From: a candidate division WWE3 bacterium RIFOXYB1_FULL_43_24
GTDB taxonomy: Bacteria > Patescibacteriota > WWE3 > UBA101185 > UBA10185
Reading direction: 5' to 3'
Length of the DNA: 51,990 bases
NCBI GenBank assembly: GCA_001773135.1
Contig: MEVX01000008.1
Coordinates: 91,992 to 143,981, forward strand
Made by a program: the position numbers and the translations under genes
Part shown: one piece after another, positions 1 to 51,990 of the stretch
How positions within the stretch are numbered: the first letter of the stretch is position 1
Layout: every line of letters begins with the position of its first letter
Notes under the pieces: generated by a model
What the model was told of the DNA's origin: nothing
Databases searched by the model: none
What the model saw: the letters and a program-made list of their open reading frames with translations, nothing else

Positions 1-2
1 AA

Positions 3-689
3 GACCAGAAGGGCTGGGTCGATCTATGCTATGCAGTCGGGGGCACCGTGGTTTATTCCAGAGATTACGATGACAGAAAAAATCTGTATAAAGCTCTGGA
101 AGATGCCGGAAAGGGTCCTTTTATTCTGTACTATCCCAGTGTAGAGAGAAAGGATAACGACGAGTGTTATTTGGACTGGCTGCTGGATCACATTAAATCC
201 AAATTTGATCCCGGCAGTATGACTGAAGAAGATACCAGGGGGATTGCAGTGTTCGACGATGTCACATCGTTGTTTATGGACAGAGACCTTGGGATCAAGT
301 TAGCAGACGAGGTTGTTACGGGGTGCAACGCTCACGGTGTGATGACACTGATAACTCTACAATCCGTAGAGGCTGTTAAAAACATCAACATCGGAGCGCA
401 CTCACAGTTAACGAGCATCATCAATGGATACTTTGCTTTTACTACTCCGGCATATGCTTCGTATGCTGAGTCGATCGGAATAAAACCGGTCACCGAGAAG
501 CTTAAAGAACTCCATGATGAGTTGGTAGACACTATCGGGCAACGTAGCTCCGGGCTTATGGGTACATGGATTCCGCCTGAGTGGAGGGGTGTTTGTACGA
601 TGATAACTAAGAATCGTCAGATATACCCCGCGAGAATTCTTGTACACGACAAAGCCATTGAGTTATTAAGCCGAAAAAGAACCCGATAG
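3..689 (+). CDS. C-terminal part of a VirB4/TraG-like (FtsK-HerA superfamily) transfer ATPase, 5'-truncated by the window edge
   Basis: The frame is open from nt 3, with no stop before the listed GTG at 48. IAVFDD is Walker-B-like and TLITLQS resembles the TQ motif of VirB4/TraG-type ATPases. A cell-wall hydrolase gene follows, as in conjugative modules. Family call is by eye only. Confidence 0.4.
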   Translation, partial: DQKGWVDLCYAVGGTVVYSRDYDDRKNLYKALEDAGKGPFILYYPSVERKDNDECYLDWLLDHIKSKFDPGSMTEEDTRGIAVFDDVTSLFMDRDLGIKLADEVVTGCNAHGVMTLITLQSVEAVKNINIGAHSQLTSIINGYFAFTTPAYASYAESIGIKPVTEKLKELHDELVDTIGQRSSGLMGTWIPPEWRGVCTMITKNRQIYPARILVHDKAIELLSRKRTR

Positions 690-704
690 AAAGGAGATGT
701 ACAG

Positions 705-2069
705 TTGCAGAGTTATGACCGAGCTGTTGCGAGGTTTAAAAAGAACCTAGTCGCAACTGGCGTTGGCTTGGTTCTTGTACCCGCTTTGATTTACCTGGTT
801 GTAGTTGTAACAGGGTCAGTCTTTTCCGGTAAACCTTTCGAGCATGTCGCCGTTGCGTTTCAGCGCACAGTAGCTTTCTCAAAAGGTACGTACATAGGTG
901 GAGAAGACATTCAGGTTACGCAGGATCTTGCTACATACGCAGCAGGTAGAGGGGTAGATGAAGAAAAGCTTCGCGCGATTATTGCGGGAGCAATGGAATC
1001 AGGAATAGAGCCATCGCACATGCTCGGTTTTGCTGAAGTTGAAACAGCGTACTGCCGCAATATAGGAAAGGGGGTTGCAATAGACGAAGTAACAAAAAGA
1101 CTCGCCGTTGCACCCCCCAAAGAAATTGCGTGGTGGCAGGAAAATGCAACTTCACTAAATAACTTAGCAAAACAACTAGGCATCGATGTAAAATCGATAC
1201 CTGGGTCAGTAGGTGCGGGCGCTATTAGCTGCTTCCAACTCATGCCAAGCAATTGGATGAAATATGGAGGTGGAGATTACAATAGTGTTCAGCTGTCTGT
1301 TAAGTACGCGGGTTTATACCTAAAAGATGCTGGTTATAAGAAAAGTAACCCATCGAAAGCGATATTGAGGTATAACCCGAATGCCGGACAACCTTACGTA
1401 AATTCAGTGCTCAATGCAGCAGCTGTTTGGGAACCATACATAAAAGGAAATGTCCGTGCTTATCCCGATACTAACAAAGGTATCGGATCACTTGGAAAAG
1501 TGGAGATACTAGAATGGCCGGTAATCTTTCTGGAAAATCTGGCTCTTGAACTAACCGGTAAGTTACCAGAATACAATCCGACTTTTCCCGAAGAACCTGT
1601 TAATCTGACCGATGGTCTAATGTATCCGATACCGGGAGTTTTTCCCAGCGGGTATACATGGATGAGTCCTGTTTATTACGCGGGGGCTCTTGTAGCGTAC
1701 CACACGGGGCAGGATTACATAGGCTCAGCCGACGTTATTGCTTCCCACAGCGGTGTTGTGACGTTTTCCAGATATTTAAGTACCACCGAGGGTTTAGCCG
1801 TAGCATGGTGGATCTCAGGAAACGTTGTGGTGATAAGAGGGACAACTCAAGATGGAACGCCAATTTGTACGTTCTATGGACACGGTTATCCGAACACCAC
1901 ACGAGTAAGAGTTGGAGATGCAGTAGGTGCGGGGCAATTCTTATTCCGTTCTGGAAACACAGGATTTTCGAATGCAACGCATCTGCACTTTTCAATAAAA
2001 ATAGGAGGGAATGGGGATTTCTGTGACGGCGGGAATTTCGTTAATCCCAACCTTTACGTTAGTCCCTAA
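705..2069 (+). CDS. Peptidoglycan hydrolase fusion: lytic transglycosylase-like domain plus C-terminal M23 (LytM) metallopeptidase domain, with an N-terminal TM helix
   Basis: TTG start after AAAGGAG. AISCFQLMPSNW is SLT-like. HTGQDY ... NATHLHFSI matches the M23 HxxxD / HxH signatures. A hydrophobic helix lies at residues ~17-40. Confidence 0.65.
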   Translation: MQSYDRAVARFKKNLVATGVGLVLVPALIYLVVVVTGSVFSGKPFEHVAVAFQRTVAFSKGTYIGGEDIQVTQDLATYAAGRGVDEEKLRAIIAGAMESGIEPSHMLGFAEVETAYCRNIGKGVAIDEVTKRLAVAPPKEIAWWQENATSLNNLAKQLGIDVKSIPGSVGAGAISCFQLMPSNWMKYGGGDYNSVQLSVKYAGLYLKDAGYKKSNPSKAILRYNPNAGQPYVNSVLNAAAVWEPYIKGNVRAYPDTNKGIGSLGKVEILEWPVIFLENLALELTGKLPEYNPTFPEEPVNLTDGLMYPIPGVFPSGYTWMSPVYYAGALVAYHTGQDYIGSADVIASHSGVVTFSRYLSTTEGLAVAWWISGNVVVIRGTTQDGTPICTFYGHGYPNTTRVRVGDAVGAGQFLFRSGNTGFSNATHLHFSIKIGGNGDFCDGGNFVNPNLYVSP

Positions 2070-2097
2070 TCAGAGAAGAGGGAGAAAGGAGTTAAGA

Positions 2098-2799
2098 ATG
2101 AAGAGAGCTTTTATCTTCGCTTGTGTAGCTTTAGCCGCGTCACTATTAATTGGAGGTTGTTTTCCAATCCGGACAGGGTCACAAGCTCAGGCAACGGATA
2201 TTGCACTCGGAAAAACTTTGGGCGCAGCCACAGCTATTGCTGAATACAAATTTAAAAGTACTGTGGAGGCGGTAATTACCCCAACCGAGACTCGGGTAAA
2301 TACTCCCACACCTACCGCAGTCTGGTATCCGATGGGTACGCCGATATCTTCGCCCACGTTTGTACCAGTAGCGACCAACACACCCTCCAAAATACCTCTT
2401 ACCTCAGTAACTACTGAGGGACGGGATTGGATTTGGTTTCAACTTTCTTCGGGTTCACTTTCTGATACCGGCGTTGGCCAGGTTAAAGAGGGCATTACCT
2501 TGAAGGTTGTTGAGACGAGTGGGGACGTTGTTGGTTTGTTACTCTCAGGCTGGGTTAATAAAGATTCGGTAAAGGAACTATCGGACGGATCGGGAACCTT
2601 TCTATGCAAATATCATAGCGAAGGTCATTTCCAAAGGAAAAGCTTGTGTCATGCCCATATTTATGGAGAAAGCTCGTTGAATAACATTATAGCGATAGCG
2701 CCACCTGACCTTAAAGTTACTATTCAGGATCGGGTTGGTGACACGATGAAGATTCAGCTTGCCAATACCATTTGGGTAGGAGAGATTTATGTAAAGTAA
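2098..2799 (+). CDS. Lipoprotein of unknown function
   Basis: ATG at 2098 is preceded by GGAGAAAGGAG. The signal peptide ends in the lipobox LIGGC. A Thr/Pro-rich linker follows. I prefer this internal start over the listed 2011 start. Confidence 0.6.
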   Translation: MKRAFIFACVALAASLLIGGCFPIRTGSQAQATDIALGKTLGAATAIAEYKFKSTVEAVITPTETRVNTPTPTAVWYPMGTPISSPTFVPVATNTPSKIPLTSVTTEGRDWIWFQLSSGSLSDTGVGQVKEGITLKVVETSGDVVGLLLSGWVNKDSVKELSDGSGTFLCKYHSEGHFQRKSLCHAHIYGESSLNNIIAIAPPDLKVTIQDRVGDTMKIQLANTIWVGEIYVK

Positions 2800-2806
2800 G
2801 TAACCG

Positions 2807-2854
2807 GCTGCGGATTTCGTTTTGATTTTATCAAACGAATTCGCAGCTTTTTTT
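2807..2854 (+). terminator. Rho-independent terminator
   Basis: GCTGCGGATTTCGTTTGA ... TCAAACGAATTCGCAGC hairpin followed by TTTTTTT. Confidence 0.7.
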
Positions 2855-2893
2855 ATGGTGAAGAATGGGAAACGGACTTACTTATTGTTTTGA

Positions 2894-3136
2894 TTACTCT
2901 GAGCGAGAGATATATTCTAACACTCTCCAGGCAGTTTTCTCTTCATCAGTTTTCGCTTTTTCTTCGTGGTTATGTTCGTCGATCCCACTTTCTTTAACTA
3001 TATTTACTGACTTTTCAACTAAGCGCATCACGTAATCTACGGATGCCTCGCCTTCTTCTTTTGTCACTCCGAGAATTTCACCTGCACCTTGTAGTGTAAG
3101 TTGTTCTTCGGGTTCTTGTTTTTCAAAATTTTCCAT
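2894..3136 (-). CDS. Small acidic hypothetical protein
   Basis: 80-aa ORF with no recognisable motif. Confidence 0.35.
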   Translation of the reverse strand: MENFEKQEPEEQLTLQGAGEILGVTKEEGEASVDYVMRLVEKSVNIVKESGIDEHNHEEKAKTDEEKTAWRVLEYISRSE

Positions 3137-3240
3137 AAATTAATTTTACATAAACTTGGGACGAAGTAAAGTTACCTATATGTTGTTACGTTGGGTTTTT
3201 ATAATAAGAAAAGTTATTTAACGTACGTGCGGGTGTAATA

Positions 3241-3315
3241 TGGTGAGGGCGCTGGGGATCGAACCCAGGACACGCGGCTTAAAAGGCCGCTGCTCTACCG
3301 CTGAGCTACGCCCCC
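3241..3315 (-). tRNA. tRNA-Lys (anticodon TTT)
   Basis: The reverse complement folds as a cloverleaf: GGGGGCG acceptor, GCTCAGCGGTAGAGC D-arm, GCGGC-CTTTTAA-GCCGC anticodon arm, GGGTTCGATCCCC T-arm, encoded CCA. Confidence 0.9.
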
Positions 3316-3379
3316 TCAAAAACTACAACATTATACACAACTGCTTAGTATATTGGAATAATCGGATGGTTACAATAAA

Positions 3380-3784
3380 TTATAATTTCAACCCCGCCAA
3401 TATCTCGTTTGCTGTGCTCTCGACGCTGTTTCCGGCGGTTATATAGCGTAAATCGCGGCTATCCGGGGTATTTTCTAACCCATCTAAAACGAATAACCTT
3501 TTCTTGCCAAGAACTCCGGACAAAGCTTTTTCTACCTCCAAACCCTTACTTGGCACAGGACTTGTAACATATGCAATGAAAGCATCGCTTTTGAGCATGT
3601 TACCCACGATAGCCGGAAAGGTTTTCCAAAGTGGTAGGGAACCTTGCCAATTCTGGATATCGCGGCCGAGTATAAAAGTTCGGTGTCCTGCTTTCTCTAA
3701 GCACGATGAGAATTCTAGCAGCTTCTCGATGAGGGCCTTCTTATCCGTAACGTTTGTATATTTGTAACCTATATAAATACGCAT
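3380..3784 (-). CDS. Nucleoside 2-deoxyribosyltransferase-like protein (tentative)
   Basis: 134 aa. MRIYIGYKY N-terminus and a SKGLEVEKA segment resemble the small Rossmann-like deoxyribosyltransferase-like fold. Weak call. Confidence 0.3.
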   Translation of the reverse strand: MRIYIGYKYTNVTDKKALIEKLLEFSSCLEKAGHRTFILGRDIQNWQGSLPLWKTFPAIVGNMLKSDAFIAYVTSPVPSKGLEVEKALSGVLGKKRLFVLDGLENTPDSRDLRYITAGNSVESTANEILAGLKL

Positions 3785-3830
3785 GTCCTACAATACTAGC
3801 ACTTTTGTGTGCGGGTTTCCTGCCAGGAGC

Positions 3831-5153
3831 TTAAGCTCCCTTAATAAAATTAACTATATTTTCGAAGTAAATTTCTTCCTGCTTGCCACTATCCATATCC
3901 TTAACTGTGATGACCTTATTCTTAATTTCGTTTTCTCCCAATATCGCAGCGAATCTTATACCTTTCTTGCTAATCATGCTTAGTTTCTTTTTAAGACCGG
4001 TACCTGCTATCAAAACCTCTGAAGCAATGTTGTTATTTCTTAAGTTTCTGACCAGTCCGTAAGCGATTTCAGAGTAATCACCTAAAGTAACAACAGCAAC
4101 ACGGGAGGTCGCAGCTTCGTCATTTTTAATCAAACCATTTTCATTAAGTTGGTCGAATAGTCTCGTGAGACCAATGGAAACCCCAACTCCCGGTAGTTTT
4201 TGATCCGTAAAATATTCTGCAAGATTATCGTACCTGCCCCCGCCGCAAACAGAGCCGAACTCGGGATATTCTTTTAGGACGGTTTCGAAAACGGTGCCGG
4301 TATAGTAGTCCAATCCGCGTGCTATGGACAGGTCAATTTTCCAGCACGACGCCGGTATGTTCATGTAGCCTAAATATTTTGTAAGTTCTTCCATCTCATT
4401 CAATCCTGTTTGGAAGGTTTCATTTTTTATGTCGTAGGACTTCAAGGCTTTTAATATTTTGTCCGACGTGCCGTTTAAATTCAGGTAATCCATCAATTTG
4501 TCTATTTGTTCGAAAGTACAGCCGATGCTATCCAACTCTTTTTTTACACTGTCTTCGCCGGTTTTATCCTTCTTGTCTATTTCTCTTAGAATTTTGCTGA
4601 GTTTTTTTGACAGCCCGAATTCTTCGATAAATCCTGCCAGTAGCTTACGGTTGTTTATTTTAATTAAGAAACCACCGATGCTTAGGCGTTCAAATGTTGT
4701 ATAGGTCACGGAAAGTATTTCGGCGTCATAGGCTAAACTTAAATTGTCCCTATCAACTATATCTATGTCGCACTGGTAAAATTCCCGGAACCTTCCTTTT
4801 TGAGGTCTTTCACCGCGGAAAACTTTTCCGATCTGATATCTTTTAAAAGGGAAGCTCAGTTCGTTCATACGCTGACTTACATAGCGTGCAAAGGGGACCG
4901 TGAGGTCGAATCTTAATGCCAGGTCGTTGTCGCCCTTTTTAAATGAGTATGTCTGTCTTTCGGTTTCTTCTCCACCTTTTGCCATAAGAATTTCGGCTTT
5001 TTCAATCACAGGGGTATCTAACGGTACGAAACCGCACAGTTCAAAGCTTTCCCTTATGGAGTTAAGCATCTTGTTGAAAGCAAGTTGATCGTTTGGCAGT
5101 AACTCCATAAAACCGGGCAATATTGAAGGTGTTATTTTCCCTTTATTAGACAT
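3831..5153 (-). CDS. hisS: Histidyl-tRNA synthetase
   Basis: Class II aaRS motifs: RYQIGKVFRGERPQKGRFREFYQCD, GGGRYDNL, and a C-terminal anticodon-binding domain. Confidence 0.9.
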   Translation of the reverse strand: MSNKGKITPSILPGFMELLPNDQLAFNKMLNSIRESFELCGFVPLDTPVIEKAEILMAKGGEETERQTYSFKKGDNDLALRFDLTVPFARYVSQRMNELSFPFKRYQIGKVFRGERPQKGRFREFYQCDIDIVDRDNLSLAYDAEILSVTYTTFERLSIGGFLIKINNRKLLAGFIEEFGLSKKLSKILREIDKKDKTGEDSVKKELDSIGCTFEQIDKLMDYLNLNGTSDKILKALKSYDIKNETFQTGLNEMEELTKYLGYMNIPASCWKIDLSIARGLDYYTGTVFETVLKEYPEFGSVCGGGRYDNLAEYFTDQKLPGVGVSIGLTRLFDQLNENGLIKNDEAATSRVAVVTLGDYSEIAYGLVRNLRNNNIASEVLIAGTGLKKKLSMISKKGIRFAAILGENEIKNKVITVKDMDSGKQEEIYFENIVNFIKGA

Positions 5154-5239
5154 ACTGTGTTTATTCTACAATAGGTGGGGCGGGGTAGGAAGTCGTTTAG
5201 CTGTTATGTTTGTGCAGCGAGGATTTACAAATTATCTCT

Positions 5240-6748
5240 CTAATTTTGTGTGGGAGCTATTTTCCAGATCCTAGTAATAGCCCTATTTATTTTCTGATAA
5301 GAATAGATAAAATATCCCAGGATTTCCGAGTAGTATAAGTATCCTTGCCCCGCCTTAATTTTTGAGAGAACTTTCAAAGGTACAAGCACTATGTTCGGGA
5401 TTTGAAATTTCACATCGTAAAATTTTATCTTCATCAGCCAATCAATAATGCCTTTTGGTAAAAGAGAGATAAGTACGAACAGAAGCATAAACGCCGAAGT
5501 ATTTATTTGGGCGTTTTTGTTGTCGTACCAAGGTACAAGATTAAGTTTGCTCAAATCGTGTTGTCCTGTGTTTATAGCGGGAACATCCGCTTCAGAAATT
5601 GAACCGTGCTTAATTGCTGTTTGTATGATGTCTGTTCCGGGAAGATACATTAAACCCCAGAAATTAATAATTGTAGGACGGCACTCATTATATAAATTGA
5701 CGGCTTCTATCAAATGTTCTTTAGTTTCAGCCGGTAGGTTGAAGATGTGGTCGAAAGAAAATTGAAGGCTGTATTTCCTGCATAATTCTGAAACCTTTAA
5801 AATTTGTTCATTGGTTTCGTGACGGTTAAGAAAAGTTTTTCTATAATTTTCGTTTGCGGATTGAACGCCGAGCTTAAACCAAGTGCATCCGCCCTCTTTA
5901 AGAATTTTTACTGTTTCTTCGTTTACAAGTCTCGGGTGGAAGAAACAAGCGAAAGGAACATTTACCTTTTCTTTATACAAATCCATAAGTTTGCGGAGTC
6001 TTTCTATGTCTATTGCCAGTACATCGTCAGCAAACTCTACACGCGGATAGTGGTATTTTGCTAAATTCATTTCCAGCTCTCCGATTACGTTTTCAGGACT
6101 ACGGTGTCTGAATCTTTTTTGTCCGAGGTATAGTTTTTGGTAAACGTTGTTTGAGCAGTATGTACATGCGAAAGGACAACCGCGGCTTCCTACGGCTGTA
6201 TAGGCCATATTTCTTTTAATTGGGTCAAGCGGAGAGTTGTAAAAAAGATCTTTGTCGGGGTATGGCAGAGCGTCTAAATCGGTTTCTAAAGGCGCGGTAG
6301 GATTTTTAACTATCCCGCCGTCTTTTCTATACCATAATGACCTCGTTTTTGTTATATCTCCGGCTTCGTGATTTTGTGCAAATTCTATGATAGTTTTGTC
6401 GGCTTCCCCAAGAAGTATCCCGTCAATAGCTTTCTCTTCCATTACCACGTCGGGCACAGAGTTAACATGAACACCTCCGAACAAAATGAAAAGCTCTGGA
6501 TAATTTTCTTTGATTAGTTTTGCTTTGGCCAAAGACCACGGGAATTGAAAAGAGAATGGTGAAAAACATGCAAAGTCAGGTTTATATTTTTCAATTTTCT
6601 TTATGATAGCTTGGTTTTCTGCTTGTAGGTTGGATCCTAGTGGAAAGAACGCAAGTTCCACGGAGTGTCCTACGCTTTTCAGTGCAGCAGAGATGTACTC
6701 AACGCCTATATTTTCGTTTTCGTGTTGTACGAATAAAAACTTCAGCAC
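5240..6748 (-). CDS. B12-binding-domain radical SAM protein
   Basis: N-terminal Rossmann-like B12-binding region, then GSRGCPFACTYCSN (CxxxCxxC). GTG start. Confidence 0.75.
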   Translation of the reverse strand: MLKFLFVQHENENIGVEYISAALKSVGHSVELAFFPLGSNLQAENQAIIKKIEKYKPDFACFSPFSFQFPWSLAKAKLIKENYPELFILFGGVHVNSVPDVVMEEKAIDGILLGEADKTIIEFAQNHEAGDITKTRSLWYRKDGGIVKNPTAPLETDLDALPYPDKDLFYNSPLDPIKRNMAYTAVGSRGCPFACTYCSNNVYQKLYLGQKRFRHRSPENVIGELEMNLAKYHYPRVEFADDVLAIDIERLRKLMDLYKEKVNVPFACFFHPRLVNEETVKILKEGGCTWFKLGVQSANENYRKTFLNRHETNEQILKVSELCRKYSLQFSFDHIFNLPAETKEHLIEAVNLYNECRPTIINFWGLMYLPGTDIIQTAIKHGSISEADVPAINTGQHDLSKLNLVPWYDNKNAQINTSAFMLLFVLISLLPKGIIDWLMKIKFYDVKFQIPNIVLVPLKVLSKIKAGQGYLYYSEILGYFIYSYQKINRAITRIWKIAPTQN

Positions 6749-6818
6749 TCGAGCAATTATACATAATTTTGATCTATATATGTTGGTGGAGGGGCAATAA
6801 GGTTATGTGGTGGATTTT

Positions 6819-6841
6819 TTTCTGGTGACCCCACGGGGAAT
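6819..6841 (-). repeat. Orphan copy of the tRNA-Glu 3' end (T-loop remainder, T-stem, acceptor 3' strand, CCA and 4 nt of flank)
   Basis: TTTCTGGTGACCCCACGGGGAAT at 6819-6841 is identical to 6968-6990. Confidence 0.9.
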
Positions 6842-6843
6842 AA

Positions 6844-6887
6844 GCAAAGCTTCCATTAGAGCTATAGTTCGCTTTGCTCTCTATAGC
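6844..6887 (-). ncRNA. Possible pseudoknotted structured element inside the tRNA-Glu-associated insert
   Basis: Two interleaved perfect 7-bp complements: GCAAAGC (6844-6850) with GCTTTGC (6871-6877), and GCTATAG (6861-6867) with CTATAGC (6881-6887). Confidence 0.3.
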
Positions 6888-6971
6888 ATCTAAAGTCGAA
6901 CCGCTTCGCGGTACATTCCAACGGTGAATACACAAAAATTTGCTCGTCACAAATTGTGCCGATCAAATTTC

Positions 6972-7046
6972 TGGTGACCCCACGGGGAATCGAACCCCGA
7001 TTACCGGGATGAAAACCCGGCGTCCTAACCGTTAGACGATGGGGCC
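6972..7046 (-). tRNA. tRNA-Glu (anticodon TTC)
   Basis: Reverse complement: GGCCCCA acceptor, GTCTAACGGTTAGGAC D-arm, CCGGG-TTTTCAT-CCCGG anticodon arm, CGGGGTTCGATTCCCCG T-arm, CCA. Confidence 0.9.
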
Positions 7047-7185
7047 AAGGTTTACAGGGCAAACATCCCCGCCACAAACACATGGCACAACGGTATATTA
7101 TCAACAAAACCCTTACTTTTGCAAGAAAACAGCGGGTAAGCTGCACCGGCTCCATGCCCGCAAAATAGTGGTAAAATGAGTCGAA

Positions 7186-8607
7186 ATGGCCATACTAACC
7201 ACTATTTATCTATACATGTACACCTTTTTTGCTGCGCTTTTACCCGGGGCAAGCTATAACGAGGGTATGTTGGGCCAGCCCCAAACATTTTTTCCAAGCC
7301 AGATTGTGCAGCAAACGGATAAGGCCATAAGCTCTCTTCTTTACAGAGGGTTGTTTAAATATGATATTTACGGGGCAACAGTACCAGATTTAGCTGAAAC
7401 GTGGCAAGTTTCGGACGACGGTCTTGTTTACACTATTAAGCTAAAAGACAACCAATACTGGACCAACGGTAAAAAGATAAATTCTGATGACTTAATATAC
7501 ACGTCCTTCAAGGTTACGGATCTCTCTGGAGTTGCGACAGATAAAGTTGATGATTTGACCGTAAGATACACTCTTCCTAACGAGTACTCCCCGTTCTTAA
7601 GTTTACTTACCGTAGGTATTATGCCTATGAACGCCGAAGAAAATAATACTCCTTTGTCTCCTGTAACGAGCGGTGACTTTAGGATAGCCCGGGTAGAAAA
7701 ATCAGGTAAATATATAAGACAGATAACTTTGGTGTCCCCAAATAATAAATACGATATTCAAAAAATAAGCTTCAGATATTATTCGAACGAAGATGAGATT
7801 GTGACTGCGGCTAAGTTGGGGGAAATCAATGGCTACCTCTTGTCTGAAAAGAAATCCCCCGAAAATTTTTATAACTATGAATATCCGGTTCAGGGAATTT
7901 ACTATGCTTTATTCTTTAATATTAGAAACGAAAAGCTTGCGGACGTTGATTTTAGGCAGAAGCTGGAAAAGGTAATACCTTTGGAAAGTTTTACAGCCGG
8001 AAAAGGTATTAGAGTTCAGGGACCGATTAGCCGAAGTATTTTTACGGATTTGGAGCTCGAATTTGACCGTTACGACGAGCTTTTTTCTGAGGACTTGGGC
8101 GACGCACGTCTGACAATAAGAGTTCCGGATATTGAAACTCATGTAATTTTGGCAAAACAAATCGCGTCAGTTTGGAGAGAGAAGTTAGATATAGAAGTGA
8201 AAGTAGAGCCTATCGCTTCCAACGATATCGTTCCGCGTATTATAGAACCACGCGACTTTGAGGTTTTATTGTTCGGGCAGGAGGTTGGGCGAGACCCGGA
8301 TAGATATGTTTTATGGCATTCTGCGCAGAAAAACCCCCCGGGGTTGAACTTTTCCGGGTTTGACCAGGTTAGAGCCGACAGGGCTTTAGAAGAAGGTAGA
8401 AAAGAGCTGGACAACGAGAAAAGGATTATTCACTATAATGAGTTTCAGAAGGTTATTGTAGAGCAAGTTCCCGCAGTCTTTTTGTACCACCCGTTTACCA
8501 ACTTTTACGTCTCCAAGTACATAGAGGGTGTGGGGGAGAAATATACCTTTACTTACGCGGACAGATTCCTGGACTTTGAGAACTGGAGGTATTTGAGGAC
8601 GAATTAG
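7186..8607 (+). CDS. Family-5 (peptide/nickel type) extracellular solute-binding protein
   Basis: N-terminal hydrophobic anchor. Overall resemblance to OppA/DppA-type SBPs (WQVSDDGLVYTIKLKDNQYWTNGKKINSDD). Confidence 0.55.
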   Translation: MAILTTIYLYMYTFFAALLPGASYNEGMLGQPQTFFPSQIVQQTDKAISSLLYRGLFKYDIYGATVPDLAETWQVSDDGLVYTIKLKDNQYWTNGKKINSDDLIYTSFKVTDLSGVATDKVDDLTVRYTLPNEYSPFLSLLTVGIMPMNAEENNTPLSPVTSGDFRIARVEKSGKYIRQITLVSPNNKYDIQKISFRYYSNEDEIVTAAKLGEINGYLLSEKKSPENFYNYEYPVQGIYYALFFNIRNEKLADVDFRQKLEKVIPLESFTAGKGIRVQGPISRSIFTDLELEFDRYDELFSEDLGDARLTIRVPDIETHVILAKQIASVWREKLDIEVKVEPIASNDIVPRIIEPRDFEVLLFGQEVGRDPDRYVLWHSAQKNPPGLNFSGFDQVRADRALEEGRKELDNEKRIIHYNEFQKVIVEQVPAVFLYHPFTNFYVSKYIEGVGEKYTFTYADRFLDFENWRYLRTN

Positions 8608-8659
8608 AATTTTTTGGATGTTTTCGCGGTGCTGATGTTATAATCTTCTTGACCGTTAT

Positions 8660-8737
8660 GGTGGCTGTAGCTCAGTTGGTTAGAGCGCTGCTCTGTGGAA
8701 GCGGAGGTCGTGGGTTCGAGCCCCATCAGCCACCCCA
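8660..8737 (+). tRNA. tRNA-His (anticodon GTG) with encoded G-1
   Basis: G(-1) then GTGGCTG acceptor, CTGCT-CTGTGGA-AGCGG anticodon arm, GTGGGTTCGAGCCCCAT T-arm, CAGCCAC, discriminator C, CCA. Confidence 0.9.
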
Positions 8738-8864
8738 AAAATTAAGGTTGATTTAGCAACATTATTTTAAGTACCCCTAATGATAAATTGAACCAGGTCT
8801 ACAAAAATATATTAATCTTTTAACTTGTACAACCCTTGAATGTGGCGCGGTTGCAGCCTATTCC

Positions 8865-8893
8865 TTTACATTTATTCTGTTATAGGTTATATT
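8865..8893 (+). promoter_or_regulatory. Putative sigma70-like promoter of the RiPP-like island
   Basis: TTTACA (8865-8870), 17-nt spacer, TATATT (8888-8893), about 45 nt upstream of the rSAM start. Confidence 0.35.
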
Positions 8894-8937
8894 GTCGTTG
8901 TTAATCTTGAAAACTAAATAAACCAACGGAGGTAAAG

Positions 8938-10239
8938 ATGTACACACGATTAAGTGCACCATTGGATGTGCAATGGGAGCTTACGCCTTGGTGCACATAT
9001 AACTGTGTGCACTGTTACAACTATTGGCGTAGGGACGAACGACCAATGCGTGTTCTTACAGAAGATCAGCTGGTAGTACGTAGAAAGACTGCCAAAGAGC
9101 TTCTTGAGAACAAGGTTTTTCATGTGACACTGACTGGAGGTGAGCCGCTTGGCGTAATTGAGCAGGTAATGCCTGAACTTCGCCAACTCGCATCAGCAGG
9201 TATACAAATGAGCATCAACACTAACCTAGCCCTGATGACCACGGAGATGGGTAAATTGTTGAAAGAGTTGGGTATTCGTTCAATTCTTACATCCTTGATG
9301 TCAGCAGACGAAATACTCAACGATGAGATCGCTCAACAAAGAGGTGCCTTTAGGCGGACTATAGAGGGTATCAAGGTAGCGGTATCAATGGGACTCCGAG
9401 TGTCGGTGAATATGGTTGTGTCTCAGAAAAACTTTGACACCATCTACGATACTGGAAAACTTGCATACTCACTTGGTGCCAAAGCATTCTGTGCAACCAA
9501 GGTGTCAAAACCCTCAAACTGCGAAGACTTCACAGGCTTTCCTCTTAGCAGAGAGCAGCTTGGGAGTATGTTCCATGAGCTTATCCGGATAAGGAAAGCA
9601 TTTGGAATTGAAGTCGCCTCACTGGAGCACTATCCTGCTTGTGTATTCCCAAATACCGAAACAAGAACAATGTTTGGTAATAGAAATTGTTCGGCCGCGA
9701 AAACAAGCTGTACGATAGGGTTTGATGGGAACATACGGCCATGCTCGCACGCTCCTATGTCCTACGGTAATGTAGCAGAACAAGGATTAAGCGTTGCCTG
9801 GATAGGTATGGACGCATGGCGAGATGATAGCCTTGTACCATCTGTATGTAAGCTTACGTGCGGTGAGTATCCTGGCAAGTGCGGTGGCGGTTGCAGAATT
9901 GAGTCTCTTAATGTTCACCAGGGTGTAGGTGGCAGCGACCCTTATAGCCTTGAGGCAGCGCCAGCAGCAAAGCGAGCAGTAGCAAAGCTCAAGCTCTTAG
10001 ATCCCGCCGTGATAGTACAACTACAACCAAAGGTACGATTTCGTAAAGAGAATTTTGGGTTCATAGCCTACAGAAGTTCAACCAACTGGGTAGCTATGGA
10101 TTCAACGCTTTATGGTATAGTCGTACCGTCCAAACCAGTATCGGTCACTGATGTGGCGACCGCATATCAATCTTCTGAAGATGATGCCCTGGAAACGCTG
10201 AGCATTTTGTCAGCAAAAGGCATTGTCCAAATAATCTGA
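8938..10239 (+). CDS. Radical SAM / SPASM-domain peptide maturase with a C-terminal PqqD-like (RRE-like) tail
   Basis: CTYNCVHC (CxxxCxxC) at residues 19-26. Auxiliary-cluster Cys motifs CSAAKTSC..RPC and CKLTCGEYPGKCGGGC. The ~90-aa tail (KVRFRKENFGFIAY...) resembles PqqD family. RBS GGAGG. Confidence 0.8.
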   Translation: MYTRLSAPLDVQWELTPWCTYNCVHCYNYWRRDERPMRVLTEDQLVVRRKTAKELLENKVFHVTLTGGEPLGVIEQVMPELRQLASAGIQMSINTNLALMTTEMGKLLKELGIRSILTSLMSADEILNDEIAQQRGAFRRTIEGIKVAVSMGLRVSVNMVVSQKNFDTIYDTGKLAYSLGAKAFCATKVSKPSNCEDFTGFPLSREQLGSMFHELIRIRKAFGIEVASLEHYPACVFPNTETRTMFGNRNCSAAKTSCTIGFDGNIRPCSHAPMSYGNVAEQGLSVAWIGMDAWRDDSLVPSVCKLTCGEYPGKCGGGCRIESLNVHQGVGGSDPYSLEAAPAAKRAVAKLKLLDPAVIVQLQPKVRFRKENFGFIAYRSSTNWVAMDSTLYGIVVPSKPVSVTDVATAYQSSEDDALETLSILSAKGIVQII

Positions 10240-10260
10240 AAGCGAAAGGAGGTGAGAGTA

Positions 10261-10410
10261 ATGGCCGTTGGTATTCTGAGGTTGCAAACCACGCGTGTCT
10301 GCGAAGACAACTGTGATGGCGAAGACATTGATGGCGTTCCGTGCGTTGATGTTGAAGACCCGCCTTGCTACGAAATGTGTCAAGACAGCGATGATGGTCC
10401 GAACGATTAA
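10261..10410 (+). CDS. 49-aa Cys/Asp-rich putative RiPP precursor peptide A (not in the ORF track)
   Basis: ATG lies 7 nt after AAGGAGGTGA and 21 nt after the rSAM stop. Hand translation: MAVGILRLQTTRVCEDNCDGEDIDGVPCVDVEDPPCYEMCQDSDDGPND (5 Cys, 14 Asp/Glu). A terminator follows. Confidence 0.7.
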   Translation: MAVGILRLQTTRVCEDNCDGEDIDGVPCVDVEDPPCYEMCQDSDDGPND

Positions 10411-10465
10411 CCGCCTCGCCCGCGCCTACTCCTAACCACAGTTTGGGTTGCGCAACCTAACCTGT

Positions 10466-10516
10466 CCCTCTGATAGTTTGTTTACAAAACTAGCTGTCAG
10501 AGGGATACTTTTTTTA
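10466..10516 (+). terminator. Rho-independent terminator after peptide A
   Basis: CCCTCTGA ... TCAGAGGG stem with inner TAGTTT/AAACTA pairing, then a T-run. Confidence 0.6.
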
Positions 10517-10517
10517 T

Positions 10518-11150
10518 ATGATATTTAAGATACAGACATTTGAAGACCCTATTTTAGAAAAACTGTATAGCCAAGCATTAGAAGAGTTAAAAGAATTTTT
10601 CCAATTTAGATGGGAAAAAAACACTCCTAAGCTAATAGTTATTGAAGATAGAGATACTATAAACGCTGTATATGGGAAACAAACAGAGAGCTGGATGGTT
10701 GCATGGGCTGAAGATACAAGGAACATCTTTATACTTAGCAGAGAAAATTACGAAAAATATAGTTCGCACAAGTATTCAGAAGATGAATTTTACAAACTAA
10801 TAAAACACGAACTCTCCCATATGTTTTACAAATTGATTACTTTTACAGATAAACCAAGATGGTTGAATGAGGGAATAAGTACATACATATCAGGTCAATT
10901 AGATAACACCAAACCAATAGAGGAATTTAAGGTGTTTCTGAACTACTTTGATAAAACAGATGCTGAACTGTACAAAGAATCGGGGTATCTTGTCAAATTA
11001 TTGTTAGATAAATTCGGTAAAGATAAGCTATCTAAATTCACTAAATCTTTGAAGGGTGTCAAAGATCCAGAAACAACTGCAAAAGTATTTCAGGAAGCTT
11101 TTGGCTTAAATCTATCATACGAAAGTATAAACTACCTGCTTACAAAATAA
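10518..11150 (+). CDS. HExxH zinc metallopeptidase (peptidase MA / gluzincin-like), paralog 1
   Basis: HELSHMFY ... WLNEGISTYISGQ (HExxH plus a downstream EG). Confidence 0.6.
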   Translation: MIFKIQTFEDPILEKLYSQALEELKEFFQFRWEKNTPKLIVIEDRDTINAVYGKQTESWMVAWAEDTRNIFILSRENYEKYSSHKYSEDEFYKLIKHELSHMFYKLITFTDKPRWLNEGISTYISGQLDNTKPIEEFKVFLNYFDKTDAELYKESGYLVKLLLDKFGKDKLSKFTKSLKGVKDPETTAKVFQEAFGLNLSYESINYLLTK

Positions 11151-11374
11151 CACTTATTCAGTTGCATACTTGAATTACCCTTTGAAACATTACTAGAGTA
11201 TCTAGCAACTGGTTCAAATTAGCCTCCACTACCGACCCCAAAATTGGTGGCTGTAATCACGCCTTTTTCTACATATTCCCTAACGGTTAATCGAGCCAAA
11301 GTGCCCCCCCCCATATATACGAAGCATTTAAAAGTAGTATTAAATAATCACGCTTTTAACGATGTTGAGTTATA

Positions 11375-12007
11375 ATGACTTTACTTATGAGTAAAATTTT
11401 TAGAATAAAAATAAACGAACAAAAAGAATTAGAATCTGTATACGCTCAATCACTAGACAAATTAAATAACTTTTTTGATATTAGATGGGAACAGAACAAA
11501 CCAAAAGTTTATATAGTAAGTGACAGAGAAACTGCTGAATCTTTGAGGGGTAAACAAACTCCAGATTGGATTGTCGGCTGGAACGGGGACGGGGGGGCAT
11601 TTGTTTTGGATAAAGATATATTTTTGAACACAAAAAATACTAATCGAGACAATGACGATTACAAAATGCTAATAATGCACGAGTTAGCGCATTTGTACTT
11701 CAAAATCGTAACAGGTGGTAAAACACAACCTAATTGGTTGTGGGAAGGAACATCAATACTTGCATCAGGCCAGGCCGAAAAGTGGAATAAACCAGCAGAG
11801 TTTAGAAGCTTTCTGGACAACAAAGACGTTTATTCAGAGGCAGGACATGCTCTACTACTATTGACGCGACAGTTTGGCAAGGAAAAGTTCATACAAATGC
11901 TCAAAAACTACAAAACTTACGATGGAGATTTTTCTGGTCTATTTAAAAATACTTACGATATGGAACTAACATATGCTACGTTTGAAGGTTTAATAAAACA
12001 TCAGTAA
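11375..12007 (+). CDS. HExxH zinc metallopeptidase (peptidase MA / gluzincin-like), paralog 2
   Basis: HELAHLYF ... WLWEGTSILASGQ. Alignable by eye with 10518-11150 over the full length. The true start may be the second Met (11387, MSKIFRIK). Confidence 0.6.
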   Translation: MTLLMSKIFRIKINEQKELESVYAQSLDKLNNFFDIRWEQNKPKVYIVSDRETAESLRGKQTPDWIVGWNGDGGAFVLDKDIFLNTKNTNRDNDDYKMLIMHELAHLYFKIVTGGKTQPNWLWEGTSILASGQAEKWNKPAEFRSFLDNKDVYSEAGHALLLLTRQFGKEKFIQMLKNYKTYDGDFSGLFKNTYDMELTYATFEGLIKHQ

Positions 12008-12072
12008 TATACGGGGTATAGTGATTAGTAAATAATCAGCATACCCCTGTTTCTACCGTCACTGACTTTTTA

Positions 12073-12198
12073 CTAAGAAAACTGAGGACAGTCTCCAGGA
12101 GGTTGGCAATCACAATCGCAATCGCTGGTTGCGTCTGAATCGTGAGAGCAATTATCAGACCCAGTTACGTGTATGCCCAAATCTTCAAGATTAACCAT
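12073..12198 (-). CDS. 41-aa Cys/Asp-rich putative RiPP precursor peptide B (not in the ORF track)
   Basis: On the minus strand, GAAAGGAGAATTGAC precedes the ATG. Hand translation: MVNLEDLGIHVTGSDNCSHDSDATSDCDCDCQPPGDCPQFS. The leader motif LGIHV..S is shared with peptide C. Confidence 0.65.
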   Translation of the reverse strand: MVNLEDLGIHVTGSDNCSHDSDATSDCDCDCQPPGDCPQFS

Positions 12199-12325
12199 GT
12201 CAATTCTCCTTTCGTAGAATGCAGATTTATTCACAGTATTATACTACAAAAATTGAGATTACTAATAAAATATGCTATAACTACGCAATAATCCAAAATA
12301 TCTTGTAAAAAAAGGAGAGATAGCT

Positions 12326-13678
12326 ATGGCAGACTTGACTTATCAGGGGCTGTTATTGGACAAGGCAGGTCACACTAAGTTAAACCTTTCAAATGGCGAA
12401 GCTGTGATCTATAGTCCTTACGGCTCCGGCAAAGCGTTTGTTCTATCAGGTGTTGCATTAAAGGTGTACAAGCTTCTTGAAAGCGGGTTAACTGTTGAGG
12501 AAATAATCAATACAGCGCAATCGCCGGAATGGGAAGAAACCGTGCAGGCAGTGATTGCGTACTTCACAGATCGGGGACTTTTTGCAGACAAGAGAAAAAC
12601 GAAAACTTTCTCTGCAGCCAAAAAGCCGAAGTCAATTGCACTTTGGATCCATGTTACGGATACCTGTAATCTGCGTTGCGATTATTGCTACGTTCACAAG
12701 GGTAAACGGCGCTTATCCAAAGAAGCCTGTGATGTTATTGTCAGCGCATTAAAGGCGGATACGGAAACCTTTCAGATAAAGGAGGTTGAGCTGAAGTTTG
12801 CAGGAGGCGAACCGCTCGTTGATATAGAGATTGTTTCCTATTTCATGGACCAAGCAAGAGCGGCGTTGCTACCACTTGGTGTAAAAATCCATTTGGCGAT
12901 AATCACCAACGGTACCTTAGTGACTGATGAAAAAGCGAAGTTTCTCAAGAACGAAGCGTTCTCGGTCATGGTATCCCTGGACGGACTTGGAGATTTCAAC
13001 AACGCCAGGAAATATGCAGATGGACGAACTAGTGTGCATCAGGTGCTGGAAGGTATTGAATGCCTGCTTAACGCTGGTGTTAGGCCTACAATACTCACAA
13101 CGGTATCGGATACGAATGTTGAGGGTTTGTGGGATCTAATGATCTATGTGAGAGAGAAGGGTCTAACGCTAAGCCTAAGCCCATCCAGAGACTACGAGCA
13201 AGAATTGGGTTTGAAGATGAATGTAGAGCATATTTCCAATGAAATGGTGGTGTTTCTACACAAAGTATGTCTTTTACCCGATAGCGACCTGCCGCGACTG
13301 AGTTTCAATGGAATTCAATTTACCGGCGGTAGAACTCATATCTGTGGGGGTGGCTCAAATTACTTTGCAGTGGATCCCGATGCAGGCGTCTGCTTTTGTC
13401 AGATGACTGTAGATAAGCCAATGGGTTTGGTCACAGACAAAGACAGCATATTGAGTTTCGCCACTAGTCAAGATACGATCCTGGAAGGAGGTGAGTGCTT
13501 AACCTGTATTTGGAAGAATGTCTGTTGTGGAGGATGTGCAGTTTTAGCGATGAACGCAGGTACTTTTGGGAAACCATCAGTAATGTGCGATTTAATGAAA
13601 CGCATCCTACCGTCAATCCTTCTATATGAAGGCCGAAAGATCCGCAGATTGAAAGAGAGGAAAACATGCCTACCTTGA
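12326..13678 (+). CDS. Radical SAM / SPASM-domain peptide maturase with an N-terminal PqqD-like (RRE-like) domain
   Basis: CNLRCDYC (CxxxCxxC). C-terminal Cys clusters CGGGSNYF..CFC and CLTCIWKNVCCGGC. The ~100-aa N-terminal extension (VIYSPYGSGKAFVLSGVALKVYKLLESGLTVEEII) resembles PqqD family. RBS AAGGAGAG. Confidence 0.8.
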   Translation: MADLTYQGLLLDKAGHTKLNLSNGEAVIYSPYGSGKAFVLSGVALKVYKLLESGLTVEEIINTAQSPEWEETVQAVIAYFTDRGLFADKRKTKTFSAAKKPKSIALWIHVTDTCNLRCDYCYVHKGKRRLSKEACDVIVSALKADTETFQIKEVELKFAGGEPLVDIEIVSYFMDQARAALLPLGVKIHLAIITNGTLVTDEKAKFLKNEAFSVMVSLDGLGDFNNARKYADGRTSVHQVLEGIECLLNAGVRPTILTTVSDTNVEGLWDLMIYVREKGLTLSLSPSRDYEQELGLKMNVEHISNEMVVFLHKVCLLPDSDLPRLSFNGIQFTGGRTHICGGGSNYFAVDPDAGVCFCQMTVDKPMGLVTDKDSILSFATSQDTILEGGECLTCIWKNVCCGGCAVLAMNAGTFGKPSVMCDLMKRILPSILLYEGRKIRRLKERKTCLP

Positions 13679-13854
13679 GCGCTCTTGGTATTCATGTAGC
13701 AGATTCTCAAAGCCGAGCTGATTGCGACTGCGAGACAGACTGCGCCTCACAATGTAGCCAACAGTGTGACCGAGACTGTGACTGCGAATGTGGAGGCGAC
13801 TGCTACGATTGTGATTGTGAATGCCAGTGCCAATGCTCTGATTGCAGGAACTAA
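13666..13854 (+). CDS. 62-aa putative RiPP precursor peptide C with 15 Cys
   Basis: ATG lies 5 nt after GAGAGG and overlaps the rSAM-2 stop by 13 nt. Sequence: MPTLSALGIHVADSQSRADCDCETDCASQCSQQCDRDCDCECGGDCYDCDCECQCQCSDCRN. Confidence 0.75.
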   Translation: MPTLSALGIHVADSQSRADCDCETDCASQCSQQCDRDCDCECGGDCYDCDCECQCQCSDCRN

Positions 13855-13874
13855 AACGAGCAATGGCAATCAAC

Positions 13875-13927
13875 AAAGACCTGTTTAAAGGTGAACTTAC
13901 TCCTTATAGACAGGTCTTTAATTTTTG
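13875..13927 (+). terminator. Hairpin terminator after peptide C
   Basis: AAAGACCTG ... CAGGTCTTT with inner AAGG/CCTT pairing, then AATTTTTG. Confidence 0.5.
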
Positions 13928-14056
13928 AGACTTGCGAGGTACAAAGTACCTCAGGAAACAACACCAAAGTACCTATTAACTGGTTCGGCCCTCTCCCCAT
14001 ACTATAGTAAAATTACCCCGTTAAAATCAAACAACAAACTCAAATAGGAGAAACCC

Positions 14057-14416
14057 ATGAGAAACAGAAACGAAAAGGAAATTTCACTCTTTTTAGAGGG
14101 TTTTTACGACGGGATACCCCATCACCAGGTAGGCGATAATGAAAGGGAATTTGCTATAATCGCCGACTTGATTAATGATGGAAAGTCATTCGAAAAGGTT
14201 TTAAATGACCTCGGTGACGACGTAGAGAGTGCCATGAGGCACGACGATCCTGATGTAATGAGCAGGGCTGTTTTGTGGAACGAAGTGAAAAAACAGAAAC
14301 TGCTGATAATGGGGATCGCAAATAGTTTCGATCGCCGCGTCTTACAAGGAAAAAAACATCTCCACTCGAACACTGATGCTAAAAAACTTTTCGATACCCT
14401 AATAAAATACAAGTAA
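14057..14416 (+). CDS. Hypothetical protein
   Basis: 119-aa ORF with RBS AGGAGAAAC. No recognised motif. Confidence 0.4.
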   Translation: MRNRNEKEISLFLEGFYDGIPHHQVGDNEREFAIIADLINDGKSFEKVLNDLGDDVESAMRHDDPDVMSRAVLWNEVKKQKLLIMGIANSFDRRVLQGKKHLHSNTDAKKLFDTLIKYK

Positions 14417-14577
14417 AGAAAAGTCACTACCACCCCCAACCCAATCAACCGGAACGAGGGTCTTTTTTTATTCTGATTTATTCTTAACAGGTACTAACTT
14501 CTGAGATACTAAGCCCCTGTACAGCCTAATTCAGACTAGTAGTGACAAAGACACCTTTGATTACAGCACTGAGCACC

Positions 14578-14934
14578 TTACCGTAAACTAACCGATTTAA
14601 CTTTTTTCCTAATCTCTTTGTAATTCGGAATAGTCTTTCCTACCTCGGCCCAAAACTTTTTAGAATGGTTGAACTCTATCAGGTGGCAGAGTTCGTGAAC
14701 AACTACGTAGTCTCTTTGATCCTTTGGCAGAAGTGCGACCCTGTAGTTAAAATTCAAGTTTCTCGCTTTCGAACAACTTCCCCACTTTGATTTTTGGTTT
14801 CTTATGGCAACTTTACGATACTTCACACCATATAAATGTGCAAAAAATTCAAGAACCTCTAATATTATCTTTCTGGCAGTTTCTTTGTTTTCAACATAGT
14901 GTCTTTTAGAACGCATATTATAATAGTTTACCAA
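14578..14934 (-). CDS. Short YgjP/DUF45-like (M48-related) metal-dependent hydrolase
   Basis: KWGSCS ... YVVVHELCHLIEFNHSKKFW is the DUF45 signature. At 118 aa it looks N-terminally short for the family. TTG start, with an alternative ATG at 14916. Confidence 0.55.
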   Translation of the reverse strand: MVNYYNMRSKRHYVENKETARKIILEVLEFFAHLYGVKYRKVAIRNQKSKWGSCSKARNLNFNYRVALLPKDQRDYVVVHELCHLIEFNHSKKFWAEVGKTIPNYKEIRKKVKSVSLR

Positions 14935-15078
14935 GAAGTGTTTGGAATAGCCTTAAAATAAATGTTTGGTGTTTAAAAGCTGAACTTTGTGCCGACTAGC
15001 CGTTTACCCTTTAATGTAGTACAATGCTAGAGCGGAAGGAGGTATAAATAGGTTTAACCCCCCAATCTATAAAAAAAT

Positions 15079-15279
15079 ATGAACGGAACAATTAAAACCA
15101 AGACAGATAAAGGATTTGGATTCATTTCTCGTGATGGAGAAACTAAGGATCTTTTCTTTCACTCTAACAATCTAACAGGCGTTACATTCGACGAACTACA
15201 GGTAGGAGCAGCAGTTACATTTGATGTAGTCAACAGCGACAAAGGTCCCAGAGCAGAAAACGTACAGCTTGCAGAGTAG
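15079..15279 (+). CDS. cspA: Cold-shock domain protein
   Basis: GTIKTKTDKGFGFISRDGETKDLFFH matches the RNP1/RNP2-like CSD motifs. 66 aa. Confidence 0.85.
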   Translation: MNGTIKTKTDKGFGFISRDGETKDLFFHSNNLTGVTFDELQVGAAVTFDVVNSDKGPRAENVQLAE

Positions 15280-15314
15280 AGTAGCAGAATAAATCAAATA
15301 CAATTGAATATATT

Positions 15315-15365
15315 ACGGCATCTTCAAGTTAGGAATTCCTAAAAGTAAGGTGCCGTTTTAGTTTT
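15315..15365 (+). terminator. Terminator after cspA
   Basis: ACGGCATCTT ... AAGGTGCCGT stem followed by TTTAGTTTT. Confidence 0.5.
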
Positions 15366-15446
15366 CCTCTACCATATAAATTCTGGTGAATTACAAAATG
15401 AGTACTATACTCAAATTACGTCACATCTTTGTAATTTATTACTGGG

Positions 15447-16187
15447 GTGTCTGCAAAAATGTCTTACATTAAGGTTCTTGTTACAGTAGCGTTGATAATT
15501 ACATTGGCTGGTATAGCCGGTTACGCGGGATACATTTATCTCGCCATTAAAACTTTTTCCGATGAAGTAGTCAACATAGTAGAGAATGTTGAAAAACGTG
15601 TTGAGGTAGAGTCGGTATCCGAATCTACCGCAATGTATAAAAATCCTGAAGAACCAAAACACGGATACCAGGCAGCCCCGGTAGTAAATGTTAAAAATGA
15701 AAGTTACTTTGTAAGTGGTAACGACCGCGAGACGCTGTGTAATCAGATAAACGTAGAAGAAAGACGGGTTGAAGAAGATAGAGTTCAAATAGGTTATATA
15801 CTTTCCAGTATGCGTTATGAGTATTATGCCGTTTTGACTTTAAAAGGTTACACTATCGGCGATTTTACAGTAACAACCGATTCAGTAATTACTGTACCTC
15901 AATGGACATCCAGCGGGGGAGCTTCGGATGACACTAAAAACGATTGGAGACGATTTAAGGACGCAGTAGTGGCACATGAAAATGAACACCAAAGCATTTT
16001 GGTAGAAAACGCGACCGAATTTGTAAACACATTAAATAACCTCGGATATTATCCCACGGAAACCGCTTTGAATGTTGCCGTCGAAGGTTTGTATGATGCG
16101 GCATATAAACAATTGAGGGAGGAACAGGAAAATTTTGATGAAGAATATGAAAATGAACCGTTCCAGCATTTCTGTGAAAACCATTAG
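15447..16187 (+). CDS. Secreted/membrane-anchored putative zinc protease (DUF922-like, HExxH)
   Basis: N-terminal TM helix and an AHENEHQ motif in the C-terminal half. Confidence 0.4.
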   Translation: MSAKMSYIKVLVTVALIITLAGIAGYAGYIYLAIKTFSDEVVNIVENVEKRVEVESVSESTAMYKNPEEPKHGYQAAPVVNVKNESYFVSGNDRETLCNQINVEERRVEEDRVQIGYILSSMRYEYYAVLTLKGYTIGDFTVTTDSVITVPQWTSSGGASDDTKNDWRRFKDAVVAHENEHQSILVENATEFVNTLNNLGYYPTETALNVAVEGLYDAAYKQLREEQENFDEEYENEPFQHFCENH

Positions 16188-16291
16188 TGTGGAATTTAAG
16201 GTGGTTGGATTTCTAAACATTTGGTAAATATTTTTGGCTGCGTATTGTATCCCCGACCTTTTTAAAATTTCGTTAGTAGAGTGTAAGAAAT

Positions 16292-16328
16292 AAAAAAAGG
16301 AACAAAGCGTATAAACAACTTTGTTCCT
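16292..16328 (-). terminator. Terminator for the minus-strand gene 16350-16643
   Basis: AGGAACAAAG ... CTTTGTTCCT perfect 10-bp stem. The A-run on the plus strand is a T-run on the minus strand. Confidence 0.55.
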
Positions 16329-16349
16329 TAACGGAGTGCGCGACTCTAA

Positions 16350-16643
16350 TTATCTCCAGATTGGCGCGATAACGATCACGGTGTAGAGGAATTTGTTTTT
16401 CTTTTCGTCTACGTCGATAGACCCGGTTAGTATGTTCTTCGTATCCATGGCGATTTCTCCCTGGAATATTTTTACCGCTTCGGGGCTACAAAGCTTGGGG
16501 TCATTCGGGTCAAAATTGAACGTCCTTTCATCCCCCGGCCCCATCTTCATAACTTCCTCGAGAATTTGCTCGGAATTTAGCGGAACTTCCGGAGTGCGTA
16601 TCAATAACCTCTCAATTCCCCTCAGTAAAGCATTTTTCCCCAT
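16350..16643 (-). CDS. Hypothetical protein
   Basis: 97-aa ORF preceded by AGGAGGAG. No motif recognised. Confidence 0.4.
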   Translation of the reverse strand: MGKNALLRGIERLLIRTPEVPLNSEQILEEVMKMGPGDERTFNFDPNDPKLCSPEAVKIFQGEIAMDTKNILTGSIDVDEKKNKFLYTVIVIAPIWR

Positions 16644-16748
16644 CTCTATCTCCTCCTTTATTTGGATTCTAGAAAGATTCGATTGGGAGATTATACAGCT
16701 GTTACAAGGGAAATCAAATTATGTTTTGCCGGTAAATTTGAGAAATAT

Positions 16749-18017
16749 TTATCTGATGAATGTTAATGCAATGCCCTTTTTACCCATTCTTCCGGTTCTG
16801 CCAACGCGGTGTATGTAGTCGGTAAAGGTCGCCGGAGGATCGTAGTTAATAACATGGGTAATGTCGGGAACGTCTATTCCTCTTGAGGCGACGTCGGTGG
16901 CCACAAGAATGTCTATTTCGTATTTTTTAAATTCGCTTAAAACTTTGGACCTTTGTCCTAATGATTTATTTCCGTGGAGAGAACCTGATTTATGGCCTCT
17001 TTTTCTTAATTCCGAAGATACTTCCTCTGCCCCTCTTTTTGTTTTTGAAAATACCAGGACTCTTTTGAAATCGGCATTAATTAACAGTCCGTGCAAAACA
17101 TCTATCTTGCTCTTGCCTGAATCTATTCTTACTATATCTTGATCCACGTTTCTAACGGCTTCCTGTCTTTCTATTTCCACTTTGTAGGGGTTTCTCAACA
17201 AAGAATTCGCAACCTCTTCCGCTTTTTTTGATAGGGTAGCGGAGAAGAATAATGACTGTCTGGAATTATTTAATTTTGTAACAATCTTTTTAACGTCGTT
17301 AATAAATCCCATGTCCAGCATCTCGTCTACCTCATCAAGAATAATGTTATTGAAAGAACTTAGGTCTATTTGTTTTCTCTCACACAGCTCTAGAAGTCTT
17401 CCAGGAGTAGCTATCACAAAGTGCGGGTCTTTTTTAATAAGTCTAATTTGTTCTGAGTAGCTGGCGCCCCCCATAATAACGACGTCTCTTAAGTGAGTTC
17501 CTGAAGTAAGAAGGCTGTATTCGGCTCTGATTTGATTAATTAGTTCTCTGGTAGGGGCAATTATTAAACATTTCTGTCCCTGATTTCTTATGACCTTATT
17601 TATCATAGGTATGAGATAGGCAGCTGTTTTTCCGGAGCCCGTGCATGCGACACCTAGAACATCTTGTCCGCTCAATATTTGAGGTATTATTTCTGCCTGG
17701 ATTTTAGTGGGATGTAAATACGCTTTTTTAGAGATGTTTTTTTGTAACGTTTGAACCAGAATGTAATCGTTGAAGGTCATTGTAGGAACGTACATAGACT
17801 CAGACTCACCTTTTACGGCCTTAGAGACGAATAAATCGGTATTTATATATGCTCCGGAATAGGGATTTCTTCTTTGAAATCTGCTTGCTCCTCCGAAGCT
17901 ACCGCCCGAACTGCCATACTTACTATTAGACCCATAATTACGGGCACTTCCGAACTTTCTTCGGCTACGGGCAAACCTCGAACTGCTATTACTATGTCCA
18001 TAACTTTTAGTATGCAT
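16749..18017 (-). CDS. DEAD-box ATP-dependent RNA helicase with a Ser/Gly/Arg-rich N-terminal tail
   Basis: Motifs CTGSGKTAAY, PTRELI, DEVD, SAT, HRVGRTGR. Confidence 0.9.
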   Translation of the reverse strand: MHTKSYGHSNSSSRFARSRRKFGSARNYGSNSKYGSSGGSFGGASRFQRRNPYSGAYINTDLFVSKAVKGESESMYVPTMTFNDYILVQTLQKNISKKAYLHPTKIQAEIIPQILSGQDVLGVACTGSGKTAAYLIPMINKVIRNQGQKCLIIAPTRELINQIRAEYSLLTSGTHLRDVVIMGGASYSEQIRLIKKDPHFVIATPGRLLELCERKQIDLSSFNNIILDEVDEMLDMGFINDVKKIVTKLNNSRQSLFFSATLSKKAEEVANSLLRNPYKVEIERQEAVRNVDQDIVRIDSGKSKIDVLHGLLINADFKRVLVFSKTKRGAEEVSSELRKRGHKSGSLHGNKSLGQRSKVLSEFKKYEIDILVATDVASRGIDVPDITHVINYDPPATFTDYIHRVGRTGRMGKKGIALTFIR

Positions 18018-18097
18018 ATATTTTCAGTGGGGATAGAGAAAAAACGGGTTAATCTCAATCAATCACAGCGAGAAGTATAACACGTCGCGGGGTTTAA

Positions 18098-19951
18098 TCA
18101 AATAGCCCTGGAGGCAGTTCTACGCCTAACGGTGGGGTTTAGGATTTTCTTCCTCAACCTCAAGGACGCCGGTGTTATCTCCAAAAGCTCGTCGTCCTCT
18201 AAAAGGCCTAAGTACTGCTCTAAACTCATCTCCACGGGCGGAGGAATAGTGATTCCTTCCTCTCCCGCAGACCTGTTGTTGGTAAGTTGTTTTTCTTTAC
18301 ATACGTTTATCTCAACGTCTTCATCCCGACCGTTTAAGCCTACCACCATGCCTTGGTAGACTATTGTTTGAGGACTTATAAAAACAGGGCCTTTATCGTG
18401 TGCGGGTACCAGCCCGTGGGGTACTGCTTTGCCGCTGTGGGAGGCCACAATAGCACCTTTTCTGAGTTTTGATATAGCGCGACCCATTTTTTCGTATCTT
18501 ATGAACATAGAACTCAAAACCGCCGTGCCTTTTGACAGGGTCAATAGTGTGCTTCTCAGTCCAAGTATGCCCCTGGTAGCGATCTCGAAGACGAGTCTTG
18601 AGGAAGCAGAAGTAAGTTCTTCCTGAGAAATTAAAACTCCGTGTCTCCTTCCAAGTTCGCTCTTTATCGCCCCAACGTGTGTGTTCTCAACGTCGATAGT
18701 CAATTCCTCGATTGGTTCCATTTCAACCCCGTCTACAATCTTAGTGATAACTCTCGGTTTTCCGACGCTGAGTTCAAATCCCTCTCTTCTTAGTGTTTCT
18801 AAAAAAACAGAAAGGTGAAGTTCGCCCCTGCCTGATAATACATATTGCCCGTCATCGGCGATTCTAAATTTCATAGCGACGTTTGTCTGTAATTCCCTTT
18901 CTATTCTTTCTAAGATCTGGCGTCCTGTTAAAAATTTTCCTTCGTTACCTAAAAAAGGTGAGGTGTTCGGTCCTATTGAAATTGCCAGTGTGGGTTCTTC
19001 GATTTTTATTGTGGGCAAAGCTTCCGGATTAGAAGCATCACACACGGTATCTCCTATATTTGCATTTTTAATCCCTGTAATTGAAACTATGTCACCGGAT
19101 ATTCCTTCATCGGTTTCTATTCTTTTTAAACCCTGGTTAACGAAAACCTTTTCGATTATTGTTTTTTCCTGCTTACCGTCTGCGGACATTAGAAGCACAG
19201 GCATTCCGGCCTTGGCTACACCTTTTGTTACTCTTCCTATCGCGTACTTACCTTTGTAATTATCCCAGTCCAAAGTAGAAATCAGCATTTGAAACGGTTC
19301 GTTATCTCTTGATTCCGGCTGGGGAACGTACTTCAAAACAGCCTCGAAAATAGGAGTGAAATCTGCAGGGGCGGATGTAAGTTCGGAAATTTTTGAAAAA
19401 TCGAAATCCTTCCAGGCTTTGCCGTCTCTTCCGATTGCGTACAGTATTGGAAATTCAAGTTGGTTTTCGTGAGTAGCAAGTTCCAGAAAGAGGTCGTAAA
19501 TCTTGTGCAGTGAATTTTTTATAAGCGCGTCTTTTTTATCAATTTTATTTACGACAACAATAATTTTTAAACCTAATTCCAACGCTTTTTTTAAAACAAA
19601 TTTGGTTTGGGGCATCGGACCTTCCTGAGAATCCACAACCAGTAGAGCACCGTCCGCCATATTAAGGGTACGTTCAACTTCTCCTCCGAAATCGGAGTGG
19701 CCGGGGGTATCGATAATATTTATTTTTGTGTCTTTGTAGATGACGGCCGTGTTTTTGGCCAGAATTGTAATGCCTCTTTCACGTTCCTGATCGTTAGAGT
19801 CCAGTATTAAATCCTGACTCATCTCGGACTCGTTGTCTCTAAAGGTTTTGGACTGTTTCAACAAACCATCTACAATAGTGGTTTTTCCGTGGTCGACGTG
19901 TGCAATTATAGCTATATTTCTAAGGTTCATGAGCAATTGCTCATTATACAC
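18098..19951 (-). CDS. typA: Translational GTPase TypA/BipA
   Basis: AIIAHVDHGKTT, DTPGHSDF, NKIDK, and BipA-type domain order with C-terminal domain. Confidence 0.9.
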   Translation of the reverse strand: MYNEQLLMNLRNIAIIAHVDHGKTTIVDGLLKQSKTFRDNESEMSQDLILDSNDQERERGITILAKNTAVIYKDTKINIIDTPGHSDFGGEVERTLNMADGALLVVDSQEGPMPQTKFVLKKALELGLKIIVVVNKIDKKDALIKNSLHKIYDLFLELATHENQLEFPILYAIGRDGKAWKDFDFSKISELTSAPADFTPIFEAVLKYVPQPESRDNEPFQMLISTLDWDNYKGKYAIGRVTKGVAKAGMPVLLMSADGKQEKTIIEKVFVNQGLKRIETDEGISGDIVSITGIKNANIGDTVCDASNPEALPTIKIEEPTLAISIGPNTSPFLGNEGKFLTGRQILERIERELQTNVAMKFRIADDGQYVLSGRGELHLSVFLETLRREGFELSVGKPRVITKIVDGVEMEPIEELTIDVENTHVGAIKSELGRRHGVLISQEELTSASSRLVFEIATRGILGLRSTLLTLSKGTAVLSSMFIRYEKMGRAISKLRKGAIVASHSGKAVPHGLVPAHDKGPVFISPQTIVYQGMVVGLNGRDEDVEINVCKEKQLTNNRSAGEEGITIPPPVEMSLEQYLGLLEDDELLEITPASLRLRKKILNPTVRRRTASRAI

Positions 19952-20029
19952 GTTATTGGTCAGTATGTTCGGAAATGGTGAAAGAAATACTTTCTTCTTA
20001 AAACACAGTCCGCTTTTTCTAACCTAGAA

Positions 20030-21400
20030 TTATTCTACCCACGCAGTTTTTCGGTTCAACGCTGAGGTAACATTAGGGTCTATACTTCTTTTTAGACGTT
20101 CCATTTCTTTTGTGTCTCCGAAACGATGATAGACCCCATGTCCTTTTTCATTTATTTCCTTAGAAGTAAAAGGTAGTTTCTGTATAGCAATGTTTGATAC
20201 ACCAAGCTCTTCCAGAATTGAGCCAAGCTCTAATATGTCTTCATCCGGAATATCTTGTGGAAGCCTGACAATCACGGGGTACTCAAACGCGACTTCTCTT
20301 TGAACTACCTCCGCGGTCTCGTTGTTTATTAAATCCACCTTTACTTTTAGCGCTGTGTGCGGAGTTTCGTTATTCGCTACATTTATGAAATATCTGAGTC
20401 CTTCAAAATCAACTCCCAGCCTCATTCCTGTTGGTTTTAAGTTATTATCCAGTATGTTAACTTGAGAACCCCGTCTGTTATAAAAAGCTGCATCAGCTGC
20501 CTTGTCGCTTTTTTCCTGTTCTGAAAGACCGAAAGTTTCGAATTCAAGAGATTTACTCTGTTTAAGGGCTTCTATCCAATTTTTTACTTCGGGCGGAGTG
20601 TACGCCTTTACCTCGATTACTCCTACAATTTTACCTTCAGAATCTTCAAGAAATTCGTCCGGAAGGGTTGTTGCAACATATGCGGGCTCTGCCCTTTTTT
20701 CAATAAGTGTTTTAAGAGTCGTAGTATCACGCTTATCGGTAGTGGCTAGTGCTTGGTTTAACAGTTTGTTCTGTGTTTTAGTTTTTTTACCTCCCAAGAA
20801 ATGTCCCTGATTTTGAATGTGCCATCTTATCAGTTGATCTCTTCCGGTATTTTTGACGTCCATCTTTTTTTCTATGCTGTCGTAATTAACGAGTGCGGTT
20901 ATGGTGTCTTTTTTTAAAGTATCTACCTGCTCTTGGGTTATGTACCCCGGTTCGTTTTCTTTAGGAAGCACCTCTTGCGCAGAAGTTTCAAAAAAATTGT
21001 TTATGAGAACGGCATCTTTTCTCAACCCTCCCATATCTATGTAATGGTCGTAAGGGTCTACAGCCACACTTTTTGGAAAAAAATCTTTTAGTTTGTAGAC
21101 AGTTTCACACTCTGAAAGGTCCAACTTTTTACTCATCATCTCCGCTAGTAACCCTCTTACATTTGCTACTGAGTATTTTATCTTTGCTCCGACCTCTTGG
21201 TCGCTTACCTTGTCTACAGATTCTTTAATTAAAGAAAGTATGTCCTCGGCGTGCTTACCTCCTGAATGTGCGCCTTTCTCGTACAAGTAGTTTCCGGCTT
21301 TTTCTCTTAAAGTGTCTACTTGCTCAGGGGATAGTTTCTCAACCAGCTGGATATATACAGGCTCTTGTTCGTTTTCCGAAGATAATGTTTCGATGGGCAC
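20030..21400 (-). CDS. Hypothetical protein (456 aa)
   Basis: Long uninterrupted ORF with no family recognised. DSEGKIVGVIEVKAY resembles a D...ExK nuclease core. Confidence 0.5.
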   Translation of the reverse strand: MPIETLSSENEQEPVYIQLVEKLSPEQVDTLREKAGNYLYEKGAHSGGKHAEDILSLIKESVDKVSDQEVGAKIKYSVANVRGLLAEMMSKKLDLSECETVYKLKDFFPKSVAVDPYDHYIDMGGLRKDAVLINNFFETSAQEVLPKENEPGYITQEQVDTLKKDTITALVNYDSIEKKMDVKNTGRDQLIRWHIQNQGHFLGGKKTKTQNKLLNQALATTDKRDTTTLKTLIEKRAEPAYVATTLPDEFLEDSEGKIVGVIEVKAYTPPEVKNWIEALKQSKSLEFETFGLSEQEKSDKAADAAFYNRRGSQVNILDNNLKPTGMRLGVDFEGLRYFINVANNETPHTALKVKVDLINNETAEVVQREVAFEYPVIVRLPQDIPDEDILELGSILEELGVSNIAIQKLPFTSKEINEKGHGVYHRFGDTKEMERLKRSIDPNVTSALNRKTAWVE

Positions 21401-21446
21401 CCCTCATTATATACAGGAAATCGAGAGCCTTGCTATAATTTTATAG

Positions 21447-22652
21447 GTGAAAATACTGTCCACTCTAAAGCAGTTAAGATTTGTGGGGTTTTTGATTGTT
21501 TCTGTTTTTTTAGTAGCTGTTCTGGTTTATCTAAACATACGTCTTAACAACACAGAAAAATCTTTATCTGACATTAAAAATTCCCAGACTAACCTACGTG
21601 AAAATTTTTCTGATGCACTTTTTGAAGATCATTTAAAAGTGACCGAGTCTATGGTATCGGACGCAACTGTTGCGGCACTGCAAAAAGAACTGGAAACCAT
21701 AAAAACAGAGGAAACCATAGATGAAAAAACTATAAAAGATGTTTATGACTCTTTGCTTGTTTTAGAACAAAAGATAAACAGAAATACAAAAGCCGGTTTA
21801 AAATCACCCGACCTTACACAGCAAAAAGATGAGTGGGGAAACCTTTTGATTGAAAAAGATTTCGCTTCAATTATGACGGGCATAAATGCCGAGGTTTCAC
21901 TCTTAGATAAAGATTACTCGGCTTACCTGACAAAACTGGAGCAGACGAGGGTAGCAGCCTCCGGGTACAGCTATCAAACAGTACAAACCGAAAGAGGTAG
22001 TTTCGGAGCATTCGTCATTAAACTTCCTCTGAATGAAGTAAAAGTAAGGACGGTTTCAGCTTCATCCGGTACCTGTACCAACGGTTGTGAAACCAAGAGC
22101 CTTGCCGATTACGTTAAAGATAGCGGAGGATTTGCCGGAATGAACGGCTCCTACTTTTGCCCACCTGACTACTCAACTTGTGGGGGAAAAATAAATTCAT
22201 CTGATTTCGCTTTGTACGATAGTCACGAAGGAAAGTGGGAACATAAAGACGCACTTTCCTGGAACGAAACGGGGCTTATGACTTTCAACGGAAGTAACCC
22301 TTCGTTTTATAGAGAAACCTCGGACTATGGAGGTGGGGGAGTCACCGCAGGAATCTCAAATTACCCTTCTTTAGTAAAAGACGGAGATATAGTAGTAGAT
22401 GACGACGATCTCACTTCTTACCAAAAAGACATTAAAGGACCGAGGGGAGTGATAGGGGTAGGAGGAGAAAACCTGTACCTGGTGATTGTAAGTGGCGCTA
22501 CGGTGAAAGACGCAGCTTACGTTATAAGAGCGCTGGGGGCGAAACACGCCCTTAACCTCGACGGCGGCGGCTCCTCGGCCATGTATATCAATGGTAAATA
22601 TGTTGTGGGACCCGGAAGAAGTTTGCCAAACGCGATTATTCTCACGAAATAA
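21447..22652 (+). CDS. Phosphodiester glycosidase (DUF2233/NAGPA-like) family protein with N-terminal TM and coiled-coil region
   Basis: C-terminal GFAGMNGSYF ... ALNLDGGGSSAMY signature. Confidence 0.6.
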   Translation: MKILSTLKQLRFVGFLIVSVFLVAVLVYLNIRLNNTEKSLSDIKNSQTNLRENFSDALFEDHLKVTESMVSDATVAALQKELETIKTEETIDEKTIKDVYDSLLVLEQKINRNTKAGLKSPDLTQQKDEWGNLLIEKDFASIMTGINAEVSLLDKDYSAYLTKLEQTRVAASGYSYQTVQTERGSFGAFVIKLPLNEVKVRTVSASSGTCTNGCETKSLADYVKDSGGFAGMNGSYFCPPDYSTCGGKINSSDFALYDSHEGKWEHKDALSWNETGLMTFNGSNPSFYRETSDYGGGGVTAGISNYPSLVKDGDIVVDDDDLTSYQKDIKGPRGVIGVGGENLYLVIVSGATVKDAAYVIRALGAKHALNLDGGGSSAMYINGKYVVGPGRSLPNAIILTK

Positions 22653-22694
22653 GAAGATTTGACATATAGATAGAATTTACCCACCATTACATTT

Positions 22695-23369
22695 ATGCTT
22701 AATAAAAGACCCCTCACTTTATACAGTTTTTCAGTTGTAATGATTTTAGCCCTCTTAATGTTATTCTCCATGCTTACTTTTTCTTCATACAATCTTTTTC
22801 TGAGTTTGGCGCAAGATACCCCGTCTGTTCTTTCTGATGATGACGAAAGAGATGGTAGTGAAAGTTACGAGGAGGAGGACGAAGATGACGAAGATGATGA
22901 AGATGACGAAGATGATGAAGATGACGAAGATGATGAAGATGACGGTGACGAAGACGAAGATGAAGACGAAGATGAGTTCGAGGATGAAGACGGTGATGAT
23001 GAAGATGACGATTTATCCGAAAATTTAAAAGATAGTCTTGAGGAATATTTAGAAAGCCAGAAAGACCTCCAGGAAGAGTCAATAGAACAACTTGAAAAAC
23101 TCTCCGAGCGAAACGGGGTAGTAGAGTTTGTTATCGGCCCAAACATCGAATCAATTAGGGAGCTTCAGGCGATAGTAGACGCAAACACTAGGATGCTCCA
23201 GCAGCTTCAGGAACTAAGACAAAAGCCTCTAACCGAGGCCGAGCAGCAAGCCTTGGATTCTCTAGCCGGTTCTATTGAAAATCAGAATCAGATCATAAAT
23301 GAAGAGGTAGGTGAACAGGAAAGTAACTTTTCACTGTTCGGTTGGTTAGTAAAATTGTTATCCAACTAA
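22695..23369 (+). CDS. Membrane-anchored, extremely acidic (poly-Asp/Glu) low-complexity protein
   Basis: N-terminal hydrophobic helix, about 60 consecutive D/E-dominated residues, then a coiled-coil-like C-terminus. Confidence 0.5.
   Translation: MLNKRPLTLYSFSVVMILALLMLFSMLTFSSYNLFLSLAQDTPSVLSDDDERDGSESYEEEDEDDEDDEDDEDDEDDEDDEDDGDEDEDEDEDEFEDEDGDDEDDDLSENLKDSLEEYLESQKDLQEESIEQLEKLSERNGVVEFVIGPNIESIRELQAIVDANTRMLQQLQELRQKPLTEAEQQALDSLAGSIENQNQIINEEVGEQESNFSLFGWLVKLLSN
22869..23012 (+). repeat. GAA/GAT/GAC-rich coding tract with a 3.5 x 18-nt tandem repeat
   Basis: GAAGATGACGAAGATGAT is repeated head to tail from 22881 to about 22943. The flanks are degenerate. Confidence 0.8.
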
Positions 23370-23396
23370 GAAATATATAAAGTAAGCAAAAGAAAA

Positions 23397-23442
23397 GGCC
23401 CCAAAACATGATAATCTTTTACGATTATTTCTGTTTGGGGCC
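23397..23442. terminator. Hairpin between convergent genes
   Basis: GGCCCCAAAAC ... GTTTGGGGCC with inner ATAATC/GATTAT pairing. The T-rich tail is on the minus-strand side. Confidence 0.45.
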
Positions 23443-23453
23443 AGCTTAGAGAC

Positions 23454-23798
23454 TTATTTCTTTAACTGAAGGTTTACCAAACCGTGGGATACCCTACTTA
23501 AAATTTCAGATTGGCCGAGTTCTTTTGGCTCGTATTCCTCTCCGAAATACACATCGAAGGAGTAAACCACAGCGTCCTTCAGCATTATTACAACCTGCCA
23601 CTCCATGTCTGCGGTTGCAGGCCTGTTTTTTTCCCAGGACAACATCTCATGATAGTACACTTTCAGTCCGGGGAATTGCCGATTTACCAGCTTTTGTATT
23701 TTTTCGGCAATCTTTTTAGCCTGGCCGCGTCTTTTTTCATAGAGGGCCTTTTTTTTGTTGGCTGCTTCTTCAGTTCTTTTTACGTCTCTTTTAAACAT
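23454..23798 (-). CDS. Hypothetical protein
   Basis: 114-aa ORF with a Lys-rich N-terminus. Confidence 0.4.
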   Translation of the reverse strand: MFKRDVKRTEEAANKKKALYEKRRGQAKKIAEKIQKLVNRQFPGLKVYYHEMLSWEKNRPATADMEWQVVIMLKDAVVYSFDVYFGEEYEPKELGQSEILSRVSHGLVNLQLKK

Positions 23799-23826
23799 TT
23801 CTCCCTCCTTTTGGGATATGGCAGGT

Positions 23827-23863
23827 ATTATAAGCTATCCGCGATTATAAGTCAACTTATAGT
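23827..23863. promoter_or_regulatory. Candidate operator in the divergent promoter region upstream of the dinB operon
   Basis: ATTATAAG at 23827 and 23844, and its near-inverted copy CTTATAGT at 23856. This gives the palindrome ATTATAAG-TCAA-CTTATAGT. Confidence 0.25.
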
Positions 23864-23938
23864 ATTTAGAGAGATCGTTGACGCCTCCCGACTTTTTTCT
23901 TAAACTGTGTTTATATATTCGGGTTTCCTTCGTATACT

Positions 23939-24199
23939 ATGATAACCAAAATCAAGGCTCCTGTATCCGTAATATCCGTCTACGACCATAAAAAGAGGGA
24001 TTTTAGGCCCTCTGCGGTCATTTGGGAGGGACACCGGCACCAAATCGTAAAATTAGGCTATCACCACACTTTCCGGGCCGGAAAAACCCTTTTTCACGTC
24101 TTTTCGGCCGCTTCAGAAACCGTTTACTTTAAATTGGTTTTAAATACAGATAATTTGTCCTGGGAGGTAGAGGAAATATCCGATGGACAAACTGACTGA
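23939..24199 (+). CDS. Small protein of unknown function, translationally coupled to dinB
   Basis: 86-aa ORF whose end overlaps the polymerase start by 17 nt. Confidence 0.45.
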   Translation: MITKIKAPVSVISVYDHKKRDFRPSAVIWEGHRHQIVKLGYHHTFRAGKTLFHVFSAASETVYFKLVLNTDNLSWEVEEISDGQTD

Positions 24200-25445
24200 C
24201 CTTTCTTTTAACCCAAAACCTCCGACATTAATGCTGGTGGACATAAATTCCTGCTTTGCGACTATTGAACAACAGGCCAACCCCCAGCTGAGAGGCCGTC
24301 CTGTAGCAGTTGCGGCTTACGACACGCCCTCAGGATGTATTTTGGCAGCTTCTTATGAGGCTAAAAGGCTGGGGGTGAAAACCGGAATGCGCGTAAAGGA
24401 AGGAAAGCTTTTGGCCACCGACCTCACCGTTTTAACCCCGGATCCTCAAAAATACCGCGACGTCCACTTAAAACTACGTGCCATTCTGAATAAATTTTCC
24501 GATGTGGTAACTCCGAAATCTATCGACGAATTTATTGTAAACCTAGAAGGCTGTCCGTCCTTTAAAAAAGGAATGAAAAACGTCGGTACCGAAATAAAAG
24601 AACTAATTAAGAAAGATGTCGGAGACTGGATAACTGTTTCCATAGGAATCGGTCCGAATATTTTTTTGGCAAAGACGGCCGCAGGTCTCAAAAAACCCGA
24701 CGGTCTCGAAGAAATAAATATAAATAATTTCGAATCCGTTTATTCTTCTTTGGAAATTACCGGGCTGCATGGAATTAAGCAAAGAAATGCCGCGCGCCTC
24801 GCCATCCAAAATATTTATACCGTCATGGATTTTTACAAAGCTTCCTCCGCAACGCTCGAGCGCGCGTTCGGTTCTATAACCGGCTACTACTGGTACTTAC
24901 GTTTGCGCGGTTGGGAAATAGATGATGTAGAGTGGGGTAGAAGAAGCTATGGAAATTCCTACGCAATACCCGACCGTTTATCGAAAAATGAGGAGCTTGC
25001 CCCCATCTTATATAAATTAGTTGAAAAGACGGCAAGACGTTTGAGAAAAGCGGGATACAAGGCTAAAGGGGTTCACGTTTCCATAAACTACCACGACGGC
25101 TCTCATTGGCACCACGGCCATATTACCGGTAAAACCCTTTTTGACCCGCGCGATATTTTTAAGGATGCTTATAGAATAATGTGTCACTCACCTTATGCAG
25201 GTAAAGTGGTGACTATTATTGCCGAATCGGTGTTCGACATTTTTGACAACGACACTACGCAGTTAGATCTTTTCGACGATATCGGAAGAAAAGAAAAACT
25301 TTACTCGGCCGTCGACGAGCTTACTGACAAATGGGGAGAGTTTGTGATAACGCCTGCGAGAATGTTGTCAGCCAAAAAACACGTTCACGACAGAATTGCT
25401 TTCGGCGGGATAAAAGAACTGGAGGAATTTACACTACAGGACTAA
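24183..25445 (+). CDS. dinB: Y-family DNA polymerase (Pol IV-like)
   Basis: LVDINSCFATIEQ (catalytic Asp region), SIDEF, and a little-finger-like C-terminus. Confidence 0.85.
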   Translation: MDKLTDLSFNPKPPTLMLVDINSCFATIEQQANPQLRGRPVAVAAYDTPSGCILAASYEAKRLGVKTGMRVKEGKLLATDLTVLTPDPQKYRDVHLKLRAILNKFSDVVTPKSIDEFIVNLEGCPSFKKGMKNVGTEIKELIKKDVGDWITVSIGIGPNIFLAKTAAGLKKPDGLEEININNFESVYSSLEITGLHGIKQRNAARLAIQNIYTVMDFYKASSATLERAFGSITGYYWYLRLRGWEIDDVEWGRRSYGNSYAIPDRLSKNEELAPILYKLVEKTARRLRKAGYKAKGVHVSINYHDGSHWHHGHITGKTLFDPRDIFKDAYRIMCHSPYAGKVVTIIAESVFDIFDNDTTQLDLFDDIGRKEKLYSAVDELTDKWGEFVITPARMLSAKKHVHDRIAFGGIKELEEFTLQD

Positions 25446-26671
25446 CGGAGATACTTTGTTCCTTTAAGTTTATCGGGAAAATATTCAATATCCGGAAGTT
25501 TTTTACCTTCGGGGCTGTGGTAGTAGTTATAATTTTTTCCGTAACCTACATCTTTCATAAGTTTCGTGGGTGCGTTTCTTATATGTAAAGGCACCGGAAG
25601 GTTTCCGTACTTTACCGCATCGTCAGCTGCCTTTCCATATGCAATATAAAGTTCGTTTGATTTAGGAGATTTCGCAAAGTAGACGACAGCCTCGGCAAGG
25701 GCAAGATTACATTCGGGCATACCTATTCTTTCGCAAGCCTGAAATGCTGCCACTGCAATAACAAGTGCTTGTGGATCTTTGAGACCGATATCTTCGGAAG
25801 CAAGTCTTATTAAACGTCTGGCGATGTAAATCGGATCTTGTCCTGCTTCCAGCATTCTTGCCAGCCAATAAAGAGCTGCGTCAGGATCGGAACCTCTGAT
25901 GGATTTATGTAACGCGGAAATTGTGTTGTAAAACTCTTCTCCTTGGAGATCGAAAGTTAACTGACTTTTTTGCAAAGCTTTTTTAATGTCATCAAAAGTG
26001 ATTTCTTTACCCGTTTGTAAATGGAAAGCTATTTCTAAAACATTAATACACGTACGTGCGTCTCCGTTACTGCTTTGAATTAAAAACTTTCTAGCGTCCT
26101 TCTCAAGTTTTTTACCAATATCTTCTAACGCCCTGTCCACAATTTTATCCAGGTCCTCTTCGGAGAGTTGATCCATAATTACTACTCGGCATCTGGAAAG
26201 AAAAGGAGCAATAACTTCGAATGAAGGATTTTCGGTGGTCGCCCCCATAAAAATTATTTTTCCTTGTTCTACCATCGGAAGCAAAGCGTCCTGCTGAGCT
26301 TTATTAAATCTGTGGATTTCGTCTATAAAAACTACCGGAGCCCCGGATTTTTTCTTTGATGAAGAGTTTTGGGTCCACAAGTTCGGAGAGACAGCTTTGC
26401 CGTTATCTTCTAACTCTTTTTCGATTGTTTTAACGGAAGTATTCACCGCGCTAAATTCGTAGAATTTACGGTTTGTTTCTGTGGCGATAATTCTAGCTAG
26501 GGTAGTTTTACCTACGCCGGGAGGACCCCAAAATATCAAAGAAGGAAAAAAGCCTGTCTGTACGGTGCTTTTTAGAAGTTCTGATATTATGCCACCCTCA
26601 CCTAAAAGCTTTTCGTGGCCTGACATTTCCTCTAAATTTTTAGGTCTGATTTTGTCCGCTAGAGGTTGCAT
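25442..26671 (-). CDS. rarA: Replication-associated recombination protein A (AAA+ ATPase)
   Basis: GPPGVGKTTLARIIA Walker A, VVFIDEIHRFNK, and an MgsA C-terminal domain (DPDAALYWLARML). Confidence 0.9.
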   Translation of the reverse strand: MQPLADKIRPKNLEEMSGHEKLLGEGGIISELLKSTVQTGFFPSLIFWGPPGVGKTTLARIIATETNRKFYEFSAVNTSVKTIEKELEDNGKAVSPNLWTQNSSSKKKSGAPVVFIDEIHRFNKAQQDALLPMVEQGKIIFMGATTENPSFEVIAPFLSRCRVVIMDQLSEEDLDKIVDRALEDIGKKLEKDARKFLIQSSNGDARTCINVLEIAFHLQTGKEITFDDIKKALQKSQLTFDLQGEEFYNTISALHKSIRGSDPDAALYWLARMLEAGQDPIYIARRLIRLASEDIGLKDPQALVIAVAAFQACERIGMPECNLALAEAVVYFAKSPKSNELYIAYGKAADDAVKYGNLPVPLHIRNAPTKLMKDVGYGKNYNYYHSPEGKKLPDIEYFPDKLKGTKYLR

Positions 26672-26725
26672 TTAATTACCCAAATATTACCCGTAGAGAA
26701 ATAATACATTTGGAAAGGGCGCCCG

Positions 26726-27832
26726 TCAAAGCCTAAATGCTTTTTGCAGTATTCTCGAAATAAGATCACTGCCTTTTTTTGCTGTTAATCTTGAACGGAT
26801 GGTGAGATCCAGCGCCAGATTGGTAACGCTCGCAACTGCCAAAGTTAGAAGTTTAAGTCTGGGAAACAGTAGGAAGACTCCGAATAGAACAGTGTTAAAT
26901 GTTACGAATTTTATTAGGTCACTTTTTGCATCATTAAAACTTTTTCTAATTGCTTCTTTCAGCATATCCATGGTGTTTCTTTTTGTACCTCCGAAGTTTT
27001 CAAGTTCGTGAGAAAAGTTTGAGTAATACCTTCTGGCACTGGCAAAAACTTTTATCATATTTCTCAATACTTCCAGCGATACAGTTGTTACTATTAAGGC
27101 TATGGTGGTAGTAACGTGTTTGTCGTAAACAAAACTTCTTACCATAAGATCGTAACCTCTAAATTCAGCTTTCAACGGAATGTTAAGGTCTGCAGGTAGA
27201 AAGAAAAGGTTAACACTGTCCATTGTTAAAAAGAAGACGAATAAAACAACCTCAATTCCATCAATAAAGCCTGCTTTAAACTTTTTCTGAAACTGTCCTT
27301 TCCAGGTAAGTTCTATTATGGTGTTAGGCTGTGGTTTGCTAAGTAATCCGAAGCCGAGGATAGCAGCTGCCGTTATAATCACGGTCATTATAGTAACGTC
27401 GTGGCTTTTACCTACTGTTTTGTATATGTATAAAAGTAGAACATATACCAAAAATGCGGCTATGTAAGCAAAGATAGGTGAGGCGAACAGCAAAAATTCT
27501 TTTAGAAGGTCAACAAATCTTTTCCAAAGATTCTTTAAGAATTCTAGGAAGTCGATAAATGTAAGCGCGCCTTCAAGTAAAAGATCAAGTACCCTACCGG
27601 CTTCATTCTTCATTCCTATGATGACCAAAATTCCCAGTGTAAAAAAAATAGCGGCTGATGCCATAAGAATTATCCAGACAACGTTTAGTATTACTGAAAC
27701 TGTTTCCGGAAACAGGAAACCTGCAGCAAGGAACAGCGCCAATATTACTATCAAAGTAGTAAGTAGTTGGAATACCTTTCGGTCCATGTTATTTTTACCG
27801 ACTTGGCCGGTAAATAAATCTTTTAGTGTCAT
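26726..27832 (-). CDS. Multi-pass membrane protein of unknown function
   Basis: Several long hydrophobic segments. No catalytic motif seen. Confidence 0.45.
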   Translation of the reverse strand: MTLKDLFTGQVGKNNMDRKVFQLLTTLIVILALFLAAGFLFPETVSVILNVVWIILMASAAIFFTLGILVIIGMKNEAGRVLDLLLEGALTFIDFLEFLKNLWKRFVDLLKEFLLFASPIFAYIAAFLVYVLLLYIYKTVGKSHDVTIMTVIITAAAILGFGLLSKPQPNTIIELTWKGQFQKKFKAGFIDGIEVVLFVFFLTMDSVNLFFLPADLNIPLKAEFRGYDLMVRSFVYDKHVTTTIALIVTTVSLEVLRNMIKVFASARRYYSNFSHELENFGGTKRNTMDMLKEAIRKSFNDAKSDLIKFVTFNTVLFGVFLLFPRLKLLTLAVASVTNLALDLTIRSRLTAKKGSDLISRILQKAFRL

Positions 27833-28608
27833 TTATCTTTTAAAGTTAATATTTCGTAACCATCTTTTGTTACTAAAATCGTATGTTCGGCCTGAGCGAA
27901 GTACCCGCCGTCTTCCATACGTGTTTCCCACTCACTAGCGTTAATCACTTTGTCGCCGCCCGTACAAACTAAAGCCTCTATGCATATGGTCATGCCCTCA
28001 AGAAGTTTCGCGCCGTCGGTTACATTGCCGTAGCAAGGTATCTCCGGGTATTCGTGCATTTCCCTGCCTATGCCGTGCCCCGCGTAGTCTTTGAGTACGT
28101 TTAAGCCTTGTGATTCTACTATTTTTTGCATTTTGTTGCTAATCCGGCCTATCCGTACGCCCGGACCAACTTCTGAGATGGATGCGTAAAGTACTTTCTC
28201 TGCAGTGTCTACCAACTTCTTTTTTAGCCCGTCTTTTTCTTTCCCGACAATGGTTGAGAACGCGGCGTCGACGTTCAGTCCTTTATAATTTATTACCGTG
28301 TCAACAGTCACTACATCCCCGTCTTTTAAAATTACTTTTTTTCTTGGAAAACAGTGTACTGATTGATTATTTATACTTAAGCAAAGACCGGTAGGGAATG
28401 GCGGCATCCCGTACGGAGCATAACCTTTGCAGGTGGGAGTCACGTTATTTTTTTGGCACATTCTTATAAACTCCTTTTCCAGATCAAGGCATTTTCTGCC
28501 CGGTGTAAGCATTTTTCTGAGTTCCGACAATATATCGGCAAGGATTTTTCCGCCTATCCTCATTTTATTTATATCTTCGGTGTTTTTGACAAAACCCATA
28601 TAGTCCAT
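27829..28608 (-). CDS. map: Methionine aminopeptidase, type I
   Basis: Metal ligand regions DGDVVTVD, YAGHGIG, EHTILVT. Confidence 0.9.
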   Translation of the reverse strand: MDYMGFVKNTEDINKMRIGGKILADILSELRKMLTPGRKCLDLEKEFIRMCQKNNVTPTCKGYAPYGMPPFPTGLCLSINNQSVHCFPRKKVILKDGDVVTVDTVINYKGLNVDAAFSTIVGKEKDGLKKKLVDTAEKVLYASISEVGPGVRIGRISNKMQKIVESQGLNVLKDYAGHGIGREMHEYPEIPCYGNVTDGAKLLEGMTICIEALVCTGGDKVINASEWETRMEDGGYFAQAEHTILVTKDGYEILTLKDK

Positions 28609-28681
28609 TATACCCCAGAATTATGGGGGTTACTTATAGTCGCTAGTTTTCTTACAAATACAAAAATGATAATATTCGGGT

Positions 28682-29428
28682 ATGCCCGATATTAAAAAAC
28701 TCATAAATATATCCCTTTTGGTTAATATTTTCGTATCGATCGTATTTGCTGCCTTGGTAGGAATGGGTGTTTGGTATTTAGTTAAAGTTTCTACACCCCA
28801 GACCATCTCGGTATCCGGGTCTTCTACCTCTGTTGTAAAAAATCAAATTGCCTCGTACTCACTCACAATAGAAGTATCGGATCCTGATAAGGCCAAAGCA
28901 GTCGAAGCTCTTAGCGAAAGAGCCAAAAGCGTTGTTCAGATAATAAAGGATTTTGGTATACCCGAAGCCGACGTTGAAACTACAAGTTTAAACGTTTACC
29001 AACGCCAGGACTCTGTGTACCGCGGGGGTGTAACAACTTATGAATTGGGCGATTGGTTCGCTTCTTACACAATAAACACAAAGCTGCGTGATTTAACAAA
29101 ATCGGATGATTTAACCGCTCTTTTGGCAACTGTAGAAAAAGCTTCTATGTGGGGGCCGAACCTGACAATTGACGATAAAACTATAGACGAAGAAGCACTT
29201 CTTAGTGAAGCTATAGAGGATGCCAGAAGCAAGGCCTCGGCTATAGCTGCGGGAGTGGGAAAAAAGCTTGGAAAAGTAGTCATGATAAACGAGGGCTCTG
29301 CCCAATATATGTACGGTGGTGTCAAATATGATATGGGAATGGGCGCCGGAGGTGGGGGAGGGATACCGGTTGAACCGGGTTCTACAACAACCTATAAAAA
29401 CGTAACCGTAGTGTTTGAATTGAGATAA
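28682..29428 (+). CDS. SIMPL/DUF541-domain secreted protein
   Basis: N-terminal TM/signal and SIMPL-like layout, with a Gly-rich segment near the C-terminus. Confidence 0.5.
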   Translation: MPDIKKLINISLLVNIFVSIVFAALVGMGVWYLVKVSTPQTISVSGSSTSVVKNQIASYSLTIEVSDPDKAKAVEALSERAKSVVQIIKDFGIPEADVETTSLNVYQRQDSVYRGGVTTYELGDWFASYTINTKLRDLTKSDDLTALLATVEKASMWGPNLTIDDKTIDEEALLSEAIEDARSKASAIAAGVGKKLGKVVMINEGSAQYMYGGVKYDMGMGAGGGGGIPVEPGSTTTYKNVTVVFELR

Positions 29429-29479
29429 TCGCTAATTGAAAAAATAATGGAACGCTTCCTGAAAAGGGGCGTTTCTTTT

Positions 29480-31939
29480 TTACACGACCAGGCTTACAAT
29501 CTTATCTTTCACATAAATTAATTTCTTAATTTGTCGTCCGTCCAATGACTTTATAACATCTGAGTTATTTCTAACCAGGTTTTCGACGGACTGTTCGTCT
29601 GCCCCCCTATCTAATTCAATCTCAGCGCGCACTTTACCATTTATCTGCACCGGGATAGTGAGGGTATTTTCAGTTAGTTTTGAGGCATCGAATTTAGGCC
29701 ATTCCTGCAAATGCACACTGTTCTTTTTGTCCCAACCGGTCAGGTTATTTATCTCGTGCCAAAGTTCTTCGGCGACAAAAGGAATGAAGGGGGCCAGTAA
29801 TTTTATATACCCTTTCCACTGTTCTATGTTTATCGAAGAAGCTTTCTTTGCCGCATTTGCGAATATCATAAACTCACTAACGCAGGTATTCATTTTTAGG
29901 TCCTCACACATTTCCGTAACTTTTTTAACCATCAGGTTGTAGTCTTTTTCCAATTCTAATCCTGCACTCACCTCACTACTTACCTTTTCTTTCAGCAAAA
30001 ACAGATTATCGATAAATCTTTTTGTTGCTTTGACCCCGTGGTCATCCCAGGGGTATGTTTCATCATAAGGGCCTATAAAACACAGATAAAGTCTGCACGC
30101 GTCGGCCCCAAAATAATCGACCAGTTCCTTGGGATCTATCACGTTACCGCGTGATTTAGACATTTTCTGACCGTCAGCTCCCAGCAGTAGTCCGCCGGTC
30201 ATTCTCCATTTATACGGTTCGGATGTGGGAACCAAGCCGAGATCGTAAAAAAACTTGTGCCAAAATCTCGAGTATAAGAGATGCGCGGTTGTATGACCTC
30301 CGTCTCCGAAGTATTTATCGACCGGAAGCCAGTATTTTAATATCTCCGGATCTGCAAAAGCATTTTCGTTCTTGGGATCGCAATACCTTAGGTAATACCA
30401 GCTTGAACCGGCCCATGTGGGCATTGTTTCTGTTTCTCTTTTTGCGGGGTTCCCGTTCTTATCGGTTGTTTGCACCCAATCAACCAGTCTCTCTAAGGGA
30501 GCACGTCCGTTTTCGGAAGGCGCGTAATCTTTTGTGTAAGGAAGCTCTACCGGAAGCTTTTCTTGTACTTCTTGTACGTTTTTTGTATCCACAACAGCCT
30601 CCAAAGTTCCGTCTTGTCTGTACACAACCGGTATGGGTTCTCCCCAGTATCTTTGTCTGGAAAATACCCAATCTCTTAGCTTGTAATTTATTTTAAATTT
30701 GCCGAACCCCTCCTTTTCGGCCTTATCGGTCATTTCCTTTATTACTTGTTCTGATGTTTTACCGGAGTAATCTCCGGAGTTTATAGATATGCCGTATCCC
30801 GTAAACGGTTCTTTTAATACGTCCGTATTTTCTCCGTCTATGGGTTTTACTACTTGTCTTATTTCAAGTCCGTATTTTACGGAAAATTCGTGGTCTCTTT
30901 GGTCGTGACCCGGAACACACATTATTGCTCCTGTTCCGTAGGTTGTTAACACAAAATCGGCAACCCACACAGGACATTTTTCGCCACTAAAAGGATTTAG
31001 AACATAGGTTCCCGCGAACACACCGGACTTATCTTTTTGTATTGTTGTTCTCTCCATTTCGCTTTTTTGTTTTGCAGCTTTAACATATGTTTCAACTTCT
31101 CCGCGGTGTTCTTCAGATACGAAATTGTACAAATCTGCATATTCAGGAGAAATAATTACTGCAGAAGCACCGTATATGGTGTCAATTCTTGTTGTAAAAA
31201 CCCTTATCGGGTTATCTTCCGATTTAAAATCGACCTCAGCCCCTATTGATTTACCGATCCAATTAATTTGTGCGGTTTTTATATAGTCCGGAAAGTCCGT
31301 TTCTTTTAAACCATCTATTAATTTCTCAGCATATTCAGGTATTTTTAACACCCACTGCTTAAACATTTTTCTTTCAACCGCGTAACTTCCGCGTTCGCTT
31401 ATTTTTTCACCGTTTTTACCTGTCAAAACTTCTTCTTCGGCAAGGACGCCCAACTCTTTACACCACCATACCGGCATTTTCTCCTGAACAGCTAGTCCAT
31501 TCTCAAAAAATTTCAGGAAAAGCCACTGCGTCCATTTGTAGTATTTGGGGTCGGACGTCGTGATTTCGCGGTTCCAGTCGATTCCGTAGCCAAAATCCTG
31601 CGCTGATTGTTTATACCCTTTTGCGAGATCTTCAGTAACTTCCTGTGGCGTTTTACCCATCTTTAAGGCATATCCTTCGGTAGGAAGACCGAAAGCGTCC
31701 CAGCCCATCGGGTACATCACGTTATAGCCGTTCATTCTTAGGTACCTGGAGTAAACATCGGGCACGGTGTATCTCATCATGTGGCCGGCGTGTAAATAAG
31801 GCCCGGAGGGGTAGGGAAGCTCGGCGAGGATGTATTTCTTAGGTTTTTCGGAGAAATCTACTGCTTCATAAATATTGTCACGGTACCAATGCTCTTTCCA
31901 TTTATTCTCTATTTGTTTGTGGTCGTATTTTGTTTCCAT
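29480..31939 (-). CDS. leuS: Leucyl-tRNA synthetase
   Basis: HAGH (HIGH-type) motif, KMSKS, editing-domain insertion, 819 aa. Confidence 0.95.
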   Translation of the reverse strand: METKYDHKQIENKWKEHWYRDNIYEAVDFSEKPKKYILAELPYPSGPYLHAGHMMRYTVPDVYSRYLRMNGYNVMYPMGWDAFGLPTEGYALKMGKTPQEVTEDLAKGYKQSAQDFGYGIDWNREITTSDPKYYKWTQWLFLKFFENGLAVQEKMPVWWCKELGVLAEEEVLTGKNGEKISERGSYAVERKMFKQWVLKIPEYAEKLIDGLKETDFPDYIKTAQINWIGKSIGAEVDFKSEDNPIRVFTTRIDTIYGASAVIISPEYADLYNFVSEEHRGEVETYVKAAKQKSEMERTTIQKDKSGVFAGTYVLNPFSGEKCPVWVADFVLTTYGTGAIMCVPGHDQRDHEFSVKYGLEIRQVVKPIDGENTDVLKEPFTGYGISINSGDYSGKTSEQVIKEMTDKAEKEGFGKFKINYKLRDWVFSRQRYWGEPIPVVYRQDGTLEAVVDTKNVQEVQEKLPVELPYTKDYAPSENGRAPLERLVDWVQTTDKNGNPAKRETETMPTWAGSSWYYLRYCDPKNENAFADPEILKYWLPVDKYFGDGGHTTAHLLYSRFWHKFFYDLGLVPTSEPYKWRMTGGLLLGADGQKMSKSRGNVIDPKELVDYFGADACRLYLCFIGPYDETYPWDDHGVKATKRFIDNLFLLKEKVSSEVSAGLELEKDYNLMVKKVTEMCEDLKMNTCVSEFMIFANAAKKASSINIEQWKGYIKLLAPFIPFVAEELWHEINNLTGWDKKNSVHLQEWPKFDASKLTENTLTIPVQINGKVRAEIELDRGADEQSVENLVRNNSDVIKSLDGRQIKKLIYVKDKIVSLVV

Positions 31940-31994
31940 ATTTTTTGAAAAATAAAGGTTGTAATTTAGTTGATTTTATAATATATTTCACCCT

Positions 31995-32171
31995 ATGGCA
32001 AAGAAAAAAGGCAACAGATTAATAATAGGTCTTGAGTGCACCGAAACAGGTATGAGATCATACGTAACTCAGAAAAACCGTATCAATACAACGGATAAGG
32101 TCGAGTTGATGAAGTATAACCGCAAACTTAGGAAACACACTCTTCATAAGGAAGTACAGAGGCTCAAATAA
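31995..32171 (+). CDS. rpmG: 50S ribosomal protein L33 (below the ORF-track cutoff)
   Basis: Hand translation: [58 protein letters not shown]. This is the typical L33 pattern. Confidence 0.85.
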
Positions 32172-32184
32172 CCCTAACTTAGGG

Positions 32185-33591
32185 TCAATTTAGCTCTTTT
32201 TTATCAGAATCCTTTCTTAAGGCTTTTTTGATTTCATCCCTGGCTTTACGCGTCTTAACGAAATCCAGCCAGTCAGGACTGGGAAGTTTTTTGTGTTTCA
32301 GGATCTTTATTTCAACTCTATCTCCATCTTTTAACTCGTAACTAAGCTTCTGAAAATCATCGTTTACAGCAACTCCGACACATGCGTTGCCCAAATCTTT
32401 ATGGATACTGTACGCAAAATCTATCGGGGTAGCACTACGGGGTAATTGTTTAATATCACCTTTAGGAGTGAATACATACACGTATTTTTTAAACAAATCG
32501 ATTCTAAGATCCCCTTTGTTTTTAATAAAACTTATATCAGTGATCCAATCAGGGGATTCCTGAAAACTTTTCTTTAGCTGCGCCCCCGTCTTATAAAACG
32601 TGTGACTTGCCAGACCGAACTCGTTCTCTTCGTGCATCTCTTTTGTCTTAATTTGTATCTCCAAATTCATAGTAGGGCTAATTACAAAAGTATTATGTAT
32701 GCTTTTATACCCGCTGGGTTTTGGGTGCAGAATGTAGTCATCCCGTTCGCCGCTAACAACACCCCACGCTTGTTTTAATATATCTTCTGTTAAATAGCAC
32801 TGTTCTACAGAGTCAACCAGCACCCGCATTGCCGCGAGGTCGTATATTTGATTTAAACTCTTGTAATTTTTGGATTGGCGGTATCTTTGCATCTTTTTAT
32901 AAATACTGTAAGTATGTTTTATTCTATAATCCACCTTTGCTTGTATTTCTTTTTCTTCAAGAATTTCTTTAACAAATTGGGCTGTATCTTTTAGAACCAC
33001 CTCCATCTCAGACATTTTCTTTTTCAGATAGGCTTCAATAGAGTAGTATTCTCCGGGATTTAATATTTTAAAAGCTTCGTTTTCCAACTCCACAACAAAC
33101 CTGTGGATGCCTAAAAGTTGGCAGATCGGAGAATAAAGGTACATGGCTTTTTCAGCCACACGCCGGGAGTTTTCTTTAGGAAGAACAAAGGCGGATCTTA
33201 TATTGTCAACCTTATCGGCAAGTCTAATTATCAAAGTTTTCGGATTTTTAATCAGGTTTAGATAAGTCTGGACAATTATGCTTTCATTATAATTTTTAGG
33301 ATCTATCGAACTTATCTCGTTACCGGAAATACGGTGGTACTCAGTCACTATTTCGGCAATTTCTACACCAAAATCTTTTTTAAGATTTTCTTTTGTATAT
33401 TTTTTACTATCGAGGACGTGATGAAGATAAGCCCCCGCCAAAATCTCAGGGTCATTGACGTTGTTTTCTTCCAATAGTTCAACCACCCTGTGCAAGTGCC
33501 AATAGTATCCCTCACCGGAAAGGCGTTGATGATTCTCGTGTATTTTTAGGGCAACGGACCCGGCTTTTTCGACGATATCTTTATTACTCAT
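32185..33591 (-). CDS. RelA/SpoT-family (p)ppGpp synthetase/hydrolase homolog (HD + synthetase + TGS)
   Basis: N-terminal HD region (HLHRVVELL...AYLHHVLD), synthetase region (YKSIHNTF...EIQIKT), and TGS (VYVFTPKGD). Confidence 0.8.
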   Translation of the reverse strand: MSNKDIVEKAGSVALKIHENHQRLSGEGYYWHLHRVVELLEENNVNDPEILAGAYLHHVLDSKKYTKENLKKDFGVEIAEIVTEYHRISGNEISSIDPKNYNESIIVQTYLNLIKNPKTLIIRLADKVDNIRSAFVLPKENSRRVAEKAMYLYSPICQLLGIHRFVVELENEAFKILNPGEYYSIEAYLKKKMSEMEVVLKDTAQFVKEILEEKEIQAKVDYRIKHTYSIYKKMQRYRQSKNYKSLNQIYDLAAMRVLVDSVEQCYLTEDILKQAWGVVSGERDDYILHPKPSGYKSIHNTFVISPTMNLEIQIKTKEMHEENEFGLASHTFYKTGAQLKKSFQESPDWITDISFIKNKGDLRIDLFKKYVYVFTPKGDIKQLPRSATPIDFAYSIHKDLGNACVGVAVNDDFQKLSYELKDGDRVEIKILKHKKLPSPDWLDFVKTRKARDEIKKALRKDSDKKELN

Positions 33592-33619
33592 TTATTTAGG
33601 AAACTTCCCTCCTTTTTTA

Positions 33620-34672
33620 TTATCTCAGGAGTGTCAATGGATGCAACTTACTCACTAGTTTTGAGTAAAAAGTTAGGTTATGAATTGTAGCAAGACGCCC
33701 GGCATTAGAGTCGCCCTGTTTAAACAAATGGTAAAGATAAGCACGGCTATGCTTTGTACAGACTTCGCAAGTGCAGGAATCAGACACCGCACTCATATCT
33801 GTTTTGTGTTTTTGAGCTCTCATATAAACGAATCCGTAACCTTTTTCAGCTTTGTCATCAAGAACATAAAGTCTTTTATGCCTTGCGTCGCGGGTTGGAA
33901 GTACACAATCGAACATGTTGTACCCCATTTCGACGCATTTTTTTATGTCTTCCGGTTTGCCCACCCCCATAGCGTATTTTGGCATCCCTTCAGGCATTAA
34001 ATCAGCCGTATAAGACGTAATTTCGTCCAAAAACTGTCCGTTTCCATCAACCGGCCAGCCGCCGTAAGCGTAGCCATCGAAGCCTATTTTTATGAGTTCT
34101 TCGGCACATTTTTTGCGCAGTTCTTTGCTGTCCCCTCCCTGTATTATTGCGAACAATAGAGGTTTCCCTTTCTTTATATTGTTAAATTCGTCTTTACATC
34201 TTTTAGCCCACTCTATTGTCCGCATAACAGAAAGTTCCTGTTCTTTTCGGGATTCGCCGGGGTCCGTGCAGTCATCCAAGCACATCATAATATCAGCTCC
34301 AAGTTTAGCTTGAGTTTGAATACAATTTTCCGGTGTGAGTGTGATTTTTTTTCTCGAACCGTCTATTTTAAATTTAATACCTTCTCTTGTAATTTTACCG
34401 TTTCCTGGGTTTCTTCTAACTAAAGACATTGCCTGGAATCCGCCCGAGTCGGTTATTATAGGTAAGTTTAAACCCATGAATTTATGAAGGCCTCCACACT
34501 CTTCAATAATTTCCACCGTCTTGTCTACAATTGCGTGGTAAGTGTTTACAACCAGACCTGTGGTTCCCGAGGATAATATGTCAGAAGAAGAAACCCCTTT
34601 AATATAAGCGTGAGTAGCGTCGGGGAAAAATGCGGGATATTCTATTGTACCGTGTTTAGTCTTTAGACCCAT
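33620..34672 (-). CDS. tgt: tRNA-guanine transglycosylase
   Basis: TDSGGFQ, GYAYGG, and the zinc site CTCEVC...H. Confidence 0.9.
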   Translation of the reverse strand: MGLKTKHGTIEYPAFFPDATHAYIKGVSSSDILSSGTTGLVVNTYHAIVDKTVEIIEECGGLHKFMGLNLPIITDSGGFQAMSLVRRNPGNGKITREGIKFKIDGSRKKITLTPENCIQTQAKLGADIMMCLDDCTDPGESRKEQELSVMRTIEWAKRCKDEFNNIKKGKPLLFAIIQGGDSKELRKKCAEELIKIGFDGYAYGGWPVDGNGQFLDEITSYTADLMPEGMPKYAMGVGKPEDIKKCVEMGYNMFDCVLPTRDARHKRLYVLDDKAEKGYGFVYMRAQKHKTDMSAVSDSCTCEVCTKHSRAYLYHLFKQGDSNAGRLATIHNLTFYSKLVSKLHPLTLLR

Positions 34673-34690
34673 ATAGTGTTAAAATGATCA

Positions 34691-35383
34691 ATGCTTATGT
34701 TTATACCTAAGCCGAAATTATATATTGTATCCACTCCGATTGGAAATATGGCCGATATTACCTACAGAGCCGTAGAGGTTCTTAAGGCTGTAGACATGAT
34801 TTTATCAGAAGATACAAGGGAAACGGATAAGATTTTAAAAATGTACGGATTTTCAAAGCCTCAAATTTCCTATAGAGATCAGAACCACGCCAGAGTAATA
34901 GAACAAATAAAAAACTCTTTGAGAGAGGGCAAGTCGTTAGCGTTAGTCTCAGATAGCGGTACCCCTTTAATATCGGATCCCGGATTTAAACTCGTGAGAG
35001 ATATTATTACTGAAAACATAGAAATAGAATCCATCCCGGGTCCCTCTGCGGTCACTGCGGCATTATCAATCTCCGGTCTCCCTACTGACAAATTTTTGTT
35101 TGTAGGTTTCTTGCCTAAAACTGAGACCCAAAAAGAAAATTTTTTCAAGAAATACGCAGATATTGATGCAACCTTGATATTTTATGAGTCTCCATTTAGA
35201 CTATCAAAGTCTATGAAAATTGCCCACGAAGTTTTAGGACATAGGCAGGCTTGTGTGTGTAATGACATCACAAAATTACACGAAGAAGTTGTAAGGGGCA
35301 GTTTGATGGAACTTTCCAATTACTATTTACAAAAAAAGATAAAGGGCGAGTATGTTGTGTTGATAGCGAAAAAGGATTACTGA
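34691..35383 (+). CDS. rsmI: 16S rRNA (cytidine1402-2'-O)-methyltransferase
   Basis: Tetrapyrrole-methylase fold: YIVSTPIGNMADITYRAVEVL, SDSGTPLISDPG. Confidence 0.85.
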   Translation: MLMFIPKPKLYIVSTPIGNMADITYRAVEVLKAVDMILSEDTRETDKILKMYGFSKPQISYRDQNHARVIEQIKNSLREGKSLALVSDSGTPLISDPGFKLVRDIITENIEIESIPGPSAVTAALSISGLPTDKFLFVGFLPKTETQKENFFKKYADIDATLIFYESPFRLSKSMKIAHEVLGHRQACVCNDITKLHEEVVRGSLMELSNYYLQKKIKGEYVVLIAKKDY

Positions 35384-35384
35384 G

Positions 35385-37442
35385 GTGGACAAAGTTTTTA
35401 TTGCAGAAAAAAATCACGTAGAAAAGATAAAAGATTCTGTGAAAAAGGCGTTGTCGAATTTGGAACAAATATTAAGAAAAGTAGGTGTAACAAATCTCGA
35501 CAGACTTAAAGAGCTTAAACAAGAAGGGGAATTTGGTCCCGATTTTTTGATGTACCTGGAACAACTTCACGAAAAGAATGCCGCACTAAATTTGAAGGGT
35601 AAGTTTAAGCGGATGGAGGAGTTAAAATATCTTTTATCCCAGCCGTATTTTGCCCGAATAGATCTTAAAGGAGGTGGGAAGGCTGAAAAAGTTTACATCG
35701 GAAAGTTCGGACTTCCCGAGTCGCCCTCATCGGTAACTGATTGGCGCGCAAAGATCGCATCCGTTTACTACAGGTATCGGTACCCTCAGAAAGACATTTA
35801 CTACGACACGCCGGGCGGAGTGGAGAAAAAAGACCTGTTGTTAAAAAGAACCTACGAAATAGCCGACGGCGAATTGATCAAGTACTACAACAACGACATA
35901 CAATTGGACGAAAATGAAATAATTATCGATAAAATAGGAAAGAAAACCGGCGGCGTTTTGGAAGATATTATAGAAACAATCCAACAATCTCAGATGGATA
36001 TAATAGAGTCTGATCCCAGGCAAATTTGTATTGTTCAGGGATGTGTGGGTAGCGGAAAAAGTACCGTAGCCATTCATAAATTAGCTCATATATTTTTTAA
36101 TTATCCCAACTTAATTCACTCAGAAAAATCTATAGTTGTTGCAAAAAATCAAATACTGGTGGGGTATCTCTCTACTCTTTTCCCGAGGTTAGGAATTTTT
36201 GACATAAATTACAAAACAGTTAGAGAGATGGTTGTTAATCTAATATTTCGGGAACAAATACAGATTAAAACCGACCTGGATAACCTGGGCGATCTAAAAG
36301 GATTTAAACTTGAGGATCTAAATAATCTTTATATTTCTTTGGAAAAAATTCACGCTACTTATGAAAAAAAACTAAGTGATCTTTTTAAAGTAACCGAATT
36401 TGAACCGTTCGGTGGGTACAGGTATTCAACAAACATGTCGCCTTTCGAAAATATCAATGAAATACTTACAGAGCTTGAAGAAGAAATTTCAAACCAGAAG
36501 GACGAGCTTAAAGAGTTACCTAATGATTCGATTAAGGCTTATTTGTGCCGGGAAAATCTAAAGAGTTTAAGAAAATTAGTTAACAAGCTGTCCGATATGA
36601 AAAACGATATAAAAACCAACTCTGTCCAGGAGGTCGCTAAAAGTTTCGGAGTAGATACCAAGAAAAGCCTTACTTACGCGGAAACCATCTTATATGTATA
36701 TATCTACCTTTCCCTTATGGGCATTCATAAACACCCAACGTACGAGTATTGTGTCGTAGATGAGGGGCAGGATTTTTCTCCGCTTGAGTACGCGATAATG
36801 TCCAAAGTTGTACTACGGGGAAGATTTGGAATATTCGGAGATCTTAATCAGTCATTAGACCCATCAGGAATAGAAAGGTGGGAAGACCTTTTTGAAATTA
36901 TCAAAGAAGCAAAATCATCTGTGAGGTTTGAACTATCCACAAACTATAGAAGCACCAAACCCATAATCGATCTAGCCAGAAAAATTCTGAACCCGTTTAC
37001 AAATAATTTCATGCCGGAGTCTATAAATAGAATGGGCGCCGAGCCGTTAATAAGGTTGGTTGAAAACAATGCGCAAGTGATGAACGAGTTTTTGTCAGCG
37101 ATAAAAAAGGAAGCAAAGGATTTAGACAAAAGTATCGGGGTTATCTGCCACGACGATACATTACTTGACCAGGTATCTAGAGAAATGAAAAAATTAATAA
37201 AGAACCCCGCACAGCTGGTGATTTTAGATTCCGGAACCCGCGTCAATTATATCCCTAAAGGTGTGTATGTTATGAACAGCATAAATTCAAAAGGACTCGA
37301 GTTTTCAAAAGTTTACGTTCTCGGACTAAATCCCGAAAAAATCGAGAGCTTTGACGAAGCGAGAAAAGCTTTCGTTGTTACTACCAGAGCAATGAACGAA
37401 CTGGTAATATATGGTGTAAGGGATCATGAAAAAACTAATTGA
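35385..37442 (+). CDS. UvrD/HelD-like superfamily-1 helicase
   Basis: GCVGSGKST Walker A, VDEGQDFSP, YRST, and a HelD-like N-terminal extension. GTG start. Confidence 0.7.
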   Translation: MDKVFIAEKNHVEKIKDSVKKALSNLEQILRKVGVTNLDRLKELKQEGEFGPDFLMYLEQLHEKNAALNLKGKFKRMEELKYLLSQPYFARIDLKGGGKAEKVYIGKFGLPESPSSVTDWRAKIASVYYRYRYPQKDIYYDTPGGVEKKDLLLKRTYEIADGELIKYYNNDIQLDENEIIIDKIGKKTGGVLEDIIETIQQSQMDIIESDPRQICIVQGCVGSGKSTVAIHKLAHIFFNYPNLIHSEKSIVVAKNQILVGYLSTLFPRLGIFDINYKTVREMVVNLIFREQIQIKTDLDNLGDLKGFKLEDLNNLYISLEKIHATYEKKLSDLFKVTEFEPFGGYRYSTNMSPFENINEILTELEEEISNQKDELKELPNDSIKAYLCRENLKSLRKLVNKLSDMKNDIKTNSVQEVAKSFGVDTKKSLTYAETILYVYIYLSLMGIHKHPTYEYCVVDEGQDFSPLEYAIMSKVVLRGRFGIFGDLNQSLDPSGIERWEDLFEIIKEAKSSVRFELSTNYRSTKPIIDLARKILNPFTNNFMPESINRMGAEPLIRLVENNAQVMNEFLSAIKKEAKDLDKSIGVICHDDTLLDQVSREMKKLIKNPAQLVILDSGTRVNYIPKGVYVMNSINSKGLEFSKVYVLGLNPEKIESFDEARKAFVVTTRAMNELVIYGVRDHEKTN

Positions 37443-38976
37443 AAAGATTAATCTGGCTCTCTTTGGCTTGATGGTTCCTGCCGTAATATTAAGGCTTTTT
37501 AACCTTGGTTACTCAGATTATCAGGGGGATGAGATAAAAGCTCTTTACCTACCCGGAACCGGAGAGAATTTTTTCAGTTACCTCTTGGATCAACGTAAGG
37601 GACCCGTACAATTCATTATCACTTACTTTCTAAAATTTATTAACCCGGACTATACAAACCAACTATTAATGAGAATGCCGTTTGCATTGGCGGGGATACT
37701 CTCTGTTTTTTTCTTATATAAACTTGTTCAAATGCATTTCGGGAAAAAAGCGGCATGGATTTCAGCACTTCTTTTAGGAAGCAATGGATTTTTTGTGGCA
37801 TTTTCACGCATAGTTCAATACCAGTCGTTTGTAATACTTTTTATGATACTCACTTTGTATATGCTGACACTCGCGGTTAAAAGGCCGGATTACAAAACCA
37901 AAGGTGTGATCTGGGCATTTGTTTTTTGGGCTTTCGGAATTTTATCTCACTATGATGCTGTGTTTATCCTGCCTTTTGTAATGTATTTAATTTCTGTCTG
38001 GTTTAAAAGAAACTCTAAAACTAATCCGGCAGCCCTAAAAACTTTAATAATATCTTTGGCTGTATCGGGCGCGCTTATTCTTGCTTTTTATATTCCGTTC
38101 GTGTTTTCAATCTCCGAGTCCACGCTATCGTATTGGTCAGGAAGAATATCCGGTGAGGTGTCTTCAAAAATATCCAGTTCAAAATACTTATTCTCTGTTT
38201 ACCAACCTATCTACGTGGTTCATTTCTATATACTCGCATCACTTTTGGGGTTCGTTTTCCTTTACTACAAAGCATACGGTCTGAAGTTACCTAAAAAGAT
38301 CAAATTTAAAAGTGCGGCGTCTTACATAGCATTATTTGCCTGGTTCTTTATACCTTTTGTTTTTATGGAGTGGTTTGTATACATTCCGGGAACACATATA
38401 TATGTATACATATTGCCGGTAATAATAATAATCTCAATCGGTTTAGACGGTTTTTTAGATTTTCTTAGTGAAAAATTTCCGGGAACTGTTCTTGCGTGGG
38501 CGTACCAGGTTATTTTATTTCTAATATTCACTTTTATATTTGCACAGAGTTACGCCGTTTTTGTTGATAACACGAAAGAGTATCCGTGGGAAGAAGAAAA
38601 GTTCTTAGTTTGGACTTTTCCCGAACCTACCCCGATTTATCATTTAAGCCTTTTTGGATTTCCGTATTACAGGGATTGGGAAGGCATCTCAGCTTTTGTT
38701 AAACAATATCCTGAAATATCCGCTTACTCTACAAATGAGAGAAAATCGATTGTCCGTTACTTCGTACCTCTGGAAAAGGATACAAATAAAGCGGGTTTTT
38801 ATATACACATAAGAAATCCCCAAACATTTACAGAGACTGCCTCTAGCGAAAAATCACAGTACTGGATGGAAAAATACGACCCCATATTCACGCTAACGAA
38901 AGCCAATCAGGATTATGTAAGAATGTATATTATGGAGCCCGGTACGCTAAAAGAAATTAACGACAAGGGTTATTAA
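37426..38976 (+). CDS. GT-C (family 39/ArnT-like) membrane glycosyltransferase
   Basis: Multi-pass membrane protein with an early DYQGDE loop motif. Confidence 0.6.
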   Translation: MKKLIEKINLALFGLMVPAVILRLFNLGYSDYQGDEIKALYLPGTGENFFSYLLDQRKGPVQFIITYFLKFINPDYTNQLLMRMPFALAGILSVFFLYKLVQMHFGKKAAWISALLLGSNGFFVAFSRIVQYQSFVILFMILTLYMLTLAVKRPDYKTKGVIWAFVFWAFGILSHYDAVFILPFVMYLISVWFKRNSKTNPAALKTLIISLAVSGALILAFYIPFVFSISESTLSYWSGRISGEVSSKISSSKYLFSVYQPIYVVHFYILASLLGFVFLYYKAYGLKLPKKIKFKSAASYIALFAWFFIPFVFMEWFVYIPGTHIYVYILPVIIIISIGLDGFLDFLSEKFPGTVLAWAYQVILFLIFTFIFAQSYAVFVDNTKEYPWEEEKFLVWTFPEPTPIYHLSLFGFPYYRDWEGISAFVKQYPEISAYSTNERKSIVRYFVPLEKDTNKAGFYIHIRNPQTFTETASSEKSQYWMEKYDPIFTLTKANQDYVRMYIMEPGTLKEINDKGY

Positions 38977-38982
38977 ATAAAC

Positions 38983-39471
38983 ATGCCCGGTTTTTTAAGA
39001 ATTTTTATTGAGTCGGCAAGTTTTTTTGGAAACAATATTCCGGTTGTAGTGGTGGTGTCGTTGTCTTTTTTAGTTTATTTTGCTGCATCCGGATATATAA
39101 AAGAGGCAGGATTACTTGTACTCGCCGTGCTTAGTCTCCTATACTCCGTGTTACTTAAAAATATATTTAAAATTCCAAGGTTAGACACATACGTCGGAGA
39201 TCCTGCAAAACTTGGAGATATGTACAGGTTCCCAAGCAGTCACGTTATATTCTATGTATGTTTTTGGGGTTTATTATTATTTTTGTCCTTTAAAAAAGAT
39301 ATCTTCGGAGATGGTTTTGTCGCTTACCTTATACGGGGAGTAAGCATATACAATATACTTTTTGTCGGTATTTCCCGTATATTGGTCGGGGCTCATACAG
39401 TTCAGGACGTTGTAGCAGGCTACATTTTCGGTGGTATTTATCTTGCGGTTTTGATATATCTAAGCAGGTAA
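38983..39471 (+). CDS. PAP2-family membrane phosphatase
   Basis: FPSSHV and SRILVGAHTVQDV motifs. Confidence 0.7.
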   Translation: MPGFLRIFIESASFFGNNIPVVVVVSLSFLVYFAASGYIKEAGLLVLAVLSLLYSVLLKNIFKIPRLDTYVGDPAKLGDMYRFPSSHVIFYVCFWGLLLFLSFKKDIFGDGFVAYLIRGVSIYNILFVGISRILVGAHTVQDVVAGYIFGGIYLAVLIYLSR

Positions 39472-39849
39472 GAGAATCGTAAAATAAGGCCAGAAGATCA
39501 GGACAAGTATTACAAGAGCGGTAATGGCAGTTATAAGAACAAAACCCGCCGACAAATCTTTTATCACTTTTATACCCTCATCGAAATCTTTGATAAAAAA
39601 ATCAATGGTATCCTCAACGACAGTATTTAAAACCTCTGCCATTAAAAGCAACCCCATCGAGAGTATAAGCAACCCCCACTCTGTATTCGTAATGTTGAAG
39701 TGGAATCCCAGCAAAACCGAAATAAGAACAATAACTACCTGTACCCTGAAATTCGGTTCTTCTATGAGAGCCCGCAGTATGCCTTGGAACGCATATTTAA
39801 AACTTCTTGCATGTCTAAGCGGGTGGTGCGATTTCAAAAATCCTAACAT
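39460..39849 (-). CDS. dgkA: Diacylglycerol/undecaprenol kinase family protein
   Basis: SFKYAFQGI, three TM helices, NTVVEDTID. Confidence 0.75.
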   Translation of the reverse strand: MLGFLKSHHPLRHARSFKYAFQGILRALIEEPNFRVQVVIVLISVLLGFHFNITNTEWGLLILSMGLLLMAEVLNTVVEDTIDFFIKDFDEGIKVIKDLSAGFVLITAITALVILVLIFWPYFTILLPA

Positions 39850-39869
39850 GGTACTATAATATCACAGTT

Positions 39870-40931
39870 GTGAAAAAACTAGTGTCTAAAAAAGTAATTA
39901 AACTTCTGTTAATCGGTCTGCCAATAGCTTTAGCTGTTTGGTTTTTTTTGTTAAGACCAAAACAACTAACTGCGCTTGTAAGAAAAGTCTCTGTAGAAAA
40001 CATAGTAGTCTCAAGGACCGTCTCAGCAAGCGGGCAGGTTAAATCCGACGAACAAGCCGATTTAACATTTATGTCGGCCGGTAAAATTTCCGACATCTTA
40101 GTAGAAAAAGGAGATAAAGTTAAAAAAGGACAGTTCCTTGCATATTTGGATGGAACTACGCAATTTCAAACTACTCAATCTTACAAGGACGCCCGGGATG
40201 TAGCTTTAAGAAATAAAGACCTTTTTGTGCAGGAAAAAGATGCCAACGTAAGTGCTCTGGGTGGAGAAGATGCGTATGATATAAAACTCAGGCAGCTTGA
40301 CGAACTTATAAGCCAAGCAGAGGCATCTTACAAAGCCCAGCTATCAATTCTTAGTAACTCCTATATTTACGCACCGTTTGCCGGAACTATCATAGATGTT
40401 AACAAAAAGGTTGGAGAAACAGTTGTGATAGGGGAAACGGTCATGACTTTGGCAAATATGGATAAGTTTATTTTTGAGATAACAATAGATCAGGAAGATT
40501 ATGGGCTCATCAAAATTGGACAATACGCAAAAATCATGCTCGATTCGTACGATACTTTTGAGTTTAAAACTACAGTCACCCAGGTGCCTTTGACGGCAAA
40601 CCCTGTTACCGGGGTTTTTGAAATTGAGATTCCACTGTCGGGGGATGCAGATCACGCCCTGGCAATAGGGATGTTAGGCGATGCTTATATCGATGTTTTA
40701 ACTACTGAAAATGAGGTCCGCGCCCTTACAATAGACGAAATATTTTATGATGTGTCTGATAATCCTTTTGTATGGGTAGTGGAAAACGGCAAGCTCAAAA
40801 AACTTCCTGTAGAACTTGGGATAGAGGGCGACATATACACCGAAATTAAAACTGAAATTAATGAAGTTGTGGTTCCCGCGCAAGAAAACCAAAAACTGAC
40901 CGAAGGATATTTTGCCAAAGTAATTAACTAA
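39870..40931 (+). CDS. Periplasmic adaptor (HlyD/MacA-like) subunit of an ABC efflux system
   Basis: N-terminal TM, lipoyl-like hairpin and coiled coil, adjacent to MacB-like genes. Confidence 0.7.
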   Translation: MKKLVSKKVIKLLLIGLPIALAVWFFLLRPKQLTALVRKVSVENIVVSRTVSASGQVKSDEQADLTFMSAGKISDILVEKGDKVKKGQFLAYLDGTTQFQTTQSYKDARDVALRNKDLFVQEKDANVSALGGEDAYDIKLRQLDELISQAEASYKAQLSILSNSYIYAPFAGTIIDVNKKVGETVVIGETVMTLANMDKFIFEITIDQEDYGLIKIGQYAKIMLDSYDTFEFKTTVTQVPLTANPVTGVFEIEIPLSGDADHALAIGMLGDAYIDVLTTENEVRALTIDEIFYDVSDNPFVWVVENGKLKKLPVELGIEGDIYTEIKTEINEVVVPAQENQKLTEGYFAKVIN

Positions 40932-40932
40932 A

Positions 40933-41604
40933 ATGACTCCCGTATTACAGGCTCAAAACGTATCAAAAATATACGATATGGGAACTTCTAAAATAGAGGC
41001 TCTGAAAGGGGTCAATATCGGAATTAATAAAGGAGAATTTGTTGCTATTGTAGGAAAATCGGGGTCCGGTAAATCTACATTGATGCATATTTTAGGTTTG
41101 TTGGACACGCCCACGGAAGGTGAAATAATTCTAAACGGGGTAAACACTAAGGGAATGTCGGAAAAGCAACTAGCCGCAGTACGTAATAGCGAGATAGGTT
41201 TCGTTTTTCAAACATTCAACCTGCTCCAAAGAACAACCGTTTTAGATAATGTAATACTTCCCCTTAAATACAGTGACGTTCCTAGCACCGAGTGGGTCAG
41301 AAAAGCTAAAGAAATGATCGAATTAGTAGGACTGCAGGACCGATTGAAAAATAAATCAAATGAATTATCGGGCGGACAAAAACAAAGAGTGGCCATTGCA
41401 AGAGCAATGATTAACGATCCAAGTATTATTTTGGCGGACGAACCTACCGGAAACCTAGATTCAAAAACAGGCGATGAGATCGTAAATAACTTTTTAAGAT
41501 TAAATTCCCGTGGAAAGACTATTATCCTGGTTACACACGACAATGATTTGGCACAAATAGCTCAAAGACGAATAGTCTTAAAAGATGGTTCTATTGTCGA
41601 ATGA
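40933..41604 (+). CDS. ABC transporter ATP-binding protein (MacB/LolD type)
   Basis: GKSGSGKST, LSGGQKQR, ILADEPTGNLD. Confidence 0.9.
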   Translation: MTPVLQAQNVSKIYDMGTSKIEALKGVNIGINKGEFVAIVGKSGSGKSTLMHILGLLDTPTEGEIILNGVNTKGMSEKQLAAVRNSEIGFVFQTFNLLQRTTVLDNVILPLKYSDVPSTEWVRKAKEMIELVGLQDRLKNKSNELSGGQKQRVAIARAMINDPSIILADEPTGNLDSKTGDEIVNNFLRLNSRGKTIILVTHDNDLAQIAQRRIVLKDGSIVE

Positions 41605-42782
41605 TTTACATTCCTGAAACAATTAAAAGCGCGTTTTCAGCCCTGGCTCTAAATAAAGTAAGGACTTTTCTTACCATGTTGGGCGTTATTATAGGGGTTT
41701 TTTCTGTAGTTGCTTTGGTTGCTGTAGTTCAGGGTTTTCAGAACTATATTACCGATCAATTTAGTGCGTTGGGGTCAAATTTGATTCTGGTCACGCCCAA
41801 AGTTGGTGAAGGTCAGGACCCATCCCGATCTTTTATGGGGAATAAACTCAGTCTTAAAAATGTTGACACCATAAATTTGTATCTGGGAGATAAGGTTAGT
41901 GCGGTCACACCTTCAATAAGGATAGCCAAAACTGCCGAATACAAAACGAAAACATATGCTTCCACAGTTGTAGGTGGTAACTACCAGTCATACTCAGTAT
42001 ATGGTTTAGAAACCGAATACGGATCCTACTACACAAAATTTGATGATTCGAAAAAAGCTAACGTTGTTTTTATAAGCGCGGACGTCAAAGAAGAATTGTT
42101 CGGGGAACGTAACCCCGTGGGAGAAGAAATTAAAATAGAAAACGTTTCTTTCGAAATATTAGGTGTAGCAAAACCAAAAGGAGGAACTTTTGACGACAGG
42201 ATATTCATGCCTGATACTACTTTGAAGCAAGCCTTTAATGTGGATGTTTTATCCAGTATCGCCGTGAAAATTAAGGAAAATCAGGATATTGATGAGTTAA
42301 TGCACGAGATAAAGCTGGCGTTGTTGAAAGATATAAAAGCGGACGATTTTTCTGTTGTAACTCAAAAGGACATTTTGTCCTCTATAGACCAGATATTAGG
42401 TGTGCTAGCTTCCGCACTTGCGGCAGTTGCCGGAATATCTTTATTGGTGGGAGGCATAGGTATCATGAATATAATGTTAGTTTCGGTTACAGAACGCACA
42501 CAGGAAATCGGTTTGAGAAAAGCTTTGGGGGCAACTTCGAAAAATATCGGAAGACAGTTTTTAACTGAAGCCATTGTCATAAGTGTGGGTGGAGGCATGG
42601 TAGGCTTATTCTTAGGCTATCTGTCAACGCTAGCGGTTAAAAGTTTTTTACGAGCTACCATACCGTGGTGGGCTATTGCTCTCGCAATGAGCTTCTCAAT
42701 TATAGTAGGTGTTGTGTTCGGAACCTATCCCGCATTAAGTGCGAGCAAAAAGGATCCCATCGAAGCTCTTAGGTTTGAATAA
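41601..42782 (+). CDS. ABC transporter permease (MacB/FtsX type)
   Basis: MacB periplasmic domain, and FtsX-like C-terminal TM bundle with RTQEIGLRKALGA. Confidence 0.85.
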   Translation: MIYIPETIKSAFSALALNKVRTFLTMLGVIIGVFSVVALVAVVQGFQNYITDQFSALGSNLILVTPKVGEGQDPSRSFMGNKLSLKNVDTINLYLGDKVSAVTPSIRIAKTAEYKTKTYASTVVGGNYQSYSVYGLETEYGSYYTKFDDSKKANVVFISADVKEELFGERNPVGEEIKIENVSFEILGVAKPKGGTFDDRIFMPDTTLKQAFNVDVLSSIAVKIKENQDIDELMHEIKLALLKDIKADDFSVVTQKDILSSIDQILGVLASALAAVAGISLLVGGIGIMNIMLVSVTERTQEIGLRKALGATSKNIGRQFLTEAIVISVGGGMVGLFLGYLSTLAVKSFLRATIPWWAIALAMSFSIIVGVVFGTYPALSASKKDPIEALRFE

Positions 42783-42783
42783 G

Positions 42784-43227
42784 CTACTGAGAAATCTTCT
42801 CGTAGACTAATAAATAACTTTTTCCGTCTACAAGCTCGATGCTGTCCATTTTAGATGTAATGTCGTTGTCCCCGTCAAAAATTTTCCAGCTCATTGTATC
42901 GGTAGCTTTGATGTTGTTAACGTGATCGAGTTGGCTACCGTAAGAATATGCTGTACGGTCAAACGTAAAATCAGTGTTGTTTTCTCTGACCTGCAGCAAT
43001 AAATCGGATACGGTTTTGTTAGTCTTAGACTCTTGTTTATATGTTTTTGTGAAAGTAGGAGTTTTAACAGTAAGCGTAACATCTACTCTCTTTACTTCAA
43101 CTGACTTTTCATCTATTTTGTCTTCAACTGAAACAGGAATGCCCTTTATAACTGACTTAACGTAAAAATAGGAAAATATTAGAAAAAGAATATAGAGTGG
43201 CAGTAATAATTTGTTCAACTTATTCAT
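42784..43227 (-). CDS. Small secreted protein (DUF4430-like, tentative)
   Basis: Signal/anchor helix. C-terminal WKIFDGDNDI...LVDGKSYLLVY resembles DUF4430. Confidence 0.4.
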   Translation of the reverse strand: MNKLNKLLLPLYILFLIFSYFYVKSVIKGIPVSVEDKIDEKSVEVKRVDVTLTVKTPTFTKTYKQESKTNKTVSDLLLQVRENNTDFTFDRTAYSYGSQLDHVNNIKATDTMSWKIFDGDNDITSKMDSIELVDGKSYLLVYEKISQ

Positions 43228-43287
43228 ACGCCTATTTTAACAGATTGCGGTGGTATAATTTACAAGTAATCTAAGGGTTCCCGCCGT

Positions 43288-43364
43288 GCCTCCATAGCTC
43301 AGCGGATCAGAGCACTCGTCTTCGGAACGAGGGGTCGGGGGTTCGAATCCCTCTGGGGGCGCCA
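43288..43364 (+). tRNA. tRNA-Arg (anticodon TCG)
   Basis: GCCTCCA acceptor, CTCGT-CTTCGGA-ACGAG anticodon arm, GGGGGTTCGAATCCCTC T-arm, TGGGGGC, G, CCA. Confidence 0.9.
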
Positions 43365-43412
43365 TCGAATTGCGGCGGGCTAAGTCCCGACGTAATTTGA
43401 TAGAGTTTTCTA

Positions 43413-43488
43413 GGATTCGAATGCCGGAGCGAACGAAGGTGAGCGAGGCGGGGTCGACGGGCGTGTCAGCAGACACGAACCGGTGACC
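43413..43488 (+). ncRNA. Conserved 76-nt structured core of a tRNA-3'-end-associated element (copy 1)
   Basis: Aligns colinearly without gaps to 46205-46280 with 65/76 identities by hand count. Predicted helices: 43429-43434/43439-43444, 43452-43460/43480-43488, 43463-43467/43472-43476. Four pairs covary between the two copies. Confidence 0.6.
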
Positions 43489-43508
43489 GAATCCCTCTGG
43501 GGGCGCCA
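43488..43508 (+). repeat. Orphan copy of the tRNA-Arg 3' end
   Basis: CGAATCCCTCTGGGGGCGCCA is identical to 43344-43364. Confidence 0.9.
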
Positions 43509-43599
43509 AGAAATTTCGACAGGGATATTACATCCTACTTAATTTGAAACTGCCTGTCCTTTCATATACAATCCCGACTACTAGAAAAGGAGAAGCAAA

Positions 43600-43803
43600 A
43601 TGCCCGGGAGCATGATTTTTGTAGAACAAGTTATTAGAACTTTGCTGAAAGAAGAGGGCCCGAAAGACAAGCAAACTCTTGTACGGGAAGTCGCCGATCA
43701 GATGAATATCAGTGAGCTGGATAGTTATATAGAAGCTACGTTGGATAACATGATCGGTACAGGCAAAATTGACTTGGACGAGAACGGGAAAGTGCATATC
43801 TAA
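43600..43803 (+). CDS. Small hypothetical protein (67 aa)
   Basis: ATG after AAAGGAGAAG. I prefer it over the overlapping minus-strand ORF 43528-43878, which lacks an RBS. Confidence 0.5.
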   Translation: MPGSMIFVEQVIRTLLKEEGPKDKQTLVREVADQMNISELDSYIEATLDNMIGTGKIDLDENGKVHI

Positions 43804-43895
43804 ATTCTTTATAGACGGGCATCCGGAAAACATTAAAATCCGATGTCCGTTTTCTTTTCCTTGCTTTAACCGCCCCATAAAATATAATTTAGGCT

Positions 43896-44396
43896 ATGAA
43901 GCTAAAAATAGCCGATTCGTTAATAGCGGGTTTTGGGTTTGGTTCCACATCGGGAGTTATAACTACGCTCGGTATGATAGTGGGGCTTTATTCTTCATCT
44001 TCTGATAGGCTGGCCATCATAGGGGGAATATTTACCGTCAGTGTTGCAGACGCTCTATCGGACGCTTTGGGTGAGCATATTTCGGAGGAATCAAAAGAGA
44101 ATCCACTGGACGCAGATGTCAGGAACATAACAATTTCCACATTTTTAACAAAACTGATAGTAGGTTTGTCTTTCGTAATTCCCTTCGTTTCCTTACCTGT
44201 AGCACACGCTGTAGTAGTCAGTATTATATATGCCTCTCTCGTGTTGATATTGTTGAGTTTAAGGATTGCGAAGAGGACGGGTCAAAACAGGCTTGAGGTT
44301 GTGGCCGAGCATCTGCTGGTCGGATTTGCGGTAGTTATTATTACTTTCTTCTTAGGAAAATGGGTAGAAACCGCTTTTTCTAACAACACTGTGTAG
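43896..44396 (+). CDS. Small integral membrane protein (VIT1/CCC1-like, tentative)
   Basis: Four to five hydrophobic segments, Gly-rich TM1 (GFGFGSTSGVITTLGMIVGL). Confidence 0.4.
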   Translation: MKLKIADSLIAGFGFGSTSGVITTLGMIVGLYSSSSDRLAIIGGIFTVSVADALSDALGEHISEESKENPLDADVRNITISTFLTKLIVGLSFVIPFVSLPVAHAVVVSIIYASLVLILLSLRIAKRTGQNRLEVVAEHLLVGFAVVIITFFLGKWVETAFSNNTV

Positions 44397-44412
44397 TATA
44401 ATTGTCGGGCTT

Positions 44413-44487
44413 GGGGACGTAGCTCAGTGGTAGAGCAACCGGCTCTTAACCGGTTTGTCGAGGGTTCGAATCCCTCCGTCCTCACCA
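44413..44487 (+). tRNA. tRNA-Lys (anticodon CTT)
   Basis: GGGGACG acceptor, ACCGG-CTCTTAA-CCGGT anticodon arm, GAGGGTTCGAATCCCTC T-arm, CCA. Confidence 0.9.
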
Positions 44488-44573
44488 TGAAAGATGTTCG
44501 CTTTCCGGGTTGTAAAAAATACTGAAATTGCAGAACATTGGGCAAAAGATATTGTTGCTAAAGTCTAGTTTTC

Positions 44574-44617
44574 ATAAAAAAAGGCTCACAAGTCTGCGTT
44601 CAGCAAAAATGTGAGCC
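44574..44617 (-). terminator. Terminator of the minus-strand gene 44625-45044
   Basis: GGCTCACA ... TGTGAGCC 8-bp stem. The plus-strand A-run gives a minus-strand T-run. Confidence 0.55.
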
Positions 44618-44624
44618 GGCGAGT

Positions 44625-45044
44625 CTAAATAACCCCAGAGAACAAAGCAAGATCTTTATTAACTGCATCTAACTCCTTCAGGAGGCACTCTTGTTTACGG
44701 GCCAGTACGTCTTTTGCCAGTAAACCCAGATGTCTGAGGAGTTTTTGAATATCCGGTTCTTTCGAAAAAACAGACGGATTAAACCCCTCGAATGTGAAGT
44801 CTTCCTGACCGATTTCAACATGACCTTTAATCGTTGAGCACAGAGTGTGGGGTCCTACATCGGTTACCTTAAAAGAGATTTCGAGGTAGCAAACACGGTA
44901 TTTTTCGTACTCCACATTACCCCAATTTTCCAGAATGACAACCGGCCAGTTTTCACGAACTATATGAAGCCGTGGAAACTTTTCATTCAAACCAACGGCA
45001 ATAAGCAGAGCATCTTGCTTTTCTAACGTTCTTGTAACACGCAT
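44625..45044 (-). CDS. Hypothetical protein
   Basis: 139-aa ORF preceded by AGGAGGAGAA. Confidence 0.45.
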   Translation of the reverse strand: MRVTRTLEKQDALLIAVGLNEKFPRLHIVRENWPVVILENWGNVEYEKYRVCYLEISFKVTDVGPHTLCSTIKGHVEIGQEDFTFEGFNPSVFSKEPDIQKLLRHLGLLAKDVLARKQECLLKELDAVNKDLALFSGVI

Positions 45045-45230
45045 TTTCTCCTCCTTATTCTGATTTTTCCCGATAATACCACATTAAGCCGGGATTATCA
45101 TAAAAAAATGGTAAGAAACGATTTAACTTAAACTGTCCCATTAAATTATTGATTTAGAACGTTCTGAGTATTAATATGCCCTCATAAGTGGGTCTGCTAA
45201 AAATATCTTTTATTAAGAAAGGGGAGCGAG

Positions 45231-45407
45231 ATGATATTTTGTAAGGGAACAAATACGGAGCAGATATCTGGCAGAAGCAGTAACCGTGATTGGCAGGTAA
45301 ATACTAATTTCATAAACGGGAGCTTCAACGTTACGAGCAAGTGTCCGAACGCTCCGAATGAACGTCGCCGCAGACGCCGTCACTCGAGAAAAGAACATAA
45401 ACAGTAG
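45231..45407 (+). CDS. 58-aa small protein with a poly-Arg C-terminus (below the ORF-track cutoff)
   Basis: AAAGGGGAG lies 5 nt before the ATG. Hand translation: MIFCKGTNTEQISGRSSNRDWQVNTNFINGSFNVTSKCPNAPNERRRRRRHSRKEHKQ. A strong terminator follows directly. Confidence 0.4.
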   Translation: MIFCKGTNTEQISGRSSNRDWQVNTNFINGSFNVTSKCPNAPNERRRRRRHSRKEHKQ

Positions 45408-45418
45408 AGTCCACTGTT

Positions 45419-45465
45419 AGGCCCAAAGCGTATTTTTAAAAAGCTTTGGGTCTTTTCTTTTTCTG
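45419..45465 (+). terminator. Rho-independent terminator
   Basis: AGGCCCAAAGC ... GCTTTGGGTCT stem followed by TTTCTTTTTC. Confidence 0.7.
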
Positions 45466-45505
45466 TTGATAAAGGAGCAAATACTATATAATCTGATTAT
45501 TAAGA

Positions 45506-45590
45506 GCCAGAGTGGCGAAATTGGCAGACGCGCAGTCTTCAGAAGGCTGTATCGCAAGGTGTGTGGGTTCGAGTCCCACCTCTGGCACCA
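45506..45590 (+). tRNA. tRNA-Leu (anticodon CAG)
   Basis: GCCAGAG acceptor, CAGTC-TTCAGAA-GGCTG anticodon arm, long variable arm, GTGGGTTCGAGTCCCAC T-arm, CCA. Confidence 0.9.
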
Positions 45591-45611
45591 GTAATTGATT
45601 TAAAAAACAAG

Positions 45612-46070
45612 ATGAAAAATATAAAAATTGCTTTAGTCACGGTCTTGGCTTTTGTTGCTTTGTTTATTTCTTTTTACAATTTCTTCTATCTCAGGAATCT
45701 TGAGAACAAGATAAAAGACATCGAGAGTATTCTTCCCGAAAGTAATTTGGAGGCTACAGAAGATATTATTCCCGCGGAAGATCCGGTTGCCTTAGAAACT
45801 TTTGTCGGCACTCTCACAAAAGACGAGATACCTGCTGAGCTGGAATTAGGCGATTATTGGTACTGGTTATATTTTGATGAACCCTACCTCCTTGAAGAAA
45901 ACGCACGTGGCATGCCTATGAACGTAGACAAGCTACAGGTCAACCTTCCTGCGCAGGAAATAGAGGGAATGGACGTGTTTGACGGCATGCACGTAGAGAT
46001 AAAAGGTAGCATAACTTGGGGTTACGCAGAGTCAAGTGTTATCCAAGCCGAAGAAATAGTGATTAAATAG
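45612..46070 (+). CDS. Membrane-anchored hypothetical protein
   Basis: I chose the internal ATG at 45612 (MKNIKIALVTVLAF...) because the listed start at 45561 lies inside tRNA-Leu. Confidence 0.5.
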   Translation: MKNIKIALVTVLAFVALFISFYNFFYLRNLENKIKDIESILPESNLEATEDIIPAEDPVALETFVGTLTKDEIPAELELGDYWYWLYFDEPYLLEENARGMPMNVDKLQVNLPAQEIEGMDVFDGMHVEIKGSITWGYAESSVIQAEEIVIK

Positions 46071-46098
46071 CGCTTTGTTTGGTATAATTTCTCTGTTT

Positions 46099-46185
46099 GG
46101 GCGAGTGGCGGAATTGGTATACGCGCAACGTTGAGGTCGTTGTCGGGTAAAACCGGTGCAGGTTCAAGTCCTGTCTCGCCCACCA
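46099..46185 (+). tRNA. tRNA-Leu (anticodon GAG)
   Basis: GGGCGAG acceptor, CAACG-TTGAGGT-CGTTG anticodon arm, long variable arm, GCAGGTTCAAGTCCTGT T-arm, CCA. Confidence 0.9.
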
Positions 46186-46204
46186 ATACACTTTTTTGAC
46201 CGGC

Positions 46205-46280
46205 GGACTTGAATGCCGGACTGAGCGAAGGCGAAGGAGGCGGGGTCGACTGGCGTGTCACCAGACACGAACAGGTGACC
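46205..46280 (+). ncRNA. Conserved 76-nt structured core of a tRNA-3'-end-associated element (copy 2)
   Basis: Colinear with 43413-43488. Predicted helices: 46221-46226/46231-46236, 46244-46252/46272-46280, 46255-46259/46264-46268. Confidence 0.6.
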
Positions 46281-46281
46281 T

Positions 46282-46300
46282 AGTCCTGTCTCGCCCACCA
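46282..46300 (+). repeat. Orphan copy of the tRNA-Leu(GAG) 3' end
   Basis: AGTCCTGTCTCGCCCACCA is identical to 46167-46185. Confidence 0.9.
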
Positions 46301-46312
46301 TATAAAAATAAC

Positions 46313-47977
46313 ATGAGTTCACTACGCAAAATCTCGATTCTGATTTTTAGCTTATTTATTTTCTTCGCAGCCCGTGTATCTGCCCAGGAATTAATCCAGG
46401 CCTTACAAATCGACTCTGTTGTTAACAAAGACGGCACCGTTAGGATTACTGAAACCATGCTGTACGATTTCGGTAATGAACAGCGCCACGGAATTTTCAG
46501 ATATATTCCTTACAAAAAAGTAAACCAGGATGGCAAGTCCTATGTTATGGATATAACAGTTGAGGGGGTTTCGGATGAAAAAGGAAACGGTTATAGATAT
46601 TCTGTTACAAAATCCGGAAACGATTTAACTATAAAAATAGGAGACCCCGATAAAACTGTCTCGGGGCAGCACATATATATAATATCCTACAGGGTTAACG
46701 GGAGTCTGACATACTTTGATACGTACGACGAGTTCTACTGGAACGGTATCGGAAGCGGATGGGACATACCGATAAATCTTGTACGCGCTGAGGTTAATTT
46801 TGGTCAAAGTTTTGGAGAAGGGGAGTTGGACGGAGTATGTTACACGGGTCTGGAGGGAAGTACTAATAAAGAGTGTGCCGTTGATAAATTACACAACGGC
46901 GTAACCTTCACAACCAACAAGGTTAACCCCGGGGAAGCCTTTACTTTTGCAGTTAAATTTCCTAAAGGCTACGCAGCAGTTTTAGAGCCCGCAGAAGACA
47001 AACCTTCTACCGTCCAATTGATTTTAATGGCCTTGGCGGGCATTGTAGCGGCTAGTTTTTATGTCTTTTTACCTATTTTCTTGTTAATTAAGTGGCTCCG
47101 TGAAAAAAAGCATGTCCGGGACACTGCGAGAATAGTGGCGGCGTGGTTCTCTCCTCCGAAAACTGCTGACGGAGAAGCTCTGACACCGGTAGAGACTGTA
47201 ATAACCGCTGACGTGACCGCCGGAAATAAAGCCGTCCCCGCCACAATAATTTCTTTGGCACAGAGGGGCTACATTAAAATCACACAAAAAGAAAAGAAAG
47301 AATTCATTTTTTCAAAAACCGAAAAACCTGAGGATGATTTGTTAAGACAGTATGAAAAAGATATCTACACTGCTATATTTTCCGAAGATGCTATTGAGGT
47401 GTCTACCAAAAAATTAAGTAAAAATGAAAAATTCGGGGTGGCAGGTACTTCACTCGCAAGTGAGGCCGCTGATTATTTAAAAAAGACCGGTGTTTTCAAA
47501 TCTAATCCTGTTAATACGTCTGGGGGCTATCTGGCATTATCAATAATGTCTTTTTTCACAGGGAATATATTTTTAGCGGCGGTGTCCTTTATATTGGGAA
47601 GAAAAAGTCCTAAAAGACCTGATTCGGGGATACAAACTTACTCCGAAGCCGTGTCACTGAAAAACTTTTTAGTCAGTCAGGACCCCCAGTTTGATTTTCA
47701 GGCGCAGGAAATGATGTTTTTTGAGAAACTTTTACCTTATGCTACAGCATTCGGAGTAGAAGACGTCTGGATTAAACGGTTTAAGGACCTATTTAACACC
47801 AACCCCGAATGGTACCGGGGAGATGATTTTACCCGGCTGGTAGTGCTGAACTCGATAGTTAACAGCTCCTATCACAGTGCTAGCGCTTCATCCAGAAGCT
47901 CTTCGGGCTTCGGTAGCGGATTTTCAGGAGGCTCTAGTGGCGGTGGGGGCGGTGGCGGGGGAGGAGGTAGCTGGTAA
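46313..47977 (+). CDS. DUF2207-like membrane protein with a poly-Gly C-terminal tail
   Basis: Start at MSSLRKISILIFSLFIFFAARVSAQE (signal peptide), mid-protein TM helices, and an SSGFGSGFSGGSSGGGGGGGGGGSW tail typical of DUF2207. The upstream part of the listed ORF covers the tRNA-linked element. Confidence 0.65.
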   Translation: MSSLRKISILIFSLFIFFAARVSAQELIQALQIDSVVNKDGTVRITETMLYDFGNEQRHGIFRYIPYKKVNQDGKSYVMDITVEGVSDEKGNGYRYSVTKSGNDLTIKIGDPDKTVSGQHIYIISYRVNGSLTYFDTYDEFYWNGIGSGWDIPINLVRAEVNFGQSFGEGELDGVCYTGLEGSTNKECAVDKLHNGVTFTTNKVNPGEAFTFAVKFPKGYAAVLEPAEDKPSTVQLILMALAGIVAASFYVFLPIFLLIKWLREKKHVRDTARIVAAWFSPPKTADGEALTPVETVITADVTAGNKAVPATIISLAQRGYIKITQKEKKEFIFSKTEKPEDDLLRQYEKDIYTAIFSEDAIEVSTKKLSKNEKFGVAGTSLASEAADYLKKTGVFKSNPVNTSGGYLALSIMSFFTGNIFLAAVSFILGRKSPKRPDSGIQTYSEAVSLKNFLVSQDPQFDFQAQEMMFFEKLLPYATAFGVEDVWIKRFKDLFNTNPEWYRGDDFTRLVVLNSIVNSSYHSASASSRSSSGFGSGFSGGSSGGGGGGGGGGSW

Positions 47978-48047
47978 ACAGTTAGTGATGACGTTTAGGC
48001 CGTAGTTGTTGATTTTTAGACACCCTCCTTTATAATAACGTTTGCAC

Positions 48048-48123
<76 letters not shown>

Positions 48124-48147
48124 GAAAATTTGCTAGTTGCTTTGCAT

Positions 48148-48223
48148 GGGGCGGTAGCCAAGTTGGTCAAGGCACCGGTCTGAAAAACCGGCTATGTGGG
48201 TTCGATCCCCACCCTCCCCACCA
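48148..48223 (+). tRNA. tRNA-Phe (anticodon GAA)
   Basis: GGGGCGG acceptor, CCGGT-CTGAAAA-ACCGG anticodon arm, GTGGGTTCGATCCCCAC T-arm, CCA. One C-U mismatch in the acceptor stem (position 5 with 68). Confidence 0.85.
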
Positions 48224-48309
48224 TGAAAAATTTAAAAAACGCTTTATTTAAACCCCACTTTTTAGAGCACTCCCTTCCTACAGTACGTAAAAAAGATTAA
48301 ACTAACTAT

Positions 48310-49116
48310 ATGAAAAACTCACTAATGATTGTTTTCTTCGCTTTTTTGCTCATTATTATCGGAGGTGGTCTATTTGTAATACTTAACAAAGACCCAACCG
48401 GTACAGCTGCCAACACGTTTAATACTGTTGCCGAAAAAGTTACCAAACCTTTACCTGCAACCTCCGAGGGTAGCGAAACAGAGGGAAGCATCGTTCCCGA
48501 AGGTTGGAGAGTCTACTCAAACGCCGATTTAAAGTTTTCTATAAACTACCCTAAAACCGTCTACAGTCAGCAAGGATCCTGCGAAAAACAAGTGGAAGGA
48601 CAAAACACTTCTTACAGATTTAAAACCGCTCAGGTGCCCGTAAAAATATTCGAAGACACCGATGGTATTTTTATATACCCCGAATTTAGAAATGAATTAT
48701 CGGGCGCAAAAACAGTTGATAACGTTTCTTATTTTAGCTCGTGCGAAAAAGTAACTACAACCTTAAGCTGGCTGAAGAGTGAGACGAAATCCTGGCATAT
48801 TATTGCAAAGTCAGTACCGACTAAAGAAGATCTGGAAACATTTGTTCAAACAAAATTCGGGGTCGGTTGTTCCGTCGGCACAATGACAAGCACTGCAGCT
48901 AATAATAAGGTGTACGACGTAAAAATATTGGGAGACGGGCTGGAACTTGGAGAGTCCCTTTGCGGAATAAACTACATATACGTACTTAAATACGTACCCG
49001 AAGCAAAAATGGTTTACACATACGATTTAGGCCAAGCATACACGTTCGCAAAAGATACGGGAGGGTCAGAATATTACGACGAAGAAATGAACAATAGTTT
49101 CCAGCCTATATTCTAA
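48310..49116 (+). CDS. Secreted/membrane-anchored hypothetical protein
   Basis: 268-aa ORF with an N-terminal hydrophobic helix. Confidence 0.45.
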   Translation: MKNSLMIVFFAFLLIIIGGGLFVILNKDPTGTAANTFNTVAEKVTKPLPATSEGSETEGSIVPEGWRVYSNADLKFSINYPKTVYSQQGSCEKQVEGQNTSYRFKTAQVPVKIFEDTDGIFIYPEFRNELSGAKTVDNVSYFSSCEKVTTTLSWLKSETKSWHIIAKSVPTKEDLETFVQTKFGVGCSVGTMTSTAANNKVYDVKILGDGLELGESLCGINYIYVLKYVPEAKMVYTYDLGQAYTFAKDTGGSEYYDEEMNNSFQPIF

Positions 49117-49146
49117 AACTGAGTACACCTGCCTAGGGTATAATTC

Positions 49147-50523
49147 ATGATTGTCATGTTTATTTCTAAGGAAACATTAAGTAAATTAAGCAATAAGTAT
49201 CATATGCTTTTGCACTCACTTCTGGGTGCTTTGCTGGGGTATGTGTTTTTCTATTTTGAGCCCAGTTACGGCATTATTCCGTCACTTATTTTAGGTGCGC
49301 TGGGGGCCATGCTCCCTGACGCCGATCACCTTTTCTACATATTTACGTATGGACGAAAAACCGACTACGCAAAGAATTTAAGGTACTTTTTAAGGAATAA
49401 AGAATTAAGAGAATTCCAAAAGTTTGCCATAGAAAATCATAAATTTAACACCGGCATTTATTCCCACAACCTAGTAACAGTTTTCATAGCAATAATATTT
49501 TTTTCTTACTTCGCATTCGTGCAGGAAAATTTCGGGGCAGCAGTTTTTACATTGGGAATGATCTCACACTATTCCTACGATATTTTCGAAGACTGGCTAC
49601 TTTTAGGGAGAATAAACCCTAACTGGTTTCTTTTATTTAAACGGGAAAAAATTAATACACCCGTCTTTCTTAAGAAACTATTTTTGTTTGCCAAACTCAT
49701 ACGTTTTTTTCCGAACATTTTAGGTTCGTTTCCGTTAGTGTACGGATATTTTTTGGCAAAAGATTTTAACCTATCCATAAAAGAATTGGGATTTATTTTT
49801 CTAGCAACTTTTTTATTTAGCCCGATTTTTTACGGGGCAATTTACATTATGGATGACATACGGGATCTTGAGTCAGATCGTAAACATCCTGTAAAAAGTC
49901 ACGGCCGCGCCATCGCTTCGGGTGAAGTTTCGTTAGCTGCGGCAAGAAGAATTTTTAAAATACTTTTTTTCTTTTCCTTCGTGTTCGCGCTCCTTTTATC
50001 TTATAAGCTTTTTGTAATTTTCGCTATATTCCTGGTCCTAAATTTGCTTTACCTGTTTTTCTTAAGAAAAATTCCTATTGCGGATATAGTAATGTCTACC
50101 GCGCTTCACTCAATGAAACTAATTACCGGTTTTGTTTTGGCTTCGGTGTCCCCTCTCAATTTTCTGGCTGTTGTAATTACGGATATCTTGGCATACCTGA
50201 GTATTGCTTCAGGCAAAAAAGTACTAGAACATAAACAAGGTTACGCGGAAAGTATGCTGGATACTAACTACGCTGATTATTTGTCTATATTTCAGTATTT
50301 AGTTTATGTTTTATCCATTACATACCTTTTTAGAACTATCGGTGAGCCGGGTTTGTTTTACAGAATAGTGGTAATGGTGGTGGCGCTCTCACTGACCGTT
50401 TTATATAAACCTAAGACAGCCATGAGATCCCTCGTGGATTTTTTGAGCTACGGGGACGATAGGGAAGGAACGTTTACCCGTGTTTTCAACATTAAACTGT
50501 GGAAAAGAGAAAAGAAAAGTTAA
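49147..50523 (+). CDS. Fusion of an N-terminal membrane-bound metal-dependent hydrolase-like module (DUF457/YdjM-like) with a C-terminal UbiA-family prenyltransferase
   Basis: The N-terminal ~170 aa has LPDADHLFY and HYSYD motifs. The C-terminal part has the Asp-rich MDDIRDLESDRKH motif of UbiA enzymes and multiple TM helices. Confidence 0.55.
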   Translation: MIVMFISKETLSKLSNKYHMLLHSLLGALLGYVFFYFEPSYGIIPSLILGALGAMLPDADHLFYIFTYGRKTDYAKNLRYFLRNKELREFQKFAIENHKFNTGIYSHNLVTVFIAIIFFSYFAFVQENFGAAVFTLGMISHYSYDIFEDWLLLGRINPNWFLLFKREKINTPVFLKKLFLFAKLIRFFPNILGSFPLVYGYFLAKDFNLSIKELGFIFLATFLFSPIFYGAIYIMDDIRDLESDRKHPVKSHGRAIASGEVSLAAARRIFKILFFFSFVFALLLSYKLFVIFAIFLVLNLLYLFFLRKIPIADIVMSTALHSMKLITGFVLASVSPLNFLAVVITDILAYLSIASGKKVLEHKQGYAESMLDTNYADYLSIFQYLVYVLSITYLFRTIGEPGLFYRIVVMVVALSLTVLYKPKTAMRSLVDFLSYGDDREGTFTRVFNIKLWKREKKS

Positions 50524-50822
50524 ACCGGCAGAACTGAAATTTCAATTATTTTTTCGGGGTCATCGTTTTCAGATGTTCTGTTGTGTTTTATTTCACCGCA
50601 CCTTTCGCATTTATGCACAACAAAAAAATCGCCCCGTTTCTTTACTATCCCGACGGGGCGCATCATACCTTTACAACTATTTGCTCTATCACCGGGCATT
50701 ATGTCTACATGTTCGCTGTAAAGGCATTTAGGGCAGTGGTTGGTGTATCCGGTTCCGGCGACAAACTCCCCGCAATTCTTACACTTAAAATCTTCTATTT
50801 TCTTATTAAAGGAAATGGACAT
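50520..50822 (-). CDS. RNHCP-domain zinc-ribbon protein
   Basis: CKNCG ... YTNHCPKCLYSEHVD ... HKCERCG. Confidence 0.65.
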   Translation of the reverse strand: MSISFNKKIEDFKCKNCGEFVAGTGYTNHCPKCLYSEHVDIMPGDRANSCKGMMRPVGIVKKRGDFFVVHKCERCGEIKHNRTSENDDPEKIIEISVLPV

Positions 50823-50823
50823 C

Positions 50824-51801
50824 TTATTTCATCAAAATATTAATAAATTCTCCGGTCATTTTGGCAGAATTCAAAAAGTTTTCGTAAGGTGCCCGCTGAC
50901 TCATAAGACACACTATCAGCTCGGATTCTTTTGTTTCGGTATAGACGACACCGCAGTCATGCCATGAATCGGGCCAGCTCCCGATTTTATGCGAGAATAT
51001 CAATCCATCTGTAAGGTATGCGCTAATCCTATCTTCGAACGAAGTGTTGATCATAAGATCTGATAAATACTTTTTATTTTCCGTGCCCAGGTAATCGCCG
51101 AAATATAGTTTTTCAAAAACATAGCTTATTTCTCCGGGAGTACTTAAATTGTATCTGTAAAACGTACTCGTGTTTTTATCCGGTACAACAGCATTAAACG
51201 TATCCTGGACATTCTTGTAGCTTAAGGTACGCAGTAAAATATTTTGAGCTGTATTATCACTATTTTTTAGTAGTTCTGACAAAATATCGCTAATTTTTAA
51301 TTGTATTCCGTGTGAATACGTACCTATTACGCCCGTTCCCGAAGCATAGTCGTAAGGAAGATAGGTAGCCGTGTCATCAAGCTTTAATTTTCCTGCTTCT
51401 ACCTCTTTTAAAACAGCTGCAGCAATCGGTACTTTATACAAAGATGCGGAATAAAACTCCGTGGTGTCGTTATACTTAAATTCCTTTCCGGAACCTACAT
51501 CTTTTATATATAACCCATAAACACCCGGTTCTATGGTCAGTTTTTTCGTTAGTTCGACAAACTCGGTTTCTACTTTTGTGAAGGTGATTTCGTCCTGAAT
51601 AATGGGTTTTGTTGAAGTTTGCGTAGTGTTGTTACGCTGGTAAACAACCTCTTTTATAAAGTTTCTACCAAAGAGTTTTATGTTGAATTTATCGCTCAGT
51701 ACCAGTATGAACAACGTTGCTGCAGCCAAAACGGGTAGGAATATTAACAAAAAGTCTGTATCCTTGTTGTTCACACGAGGTCTTTGGACAGTATCGGGCA
51801 C
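50824..51801 (-). CDS. Serine hydrolase, class A beta-lactamase-like, membrane anchored
   Basis: N-terminal TM. SASLYK contains an SxxK motif. SDN-like NSDNTAQN segment. Confidence 0.55.
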   Translation of the reverse strand: MPDTVQRPRVNNKDTDFLLIFLPVLAAATLFILVLSDKFNIKLFGRNFIKEVVYQRNNTTQTSTKPIIQDEITFTKVETEFVELTKKLTIEPGVYGLYIKDVGSGKEFKYNDTTEFYSASLYKVPIAAAVLKEVEAGKLKLDDTATYLPYDYASGTGVIGTYSHGIQLKISDILSELLKNSDNTAQNILLRTLSYKNVQDTFNAVVPDKNTSTFYRYNLSTPGEISYVFEKLYFGDYLGTENKKYLSDLMINTSFEDRISAYLTDGLIFSHKIGSWPDSWHDCGVVYTETKESELIVCLMSQRAPYENFLNSAKMTGEFINILMK

Positions 51802-51898
51802 ACACTAATTTAACCAAATAATATCGCAATTTCAAAGAGATTTGATAGAATAATGGACGGACGGGTGCGCAGGTTATTTTTGACCTGTTTGAAGTTTA

Positions 51899-51975
51899 GG
51901 GCTTGTAGCTCAGTTGGTCAGAGCGTTCGGTTTACATCCGAAAGGTCCCTGGTTCGAGCCCAGGCAGGCCCACCA
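51899..51975 (+). tRNA. tRNA-Val (anticodon TAC)
   Basis: GGGCTTG/CAGGCCC acceptor, TTCGG-TTTACAT-CCGAA anticodon arm, CCTGGTTCGAGCCCAGG T-arm, CCA. Confidence 0.9.
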
Positions 51976-51990
51976 TTTAAGGATGCTGCG

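What the first reader, a model, noticed from the sequence alone, without database searches (positions are those of the whole stretch)
8865..13927. RiPP-like island: two radical-SAM/SPASM maturases, three Cys/Asp-rich precursor peptides, two HExxH peptidases
The island starts directly 3' of tRNA-His. Gene order: rSAM-1 (CTYNCVHC, SPASM-type Cys clusters, PqqD/RRE-like C-terminal tail); a 49-aa peptide 21 nt later with its own GGAGG RBS (5 Cys, 14 Asp/Glu) and a terminator; two paralogous HExxH..EG peptidases; a 41-aa peptide on the opposite strand; then rSAM-2 (CNLRCDYC, SPASM Cys clusters, RRE-like domain at the N-terminus instead). The rSAM-2 stop overlaps the start of a 62-aa peptide with 15 Cys. 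Established knowledge: rSAM/SPASM enzymes make Cys-to-Asp/Glu thioethers (QhpD on QhpC; PapB on the CxxxD motifs of freyrasin; SCIFF/ranthipeptide maturases). Cores made almost only of Cys plus Asp/Glu are therefore what such a substrate would look like. The spacing here (DCDCEC, CQCQC, i.e. C-x-C) is much tighter than the described CxxxD ranthipeptide motif, and the Cys density is extreme. Two maturases with swapped RRE positions plus a multi-precursor layout is an architecture I do not recognise as a described class. I saw no exporter or immunity gene in the island.
Basis: partly seen in the sequence, partly recalled or inferred. Interest (0 to 1): 0.9.

Follow-up and report, generated by a model that had tools for sequence, protein, structure and literature searches.

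The report
Two Cys-rich radical-SAM peptide cassettes
A candidate-phylum (WWE3) bacterium carries two adjacent but independent three-part gene cassettes (radical-SAM enzyme, tiny cysteine-rich acidic peptide, small zinc peptidase). They belong to widespread families of modified peptides that no curated family model tested here covers and that I found in no paper of the searched library; their chemistry and role are untested.

Summary
The interpretation needs two corrections. (1) This is not one island with two cooperating maturases. It is two independent cassettes side by side. Relatives carry rSAM-1/pepA/MA1 alone or rSAM-2/pepC alone, at other genomic sites. (2) The conserved core feature is not C-x-C spacing. 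In rSAM-2-linked precursors the residue before Cys is D/E/Q in 110 of 112 cases; in rSAM-1-linked precursors the bias is on the residue after Cys. rSAM-2 has the architecture of CteB (RRE, rSAM, SPASM; TM 0.72). rSAM-1 belongs to a separate lineage with a C-terminal RRE-shaped winged-helix domain that occurs almost only in this family. Small HExxH peptidases of five families sit next to the cassette in about 60 of 97 loci. No transporter recurs. No curated NCBIfam or Pfam model covers the maturases or the peptides, and I found no paper describing them. Best reading: leader-guided radical-SAM thioether cross-linking of Cys-rich cores (sacti- or ranthipeptide-like), followed by cytoplasmic leader removal. 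The chemistry and function are inferred, not shown. Verdict: a new variant of a known kind, of moderately high interest.

The parts
8661..8737 (+). tRNA-His(GTG), the left flank of cassette 1
   Evidence: ARAGORN and Rfam, 66 bits. Homologous cassettes lie downstream of other tRNAs in other genomes.
8865..8893 (+). Promoter-like site (TTTACA-17-TATATT) upstream of rSAM-1
   Evidence: Consensus scan, 10 of 12 matches. The number of such sites in the region is not above shuffle expectation, so this is only suggestive.
8938..10239 (+). rSAM-1: radical SAM/SPASM maturase with a C-terminal winged-helix (RRE-shaped) domain, about residues 355-433
   Evidence: Pfam Radical_SAM 72 bits and SPASM 25.5 bits. 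No NCBIfam model reaches its cut-off; the best is NirJ2 at 91 bits against 500. AF2 pLDDT is 89, with strands and then three helices at residues 360-432. The nearest folds are SkfB, SuiB and PqqE. More than 120 full-length homologues. The C-terminal domain occurs almost only at the C-terminus of this family.
10261..10410 (+). pepA: 49-aa precursor of cassette 1 (leader MAVGILRLQ..., core with 5 Cys and 14 D/E)
   Evidence: AGGAGG RBS. Orthologues lie in the same position in L013 (94% aa identity) and L014 (84%), differing by both synonymous and non-synonymous codon changes.
10463..10517 (+). Intrinsic terminator after pepA
   Evidence: A 16-bp-plus hairpin followed by UUUUUUU. MFE -38 kcal/mol, z = -5.3, 0 of 200 shuffles.
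10518..11150 (+). MA1: small HExxH(+E) gluzincin-type peptidase, candidate leader peptidase of cassette 1
   Evidence: Pfam Peptidase_MA_2 37.8 bits, above the 32.4 cut-off. It follows the precursor in L013, L014, L015, L055 and others, and the family is present in 30 of 97 loci.
11375..12007 (+). MA2: paralogous HExxH(+E) peptidase that belongs to cassette 2
   Evidence: 33% identical to MA1. Peptidase_MA_2 scores only 20 bits, below the cut-off. A clearly similar protein that keeps the HExxH...WEG motifs (read by eye, not scored) sits directly upstream of the rSAM-2 homologue in L096. An MA-type peptidase lies downstream of the precursor in L004.
12073..12198 (-). pepB: 41-aa second precursor of cassette 2, transcribed divergently
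   Evidence: Its leader MVNLEDLGIHVTGS matches the pepC leader MPTLSALGIHVADS. It has its own AGGAG RBS and a TGTAGTATAAT -10-like element. A positional homologue in L002 keeps both signals but carries an in-frame TAA.
12326..13678 (+). rSAM-2: CteB-type maturase (N-terminal RRE, rSAM, SPASM)
   Evidence: Pfam Radical_SAM 68.5 bits. Best NCBIfam hit is PapB at 119 bits against 340. The profile hits CteB 5wgg at E = 9e-33. The AF2 model matches 5wgg_A over 454 columns with TM 0.72. The seven SPASM Cys are invariant.
13666..13854 (+). pepC: 62-aa precursor of cassette 2 (leader ...LSALGIHV..., core with 15 Cys, each preceded by D/E/Q)
   Evidence: Homologous peptides follow or overlap the maturase gene in L001-L004, L093, L096, L098, L099, L102-L113. 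The [D/E/Q]-Cys rule holds in 110 of 112 cases.
13875..13927 (+). Intrinsic terminator after pepC, the right end of cassette 2
   Evidence: Hairpin AAAGACCUGU...ACAGGUCUUU followed by AAUUUUU. MFE -35 kcal/mol, z = -5.4. DNA homology to L002 ends at 13926.

Best explanation
The region holds two independent RiPP cassettes, and each can be found on its own elsewhere.

Cassette 1 runs from about 8840 to 11150: rSAM-1, pepA, a terminator, then MA1. Cassette 2 runs from about 11375 to 13927: MA2, divergent pepB, rSAM-2, pepC, then a terminator.

Proposed mechanism, step by step:
- The short hydrophobic leader (GILRL in pepA; LGIHV in pepB and pepC) docks on the maturase's winged-helix RRE-type domain. 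That domain is C-terminal in rSAM-1 and N-terminal in rSAM-2. This step is inferred.
- The radical-SAM/SPASM enzyme then abstracts a hydrogen atom from a carbon of an acceptor residue and joins it to a Cys sulfur held at an auxiliary Fe-S cluster. It repeats this along the core to give many thioether rings, with a loss of 2 Da per ring. This step is inferred by homology to CteB and PapB.
- For rSAM-2 substrates, the acceptors are most likely the Asp/Glu/Gln residues that almost always precede a Cys. That would be ranthionine-type chemistry on the side-chain beta or gamma carbon. This step is inferred from the motif.
- The cytoplasmic HExxH peptidase removes the leader. This step is inferred from gene linkage.

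Shown here: gene content, conservation, domain architecture, motif statistics and the independence of the cassettes. Not shown: any chemistry, leader cleavage, export, or biological role.

My confidence that these are RiPP cassettes is about 0.85. My confidence that the modification is Cys thioether cross-linking is about 0.55.
For: - Maturase domains and motifs.
- rSAM-2 resembles CteB in sequence (E = 9e-33) and in predicted fold, including the N-terminal domain (TM 0.72 over 454 columns).
- The rSAM-1 model is confident (pLDDT 89). It has a strand-strand-strand then helix-helix-helix C-terminal domain. The profile of that domain hits winged-helix proteins. The domain is confined to this family's C-terminus in 1.84 billion representatives (118 hits).
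- A Cys-rich ORF (at least 3 Cys, at least 6% Cys) follows the rSAM-1 homologue in 56 of 73 loci; a few of these look spurious, leaving about 50 clear precursors. Homologous precursors lie next to every close rSAM-2 homologue with enough flanking sequence.
- The leader is conserved while the core is hypervariable.
- [D/E/Q] precedes Cys in 110 of 112 cases, against 63% expected; 0 of 5000 shuffles reach this. The rule was re-found in new loci: 37 of 38 in close relatives, and 53 of 63 next to maturases only 24-30% identical.
- In the rSAM-1 family, D/E/Q/N follows Cys in 67% of cases against 46% expected; 0 of 3000 shuffles reach this.
- HExxH peptidases of five families are adjacent in about 60 of 97 loci.
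- The cassettes occur separately in relatives.
- PapB forms Cys-Asp thioethers with 0 to 6 intervening residues in vitro, so tight spacing is chemically feasible (PMC9413430).
Against: - No chemistry was tested.
- Neither maturase reaches the cut-off of any curated sacti- or ranthipeptide model. rSAM-1 scores best against heme-pathway models (NirJ2, AhbD), although far below their cut-offs.
- The RRE assignment for rSAM-1 has no sequence support. There is no PqqD Pfam hit, and hhalign against the rSAM-2 N-terminal domain gives a probability of only 2%.
- With 15 Cys in about 44 core residues, full cross-linking would be unprecedentedly dense. Some or all Cys may instead stay free, form disulfides or bind metal.
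- pepA itself does not show a simple motif.
- No exporter is linked, which is atypical for secreted antimicrobial RiPPs.
Confidence: 0.55

Rival explanations
1. The thioether links are sactionine-type (Cys S to an acceptor alpha-carbon) and form a hairpin or ladder, as in StsA and BlaA. They are not links to D/E/Q side-chain carbons. Alternating Cys would line one face of a beta-strand as donors.
For: StsA has a CxCxC donor array and three nested sactionines (PMC10288494). In rSAM-1-linked cores the residues between Cys are very varied (D, N, S, E, Y, H, G, A, V), which suits side-chain-independent alpha-carbon chemistry. The nearest folds to rSAM-1 include the sactisynthase SkfB, and relatives score 65-68 bits against the StsB model.
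Against: There is no GxGxG-type acceptor array. The StsB model scores 63-68 bits against a cut-off of 625. The 98% [D/E/Q]-Cys rule in rSAM-2 substrates points to side-chain-specific recognition. rSAM-2 is closest to CteB and PapB, which make non-alpha thioethers.
Confidence: 0.2
2. The mature products are metallothionein-like or redox peptides whose Cys stay as free thiolates, binding metal or an Fe-S cluster. The rSAM makes a different modification (for example epimerisation, hydroxylation or C-C links), or only a few cross-links. The product acts inside the cell.
For: Cys density is extreme, with C-x-C and C-x-x-C spacing and an acidic context. No transporter or immunity gene recurs in 97 loci. 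MA1 and MA2 show no N-terminal signal sequence (read). Fully cross-linking 15-17 Cys would be unprecedented.
Against: The peptides match no Pfam or NCBIfam model at E <= 0.1 (pepC has only sub-threshold NCBIfam noise), so they hit no metallothionein model. The conserved leader, fused RRE-type domain and linked peptidase fit enzymatic core maturation. The closest characterised relatives of rSAM-2 all consume Cys thiols.
Confidence: 0.17
3. This is the first reader's picture: a single integrated pathway in which both maturases and both peptidases act together on three precursors.
For: The genes are physically adjacent and mostly on the same strand. The two core types have similar composition.
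Against: Close relatives carry only one half. L013 and L014 (83-90% rSAM-1 identity) lack rSAM-2 within 4 kb or more. L001 and L002 lack rSAM-1 and MA1. The leaders differ between pepA and pepB/pepC. Each half has its own terminator. The motif polarity differs between the two families. The maturases share only 28% identity over the rSAM core.
Confidence: 0.06
4. The rSAMs are cofactor, heme or sulfatase maturases, and the short ORFs are chance reading frames.
For: The best NCBIfam hits of rSAM-1 are NirJ2 and AhbD. rSAM-2 also hits anSME.
Against: All these scores are 4- to 6-fold below the cut-offs. No heme d1, sulfatase or Qhp genes were found among the larger ORFs of window 1-24000 that were scanned. 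The short ORFs are conserved in position, leader and Cys pattern across dozens of phylogenetically distant loci.
Confidence: 0.02

Closest known systems
SCIFF/ranthipeptide systems: CteB-thermocellin and PapB-freyrasin
   Same: rSAM-2 has the same RRE, rSAM, SPASM architecture and fold as CteB. Its best curated model is PapB. The substrates are Cys-rich with Asp/Glu next to Cys. Thioethers with tight Cys-Asp spacing are feasible for PapB in vitro. As in SCIFF loci, no dedicated exporter is present; the statement about SCIFF loci is from my own knowledge.
   Different: Scores are far below the family cut-offs: 119 against 340 for PapB and 92 against 425 for SCIFF. The repeat unit is [D/E/Q]-Cys with 0-3 spacer residues, not CX3D. 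Gln is a frequent partner. There are up to 17 Cys per core. A linked gluzincin-type peptidase is present. The hosts are Patescibacteria (CPR).
StsB/StsA and BlaB/BlaA sactipeptides (MftC-related)
   Same: The core has a CxCxC donor array and is modified by an rSAM/SPASM enzyme with an RRE (PMC10288494). The rSAM-1 lineage scores similarly low against the MftC, PqqE and StsB models.
   Different: StsA has a matching GxGxG acceptor array and a discrete RRE protein (StsC). Here there is no Gly array and the putative RRE is fused C-terminally. The StsB model is far below its cut-off.
Bioinformatically defined rSAM plus Cys-rich peptide families (FibroRumin TIGR04135, CcpM/CLI_3235, CefB Cys-every-fifth, CXXX-repeat)
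   Same: The genetic logic is the same: an rSAM/SPASM enzyme next to a short Cys-rich peptide. One rSAM-1-linked peptide gives a weak FibroRumin hit (E = 0.012, 15.6 bits against a 45-bit cut-off).
   Different: No member reaches any of these models' cut-offs. The leaders, repeat unit and host range all differ. Those families are themselves uncharacterised.
QhpD/QhpC (quinohemoprotein amine dehydrogenase gamma-subunit maturation)
   Same: An rSAM/SPASM enzyme makes Cys-to-Asp/Glu thioethers. The TIGR03906 alignment covers the N-terminal region of rSAM-2.
   Different: The score is 82 bits against a 453-bit cut-off. No Qhp genes are nearby. The substrates here are free-standing, leader-bearing peptides.
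Metallothioneins
   Same: Cys content is very high, with C-x-C and C-x-x-C spacing.
   Different: A conserved leader, an obligately linked rSAM and peptidase, no match to any Pfam or NCBIfam model at E <= 0.1 (pepC has only sub-threshold NCBIfam noise), and a strictly acidic or amide residue before each Cys.

Membership tests
Radical SAM superfamily (PF04055) | CX3CX2C cluster motif and a TIM-barrel core scoring above the Pfam gathering threshold | tested here: met
   rSAM-1 has C19-x3-C23-x2-C26 and scores 72.3 bits. rSAM-2 has C114-x3-C118-x2-C121 and scores 68.5 bits. The cut-off is 29.5.
SPASM subfamily | C-terminal 7-Cys motif for two auxiliary Fe-S clusters | tested here: met
   rSAM-1 scores 25.5 bits on PF13186 (cut-off 21.5). 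Its invariant Cys are C235, C251, C269, C304, C308, C315 and C319. rSAM-2 has no Pfam hit, but C340, C358, C391xxC394x5C400x3C404 and C421 are invariant and its fold matches CteB. The window rSAM-1 has Ser where most relatives have the Cys of 'DPYC'.
RiPP (leader-dependent peptide maturation) | Short precursor gene adjacent to the maturase, with a conserved leader and a variable core | tested here: met
   Leader motifs are LGIHV (rSAM-2) and G[IFY]V[SA]L or FFVNVY (rSAM-1). The cores are hypervariable but always Cys-rich.
RiPP (leader-dependent peptide maturation) | RiPP recognition element (PqqD-like winged helix: three strands then three helices) in or next to the maturase | tested here: inconclusive
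   rSAM-2: predicted strands 17-40 and helices 42-82, and the full-length match to CteB includes its N-terminal RRE. Pfam PqqD is only E = 0.075. rSAM-1: the predicted topology fits and the profile hits winged-helix proteins. However, there is no PqqD hit and no significant profile match to the rSAM-2 domain.
RiPP (leader-dependent peptide maturation) | Demonstrated post-translational modification and leader removal | not testable with these tools
   This requires co-expression and mass spectrometry.
Ranthipeptide maturases (PapB NF047865; SCIFF ScfB TIGR03974) | Score above the curated equivalog cut-off | tested here: not met
   rSAM-2 scores 119.2 against 340 (PapB) and 92.4 against 425 (SCIFF). 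rSAM-1 scores 43.6 against 340.
Ranthipeptides | Cys S linked to a non-alpha carbon of the acceptor (Asp/Glu/Asn/Thr) | not testable with these tools
   There is only the indirect motif: D/E/Q precedes 98% of Cys in rSAM-2 substrates.
Sactipeptides of the StsB type (NF045574) | Maturase above cut-off, and a CxCxC donor array paired with a GxGxG acceptor array | tested here: not met
   Scores are 62.8 bits (rSAM-2) and 65-68 bits (rSAM-1 relatives) against 625. No Gly acceptor array is present in the cores.
Anaerobic sulfatase maturase; heme/NirJ/AhbD; PqqE; MftC; QhpD | Score above the curated cut-off, plus the cognate pathway genes nearby | tested here: not met
   All scores are 4- to 6-fold below the cut-offs. 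The neighbours are HisRS, a B12-rSAM, an SBP_bac_5 protein, DUF922, a DEAD helicase and BipA.
Peptidase_MA_2 (PF13485), gluzincins | HExxH plus a downstream Glu, and a score above the gathering threshold | tested here: met
   MA1 scores 37.8 bits against 32.4 and carries HELSH...NEG. MA2 scores only 20 bits, below the cut-off, but is 33% identical to MA1 and keeps HELAH...WEG.
Anti-phage defence (pVip and others, PADLOC) | Full-length match to a defence protein model | tested here: not met
   Only the generic rSAM core matches pVip (model positions 2-151 of 257). The peptidases give no hit.

The most novel reading that the evidence does not exclude
These cassettes define a new RiPP class. A radical-SAM enzyme would stitch every [D/E/Q]-Cys unit (up to 17 per peptide) into a continuous ladder of very small thioether rings between adjacent or near-adjacent residues. 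The rSAM-1 family would do so in mirrored register (Cys-[D/N/E]). The result would be a rigid, poly-anionic scaffold that is not exported by any dedicated system. It would serve an intracellular or cell-surface role, such as metal handling, redox buffering or host interaction, in genome-reduced CPR and DPANN symbionts and some gut Clostridia.
Probability: 0.25. Interest if true: 0.85.

Novelty: new variant of a known kind. Interest (0 to 1): 0.62.

Why it matters
Candidate Phyla Radiation bacteria are usually reported to have few or no biosynthetic gene clusters. In one survey, Patescibacteria MAGs had none detected (PMC11613949).

Here a compact three-gene peptide-maturation cassette recurs in about 100 species-level genomes, mostly Patescibacteria, plus DPANN archaea and gut Clostridia. 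Standard annotation largely misses it, because the precursor genes are not called or are called in the wrong frame.

The near-absolute [D/E/Q]-Cys rule gives a precise and cheaply testable hypothesis about substrate recognition and ring topology for CteB- and PapB-like enzymes.

The two co-resident, apparently orthogonal systems offer a natural pair for studying leader/RRE specificity with the RRE at either end of the enzyme.

If the products prove to be densely cross-linked or metal-binding, they would be new scaffolds. They might also give a clue to how ultra-small symbionts interact with hosts.

Tried and rejected
- Protein-database search with pepC found nothing: no candidate shares three 5-mers. 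The precursors are essentially absent from called-protein sets, so family size had to be estimated from DNA loci.
- Pfam PqqD scan of 14 C-terminal domains gave no hits. A PDB profile search gave only generic winged-helix hits. hhalign between the two putative RRE domains was not significant. Sequence-level proof of an RRE in rSAM-1 therefore failed.
- A PDB profile search with the rSAM-2 N-terminal domain alone gave nothing significant.
- Seven literature searches found no description of these cassettes. The library lacks many subscription papers, so prior description cannot be excluded.
- The PADLOC defence-system scan gave only generic rSAM-core similarity to viperins. The defence reading is rejected.
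- An Rfam scan of 7000-16000 found only tRNAs and no riboswitch.
- The generic promoter/terminator scanner gave counts no higher than shuffles and missed both long-loop terminators. Direct folding was used instead.
- The heme, sulfatase and cofactor maturase readings were considered and rejected on scores and gene context.
- A link between the SBP_bac_5 gene upstream (7186-8607) and the cassette was considered. It was rejected because blastn against L013 and L014 found no DNA homology to the SBP gene.

Full report
**What is there.** The window comes from a candidate division WWE3 bacterium (Patescibacteria/CPR). The nearest database protein to rSAM-2 is 99% identical and is named accordingly.

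- tRNA-His at 8661-8737
- rSAM-1 at 8938-10239
- pepA at 10261-10410
- MA1 at 10518-11150
- MA2 at 11375-12007
- pepB at 12073-12198 on the minus strand
- rSAM-2 at 12326-13678
- pepC at 13666-13854

Both enzymes pass the Pfam radical-SAM threshold. Both carry a full set of SPASM cysteines. MA1 passes Peptidase_MA_2. MA2 is its 33%-identical paralogue. Strong hairpin plus U-tract terminators follow pepA and pepC (z about -5.3). pepB has its own AGGAG ribosome-binding site and an extended -10-like element. No riboswitch or other known RNA lies in the region.

**The short ORFs are genes.**
- rSAM-2 has about 16 close homologues (35-99% identity). In every locus with enough flanking DNA, a short ORF follows or overlaps the maturase gene. 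It has the leader ...L(S/A)xLGIHV... and a Cys-rich acidic core.
- rSAM-1 belongs to a much larger family. It has more than 120 full-length homologues and 107 confirmed hits in species-representative genomes.
- In 56 of 73 rSAM-1 loci with downstream sequence, a Cys-rich ORF begins within about 500 nt of the maturase stop, mostly within about 100 nt. A few of these are clearly spurious, leaving about 50 clear precursors with a short hydrophobic leader motif (GIVSL, GYVSLL, LGFVSM, FFVNVY).
- pepA orthologues in L013 and L014 differ by both synonymous and non-synonymous codon changes. The window's five Cys are all kept, and L014 has one extra.
- pepB is the least secure of the three. Its leader matches pepC and its expression signals are intact. 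However, its only positional homologue (L002, RAAC2 genome) carries an in-frame TAA, and L001 lacks it altogether.

**Two cassettes, not one island.**
- DNA and protein comparisons show that L013 and L014 (83-90% rSAM-1 identity) share only window 8840-11095, which covers rSAM-1, pepA and MA1.
- L001 and L002 share only 12268-13926, which covers rSAM-2 and pepC. In all four cases the flanks are unrelated.
- L096 has a gene closely resembling MA2 directly upstream of its rSAM-2 homologue and precursor, which assigns MA2 to cassette 2.
- The two maturases share only 28% identity over the rSAM core.

The window therefore shows two separate systems that happen to be adjacent.

**Architecture of the maturases.**
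- The rSAM-2 profile hits CteB (PDB 5wgg) at E = 9e-33. Its AF2 model (pLDDT 84) has three strands and then three helices at residues 17-82. The model superposes on CteB over 454 columns with TM 0.72, which includes the CteB N-terminal RRE.
- rSAM-1 (pLDDT 89) resembles SkfB, SuiB and PqqE in its core. It has an extra C-terminal domain, with strands at 360-387 and helices at 389-426.
- A profile of that C-terminal domain hits only generic winged-helix proteins in the PDB. It matches no PqqD model and is not significantly similar to the rSAM-2 N-terminal domain.
- In 1.84 billion representative proteins that domain has 118 matches. Nearly all sit at the C-terminus of proteins of about 430-460 aa, or in fragments.
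- The 'swapped RRE' idea is therefore supported structurally for rSAM-2. For rSAM-1 it is plausible but unproven.
- No curated NCBIfam model comes near its cut-off. rSAM-2 scores 119 against 340 for PapB, and rSAM-1 scores 91 against 500 for NirJ2. More distant family members behave the same way.

**What is conserved in the cores.**
- Cys-to-Cys spacing varies. One intervening residue occurs in 42-44% of cases, two in 21-24% and three in 15-17%. One close orthologue uses C-x-x-C almost throughout (L001). C-x-C is therefore not the rule.
- In rSAM-2-linked precursors the residue before Cys is Asp, Glu or Gln in 110 of 112 cases. Composition-preserving shuffles give 63% (sd 3.6), and 0 of 5000 reach the observed value. 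The position after Cys shows no enrichment.
- The rule held in loci fetched afterwards: 37 of 38 cases in close relatives. It also held in 53 of 63 cases (counting Asn) in precursors next to maturases only 24-30% identical.
- rSAM-1-linked precursors show the opposite polarity. D/E/Q/N follows Cys in 67% of cases against 46% expected (0 of 3000 shuffles), with no bias before Cys.
- These sequences are related to one another, so the shuffles overstate independence. Even so, the contrast between the two positions within the same peptides is internal and robust.

**Partners and context.**
- A census of ORFs within 3.5 kb of the maturase in 97 loci found the MA-type peptidase in 30.
- Four further small protein families are present in 12, 7, 6 and 6 loci. 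Each carries an HExxH motif and none matches Pfam.
- No transporter family recurs in 4 or more loci.
- MA1 and MA2 have no evident signal sequence (read).
- In the window the flanks are housekeeping genes.

The conserved unit is therefore a maturase, one or more precursors and a small cytoplasmic zinc peptidase.

**Mechanism (inferred).**
- By homology to CteB and PapB, the most likely chemistry is leader-guided, repeated thioether formation between a Cys sulfur and a carbon of a nearby residue.
- The [D/E/Q]-Cys rule suggests that those residues are the acceptors for rSAM-2.
- PapB cross-links Cys and Asp separated by 0 to 6 residues in vitro, so small rings are feasible (PMC9413430).
- A sactionine hairpin like that of StsA, which has a CxCxC donor array, is the main chemical alternative (PMC10288494).
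- A metal-binding product with free thiols cannot be excluded, given the Cys density and the lack of an exporter.

**Comparison and novelty.**
- The kind is well known: a Cys-rich peptide matured by an rSAM/SPASM enzyme.
- These two families are not covered by any curated model.
- They were not found in the searchable literature.
- Their precursors are largely invisible to gene callers.
- I rate this a new variant of a known kind, with a real chance of new cross-link topology.

Noticed in passing
window 8661-8937; L001, L004, L007, L014, L038, L057, L061, L079, L080, L082, L085, L098: The cassettes often sit just downstream of a tRNA gene of varying identity (His, Leu, Gly, Glu, Ala, Ser, Gln, Thr) on the same strand. 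In 16 of 117 loci a tRNA ends within 1 kb upstream, against about 4% expected from the tRNA density of these loci. Some of the 16 are duplicate contigs.
   Followed up: partly
L013 3495-4805 (-): A large serine recombinase (Resolvase, Recombinase and Zn-ribbon domains) lies directly upstream of the rSAM-1/pepA/MA1 cassette in the 90%-identical WWE3 relative. Homologues lie near the cassette in three Clostridia loci (L066, L070, L084). Together with the non-syntenic flanks, this hints that the cassette is mobile.
   Followed up: partly
L002 about 6747-6850 (-): The pepB-type second precursor in the complete RAAC2 WWE3 genome keeps its promoter-like element and RBS. It has an in-frame TAA after 18 codons, so it is probably a decaying copy.
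   Followed up: yes
L096 7272-7514; L099 1517-1738; window 13666-13854: Public gene calls miss or mis-frame these precursors. In L096 the called gene is an Ala/Ser/Thr-rich reading frame over the same DNA. In L099 the precursor region lies under a 297-aa call in another frame. pepC has no homologue in the 5.8-billion-protein database.
   Followed up: yes
window 14578-14934 (-) and 15447-16187 (+): Two more small HExxH proteins lie just right of the island: a YgjP-like protein (HELCH) and a DUF922 protein (HENEH). That makes four HExxH proteins within 6 kb. Neither recurs next to homologous cassettes.
   Followed up: partly
window 5240-6748 (-) and 7186-8607 (+): A B12-binding radical SAM enzyme and a family-5 solute-binding protein (peptide/nickel type) lie left of tRNA-His. 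blastn against relatives' cassettes (L013, L014) found no DNA homology to either gene.
   Followed up: partly
L006 6276-6925: A distant rSAM-2-like maturase (26% identity; best model PapB at 167 bits) is preceded by three tandem precursors that end in (D/N)C(D/N)C(D)CNTIVSF. This is a multi-precursor layout of the same theme.
   Followed up: partly
window rSAM-1 residue 337 (about 9946-9948): The WWE3 rSAM-1 (and P0123) has Ser where most family members have the Cys of a 'DPYC' motif after the SPASM cluster motif. One potential cluster ligand therefore differs in this lineage.
   Followed up: no
L001 8646-9467; L002 5845-6696 (-); L003 5352-6281; L098 2816-3637; L093 7635-8249: Some rSAM-2 cassettes carry an uncharacterised protein with no Pfam match next to the precursor, instead of an MA peptidase. 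It is either a 273-aa protein (4 loci) or a 204-aa protein (4 loci).
   Followed up: partly
window 1-51990: There are ten tRNA genes in 52 kb, scattered singly or in pairs.
   Followed up: no

Follow-up and report, generated by a model that had tools for sequence, protein, structure and literature searches.

A divergently encoded Cys/Asp-rich peptide as a candidate lineage-restricted second precursor of a radical SAM/SPASM cassette in a WWE3 bacterium

On the minus strand between the genes for a candidate leader peptidase and a radical SAM/SPASM peptide maturase (rSAM-2), a candidate division WWE3 bacterium carries a 41-codon open reading frame, here termed pepB. On balance, we take it for a genuine, lineage-restricted second precursor of the rSAM-2 cassette, with its own divergent promoter and a strong Shine-Dalgarno (SD) sequence, in a two-cassette RiPP locus. 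It is a genuine accessory paralog of the pepC-type precursors, a previously undescribed family seen in WWE3 and related uncultured Patescibacteria, and is an optional extra rather than part of the core of the pathway; we lean toward its being functional in this strain. CPR bacteria (Patescibacteria) have tiny genomes and few recognized natural-product pathways, and this locus brings two radical SAM/SPASM cassettes together with three precursors rich in Cys and Asp. Its features, numbered from the first nucleotide of the window (the whole stretch of 51,990 nucleotides that was analyzed), are:

8938-11150, plus strand: cassette 1, with rSAM-1 (8938-10239), pepA (10261-10410) and the HExxH peptidase-1 (10518-11150)
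11375-12007, plus strand: peptidase-2, a 210-residue HExxH peptidase, MA-like with weak Pfam Peptidase_MA_2/M1 matches, candidate leader peptidase
12013-12047, no strand assigned: hairpin from RNA folding, candidate bidirectional terminator where pepB and peptidase-2 converge
12073-12198, minus strand: pepB, a 41-codon precursor-peptide gene, recognized from its frame and translation, the leader profile, BLASTP to pepC and a positional homolog in locus L002
12206-12213, minus strand: SD of pepB, GAAAGGAG, with a 7-nt spacer to the ATG; the same octamer precedes the L002 homolog
12238-12248, minus strand: candidate pepB promoter, the 11-nt block TGTAGTATAAT, with a perfect -10 TATAAT at 12243-12238 and without a good -35
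12273-12281, plus strand: extended -10-like element TGCTATAAC of the rSAM-2/pepC operon, from alignment A1
12326-13678, plus strand: rSAM-2, with an N-terminal RRE at about residues 14-85 (nucleotides 12365-12580)
13666-13854, plus strand: pepC, a conserved 62-residue precursor with leader MPTLSALGIHVADS and a 13-nt overlap with the rSAM-2 stop

Cassette 2 is made up of peptidase-2, pepB, rSAM-2 and pepC, and both cassettes lie downstream of tRNA-His (8661-8737). The minus-strand frame had been proposed from the DNA letters alone, and its sequence and coordinates are correct: it runs from an ATG at 12198-12196 to a TAG at 12075-12073 and specifies the 41-residue product MVNLEDLGIHVTGSDNCSHDSDATSDCDCDCQPPGDCPQFS. 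The leader comprises approximately residues 1-14 (MVNLEDLGIHVTGS) and is followed by a Cys- and acid-rich core of 27 residues with five cysteines and eight aspartates, in which four of the five cysteines have an aspartate 0-4 residues downstream. The DCDCDC motif noted earlier in the core occupies residues 26-31; it recurs, together with a PGDC motif, in loci L002, L014, L047 and L049. A 41-codon open frame taken alone is weak evidence for a gene. The ribosome-binding site called strong at the outset is indeed so, with GAAAGGAG at 12213-12206 ending 7 nt before the ATG, and such sites are rare: an AGGAG lies 5-12 nt upstream of just 13 of the window's 494 ATG-initiated frames that span 30 codons or more, among them rSAM-2, pepA (ATG at 10261) and pepB.

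The intergenic region separating pepB from rSAM-2 (12199-12325) measures 127 bp, the length first given for it. The minus-strand TATAAT reported within it exists as a perfect match, but at 12238-12243, 2 nt away from the earlier placement at 12236-12241. A sigma-70 scan that requires a -35 element does not call the pepB promoter, and a terminator consensus scan does not call the 12013-12047 hairpin; in both scans the number of sites is no higher than expected from shuffled sequence. The hairpin itself folds with a dG of -23.3 kcal/mol (z -3.4 against shuffles) and is devoid of a classical U-tract. A longer, 53-residue form initiating at a GTG (12234) was rejected: its start would fall 4 nt past the -10 box, it lacks an SD, and it departs from the M-x-x-L register seen in the relatives, so the 41-residue form is taken as the gene. 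Readings of the pepB region as a noncoding RNA or a mobile element were likewise set aside, there being no Rfam matches and no flanking repeats.

The case for pepB is carried by its leader. Orthologs of rSAM-2, ranging from 91% down to 35% identity, were gathered from GTDB genomes, JGI metagenomes and assemblies, and their flanks were read in six frames. In the cluster lineages whose contig reaches that far, a small Cys/acid-rich frame lies downstream of rSAM-2, and the N-termini of these precursors share the consensus M-x-x-L-x-x-[LI]-G-[IV]-[HY]-[VI]-x-G-S. In the alignment of 13 family leaders (A2), M1, L4 and G8 are invariant and I9 nearly so; pepB keeps all four positions in exact register from its initiating methionine. 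The alignment of leaders across homologous clusters, which the original prediction had proposed as a check, places pepB closer to the family consensus than its comparison with the pepC of the window had implied; the G-S at leader positions 13-14 is present in pepB and missing from that pepC.

The shared leader of pepB and pepC held up in profile searches free of the core. A 16-position leader HMM was built from 12 precursors downstream of rSAM-2 orthologs, with pepB and all core residues excluded, and run against the window translated in six frames and divided into 1919 stop-to-stop segments. It recovered pepC with an E-value of 1e-8 and pepB as the second-ranked of the 1919 segments with 6.5e-5, the next segment scoring 1.3. 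A second HMM from the distant leaders only gave 6.7e-7 for pepC, 1.3e-4 for pepB and 1.5 for the best unrelated segment. Read in six frames, the window contains the string LGIHV at just two places, in pepB and in pepC, and a direct BLASTP comparison of the two with compositional adjustment yields an E-value of 3e-6. By the profile and BLASTP results, pepB is therefore homologous to the pepC-type precursors and belongs to their family, a relationship that we regard as nearly certain, and it is probably a substrate of rSAM-2. In two respects pepB departs from the family pattern: rather than lying directly downstream of the maturase on the same strand, with its start abutting or overlapping the maturase stop codon, it is situated upstream, on the opposite strand, 127 bp from the rSAM-2 start; and rather than being retained with every intact rSAM-2 ortholog, it is intact in the window only.

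None of the three precursors, pepA, pepB or pepC, matches a model in NCBIfam or Pfam. A word-indexed homolog search with pepB alone found nothing; a search with a family profile returned five called proteins, the pepC of the window not among them; and an exhaustive HMMER search of 1.84 billion representative proteins returned the same five family members. As a called gene, pepB has no record in the public collections searched, and when the peptide alignment A7 was used to scan GTDB genomes, a single precursor was recovered, the pepC of RAAC2. The family is essentially unannotated, and the comparative evidence accordingly came from the six-frame reading of loci. The pepB and pepC of this strain are both missing from the protein collections searched. 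The missing annotation of pepB says little because the pepC of the window goes uncalled too. Gene callers systematically miss such precursors, for which the leader MxxLxxLGI[HY]VxGS offers a mining signature.

Across the lineages gathered, pepB is distributed as follows:

The window's own strain: pepB intact; aquifer metagenomes contain identical contigs, at depths of 7-17x
RAAC2_WWE3_1 (L002, L009, L010, L012; rSAM-2 66% identical): positional pepB homolog broken at codon 19 by an in-frame TAA, the same in all four independent assemblies
L001/L006/L007 (rSAM-2 88% identical): pepB absent, a tRNA-Leu upstream instead
L003/L016/L017 (rSAM-2 89% identical): pepB absent, same tRNA-His locus, rSAM-2 cut to 148 residues
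L043 (rSAM-2 91% identical): pepB absent
L044/L045 and L046 (rSAM-2 73% identical): pepB absent
L008, L011 and L013 (rSAM-2 65-67% identical): pepB absent
L047/L048 and L049/L050 (rSAM-2 50-54% identical): pepB absent
L014, L015 and L051/L052 (rSAM-2 35-39% identical): pepB absent

At least nine related lineages thus lack it, among them one whose rSAM-2 is 91% identical. Absence of the frame from otherwise syntenic clusters had been named beforehand as an observation that would speak against the gene, and this is largely the pattern found, with at least nine lineages lacking pepB and a stop codon in the only other carrier. The RAAC2 homolog (L002 7720-7860, minus strand) occupies the same place, divergent from rSAM-2, starts with GTG and reads GRLSDLGIYVSKSEDRH-TAA-DSDCPADCEIPGDCDEGQHPPQS. 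It keeps the TGTAGTATAAT block, GAAAGGAG, the leader and the PGDC core motif, in a spacer that is otherwise unalignable; the TGTAGTATAAT block is identical in L002, L009 and L012, at a similar distance from the SD. The conservation of the leader, promoter and SD blocks at 66% maturase identity, amid unalignable spacer, argues that the module has been under purifying selection in the past, for much of its history. On the plus strand, the block TGCTATAACTACG is invariant in the five lineages of alignment A1. The proposal that the divergent region holds both promoters is therefore plausible, with TGTAGTATAAT and GAAAGGAG common to the L002 homolog and TGCTATAACTACG constant in those five lineages, but further, more distant lineages carry variants of TGCTATAACTACG. 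The longer block TATGCTATAACTACG (12271-12290) upstream of rSAM-2 is invariant in these five WWE3 lineages, whose rSAM-2 proteins are 65-89% identical to that of the window.

A spacer of about 100 nt between peptidase-2 and rSAM-2 is the common state in both close and distant lineages, and strains that co-occur with this one at higher abundance part from the window sequence precisely at 12271/12272, immediately before TGCTATAACTACG. The pepB module of about 250 bp, consisting of hairpin, frame, SD and promoter (approximately 12008-12255), hence behaves as an accessory insertion into this short spacer.

This distribution also bears on an alternative that we consider possible, if unlikely: that pepB is a decaying, nonfunctional paralog, a relic of precursor duplication or of recombination with a RAAC2-like cluster, with its frame open by chance. 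The absence of pepB from the at least nine related lineages, even beside a 91%-identical rSAM-2, the inserted look of the module in what is commonly a short spacer, and the TAA that breaks the only other copy all fit such decay, and so does the lack of any gene call for pepB in public collections. Set against this, the window retains an open frame, its start codon, a strong, ideally spaced SD and a perfect -10, every family-invariant leader position is kept, the leader and promoter blocks have been conserved at 66% rSAM-2 identity while the flanking DNA has become unalignable, and the failure of gene callers extends to the pepC of the window. Metatranscriptomes are uninformative on expression: six runs from the same samples or studies contained none of the indexed sequence words of the cluster, and four of these runs yielded no contig on any part of the cluster, which is uninformative rather than negative. 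We retain the reading of pepB as a lineage-restricted second precursor.

In the groundwater metagenome runs X1, X7 and X12 (region 11900-12450), pepB-less relatives of the L001 and L003 types are several-fold to about 30-fold more abundant, with depths of 8-242 against 7-17 for the pepB strain. In L003 (7267-8447; also in L016 and L017) the tRNA-His/YgjP locus retains only peptidase-2 and the 148-residue rSAM-2, without the rSAM-1 cassette, pepB and pepC; this degenerate cluster at the same locus marks the locus as a variable island. In RAAC2 the pepB homolog is followed on the same strand by a 283-residue protein of unknown family, a 37%-identical homolog of which comes after pepC in L001. 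In the lineage with 73%-identical rSAM-2 (L044 3813-4934 and 6635-7249; L046 1530-2423), rSAM-2 and pepC are flanked by a DUF6624 protein and a 204-residue unknown protein rather than by an HExxH peptidase, and the pepC cores of this lineage consist purely of CECQ ladders and carry a long acidic tail.

The maturase itself, whose closest database protein is that of WWE3 GW2011_GWA1_42_12 (99% identity), displays the motifs of the RRE-dependent radical SAM/SPASM class: the CX3CX2C triad (C114, C118, C121) and the seven SPASM cysteines (C340, C358, C391, C394, C400, C404, C421) are invariant in 29 homologs. An AF2 model built with these 29 homologs has a mean pLDDT of 89.3, and its N-terminal domain (pLDDT about 90) contains strands at residues 17-20, 26-29 and 36-40 and helices at 42-52, 57-61 and 67-82, which is the three-strand, three-helix topology of a PqqD-like RRE. 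The N-terminal RRE-like domain surmised earlier in rSAM-2 is thereby borne out. The Pfam PqqD model matches residues 31-65 weakly (E 0.009, 16.7 bits, below its cut-off of 23.4). The best sequence match in the PDB is CteB (5wgg, E 2e-20), and CteB is likewise first in a Foldseek search with the model (E 1.3e-22, TM 0.73/0.75); with 448 aligned columns the match is full-length, the RRE of CteB included. Within the RRE of rSAM-2, the strand residues vary hardly at all among orthologs, paralleling the conservation of the leader. In CteB, the CteA leader is bound as a β-strand between β3 and α3 of the RRE (PMC8326336), and by analogy the LGIHV leader would be bound by the RRE of rSAM-2.

The system would operate along the lines of the CteB/SCIFF and PapB/freyrasin ranthipeptide systems, though it falls below the curated thresholds of both. 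CteB/CteA, the SCIFF system of Clostridium thermocellum (5WGG), has the same maturase layout of N-terminal RRE, radical SAM barrel and seven-cysteine SPASM domain, acting on a small Cys-rich precursor whose short leader binds the RRE as a β-strand (PMC8326336). However, CteB is only about 20% identical to rSAM-2, pepB and pepC match no SCIFF precursor model, their LGIHV leader and cores of alternating Cys-Asp/Glu differ, and there are two precursors here, one of them divergently transcribed. The top NCBIfam match of rSAM-2 is the PapB family (NF047865; 119.2 bits, E 2e-34, below the cut-off of 340), the maturase of the Cys-Asp/Glu thioether ranthipeptide freyrasin of Paenibacillus polymyxa; the SCIFF maturase model TIGR03974 scores 92.4 bits (cut-off 425), and the curated cut-off of no NCBIfam maturase family is reached. 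For this reason, the chemistry assigned to rSAM-2 rests on analogy. Cys residues followed by Asp/Glu are likewise frequent in the core of PapA, and PapB cross-links such pairs (PMC9413430), but the six regular CX3D motifs of PapA contrast with the C-X0-4-D spacings of pepB and the CxC ladders of pepC.

The cassettes also occur apart. rSAM-1, pepA and peptidase-1 are found without rSAM-2 in WWE3 UBA1397 (90% identity), other Patescibacteria, Saccharibacteria, Uhrbacteria and more, and rSAM-2 with pepC, in some cases preceded by peptidase-2, stands alone in other WWE3 genomes. Peptidase-2 is 48-58% identical to the peptidases preceding rSAM-2 in L043 and L049 and 33% identical to peptidase-1. 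This separate occurrence in other CPR genomes supports two enzyme/substrate pairs, rSAM-1 with pepA and rSAM-2 with pepB and pepC; the original prediction had suggested as much, and with pepA outside the B/C leader profile such a pairing is likely. Its companion claim, that the leader of peptide A differs, stands insofar as pepA goes undetected by the B/C profile in the six-frame search of the window, but the difference is one of register and degree. Leaders of the pepA type (MAVGILRL, METLGIVSL, MEILGIIPM) carry a hydrophobic-G-I-hydrophobic motif common to both, nearer the N-terminus than in the B/C type, so that the two types of leader resemble each other while remaining distinguishable. 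A profile from distant A-type leaders proved too weak to detect even pepA, and for that reason the statement that pepB is not of the A type rests mainly on its positive match to the B/C profile.

Processing of pepB by rSAM-1, or by both maturases, with cassettes that cross-talk rather than being strictly paired, is a reading to which we give little credence. The motif shared with the pepA-type leaders, the position of pepB between the two cassettes and the promiscuity of PapB-like enzymes toward cores (PMC9413430) are in its favor. It is countered by the fit of the B/C leader profile to pepB and not to pepA, by the failure of the A-type profile to detect pepB or pepC (with the caveat that it misses pepA too), by the finding of pepB homologs beside rSAM-2 only, and by the many genomes in which the rSAM-1 cassette occurs alone without a B/C-type peptide. 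The shortness of the frame and the capacity of Cys/Asp-rich low-complexity cores to inflate similarity scores might invite the idea that pepB is open merely by chance within AT-rich spacer DNA, its likeness to pepC coincidental or compositional, but this idea is effectively refuted by the core-free leader profiles, which still give E-values of about 1e-4 or better in the same register from Met1, and by the L002 homolog at the same position in another lineage, and no Rfam RNA or repeat element lies in the region.

Taking pepB as a second rSAM-2 precursor, we propose that its own promoter would drive divergent transcription, for which the predicted start is near 12231, that the transcript would end at the shared hairpin (12013-12047), and that translation would proceed from the strong SD. 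By analogy with CteB, the 14-residue leader would then be held as a β-strand by the N-terminal RRE of rSAM-2, and the radical SAM/SPASM domain would introduce cross-links at the core cysteines. For PapB, cross-linking extends to Cys-Xn-Asp/Glu with n = 0-6 on a leader-tethered sequence, and little beyond the leader is required (PMC9413430); by this analogy, the most likely products would be Cys-to-Asp thioethers of the ranthipeptide type. The leader may finally be removed by the adjacent HExxH peptidase-2, a role suggested only by co-occurrence. Among the flanking genes examined, no exporter was recognized.

Multi-precursor RiPP clusters are commonplace, and hence pepB is of modest interest in that regard. 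Like the nif11/prochlorosin-type clusters, the locus combines one maturase and several precursors with a shared leader and divergent cores; it differs in that pepB is on the opposite strand, has its own candidate promoter and is confined to one or two lineages. The biological pay-off of pepB is also likely to be modest, for it is dispensable in most relatives. The system nevertheless amounts to a natural experiment on leader-RRE specificity and on substrate tolerance of the CteB/PapB-like kind, with one enzyme, a pair of markedly different cores, and strains that either carry or lack pepB. A broader and decidedly doubtful proposal is that rSAM-2, pepB and pepC represent a CPR-restricted, undescribed RiPP class, with an LGIHV leader of about 14 residues, Cys-Asp/Glu ladder cores and a maturase outside the curated families, whose product repertoire would be diversified by gain and loss of self-contained promoter-SD-precursor-terminator modules such as pepB. 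In a still more speculative version of this proposal, the 18-residue leader-only peptide left by the TAA of RAAC2_WWE3_1 might still be made and titrate the RRE.

Several further observations concern cassette 1 and its surroundings. rSAM-1 is without an N-terminal extension and has instead a conserved C-terminal extension of about 95 residues (residues 340-433, window 9955-10236). Comparison of this region with the rSAM-2 RRE by hhalign gives a probability of 2.5%, a PDB profile search gives weak winged-helix matches (E >= 0.02), and single-sequence AF2 yields a β-β-β-α-α arrangement at a low-confidence pLDDT of 49; the extension may be an RRE-like domain. A 19-bp inverted repeat with a 3-nt loop (10465-10505), about 55 nt past the pepA stop, forms a candidate attenuator or stabilizer hairpin before the peptidase gene. 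Approximately 2 kb upstream of the cluster, past tRNA-Glu and a solute-binding protein, the minus strand encodes a B12-binding radical SAM protein of 502 residues (5240-6748), the top matches of which, all below cut-off, are HpnJ and RiPP C-methyltransferase families.

Follow-up and report, generated by a model that had tools for sequence, protein, structure and literature searches.

Within the 51,990-nt window, that is, the whole stretch of DNA analysed here, which comes from an ultra-small CPR/WWE3 bacterium, one 5-kb stretch contains two radical-SAM peptide-modification modules together with three precursors (Table 1). Directly after the rSAM-2 gene lies a small gene, which we named pepA3, whose product (MPTLSALGIHVADSQSRADCDCETDCASQCSQQCDRDCDCECGGDCYDCDCECQCQCSDCRN, followed by a stop codon) has the same 62 residues and 15 Cys as were given in a preliminary description of the locus, along with 11 Asp, 3 Glu and 6 Gln. 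A leader of approximately residues 1–18, with the motif M-x-x-L-x-x-L-G-I-H-V, precedes a core (residues 19–62) in which the Cys, spaced by 2, 3 or 4 residues, make up 34% of the sequence, with CxC motifs present. The preliminary description had taken C-x-C to be the periodic element; the Cys-rich pattern is real, but the conserved unit is [Asp/Glu/Gln]-Cys, of which the core has 15: each Cys directly follows an Asp, Glu or Gln, whereas one of these residues comes next after only 9 of the 15.

Table 1 Features of the two peptide-modification modules
Feature	Position	Strand	Product or sequence	Remarks
rSAM-1	8938..10239	+	second radical-SAM/SPASM enzyme, 433 aa	family distinct from rSAM-2; adjoining module
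pepA1	10261..10410	+	precursor of module 1, 49 aa from ATG: MAVGILRLQTTRVCEDNCDGEDIDGVPCVDVEDPPCYEMCQDSDDGPND	AAGGAGGTG Shine–Dalgarno (SD) sequence upstream
MA1	10518..11150	+	HExxH Peptidase_MA_2-like protein, 210 aa	candidate leader peptidase, module 1
MA2	11375..12007	+	HExxH (Peptidase_MA-like) protein, 210 aa	candidate leader peptidase of the rSAM-2 module
pepA2	12073..12198	-	second precursor of the same type, 41 aa from ATG: MVNLEDLGIHVTGSDNCSHDSDATSDCDCDCQPPGDCPQFS	divergent from rSAM-2
rSAM-2	12326..13678	+	predicted maturase, 450 aa	assigned from Pfam, NCBIfam, alignment and model
SD-like sequence	13655..13660	+	GAGAGG	5 nt 5′ of the pepA3 ATG, within the rSAM-2 3′ end
pepA3	13666..13854	+	precursor peptide, 62 aa plus stop	name given here
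Hairpin	13875..13926	+	hairpin 13875-13919, then UUUAAUUUUU	likely intrinsic terminator, 20 nt past the pepA3 stop

The pepA3 ORF overlaps the rSAM-2 ORF by 13 nt (13666..13678, with the rSAM-2 TGA at 13676-13678) and is preceded by the GAGAGG sequence, as described before. Its codons are mixed (TGC 9 and TGT 6; GAC 6 and GAT 5) and the sole array found by Tandem Repeats Finder was weak (12-nt × 2.3, 13765-13792, score 35), indicating that the DNA is no clean repeat, in agreement with the earlier account of a non-repetitive sequence. A slippage or tandem-repeat origin was rejected on this Tandem Repeats Finder result and on the interchange of TGT and TGC among orthologues. Chance is excluded as the origin of the Cys content: across all stop-free segments in all frames of the 52-kb window, the runner-up holds 6 Cys in 44 aa, 200 shuffles of the window never exceeded 9, and not one open frame with at least 15 Cys arose when the pepA3 bases were shuffled 20,000 times. 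Downstream, the hairpin folds at −20.9 kcal/mol (z = −4.5), a value equalled by 0 of 200 shuffles, and likely closes the operon after pepA3; a standard terminator scan missed it because its loop is larger than the scanner limit, and folding revealed it. A promoter scan did not rise above the shuffled expectation.

A word-indexed search for pepA3 in 5.8 billion proteins returned no match, not even the peptide itself, and an exhaustive phmmer search of 1.84 billion representatives gave no true relative; its two weak matches were both to long repeat proteins, one of which proved unrelated on inspection, while the other match spans 17 residues of a 1453-aa protein. Pfam and NCBIfam assigned no family to any of the three precursor peptides, with no pepA3 match at E ≤ 0.01, including to the metallothionein families in Pfam, and no description of the peptide family was found in the literature on ranthipeptides, SPASM proteins, cysteine-rich peptides and Patescibacteria/CPR/WWE3. 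This absence from the protein collections, and the long ORFs that run in other frames across the pepA3 stretch, would suit an ORF that is no gene, having arisen by chance or as the shadow of an ORF in a different frame or on the opposite strand (e.g. 13670..13876, minus) in DNA of odd composition. However, gene callers choose the wrong frame at the orthologous loci L091 and L092, and the absence of the family from protein databases is explained by precursors that gene callers miss or mis-frame.

Conservation of the locus also speaks against a spurious ORF. In about 15 distinct CPR lineages, with enzyme identities of 35-91%, the same small ORF runs across the stop codon of the gene orthologous to rSAM-2. 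The lineages with a coupled Cys/acidic ORF behind an SD-like sequence, about 14 in number, comprise WWE3, Saccharibacteria and other Patescibacteria, the ORF overlapping or abutting the rSAM-2 orthologue in L001, L002, L003, L004, L015, L018, L022 and L023 as well as in L026, L090, L091, L092 and L093, and one distant relative lies outside the CPR, in a Chloroflexota genome. The distance from the peptide start to the rSAM stop that follows it is 1-44 nt in 13 of 14 lineages, and in the remaining one the start lies 85 nt beyond the stop. An SD-like AGGAGG, GAGAGG or AAGGAG occupies the equivalent position in orthologous loci, and the leader motif MxxLxxLGI is kept in 14 precursors, with M1, G8 and I9 invariant or nearly so. 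Throughout this range of enzyme divergence the ORF retains its start codon, SD, leader and stop; conservation of the ORF in related genomes had been named as a check in the preliminary description. Stops or frameshifts in homologous loci, which had been named as evidence that would count against the proposal, were seen in a single metagenome contig, L020, where a 34-nt deletion takes out the peptide leader, and in no other.

We then compared pepA3 with the peptides of L002, L015 and L018, loci whose rSAM enzymes are 65-67% identical, and obtained pN of 0.06-0.10, pS of 0.44-0.93 and dN/dS of ~0.04-0.06 in the pepA3 frame, with synonymous sites saturated. All 14 aligned Cys columns were invariant while TGT and TGC swapped, confirming the earlier proposal that the Cys pattern is kept up at the level of the protein. 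Across the family the core sequences diverge completely, yet the [D/E/Q]-Cys rule persists (15/15 in pepA3; 17/17, 12/12 and 7/7 in relatives), with Asp, Glu or Gln before every Cys in 11 family members (permutation p from <5e-5 to 0.03) and Gln freely replacing Asp or Glu in that position. pepA3 is thus a real gene under strong purifying selection, one of a family of presumably modified peptides, unannotated and uncharacterised, with D/E/Q before every Cys. The view that it is no gene is refuted for practical purposes, and we give it next to no credence.

The predicted maturase rSAM-2 comprises an N-terminal RRE-like β3-α3 domain (~residues 17-82 in an AF2 model), a radical-SAM core carrying the CX3CX2C motif (C114, C118 and C121; Pfam Radical_SAM, 1e-18) and a seven-Cys SPASM domain (C340, C358, C391, C394, C400, C404 and C421), and neither the motif Cys nor the seven Cys of the SPASM domain vary among 16 homologues. 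Its top NCBIfam match is the PapB ranthipeptide maturase family NF047865 (119.2 bits; cut-off 340), followed by the nif11-peptide, CefB and DynA maturases, then the SCIFF maturase TIGR03974 (92.4 bits; cut-off 425), with QhpD lower. The anSME models scored 82 and 70 bits (cut-offs 349 and 484), and sactisynthase matches were weak (StsB, 63 bits; cut-off 625) or absent (AlbA). rSAM-2 comes nowhere near the curated threshold of any maturase family in NCBIfam. The nearest PDB entry by both sequence and fold is CteB (5WGG), matched over the full length including the RRE (sequence E 9e-33; Foldseek E 2e-21, TM 0.72), and all seven SPASM Cys align with Cys of CteB. Further structural neighbours include anSME and TigE (TM 0.63-0.70) and ChlB. 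Given that CteB forms thioethers, TigE cyclopropylglycine and anSME formylglycine, the fold does not fix the reaction.

Synteny, the conserved leader and the RRE-like domain together argue that the pepA3 peptide is very probably the substrate of rSAM-2. This connection had first been drawn from the translational coupling, and coupling, SD and leader proved conserved in the lineages described above. The generic class suggested by domain architecture, leader and gene adjacency is a RiPP with an RRE-dependent radical-SAM/SPASM maturase, in which leader binding is predicted. As in PapB-type cores, donors and possible acceptors are found side by side, with 15 Cys and 18 D/E/Q in the pepA3 core and each Cys adjoining one.

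Our preferred explanation, which we think probable, is that pepA3 encodes a RiPP precursor whose [D/E/Q]-Cys units are cross-linked through ranthipeptide-like thioethers. rSAM-2, whose translation is coupled to that of the peptide, would hold the short leader MxxLxxLGIHV in its N-terminal RRE-like domain and act repeatedly on the core with its 15 [Asp/Glu/Gln]-Cys units, after which the cytoplasmic HExxH peptidase MA2 would cut the leader off. The most likely chemistry would be a thioether from Cys sulfur to a carbon of Asp, Glu or Gln, probably the methylene beside the side-chain carbonyl, as with PapB, QhpD and NxxcB. Asp, Glu and Gln share a CH2 at this position, which is the site of the C-S bond in known ranthipeptide-type enzymes, and a donor-acceptor cross-link would lead one to expect the strict 1:1 pairing of Cys with D/E/Q. 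In addition, PapB is described in one report as accepting Cys-Xn-Asp/Glu with n = 0-6 (PMC9413430), a tolerance that would make adjacent donor and acceptor feasible. Thioether chemistry specifically, for which these enzymes provide the analogy, is put forward tentatively, as a serious possibility.

Comparison with the known Cys-to-Asp/Glu systems reveals both kinship and distance. Like the PapB ranthipeptides (freyrasin, with six Cys-X3-Asp thioethers), the pepA3 system has a radical-SAM/SPASM maturase, and its core, as in the PapB, QhpD and QhpC systems, repeats Cys and Asp/Glu pairs at 1:1. By contrast with PapB substrates, the partner in pepA3 is N-terminal and adjacent ([D/E/Q]-C, not C-X3-D), Gln is frequent, the units are far denser in the family (15-17 in 44-64 residues), the leader is of a short LxxLGI type, rSAM-2 scores about a third of the PapB cut-off, and the family has so far been found almost only in CPR/Patescibacteria. 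SCIFF/CteB supplies the closest solved structure to rSAM-2, N-terminal RRE and seven-Cys SPASM domain included, and the pepA3 precursor is likewise short and contains a Cys-x3-Cys stretch (DCASQCSQQCDRDC) that recalls SCIFF cores; however, rSAM-2 is only ~21% identical to CteB, the Cys of pepA3 number 15 against 6 and follow an acidic [D/E/Q]-Cys rule, and no curated precursor model matched. The CefB ‘Cys-every-fifth’, CcpM/Clo7bot, CXXX-repeat and TIGR04463 systems also place an rSAM/SPASM enzyme beside a short periodic-Cys peptide, but their models match rSAM-2 only partially (63-101 bits against cut-offs of 350-600), and spacing rule, acidic partner and taxon all differ in pepA3.

rSAM-2 may instead catalyse another reaction on the same precursor, such as linking Cys sulfur to an α-carbon as in sactipeptides, forming formylglycine, making C-C cross-links or cyclopropane, or epimerising residues. 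We consider this unlikely, while granting it some weight: the formylglycine-forming anSME and the cyclopropylglycine-forming TigE are among the structural neighbours, rSAM-2 falls under the cut-off of every characterised family, and the cores of distant relatives carry Ala, Arg, Leu or Asn beside Cys (DCACQENGDCAC, DCDCRCLCECKC and CNCDCN). However, the nearest full-length relatives in sequence and structure are the thioether formers PapB and CteB, and the seven-Cys SPASM pattern aligns with that of CteB, an enzyme that binds the substrate Cys at an auxiliary cluster. The pepA3 core contains no C-x-P/A-x-R, the motif recognised by anSME, and the strict 1:1 pairing of Cys with D/E/Q also speaks against such reactions.

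The core composition shared with metallothioneins and (Glu-Cys)n phytochelatin analogues, namely a very high Cys fraction with CxC motifs, raises a further alternative, already named in the preliminary description, that of a metal-chelating peptide in which free thiols and carboxylates bind soft metals or Fe-S fragments and rSAM-2 plays a minor part or is unrelated. Relatives contain near-perfect (Glu/Gln-Cys)n runs, e.g. ECQCECQCECQCECQCECQCQCDC in L090, which mimic the α-linked ‘synthetic phytochelatins’ EC8-EC20, reported cadmium binders (PMC4292183). No exporter is conserved near the rSAM-2/peptide loci, which is compatible with an intracellular role. Nevertheless, we judge simple chelation improbable, because pepA3 matches no metallothionein or other Pfam/NCBIfam family, because the leader, the coupling to an RRE-bearing rSAM/SPASM enzyme and the peptidase are RiPP hallmarks that would be superfluous for a simple chelator, and because the free exchange of Gln with Asp and Glu before Cys is easier to reconcile with an acceptor at carbon than with a metal ligand. 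True phytochelatins, moreover, are γ-linked products of phytochelatin synthase, whereas pepA3 is ribosomal and α-linked, has a conserved leader and is always coupled to an rSAM maturase, joined by a peptidase in many lineages. Chelation and the RiPP reading are compatible, and the modified product could still bind metal.

Within our preferred reading of thioether cross-linking, one feature counts against a ranthipeptide orientation: the acceptor of known ranthipeptides is found on the C-terminal side of Cys, and the conserved D/E/Q partner in the pepA3 family is N-terminal and adjacent. More speculatively, we consider a scheme, in our estimate unlikely as a whole, in which the rSAM/SPASM enzyme would link each Cys to the residue just before it, so that the [D/E/Q]-C rungs would form a ladder of up to 15-17 small sulfur rings. 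The products would constitute a RiPP class almost confined to the CPR and missed by gene callers and databases, and would perhaps serve these bacteria, with their minimal genomes, as a dense metal or redox-active ligand. In this scheme the rSAM-1 and rSAM-2 types, as two paralogous enzyme families, would obey mirror-image rules, Cys being followed by D/E/Q in the former and preceded by it in the latter, and the topology (acceptor N-terminal, n = 0) would be new relative to described sacti- and ranthipeptides.

The accessory genes beside rSAM-2 orthologues differ among lineages, which counts against our preferred explanation, as do the leader loss in L020 and the lack of a conserved exporter. 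MA2 orthologues of 48-56% identity adjoin the enzyme in L015, L018, L020 and L021, and L004 and L022 carry more distant copies; a 209-aa HELAH protein, spotted by eye, occupies the MA2 position in L092, and L093 has a 205-aa gene with a faint Peptidase_MA_2 match. L001 and L002 have no peptidase and an unknown ~275-aa protein instead. The divergently oriented pepA2 carries an LxxLGIHV leader, as in pepA3, behind an AAGGAG SD. Its counterpart in the RAAC2 lineage is interrupted by a TAA nonsense codon. Stop-codon recoding was considered for the L002 homologue of pepA2, in which the TAA is identical in four near-identical contigs, and was set aside, a pseudogene being the simpler explanation.

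CPR/Patescibacteria, whose genomes are tiny, are commonly described as having few biosynthetic gene clusters or none at all. A long-read study detected zero such clusters among its Patescibacteria genomes (PMC11613949). The strict [Asp/Glu/Gln]-Cys rule provides a sharp hypothesis on peptide modification; if confirmed, it would mean either that cross-links of a new topology exist or that phytochelatins have a natural counterpart made on ribosomes, and would offer a handle on substances secreted or sequestered by episymbiotic CPR bacteria.

In the adjoining module, rSAM-1 belongs to a family with more than 700 homologues and is no constant companion of rSAM-2 among the loci compared. Small ORFs homologous to pepA1 follow rSAM-1 homologues in L085-L088, and in L085 and L086 the peptide is followed by HExxH proteins of 208-222 aa, comparable to MA1. 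Farther upstream, the SBP_bac_5 protein at 7186..8607 was rejected as a cluster member, having no counterpart in any locus compared, and a B12-binding rSAM protein at 5240..6748 was considered as a possible member. An rSAM-1-type leader occurs nearby in L023, and in L087 an rSAM-1 homologue is paired with another rSAM enzyme and a Cys-rich peptide.

Translating 13666..13854(+) returned exactly the 62-aa pepA3 peptide of the preliminary description (MPTLSALGIHVADSQSRADCDCETDCASQCSQQCDRDCDCECGGDCYDCDCECQCQCSDCRN, then the stop), with 15 Cys residues spaced 2-4 residues apart. The 13-nt overlap with the maturase gene rSAM-2 was recovered from the rSAM-2 stop codon (TGA, 13676-13678), and the described GAGAGG lay ahead of the pepA3 start. 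The codons were mixed as claimed (TGC 9, TGT 6; GAC 6, GAT 5), and Tandem Repeats Finder returned a single weak array (12-nt x 2.3). Elsewhere in the 52-kb window, stop-free segments held at most 6 Cys per 44 residues, the maximum in 200 shuffles of the window was 9 Cys, and 20,000 shuffles of the ORF bases never produced an open frame containing 15 Cys. The hairpin and U-tract 3′ of the pepA3 stop were strong (-20.9 kcal/mol, z -4.5).

Features of the region in gene order, followed by features at relatives' loci (L numbers)
Feature	Locus	Coordinates	Strand	Remark
tRNA-His	window	8661-8737		module-adjacent
rSAM-1/SPASM	window	8938..10239	+	
pepA1	window	10261..10410	+	small Cys/acidic ORF
MA1	window	10518..11150	+	HExxH peptidase
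MA2	window	11375..12007	+	HExxH peptidase
pepA2	window	12073..12198	-	small ORF, leader MVNLEDLGIHV
rSAM-2	window	12326..13678	+	450 aa
GAGAGG	window	13655-13660		upstream of pepA3 start
pepA3	window	13666..13854	+	
Likely terminator	window	13875-13926		after pepA3, hairpin + U-tract
~275-aa protein	L001	7646-8467		
~275-aa protein	L002	4845-5696	-	
~275-aa protein	L003	5451-6269		
~275-aa protein	L022	2259-3077		
~275-aa protein	L026	2816-3631		
tRNA gene	L001	5726-5809		module-adjacent
tRNA gene	L002	8118-8194		module-adjacent
tRNA gene	L004	5640-5714		module-adjacent
tRNA gene	L092	6713-6891		module-adjacent
tRNA gene	L085	3164-3238		module-adjacent
CxC-repeat peptide	L006	5267-5925		distant
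CxC-repeat peptide	L028	351-548		distant
CxC-repeat peptide	L035	3745-3948		distant
CxC-repeat peptide	L041	2666-3160		distant
CxC-repeat peptide	L040	1861-2430		distant

Relatives of rSAM-2 were taken from species-representative genomes, metagenomes and an exact-protein look-up. Wherever enzyme identity is at least 35% and the contig is long enough, a same-strand small ORF starts 1-44 nt before the rSAM stop, except in one lineage where it starts 85 nt after it; the usual junction is an ATGA overlap with AGGAGG, GAGAGG or AAGGAG ahead. The peptides have a common leader, M-x-x-L-x-x-L-G-I (M1 and G8 invariant, I9 at least 90%), and all carry a Cys-rich acidic core of widely varying sequence. 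The cores of L002, L015 and L018 are almost identical to that of pepA3, while L001 encodes CRDCRDCKDCKDCDDCGDCIQC... with 17 Cys despite an enzyme 88% identical to rSAM-2; the others include ECQCECQCECQCECQCECQCQCDC (L090), ECVQQCTECDCDCIPG... (L092, L093), DCPSDCDNPADYDCNSDDCVDC... (L022, L026), DCEDCTGYKHDCDCDEDC... (L003) and ECDECECCDSAGQCQNECQC (L004, Saccharibacteria). Comparison of pepA3 with L002, L015 and L018 (enzyme 65-67% identical) gave pN 0.06-0.10 and pS 0.44-0.93 (dN/dS ~0.04-0.06), and 14 of 14 aligned Cys columns were invariant while TGT and TGC interchanged. The low dN/dS and the invariant Cys columns despite codon switching reflect selection at the protein level in this frame, rather than slippage or a shadow of another frame, in line with the earlier claim, and the proposed search for a conserved ORF and Cys register thus came out in its favor. 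As to frameshifts or stops, named there as contrary evidence, the ORF was kept with one exception: in metagenome contig L020 (2388-2555), a 34-nt deletion removed the leader and left the intact, otherwise perfectly conserved core out of frame with the retained ATG, reflecting either recent inactivation to a pseudogene or an assembly error.

Every Cys of pepA3 (15/15) directly follows an Asp (9), Glu (2) or Gln (4), and only 9/15 directly precede one of these residues. The rule also holds in relatives where D/E/Q rarely follows Cys, with before and after counts of 17/17 and 2/17 in L001, 12/12 and 7/12 in L003, and 7/7 and 1/7 in both L022 and L026. For longer cores the observed count was reached in 0-2 of 20,000 permutations (p <= 1e-4), and for shorter cores (pepA2, L004, L023) p was 0.004-0.03. 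Given these counts and p values, the conserved unit is the [D/E/Q]-Cys dipeptide, with 0-3 residues between units; the regularity of Cys and D/E/Q noticed earlier thus stands, while C-x-C as its unit gives way to this sharper definition. The possibility that pepA3 is not a gene was refuted by the dN/dS, the [D/E/Q]-Cys rule, the conserved start/Shine-Dalgarno overlap and the conserved leader.

The peptide was absent from a 5.8-billion-protein collection, and exhaustive phmmer against 1.84 billion representatives yielded two matches only, both spurious. The family is missing from protein databases because gene callers miss or mis-frame its ORFs: at L091:1517-1738 and L092:6353-6514, public calls of 297 and 90 aa cross the Cys-rich core in the wrong frame, leaving the true precursor uncalled.

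rSAM-2, which matches a protein from candidate division WWE3 bacterium GW2011_GWA1_42_12 (CPR/Patescibacteria) at 99% identity, contains CX3CX2C (C114, C118, C121) and seven more invariant Cys in a SPASM arrangement. Its best NCBIfam matches all fell far under cut-off: PapB ranthipeptide maturase (119 bits, cut-off 340), nif11-peptide maturase (114, 519), CefB (101, 600), DynA (92, 450), SCIFF maturase (92, 425) and QhpD (82, 453). The best solved relative of the family profile was CteB (5WGG, E 9e-33), which aligned in its N-terminal region as well as at the SPASM cysteines. In an AlphaFold2 model (pLDDT 84, pTM 0.85), residues 17-82 were predicted to form a beta3-alpha3 domain with the topology of an RRE, a peptide-recognition domain, and Foldseek gave CteB as the top match, along the whole protein (E 2e-21, TM 0.72), with TigE, ChlB and anSME after it. 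The modeled fold is that of an RRE-dependent rSAM/SPASM peptide maturase and leaves the reaction type unfixed.

The best-supported reading is that pepA3 belongs to a RiPP system, in which the RRE of rSAM-2 would bind the LxxLGI leader, the enzyme would modify each [D/E/Q]-Cys unit and an HExxH peptidase would cleave off the leader. Asp, Glu and Gln each carry a methylene beside a side-chain carbonyl, which would explain why Gln can replace Asp or Glu before Cys; PapB and QhpD place the C-S bond at Asp C-beta and Glu C-gamma, and NxxcB at Asn C-beta. By analogy, we favor a thioether from Cys-S to a side-chain carbon, because thioethers are what the closest families and structure (PapB, CteB, QhpD) make, the three partners share this methylene, donors and acceptors are 1:1, and adjacent partners are feasible given that PapB accepts Cys-Xn-Asp/Glu with n = 0-6 (PMC9413430). 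This assignment is weakened by the sub-cut-off scores, by the partner residue lying N-terminal of Cys, unlike in known ranthipeptides, by runs such as C-R-D-C-R-D-C, where pairing Cys(i) with residue i+2 would account for the data just as well, and by structural neighbors that perform other chemistries. From sequence, rSAM-2 might instead form sactionines, formylglycine or C-C bonds, although pepA3 lacks the anSME motif expected for formylglycine. Metal chelation, which is compatible with modification, is suggested by (Glu/Gln-Cys)n runs resembling the alpha-linked 'synthetic phytochelatins' EC8-EC20 that bind cadmium (PMC4292183), but the peptide matched no metallothionein family, and chelation would leave the leader, maturase and peptidase without explanation. 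As a RiPP system, pepA3/rSAM-2 works like ranthipeptide and SCIFF systems, yet no curated family includes it, both maturase and precursor failing NCBIfam cut-offs. Literature searches found no description of a [D/E/Q]-Cys precursor family, whose members known so far nearly all come from Patescibacteria; among the distant relatives of rSAM-2, one (L008) is from a Chloroflexota genome.

MA2 orthologues (48-56% identity) adjoin the rSAM-2 orthologue in L015, L018, L020 and L021, equivalent 205-209 aa genes occupy its position in L092 and L093, and copies in L004 and L022 are more distant; by eye, MA2-type proteins show no obvious signal peptide. In five lineages a conserved ~275-aa protein, without Pfam or family match and absent from the window, adjoins the rSAM-2/precursor pair instead of or besides the MA2-type gene, and a conserved 204-aa protein of unassigned function replaces it in L090 and L091. 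Both are possible alternatives for a tailoring, immunity or peptidase role. No conserved exporter was found near rSAM-2 loci among the lineages compared. In many lineages, the module has a tRNA gene no more than a few hundred bases away, while its flanking protein genes differ even between close relatives, which hints at movement of the module among sites next to tRNA genes. A 502-aa B12-binding radical-SAM protein lies ~2 kb upstream of the cluster (5240..6748(-)), with tRNA-Glu and an SBP_bac_5 protein in between.

The stretch 8938..11150 is a second, separate RiPP-like module of rSAM-1/SPASM, pepA1 and an HExxH peptidase. The rSAM-1 family is distinct from that of rSAM-2 and much larger (718 proteins at E <= 1e-20, mostly without a name or labelled Patescibacteria). 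At L085-L088, each rSAM-1 homologue is followed by a small Cys-rich ORF with leader x-A/P-V/A-G-L/I-x-x-L and cores including SCDCDELYGPGQDPPCDQMCQDSDDGPTDNQ, DCFVCDCDCHCNEKCDCYCD and SSCDCDCHDCDDCVECDSCDCDCIDGD, and next by an MA1-like HExxH protein in L085 and L086. pepA1 (49 aa, Cys/Asp-rich, leader MAVGILRL; MAVGILRLQTTRVCEDNCDGEDIDGVPCVDVEDPPCYEMCQDSDDGPND) fits this group; the residues just before its Cys are V, N, P, P and M, against the [D/E/Q]-Cys rule, and D/E/Q follows Cys instead. pepA2 (MVNLEDLGIHVTGSDNCSHDSDATSDCDCDCQPPGDCPQFS) is a third precursor in the window, divergent from rSAM-2, with its own AAGGAG Shine-Dalgarno sequence and the LxxLGIHV leader of pepA3; in the RAAC2_WWE3_1 lineage (L002, L016, L017, L019) its homologue is a pseudogene, interrupted by TAA where the leader should continue into the core.

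At L087, a second rSAM (444 aa, 5503-6837(-)) with its own 64-aa peptide (5225-5419(-), ...SSNDCSCDDHCNDCNDGNCYDCACDNDGDCRSEW) adjoins the rSAM-1 homologue and its peptide, so paired modules are also found in a lineage other than that of the window. Beside more remote relatives of rSAM-2 (25-30% identity) lie CxC-repeat peptides with other partner residues, such as DCDCNCDCNTIVSF in three tandem copies, GDCAC repeats, CQCQCDCAC, DCDCRCLCECKCDCDCRCLC and DYDCSVCSDC repeats, some forming the C-terminus of 150-190 aa proteins.

Follow-up and report, generated by a model that had tools for sequence, protein, structure and literature searches.

Two tRNA genes of the candidate division WWE3 bacterium RIFOXYB1_FULL_43_24, tRNA-Arg(TCG) and tRNA-Leu(GAG), are followed by members of a family of structured, ORF-less inserts that has no counterpart in Rfam and whose 5' end is complementary to the T-loop of the upstream tRNA. 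The best-supported reading, to which we give a probability of roughly 0.45, is that these are T-loop-specific insertion elements without an ORF that duplicate about 21 bp of their target while sparing the tRNA, and that recognize this target through an internal guide. It is also the first reading of an earlier note on this DNA, which had proposed a miniature T-loop-targeting element duplicating about 20 nt.

Layout of the two loci

From 5' to 3', the family's anatomy is a complete tRNA, a P0 hairpin or a short linker, an unconstrained spacer, a guide, a core made of hairpins P2 and P3, and B2, a second copy of the tRNA 3' end, the element spanning about 95–125 bp without an ORF. In the window, which is the whole stretch of 51,990 nt that was analyzed, the two loci contain the following features.

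43288–43364, + strand: complete tRNA-Arg(TCG), CCA encoded (ARAGORN; Rfam tRNA, 65.1 bits; repeat)
43344–43364, + strand: copy B1 of tRNA-Arg, its last 21 nt, C56–A76 (repeat search)
43365–43400, + strand: P0, a 36-nt hairpin whose first base is directly 3' of the tRNA-Arg CCA (MFE fold; linker survey)
43401–43412, + strand: spacer, not conserved in the family (segment identity; right-anchored listing)
43413–43421, + strand: guide, GGATTCGAA (inverted repeat; fold; family statistics)
43413–43418 paired with 43489–43494, + strand: P1, 5' and 3' strands (inverted repeat; fold)
43423–43449, + strand: P2 hairpin, type B (covariation in alignment A2)
43452–43488, + strand: P3, a long irregular hairpin (fold and alignment)
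43488–43508, + strand: B2, a perfect 21-nt copy of tRNA-Arg C56–A76 (repeat search)
43509–43545, + strand: P0-like relic 3' of B2 (repeat search, 83% over 36 nt; L018 sequence)
46099–46185, + strand: complete tRNA-Leu(GAG) (ARAGORN; repeat search; Rfam)
46167–46185, + strand: copy B1 of tRNA-Leu(GAG), its last 19 nt, A58–A76 (repeat search)
46186–46204, + strand: short linker without P0, short-linker class (linker survey)
46205–46213, + strand: guide, GGACTTGAA (sequence; family statistics)
46215–46241, + strand: P2 hairpin (alignment)
46244–46280, + strand: P3 hairpin (alignment; R1 match, 92 bits)
46282–46300, + strand: B2, a perfect 19-nt copy of the tRNA-Leu(GAG) 3' end, junction 57|58 (repeat search)

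The repeat search found CGAATCCCTCTGGGGGCGCCA as a perfect 21-nt direct repeat (43344–43364 and 43488–43508) and AGTCCTGTCTCGCCCACCA as a perfect 19-nt one (46167–46185 and 46282–46300); together with ARAGORN, it showed the coordinates and repeats of the earlier note to be exact to the base. At the tRNA-Arg locus, base 43488 serves both as the last C of P3 and as C56 of B2, residues 43489–43494 of B2 supply the 3' strand of P1, and the other 14 nt have no predicted partner (spacer-versus-tail duplex test). The relic at 43509–43545 is homologous to the P0 behind tRNA-Arg in a syntenic WWE3 genome (L018) and is probably the remnant of a second tandem unit.

Both guides are reverse complements of T54–C62 of their own tRNA: GGATTCGAA of TTCGAATCC in tRNA-Arg, and GGACTTGAA of TTCAAGTCC in tRNA-Leu(GAG). 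The GAA(U) in the guide region of the tRNA-Arg locus is the conserved J1/2 junction. At the tRNA-Leu(GAG) locus P1 is formed by 46205–46209 with 46282–46286, and the guide's partner at position 57 is the tRNA copy, not B2.

Fold and covariation

The segments 43413–43494 and 46205–46286 are 84% identical over 82 nt without gaps, and the window has two occurrences of a 34-nt core pattern, for which 100 shuffles predict 0. Within the 76-nt cores, the 65 identities of the earlier note were counted again from the sequence, the 11 differences falling at positions 4, 6, 17, 18, 21, 28, 31, 32, 47, 57, and 69. The four compensatory double changes that it had listed (17:32 G-C to C-G, 18:31 C-G to U-A, 21:28 A-U to G-C, and 47:69 G-C to U-A) are present, and position 57 belongs to the loop of P3. 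Opposite core positions 4 and 6 lie tRNA positions 59 and 57, and the two sides change together (Arg A59/G57; Leu G59/A57), because the first 9 nt of the core are the reverse complement of T54–C62 of the upstream tRNA.

The sense strand folds into a three-way junction of P1 (guide with copy), P2, and P3 with strong covariation; the family alignment upholds the helices proposed earlier and adds the closing helix P1. In this alignment 90% of the cells are paired and both sides change in 14 of 23 pairs, giving a covariation score of 0.359 compared with 0.133 for shuffles and 0.04–0.09 for slid controls, in agreement with the earlier contention that the fold is selected and is not a decaying att scar. 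P2 of the tRNA-Arg locus, of type B, carries tandem G.A/A.G pairs, a GAAG loop, and a conserved CGAGG on its 3' side, with covariation at pairs 17-48, 20-47, 21-46, and 25-43 (alignment A2). P3 at this locus reads GGUCGAC...GUGUC-AGCA-GACAC...GGUGACC, and all five pairs of its inner helix show changes on both sides in the family. The non-Watson-Crick cells are mostly tandem G.A/A.G; they cluster at four helix pairs, which have 54 G.A/A.G cells against 2 C.U cells, indicating that the sense strand is the folding one. In this structure, pairing of the guide with the start of B2 closes the junction, leaving the acceptor strand and CCA tail single-stranded.

Guide and B2 across the family

The family comprises more than 150 copies, with 112 distinct pattern matches. 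The covariance-model search gave more than 160 hits, the genuine ones all in CPR/Patescibacteria genomes. Targets include at least 27 tRNA isoacceptors as well as tmRNA genes; in 81 of 92 copies the distance from the end of an upstream tRNA to the conserved P3 block is at most 110 nt, and the guide starts 12–56 nt 3' of the tRNA CCA (linker survey). Conservation of the core is strong across CPR phyla, the junction nucleotides GAAU, CGAGG, GGGGUCG, and GUGACC being invariant, and 4–10 copies are kept in genomes of roughly 1 Mb, a pattern that could equally mean a host function.

Guides are 9–12 nt long and complementary to T54–C62/65 of the adjoining tRNA. At the variable tRNA position 59 the guide matches in 98% of class-i copies, compared with 46% when partners are shuffled, and at positions 63–65 of class-ii copies it matches at frequencies of 0.60–0.80 (0.42–0.57 shuffled). 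The guide spans the 55|56 junction, its GAA being complementary to T54-T55-C56, of which T54-T55 are present in the tRNA and absent before B2. At sites that distinguish B1 from B2, 9 cells have the guide pairing with the tRNA copy alone and 5 with B2 alone, an indecisive split.

B2 lies behind nearly every element. Placement of the junction in the T-loop just after TTC, as the earlier note had it, is confirmed by a start at C56 in 89 of 89 scorable loci, 69 of which match the tRNA perfectly. B2 follows the substitutions of the tRNA among the tRNA-Arg(TCG) orthologs of the window, L054, and L077, and behind CCA-less tRNA genes it repeats the genomic trailer and not CCA. One genome has nearly identical cores (94–99%) behind its Leu, Ile, and Ser tRNAs, with a guide, linker, and B2 particular to each locus. 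These two observations, the trailer copies and the shared cores, indicate that guide and B2 belong to the locus and not to the core. In many copies the B2 tail is decayed, with core and tRNA intact.

P0, linker, and spacer

The earlier note had noticed neither the target-complementary guide that closes the fold as P1 nor P0, which lies directly 3' of the CCA in about two thirds of family members. P0-type hairpins follow 60 of 87 tRNAs with a repeat and 33 of 137 tRNAs without one. About half of the long-class units have a P0 resembling an intrinsic terminator (that of the window, 43365–43400, was not flagged by the consensus scan), and no promoter is visible in the spacer by consensus scan or right-anchored listing, making it uncertain whether RNA is made from the tRNA promoter. 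Spacer identity, about 0.5, is at the baseline of unrelated segments. In short-linker copies nothing stands between tRNA and element to stop co-transcription.

Gain, loss, and mobilizing enzymes

Comparison of orthologous loci revealed an empty site: the syntenic WWE3 genome (L018) lacks the 115-nt block 46186–46300 behind tRNA-Leu(GAG) and keeps the tRNA-Arg element. Precise deletion between the direct repeats would explain the empty site just as well. Most tRNAs lack the element, and the set that has it varies between close relatives. Tandem arrays exist, and in the two that are informative it is the distal copy that has decayed further. The combination of almost identical cores with unrelated linkers and guides is better explained by gene conversion than by recent transposition, so evidence of current activity is absent.

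No transposition event, excised form, or mobilizing protein was found in the analysis. The genes of the window are housekeeping genes, with no mobilizing enzyme gene among them; an integrase lies inside none of the more than 160 copies; terminal inverted repeats are absent; and no TnpA or TnpB gene was seen, the Rfam IS605-orfB models giving no match. In keeping with the earlier failure to recognize a known RNA family, Rfam 15 has none that matches the element, group I, group II, and ribozyme models included, and phage, plasmid, and viral collections gave no match. The only integrase seen nearby, a large serine recombinase of a tRNA-targeting family present in element-bearing genomes, is carried on an independent island. 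Such islands join at the CCA end with only a loose tRNA-like end, lie between tRNA and P0 in two loci, and have no core at their far end (R1 search). The possibility that a larger element bearing an integrase ends in this core was examined and rejected, as kb-scale inserts occur at only two loci and the island is independent and inserted at the CCA end.

Insertion element, host RNA, or cassette

In the preferred reading, the element would enter a tRNA or tmRNA gene at the T-loop, with C56–A76 duplicated in the manner of a target-site duplication and the tRNA gene left intact. The mobilizing machinery, a putative enzyme acting in trans, would recognize the fold of the sense strand, whether in read-through RNA or in single-stranded DNA, and the guide might pick or align the target by base pairing, by analogy with IS608 guides, group II EBS/IBS, and IS110 bridge RNAs. 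Resident copies could be lost by B1 × B2 recombination, grow into tandem arrays, and swap cores by gene conversion. We know of no transposition chemistry that routinely yields a 21-bp duplication running from T-loop to gene end.

A rather unlikely alternative, although the strongest, is a host-useful RNA that is co-transcribed with the tRNA, folds as the three-way junction, and acts on its cognate tRNA through guide and spare 3' end, for example as a small ribozyme or splint replacing or re-ligating a damaged C56-CCA. It might also serve in processing or as a decoy. Engineered trans-splicing group I ribozymes have the order guide, catalytic core, replacement 3' exon. Such a role would suit the conservation of the core and its invariant junction across CPR phyla, the several copies kept per streamlined genome, the guide spanning a junction whose T54-T55 are missing before B2, the tracking of tRNA-Arg(TCG) substitutions by B2, and the unobstructed co-transcription of short-linker copies. 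It fits poorly, however, with the minority of tRNAs bearing the element and the different sets in close relatives, with the terminator-like P0 in half of long-class units, and with the lack of any matching ribozyme model; intact cores in tail-decayed copies imply that the tail is not always needed, and the occurrence of several unrelated cores with the same architecture is more readily explained by competing selfish elements than by one host function.

We consider it still less probable that the insert is a mini integrative cassette moved in trans by a site-specific recombinase, either a tyrosine integrase/Xer acting on a folded single strand (compare integron attC and CTX phage) or a large serine recombinase, with B1 and B2 as attL/attR identity blocks and P1 as a folded mimic of the duplex T-loop site. 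Direct repeats from T-loop to 3' end of a tRNA or tmRNA gene are reportedly the classical mark of integrase insertion; moreover, the T-loop junction differs slightly among core families, as among integrases, P1 reproduces the double-stranded gene sequence at positions 56–62, and the serine-recombinase family shares the same genomes. Yet its islands join at the CCA end, lack the core, and split tRNA from P0 at two loci, while neither an enclosed integrase in 160+ copies nor a viral, phage, or plasmid match was found. If an element brought its own B along, each move to a new target would leave a chimeric tRNA, but B2 matches the local tRNA nearly everywhere, and the strong conservation of a 60-nt three-way junction is left unexplained.

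A T-loop intron or alternative long 3' end, in which the tRNA body pairs with the distal B2, B1 to P3 is the intron, and the guide aligns U55 with C56' as an internal guide sequence, would account for a guide complementary to continuous 54–62 across the would-be splice junction and for a cloverleaf completable by either copy, but it is highly improbable: splicing gains nothing behind a complete, high-scoring tRNA, the 60-nt core is far below the size of any self-splicing intron, no group I, group II, or ribozyme model matches, the bulge-helix-bulge splicing endonuclease is to our knowledge not known from bacteria, and B2 is decayed in many copies whose tRNA is intact.

Relation to known systems

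Integrative elements of tRNA/tmRNA T-loops (phages and islands) share the T-loop-to-3'-end direct repeat with the gene intact, the capacity for tandem arrays, and variable presence between relatives. In contrast, the present element is about 100 bp without integrase or any gene, its guide and B2 are locus-specific on a core common to different tRNAs, and attP sites have nothing like its conserved, covarying three-way junction, one strand of which is complementary to the target.

The single-strand DNA transposons of the IS200/IS605 group (IS608) and ORF-less PATEs are likewise strand-specific, with hairpin-rich ends and ORF-less derivatives. In IS608 a short guide immediately 5' of a hairpin foot reportedly recognizes the target and cleavage sites through base pairing, much as the GAAU-ending guide here lies just 5' of P2. 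These elements make no target duplication and use guides of 4–5 nt, unlike the 21-nt duplication and 9–12-nt guide seen here, and P0 and P3 are not related hairpins.

The bridge/seek RNAs of IS110/IS1111 and group II EBS/IBS are also structured noncoding RNAs with short, reprogrammable site-complementary segments, but a recombinase or reverse-transcriptase gene lies inside those elements and no long duplication arises, whereas here there is no protein and 21 nt of the target recur at one end of the RNA. Long target duplications are shared with casposons and Cas1-type integrases: casposons duplicate 14–15 bp or more, some inserting at the 3' end of tRNA genes, and CRISPR arrays duplicate a whole repeat, growing by units added next to a fixed leader. 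Unlike these, the present elements lack terminal inverted repeats and a cas1 or polymerase gene, and their insert is conserved and structured where CRISPR spacers are variable.

R2 retrotransposons with an HDV-like ribozyme, and SINEs, similarly reside within a conserved structural RNA gene and are transcribed along with it, a helix of the element RNA being built from host sequence, and engineered trans-splicing group I ribozymes share the order guide, core, 3' segment. Neither a reverse transcriptase nor a known ribozyme fold was detected here, in contrast, and B2 of CCA-less genes copies genomic sequence, not the mature CCA end. We know of no bacterial SINE-like elements.

Other cores with the same architecture

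A further tRNA gene in the window is followed by an unrelated core.

6972–7046, − strand: tRNA-Glu(TTC) (generic scan; sequence)
6823–6971, − strand: tRNA-Glu element with an unrelated structured core (generic scan; sequence)

Behind tRNA-Glu(TTC) the order is a P0-like hairpin, the core (6971–6842), and a 19-nt copy of the tRNA-Glu 3' end (6841–6823), and the same core follows tRNA-Glu in L042 (generic scan). Other core families of this architecture have T-loop junctions at 57|58 or 58|59. These families, including the one behind tRNA-Glu, and the tmRNA targets are further observations beyond the earlier note.

A structured insert between tRNA genes and copies of their 3' ends

ARAGORN found ten tRNAs in the window. 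At two of them the earlier note had described a complete tRNA, an insert and a perfect copy of the tRNA's own 3' end, a layout that ARAGORN and a repeat search reproduced in full, coordinates and repeats included:

43288-43364, tRNA-Arg(TCG) (ARAGORN)
43488-43508, 21-nt perfect copy of the tRNA-Arg(TCG) 3' end (CGAATCCCTCTGGGGGCGCCA), after 123 nt
46099-46185, tRNA-Leu(GAG) (ARAGORN)
46282-46300, 19-nt perfect copy of the tRNA-Leu(GAG) 3' end, after 96 nt

The last 76 nt of both inserts, the core, had been counted by hand as a gapless match, and alignment returned the same 65/76 identities. Eight of the 11 differences are four compensatory double changes and one lies in a loop, also as first proposed. 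The other two, at core positions 4 and 6, had no explanation in the earlier note; they are precisely the bases opposite tRNA positions 59 and 57. A 34-nt core pattern has two matches in the window, where zero are expected. Read 5' to 3', such a locus consists of the complete tRNA, a hairpin (P0) or short linker, a spacer, a guide, two further hairpins (P2 and P3) and the 3'-end copy. In the predicted fold of insert plus copy (z-scores −2.6 and −3.0), the guide pairs with the start of the downstream copy (P1) and encloses P2 and P3, forming a three-way junction from which the acceptor strand and CCA extend as a free 3' tail. No inverted repeat was found between the ends of the Arg unit (TCGAATTGCGG... 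and ...CCGGTGAC) or of the Leu unit (ATACACTTT... and ...CAGGTGAC); the sole inverted repeat of the element, guide against downstream copy, is internal and target-specific.

Distribution and targets

Two degenerate P3 patterns, scanned against one genome per species and the JGI metagenomes, yielded 112 distinct copies, and a covariance model (R1) gave 61 and 103 matches in the loci fetched from other genomes (L-numbers below), some of them divergent copies whose P3 is much longer. Matches with the full anatomy all fall in WWE3, Saccharibacteria, Woese-, Yanofsky-, Pacei-, Moran- and Adlerbacteria or unclassified Patescibacteria, and the element occurs only in CPR genomes; pattern matches in Actinomycetota, Pseudomonadota and other groups are chance hits in GC-rich DNA that miss its flanking features. 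A phage, plasmid or viral origin was rejected on zero matches to the two patterns in viral contigs and zero blastn matches in GenBank phages and PLSDB plasmids. Of the 92 copies whose locus contains a tRNA, 81 have one that ends no more than 110 nt 5' of the P3 block, and 12-56 nt separate CCA from guide. The tRNAs carrying the element represent at least 27 isoacceptors, and tmRNA genes are also targets (L033, L070, L107, L197, L204). Neither C61-C62 nor the amino acid clearly discriminated targets, Ser, Arg and Leu being frequent in both sets.

Rfam 15, which includes hammerhead, twister, pistol, hatchet, HDV and hairpin ribozymes as well as group I/II introns, IS605-orfB, HEARO and tRNA-like RNAs, returned tRNAs only for the whole window at gathering thresholds. 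Positions 42000-48500 (E ≤ 10) and five other loci holding 12 copies (E ≤ 1) gave tRNAs and sub-threshold noise only, in agreement with the initial impression that this is no known RNA family. Full-text literature searches turned up no account of such an element.

The guide and the T-loop junction

At both loci in the window, the core opens with nine bases reverse-complementary to upstream tRNA positions 54-62: the tRNA-Arg guide GGATTCGAA faces TTCGAATCC, and the tRNA-Leu guide GGACTTGAA faces TTCAAGTCC. Across the family, complementarity to the T-loop takes two modes. Class-i guides (50 copies) are fully complementary to tRNA positions 57-62, and variable position 59 is matched in 98% of copies as against 46% with shuffled partners. 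Class-ii guides (35 copies) place G-A opposite G57-A58, as tandem sheared pairs, and their complementarity reaches the T-stem, with positions 63-65 matched at 0.60-0.80 versus 0.42-0.57 for shuffled partners. The guide GAA, complementary to T54-T55-C56, is invariant.

The downstream copy starts at C56 in 89/89 scorable loci and is preceded by GGTGAC; T54-T55 are absent there, and the preceding base never matches. In a few copies, among them the Leu copy of the window, the junction lies at 57|58. Identity between tRNA and copy runs for 21 nt (37 copies), 22 nt (14) or 23 nt (6), the distribution expected if identity stops at A76 and extends further by chance only. Three tRNA genes do not encode CCA, and the copies behind them reproduce not CCA but the genomic trailer, as far as position 74-76. 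This indicates that the copy derives from DNA or the primary transcript and excludes a retro-origin from mature tRNA with CCA added. A reading of the spacer as a long inverted copy of the tRNA 3' end was rejected, the signal being weak (duplex energy −5.43 kcal/mol, compared with −4.89 for shuffled partners). The occurrence of GGTT before C56 in the tRNA and of GGTGAC before the copy had suggested a Cas12/TnpB-like scaffold with a 3' guide, an attractive but speculative idea, as P1 sequesters the would-be seed and no effector gene lies nearby.

Selection on a sense-strand fold

The fold (P1, the P2 base and P3) was scored in a family alignment of 46 sequences. Paired cells amounted to 90%, compared with 78% in shuffles, and 14 of the 23 pairs had changed on both sides. 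The covariation score was 0.359 versus 0.133 ± 0.008 in shuffles, none of 500 of which reached the observed value, and fell to 0.04-0.09 when partners were slid. Selection on structure, first proposed from the two copies in the window, is thus borne out far above both controls, and the covariation excludes decaying att scars. The invariance of the outer P3 pairs is uninformative, as they belonged to the search pattern; divergent R1 matches retain GGGGU(C/A)G...GU(G/U)ACC.

Non-standard cells are mainly tandem G.A/A.G; at the four helix pairs with clusters of them, 54 cells are of this type and 2 are C.U. The opposite strand would hold destabilising C.U pairs at these places, so it is the tRNA-sense strand that folds, whether as RNA or as single-stranded DNA.

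Modular organization

P0 is found in two thirds of copies, beginning at the first base 3' of CCA, and the remaining copies have a 12-20-nt linker without a hairpin. Hairpins of this type follow 60 of 87 tRNAs with the repeat as opposed to 33 of 137 without it, and are at times near-identical at unrelated tRNAs, as in a tRNA-Ser and a tRNA-Leu locus that differ once in ~45 nt. About half of them look like intrinsic terminators, the window's own P0 was not flagged as one, and transcription beyond P0 is uncertain. Sequence between P0 and guide is unconserved.

Cores behind unrelated tRNAs of one genome can be 94-99% identical while linker, guide and copy differ wholly; in the genome MEWB01, for example, near-identical cores follow Leu, Ile and Ser tRNAs. 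We therefore read guide and downstream copy as belonging to the locus, being target-derived or target-adapted, and the core as a shared module. Cores average 0.83 identity inside a genome and 0.80 across genomes, a few pairs being near-identical, which does not fit concerted evolution within genomes as a general rule; occasional homogenisation of cores by gene conversion appears the better reading, and near-identical cores at unrelated tRNAs are no proof of recent transposition.

Gain, loss and tandem arrays

The window is syntenic with the WWE3 genome LCBB01000001 (locus L018), which has the tRNA-Arg element. Its tRNA-Leu(GAG), by contrast with that of the window, is directly followed by the orthologous DUF2207 gene, and the site misses exactly the 115-nt block of linker, core and copy. 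Two histories would give this difference: insertion along the lineage of the window, or an exact deletion between the two repeats.

The element forms tandem arrays in L016, L030, L053, L063, L095 and L155. In the two informative ones, the distal 3'-end copy is the more decayed, with mismatches rising from 2 to 7 in one and from 1 to 5 in the other; at n=2, this fits the addition of new units beside the tRNA. The window has a P0-like sequence after the second Arg copy (43509-43545) that resembles the P0 behind tRNA-Arg in L018 and looks like a relic of a lost second tandem unit. In L201 (minus strand, ~8050-8420 in reversed coordinates) and L053/L141, arrays run copy-P0-core-copy and lack an intact 5' part of a tRNA upstream; in L148, a degenerate tRNA-Pro stands 5' of an intact downstream copy. 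L054 (minus strand, reversed coordinates 5987-6144) contains a truncated element in which only guide and P2 are present; a complete tRNA-Lys(CTT), fused to it along with a promoter, stands in for P3 and the copy.

Other cores with the same plan

All fetched loci were scanned for tRNAs followed by a copy of their own last 16 nt. Such a copy follows 91 of 237 distinct tRNA and tmRNA genes, 71 of them with the main core, both counts being biased upward because loci were fetched for the presence of the element. About a dozen have unrelated structured cores, preceded by a P0-like hairpin and with the T-loop junction at 57|58 or 58|59. None of the inserts behind the 91 genes is annotated or matches Rfam. 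One of the unrelated cores lies in the window:

6823-7046, minus strand, tRNA-Glu(TTC) with unrelated-core element (generic scan)
6971-6842, minus strand, tRNA-Glu(TTC) insert, P0-like hairpin and structured core (sequence)
6841-6823, minus strand, 19-nt copy of the tRNA-Glu(TTC) 3' end (sequence)

The same core stands behind tRNA-Glu in L042, and the tRNA-Glu element represents a second element family of the same architecture. Further unrelated cores between tRNA and 3'-end copy were seen in L031/L131 and L027 (tRNA-Ser), L166 (tRNA-Cys, tRNA-Phe), L208 and L127 (tRNA-Ala) and L168 and L177 (tRNA-Arg). Some form tandems with members of the main family; in L031, tRNA-Ser is followed by another core with an 18-nt copy, then by P0 and the main core with a 21-nt copy.

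Recombinase islands

The gap between tRNA and core reaches kilobase scale in two loci, L068 and L030. In L068, the intervening DNA encodes a large serine recombinase (602 aa; Resolvase, Recombinase and Zn_ribbon_recom domains) at 5381-7189, plus strand, and six homologues (L086-L091) all adjoin tRNA 3' ends. The recombinases of L068 and L086-L091 are 44-79% identical, and their genes always converge on the tRNA 3' end (Lys, Leu, Glu, Val). A recombinase might thus mobilise the element as a mini cassette, and the earlier note had considered that the core could be the end of a larger integrase-bearing element. R1 detected no core at the far ends of the homologues. The islands join at CCA or the discriminator and end in the tRNA-3'-like ...ATCCCACCA; at two loci, L149/L068 and L188, the island sits between the tRNA CCA and P0. 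These features indicate a separate element that favours tRNA 3' ends, and on far-end absence and placement the serine-recombinase island was rejected as mobiliser and the core as its end; mobilisation of a mini cassette by a recombinase is, overall, a poor prospect.

Radical-SAM genes occupy the 2.9-kb gap of L030, together with an inverted copy of the T-arm; the gap looks rearranged and was rejected as an autonomous element. On the minus strand (reversed coordinates ~1830-4610), a perfect 15-nt inverted T-arm copy (AAGAGGGAGTCGAAC) lies 11 nt past the 3'-end copy, followed by a radical-SAM gene on the opposite strand and then the next P0, core and copy; the arrangement may be an inversion between guide and T-loop.

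Comparison with known systems

Each known family considered fails at least one testable defining feature. The closest kind is that of tRNA-targeting insertion elements that preserve the gene through 3'-end duplication. The integrase-borne members likewise leave a direct repeat of the tRNA 3' part, here 21 nt from C56 to A76, but hold an integrase between the repeats, whereas the inserts of 96-123 nt in the window enclose none. New with respect to this kind are the lack of a gene, the internal guide and the conserved junction. IS200/IS605 elements or PATEs have subterminal hairpins at both ends, and a guide on the 5' side of a hairpin foot pairs with their cleavage or target site. Hairpins P0 and P2/P3 and a guide 5' of P2 are present here, of uncertain correspondence to that layout, since short-class copies lack P0 and P0 is unrelated to P3. 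Those elements insert 3' of a short motif without target duplication, in contrast with the 21-nt repeat at nearly all copies. MITEs have terminal inverted repeats, absent here, and a fixed target-site duplication of 2-10 bp, compared with 19-21 nt. IS110/IS1111 elements place a DEDD or serine recombinase gene beside a bridge or seek RNA; the element has no ORF, and neither recombinase Pfam domain occurs among the window's proteins, which are housekeeping only (HisRS, LeuRS, BipA, RelA/SpoT, TGT, DinB, MgsA, MacB). CRISPR arrays separate identical repeats by spacers that are variable and mutually unrelated, alongside cas genes or a leader; here the sequences between repeats are one conserved structured family, and the window has no cas genes. 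Hand comparison found no fit to the junction for hammerhead (CUGANGA/GAAA), hairpin-ribozyme loop A, group II domain V/VI, k-turn, box C/D or integron GTTRRRY motifs, a comparison from which we draw no conclusion. For a new class of self-cleaving ribozyme, which would cut its own transcript at a specific site, the data cover the fold and its conservation. A self-splicing intron interrupts its tRNA gene, whereas an uninterrupted tRNA precedes every element, and an intron of the T-loop is very hard to credit.

Interpretation

The element unites a conserved sense-strand three-way junction, a target-complementary guide and a fixed C56 junction with an intact tRNA, many tRNA targets, no encoded gene and a presence that is polymorphic between relatives. 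We favour, at a probability of roughly 45%, a non-autonomous, guide-directed insertion element. Such an element would be, or would have been, mobile, the downstream copy would be its target duplication and the guide would read the T-loop, to our knowledge the most conserved sequence in biology. This reading explains together why copy and guide are cognate at each locus, why targets are numerous and extend to tmRNA, why core families compete and arrays form, and why the distribution is patchy. We know of no chemistry that gives a 21-bp duplication from T-loop to gene end.

The main rival is a host-useful RNA that acts on its cognate tRNA. A trans-splicing or splinting RNA has the same order of guide, core and spare 3' end, but we regard the host-useful RNA as rather unlikely. 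Less likely than not, too, is the broader proposal of a new nucleic-acid-guided genetic unit or a new ribozyme class, either a protein-less, self-programming mobile RNA or single-stranded DNA or a small trans-acting ribozyme or splint. In its mobile form, the internal guide would programme the unit's own insertion at T-loops, and the length of the duplication would be that of the guide-target hybrid. As a ribozyme or splint, it would exchange the spare C56-CCA segment with the 3' end of the cognate tRNA or re-ligate it there, making it a natural counterpart of engineered trans-splicing ribozymes in bacteria whose RNA-repair equipment is minimal.

If mobile, the element would be a new non-autonomous type with a readable and reprogrammable guide-target code aimed at the T-loop and would offer a handle for tracing the mobilising enzyme, of interest for genome-insertion tools and for the tolerance of mobile DNA by streamlined CPR genomes. 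If functional RNAs, the units would form a new class of RNA that acts on tRNAs. In both cases they bear on tRNA annotation, models of 3'-end processing and att-based prediction of prophages and islands in CPR, where partial tRNA copies will pass for island boundaries.

Other observations in the window

A TATAAT box lies 10-25 nt 5' of each of four tRNAs (43250-43290, 44395-44412, 45480-45505, 46075-46098), which accordingly look like separate single-gene transcription units. Three radical-SAM proteins are encoded within 9 kb (5240-6748, minus strand; 8938-10239 and 12326-13678, plus strand), one with a B12-binding domain, with small ORFs interspersed, and this stretch may be a peptide-modification cluster.
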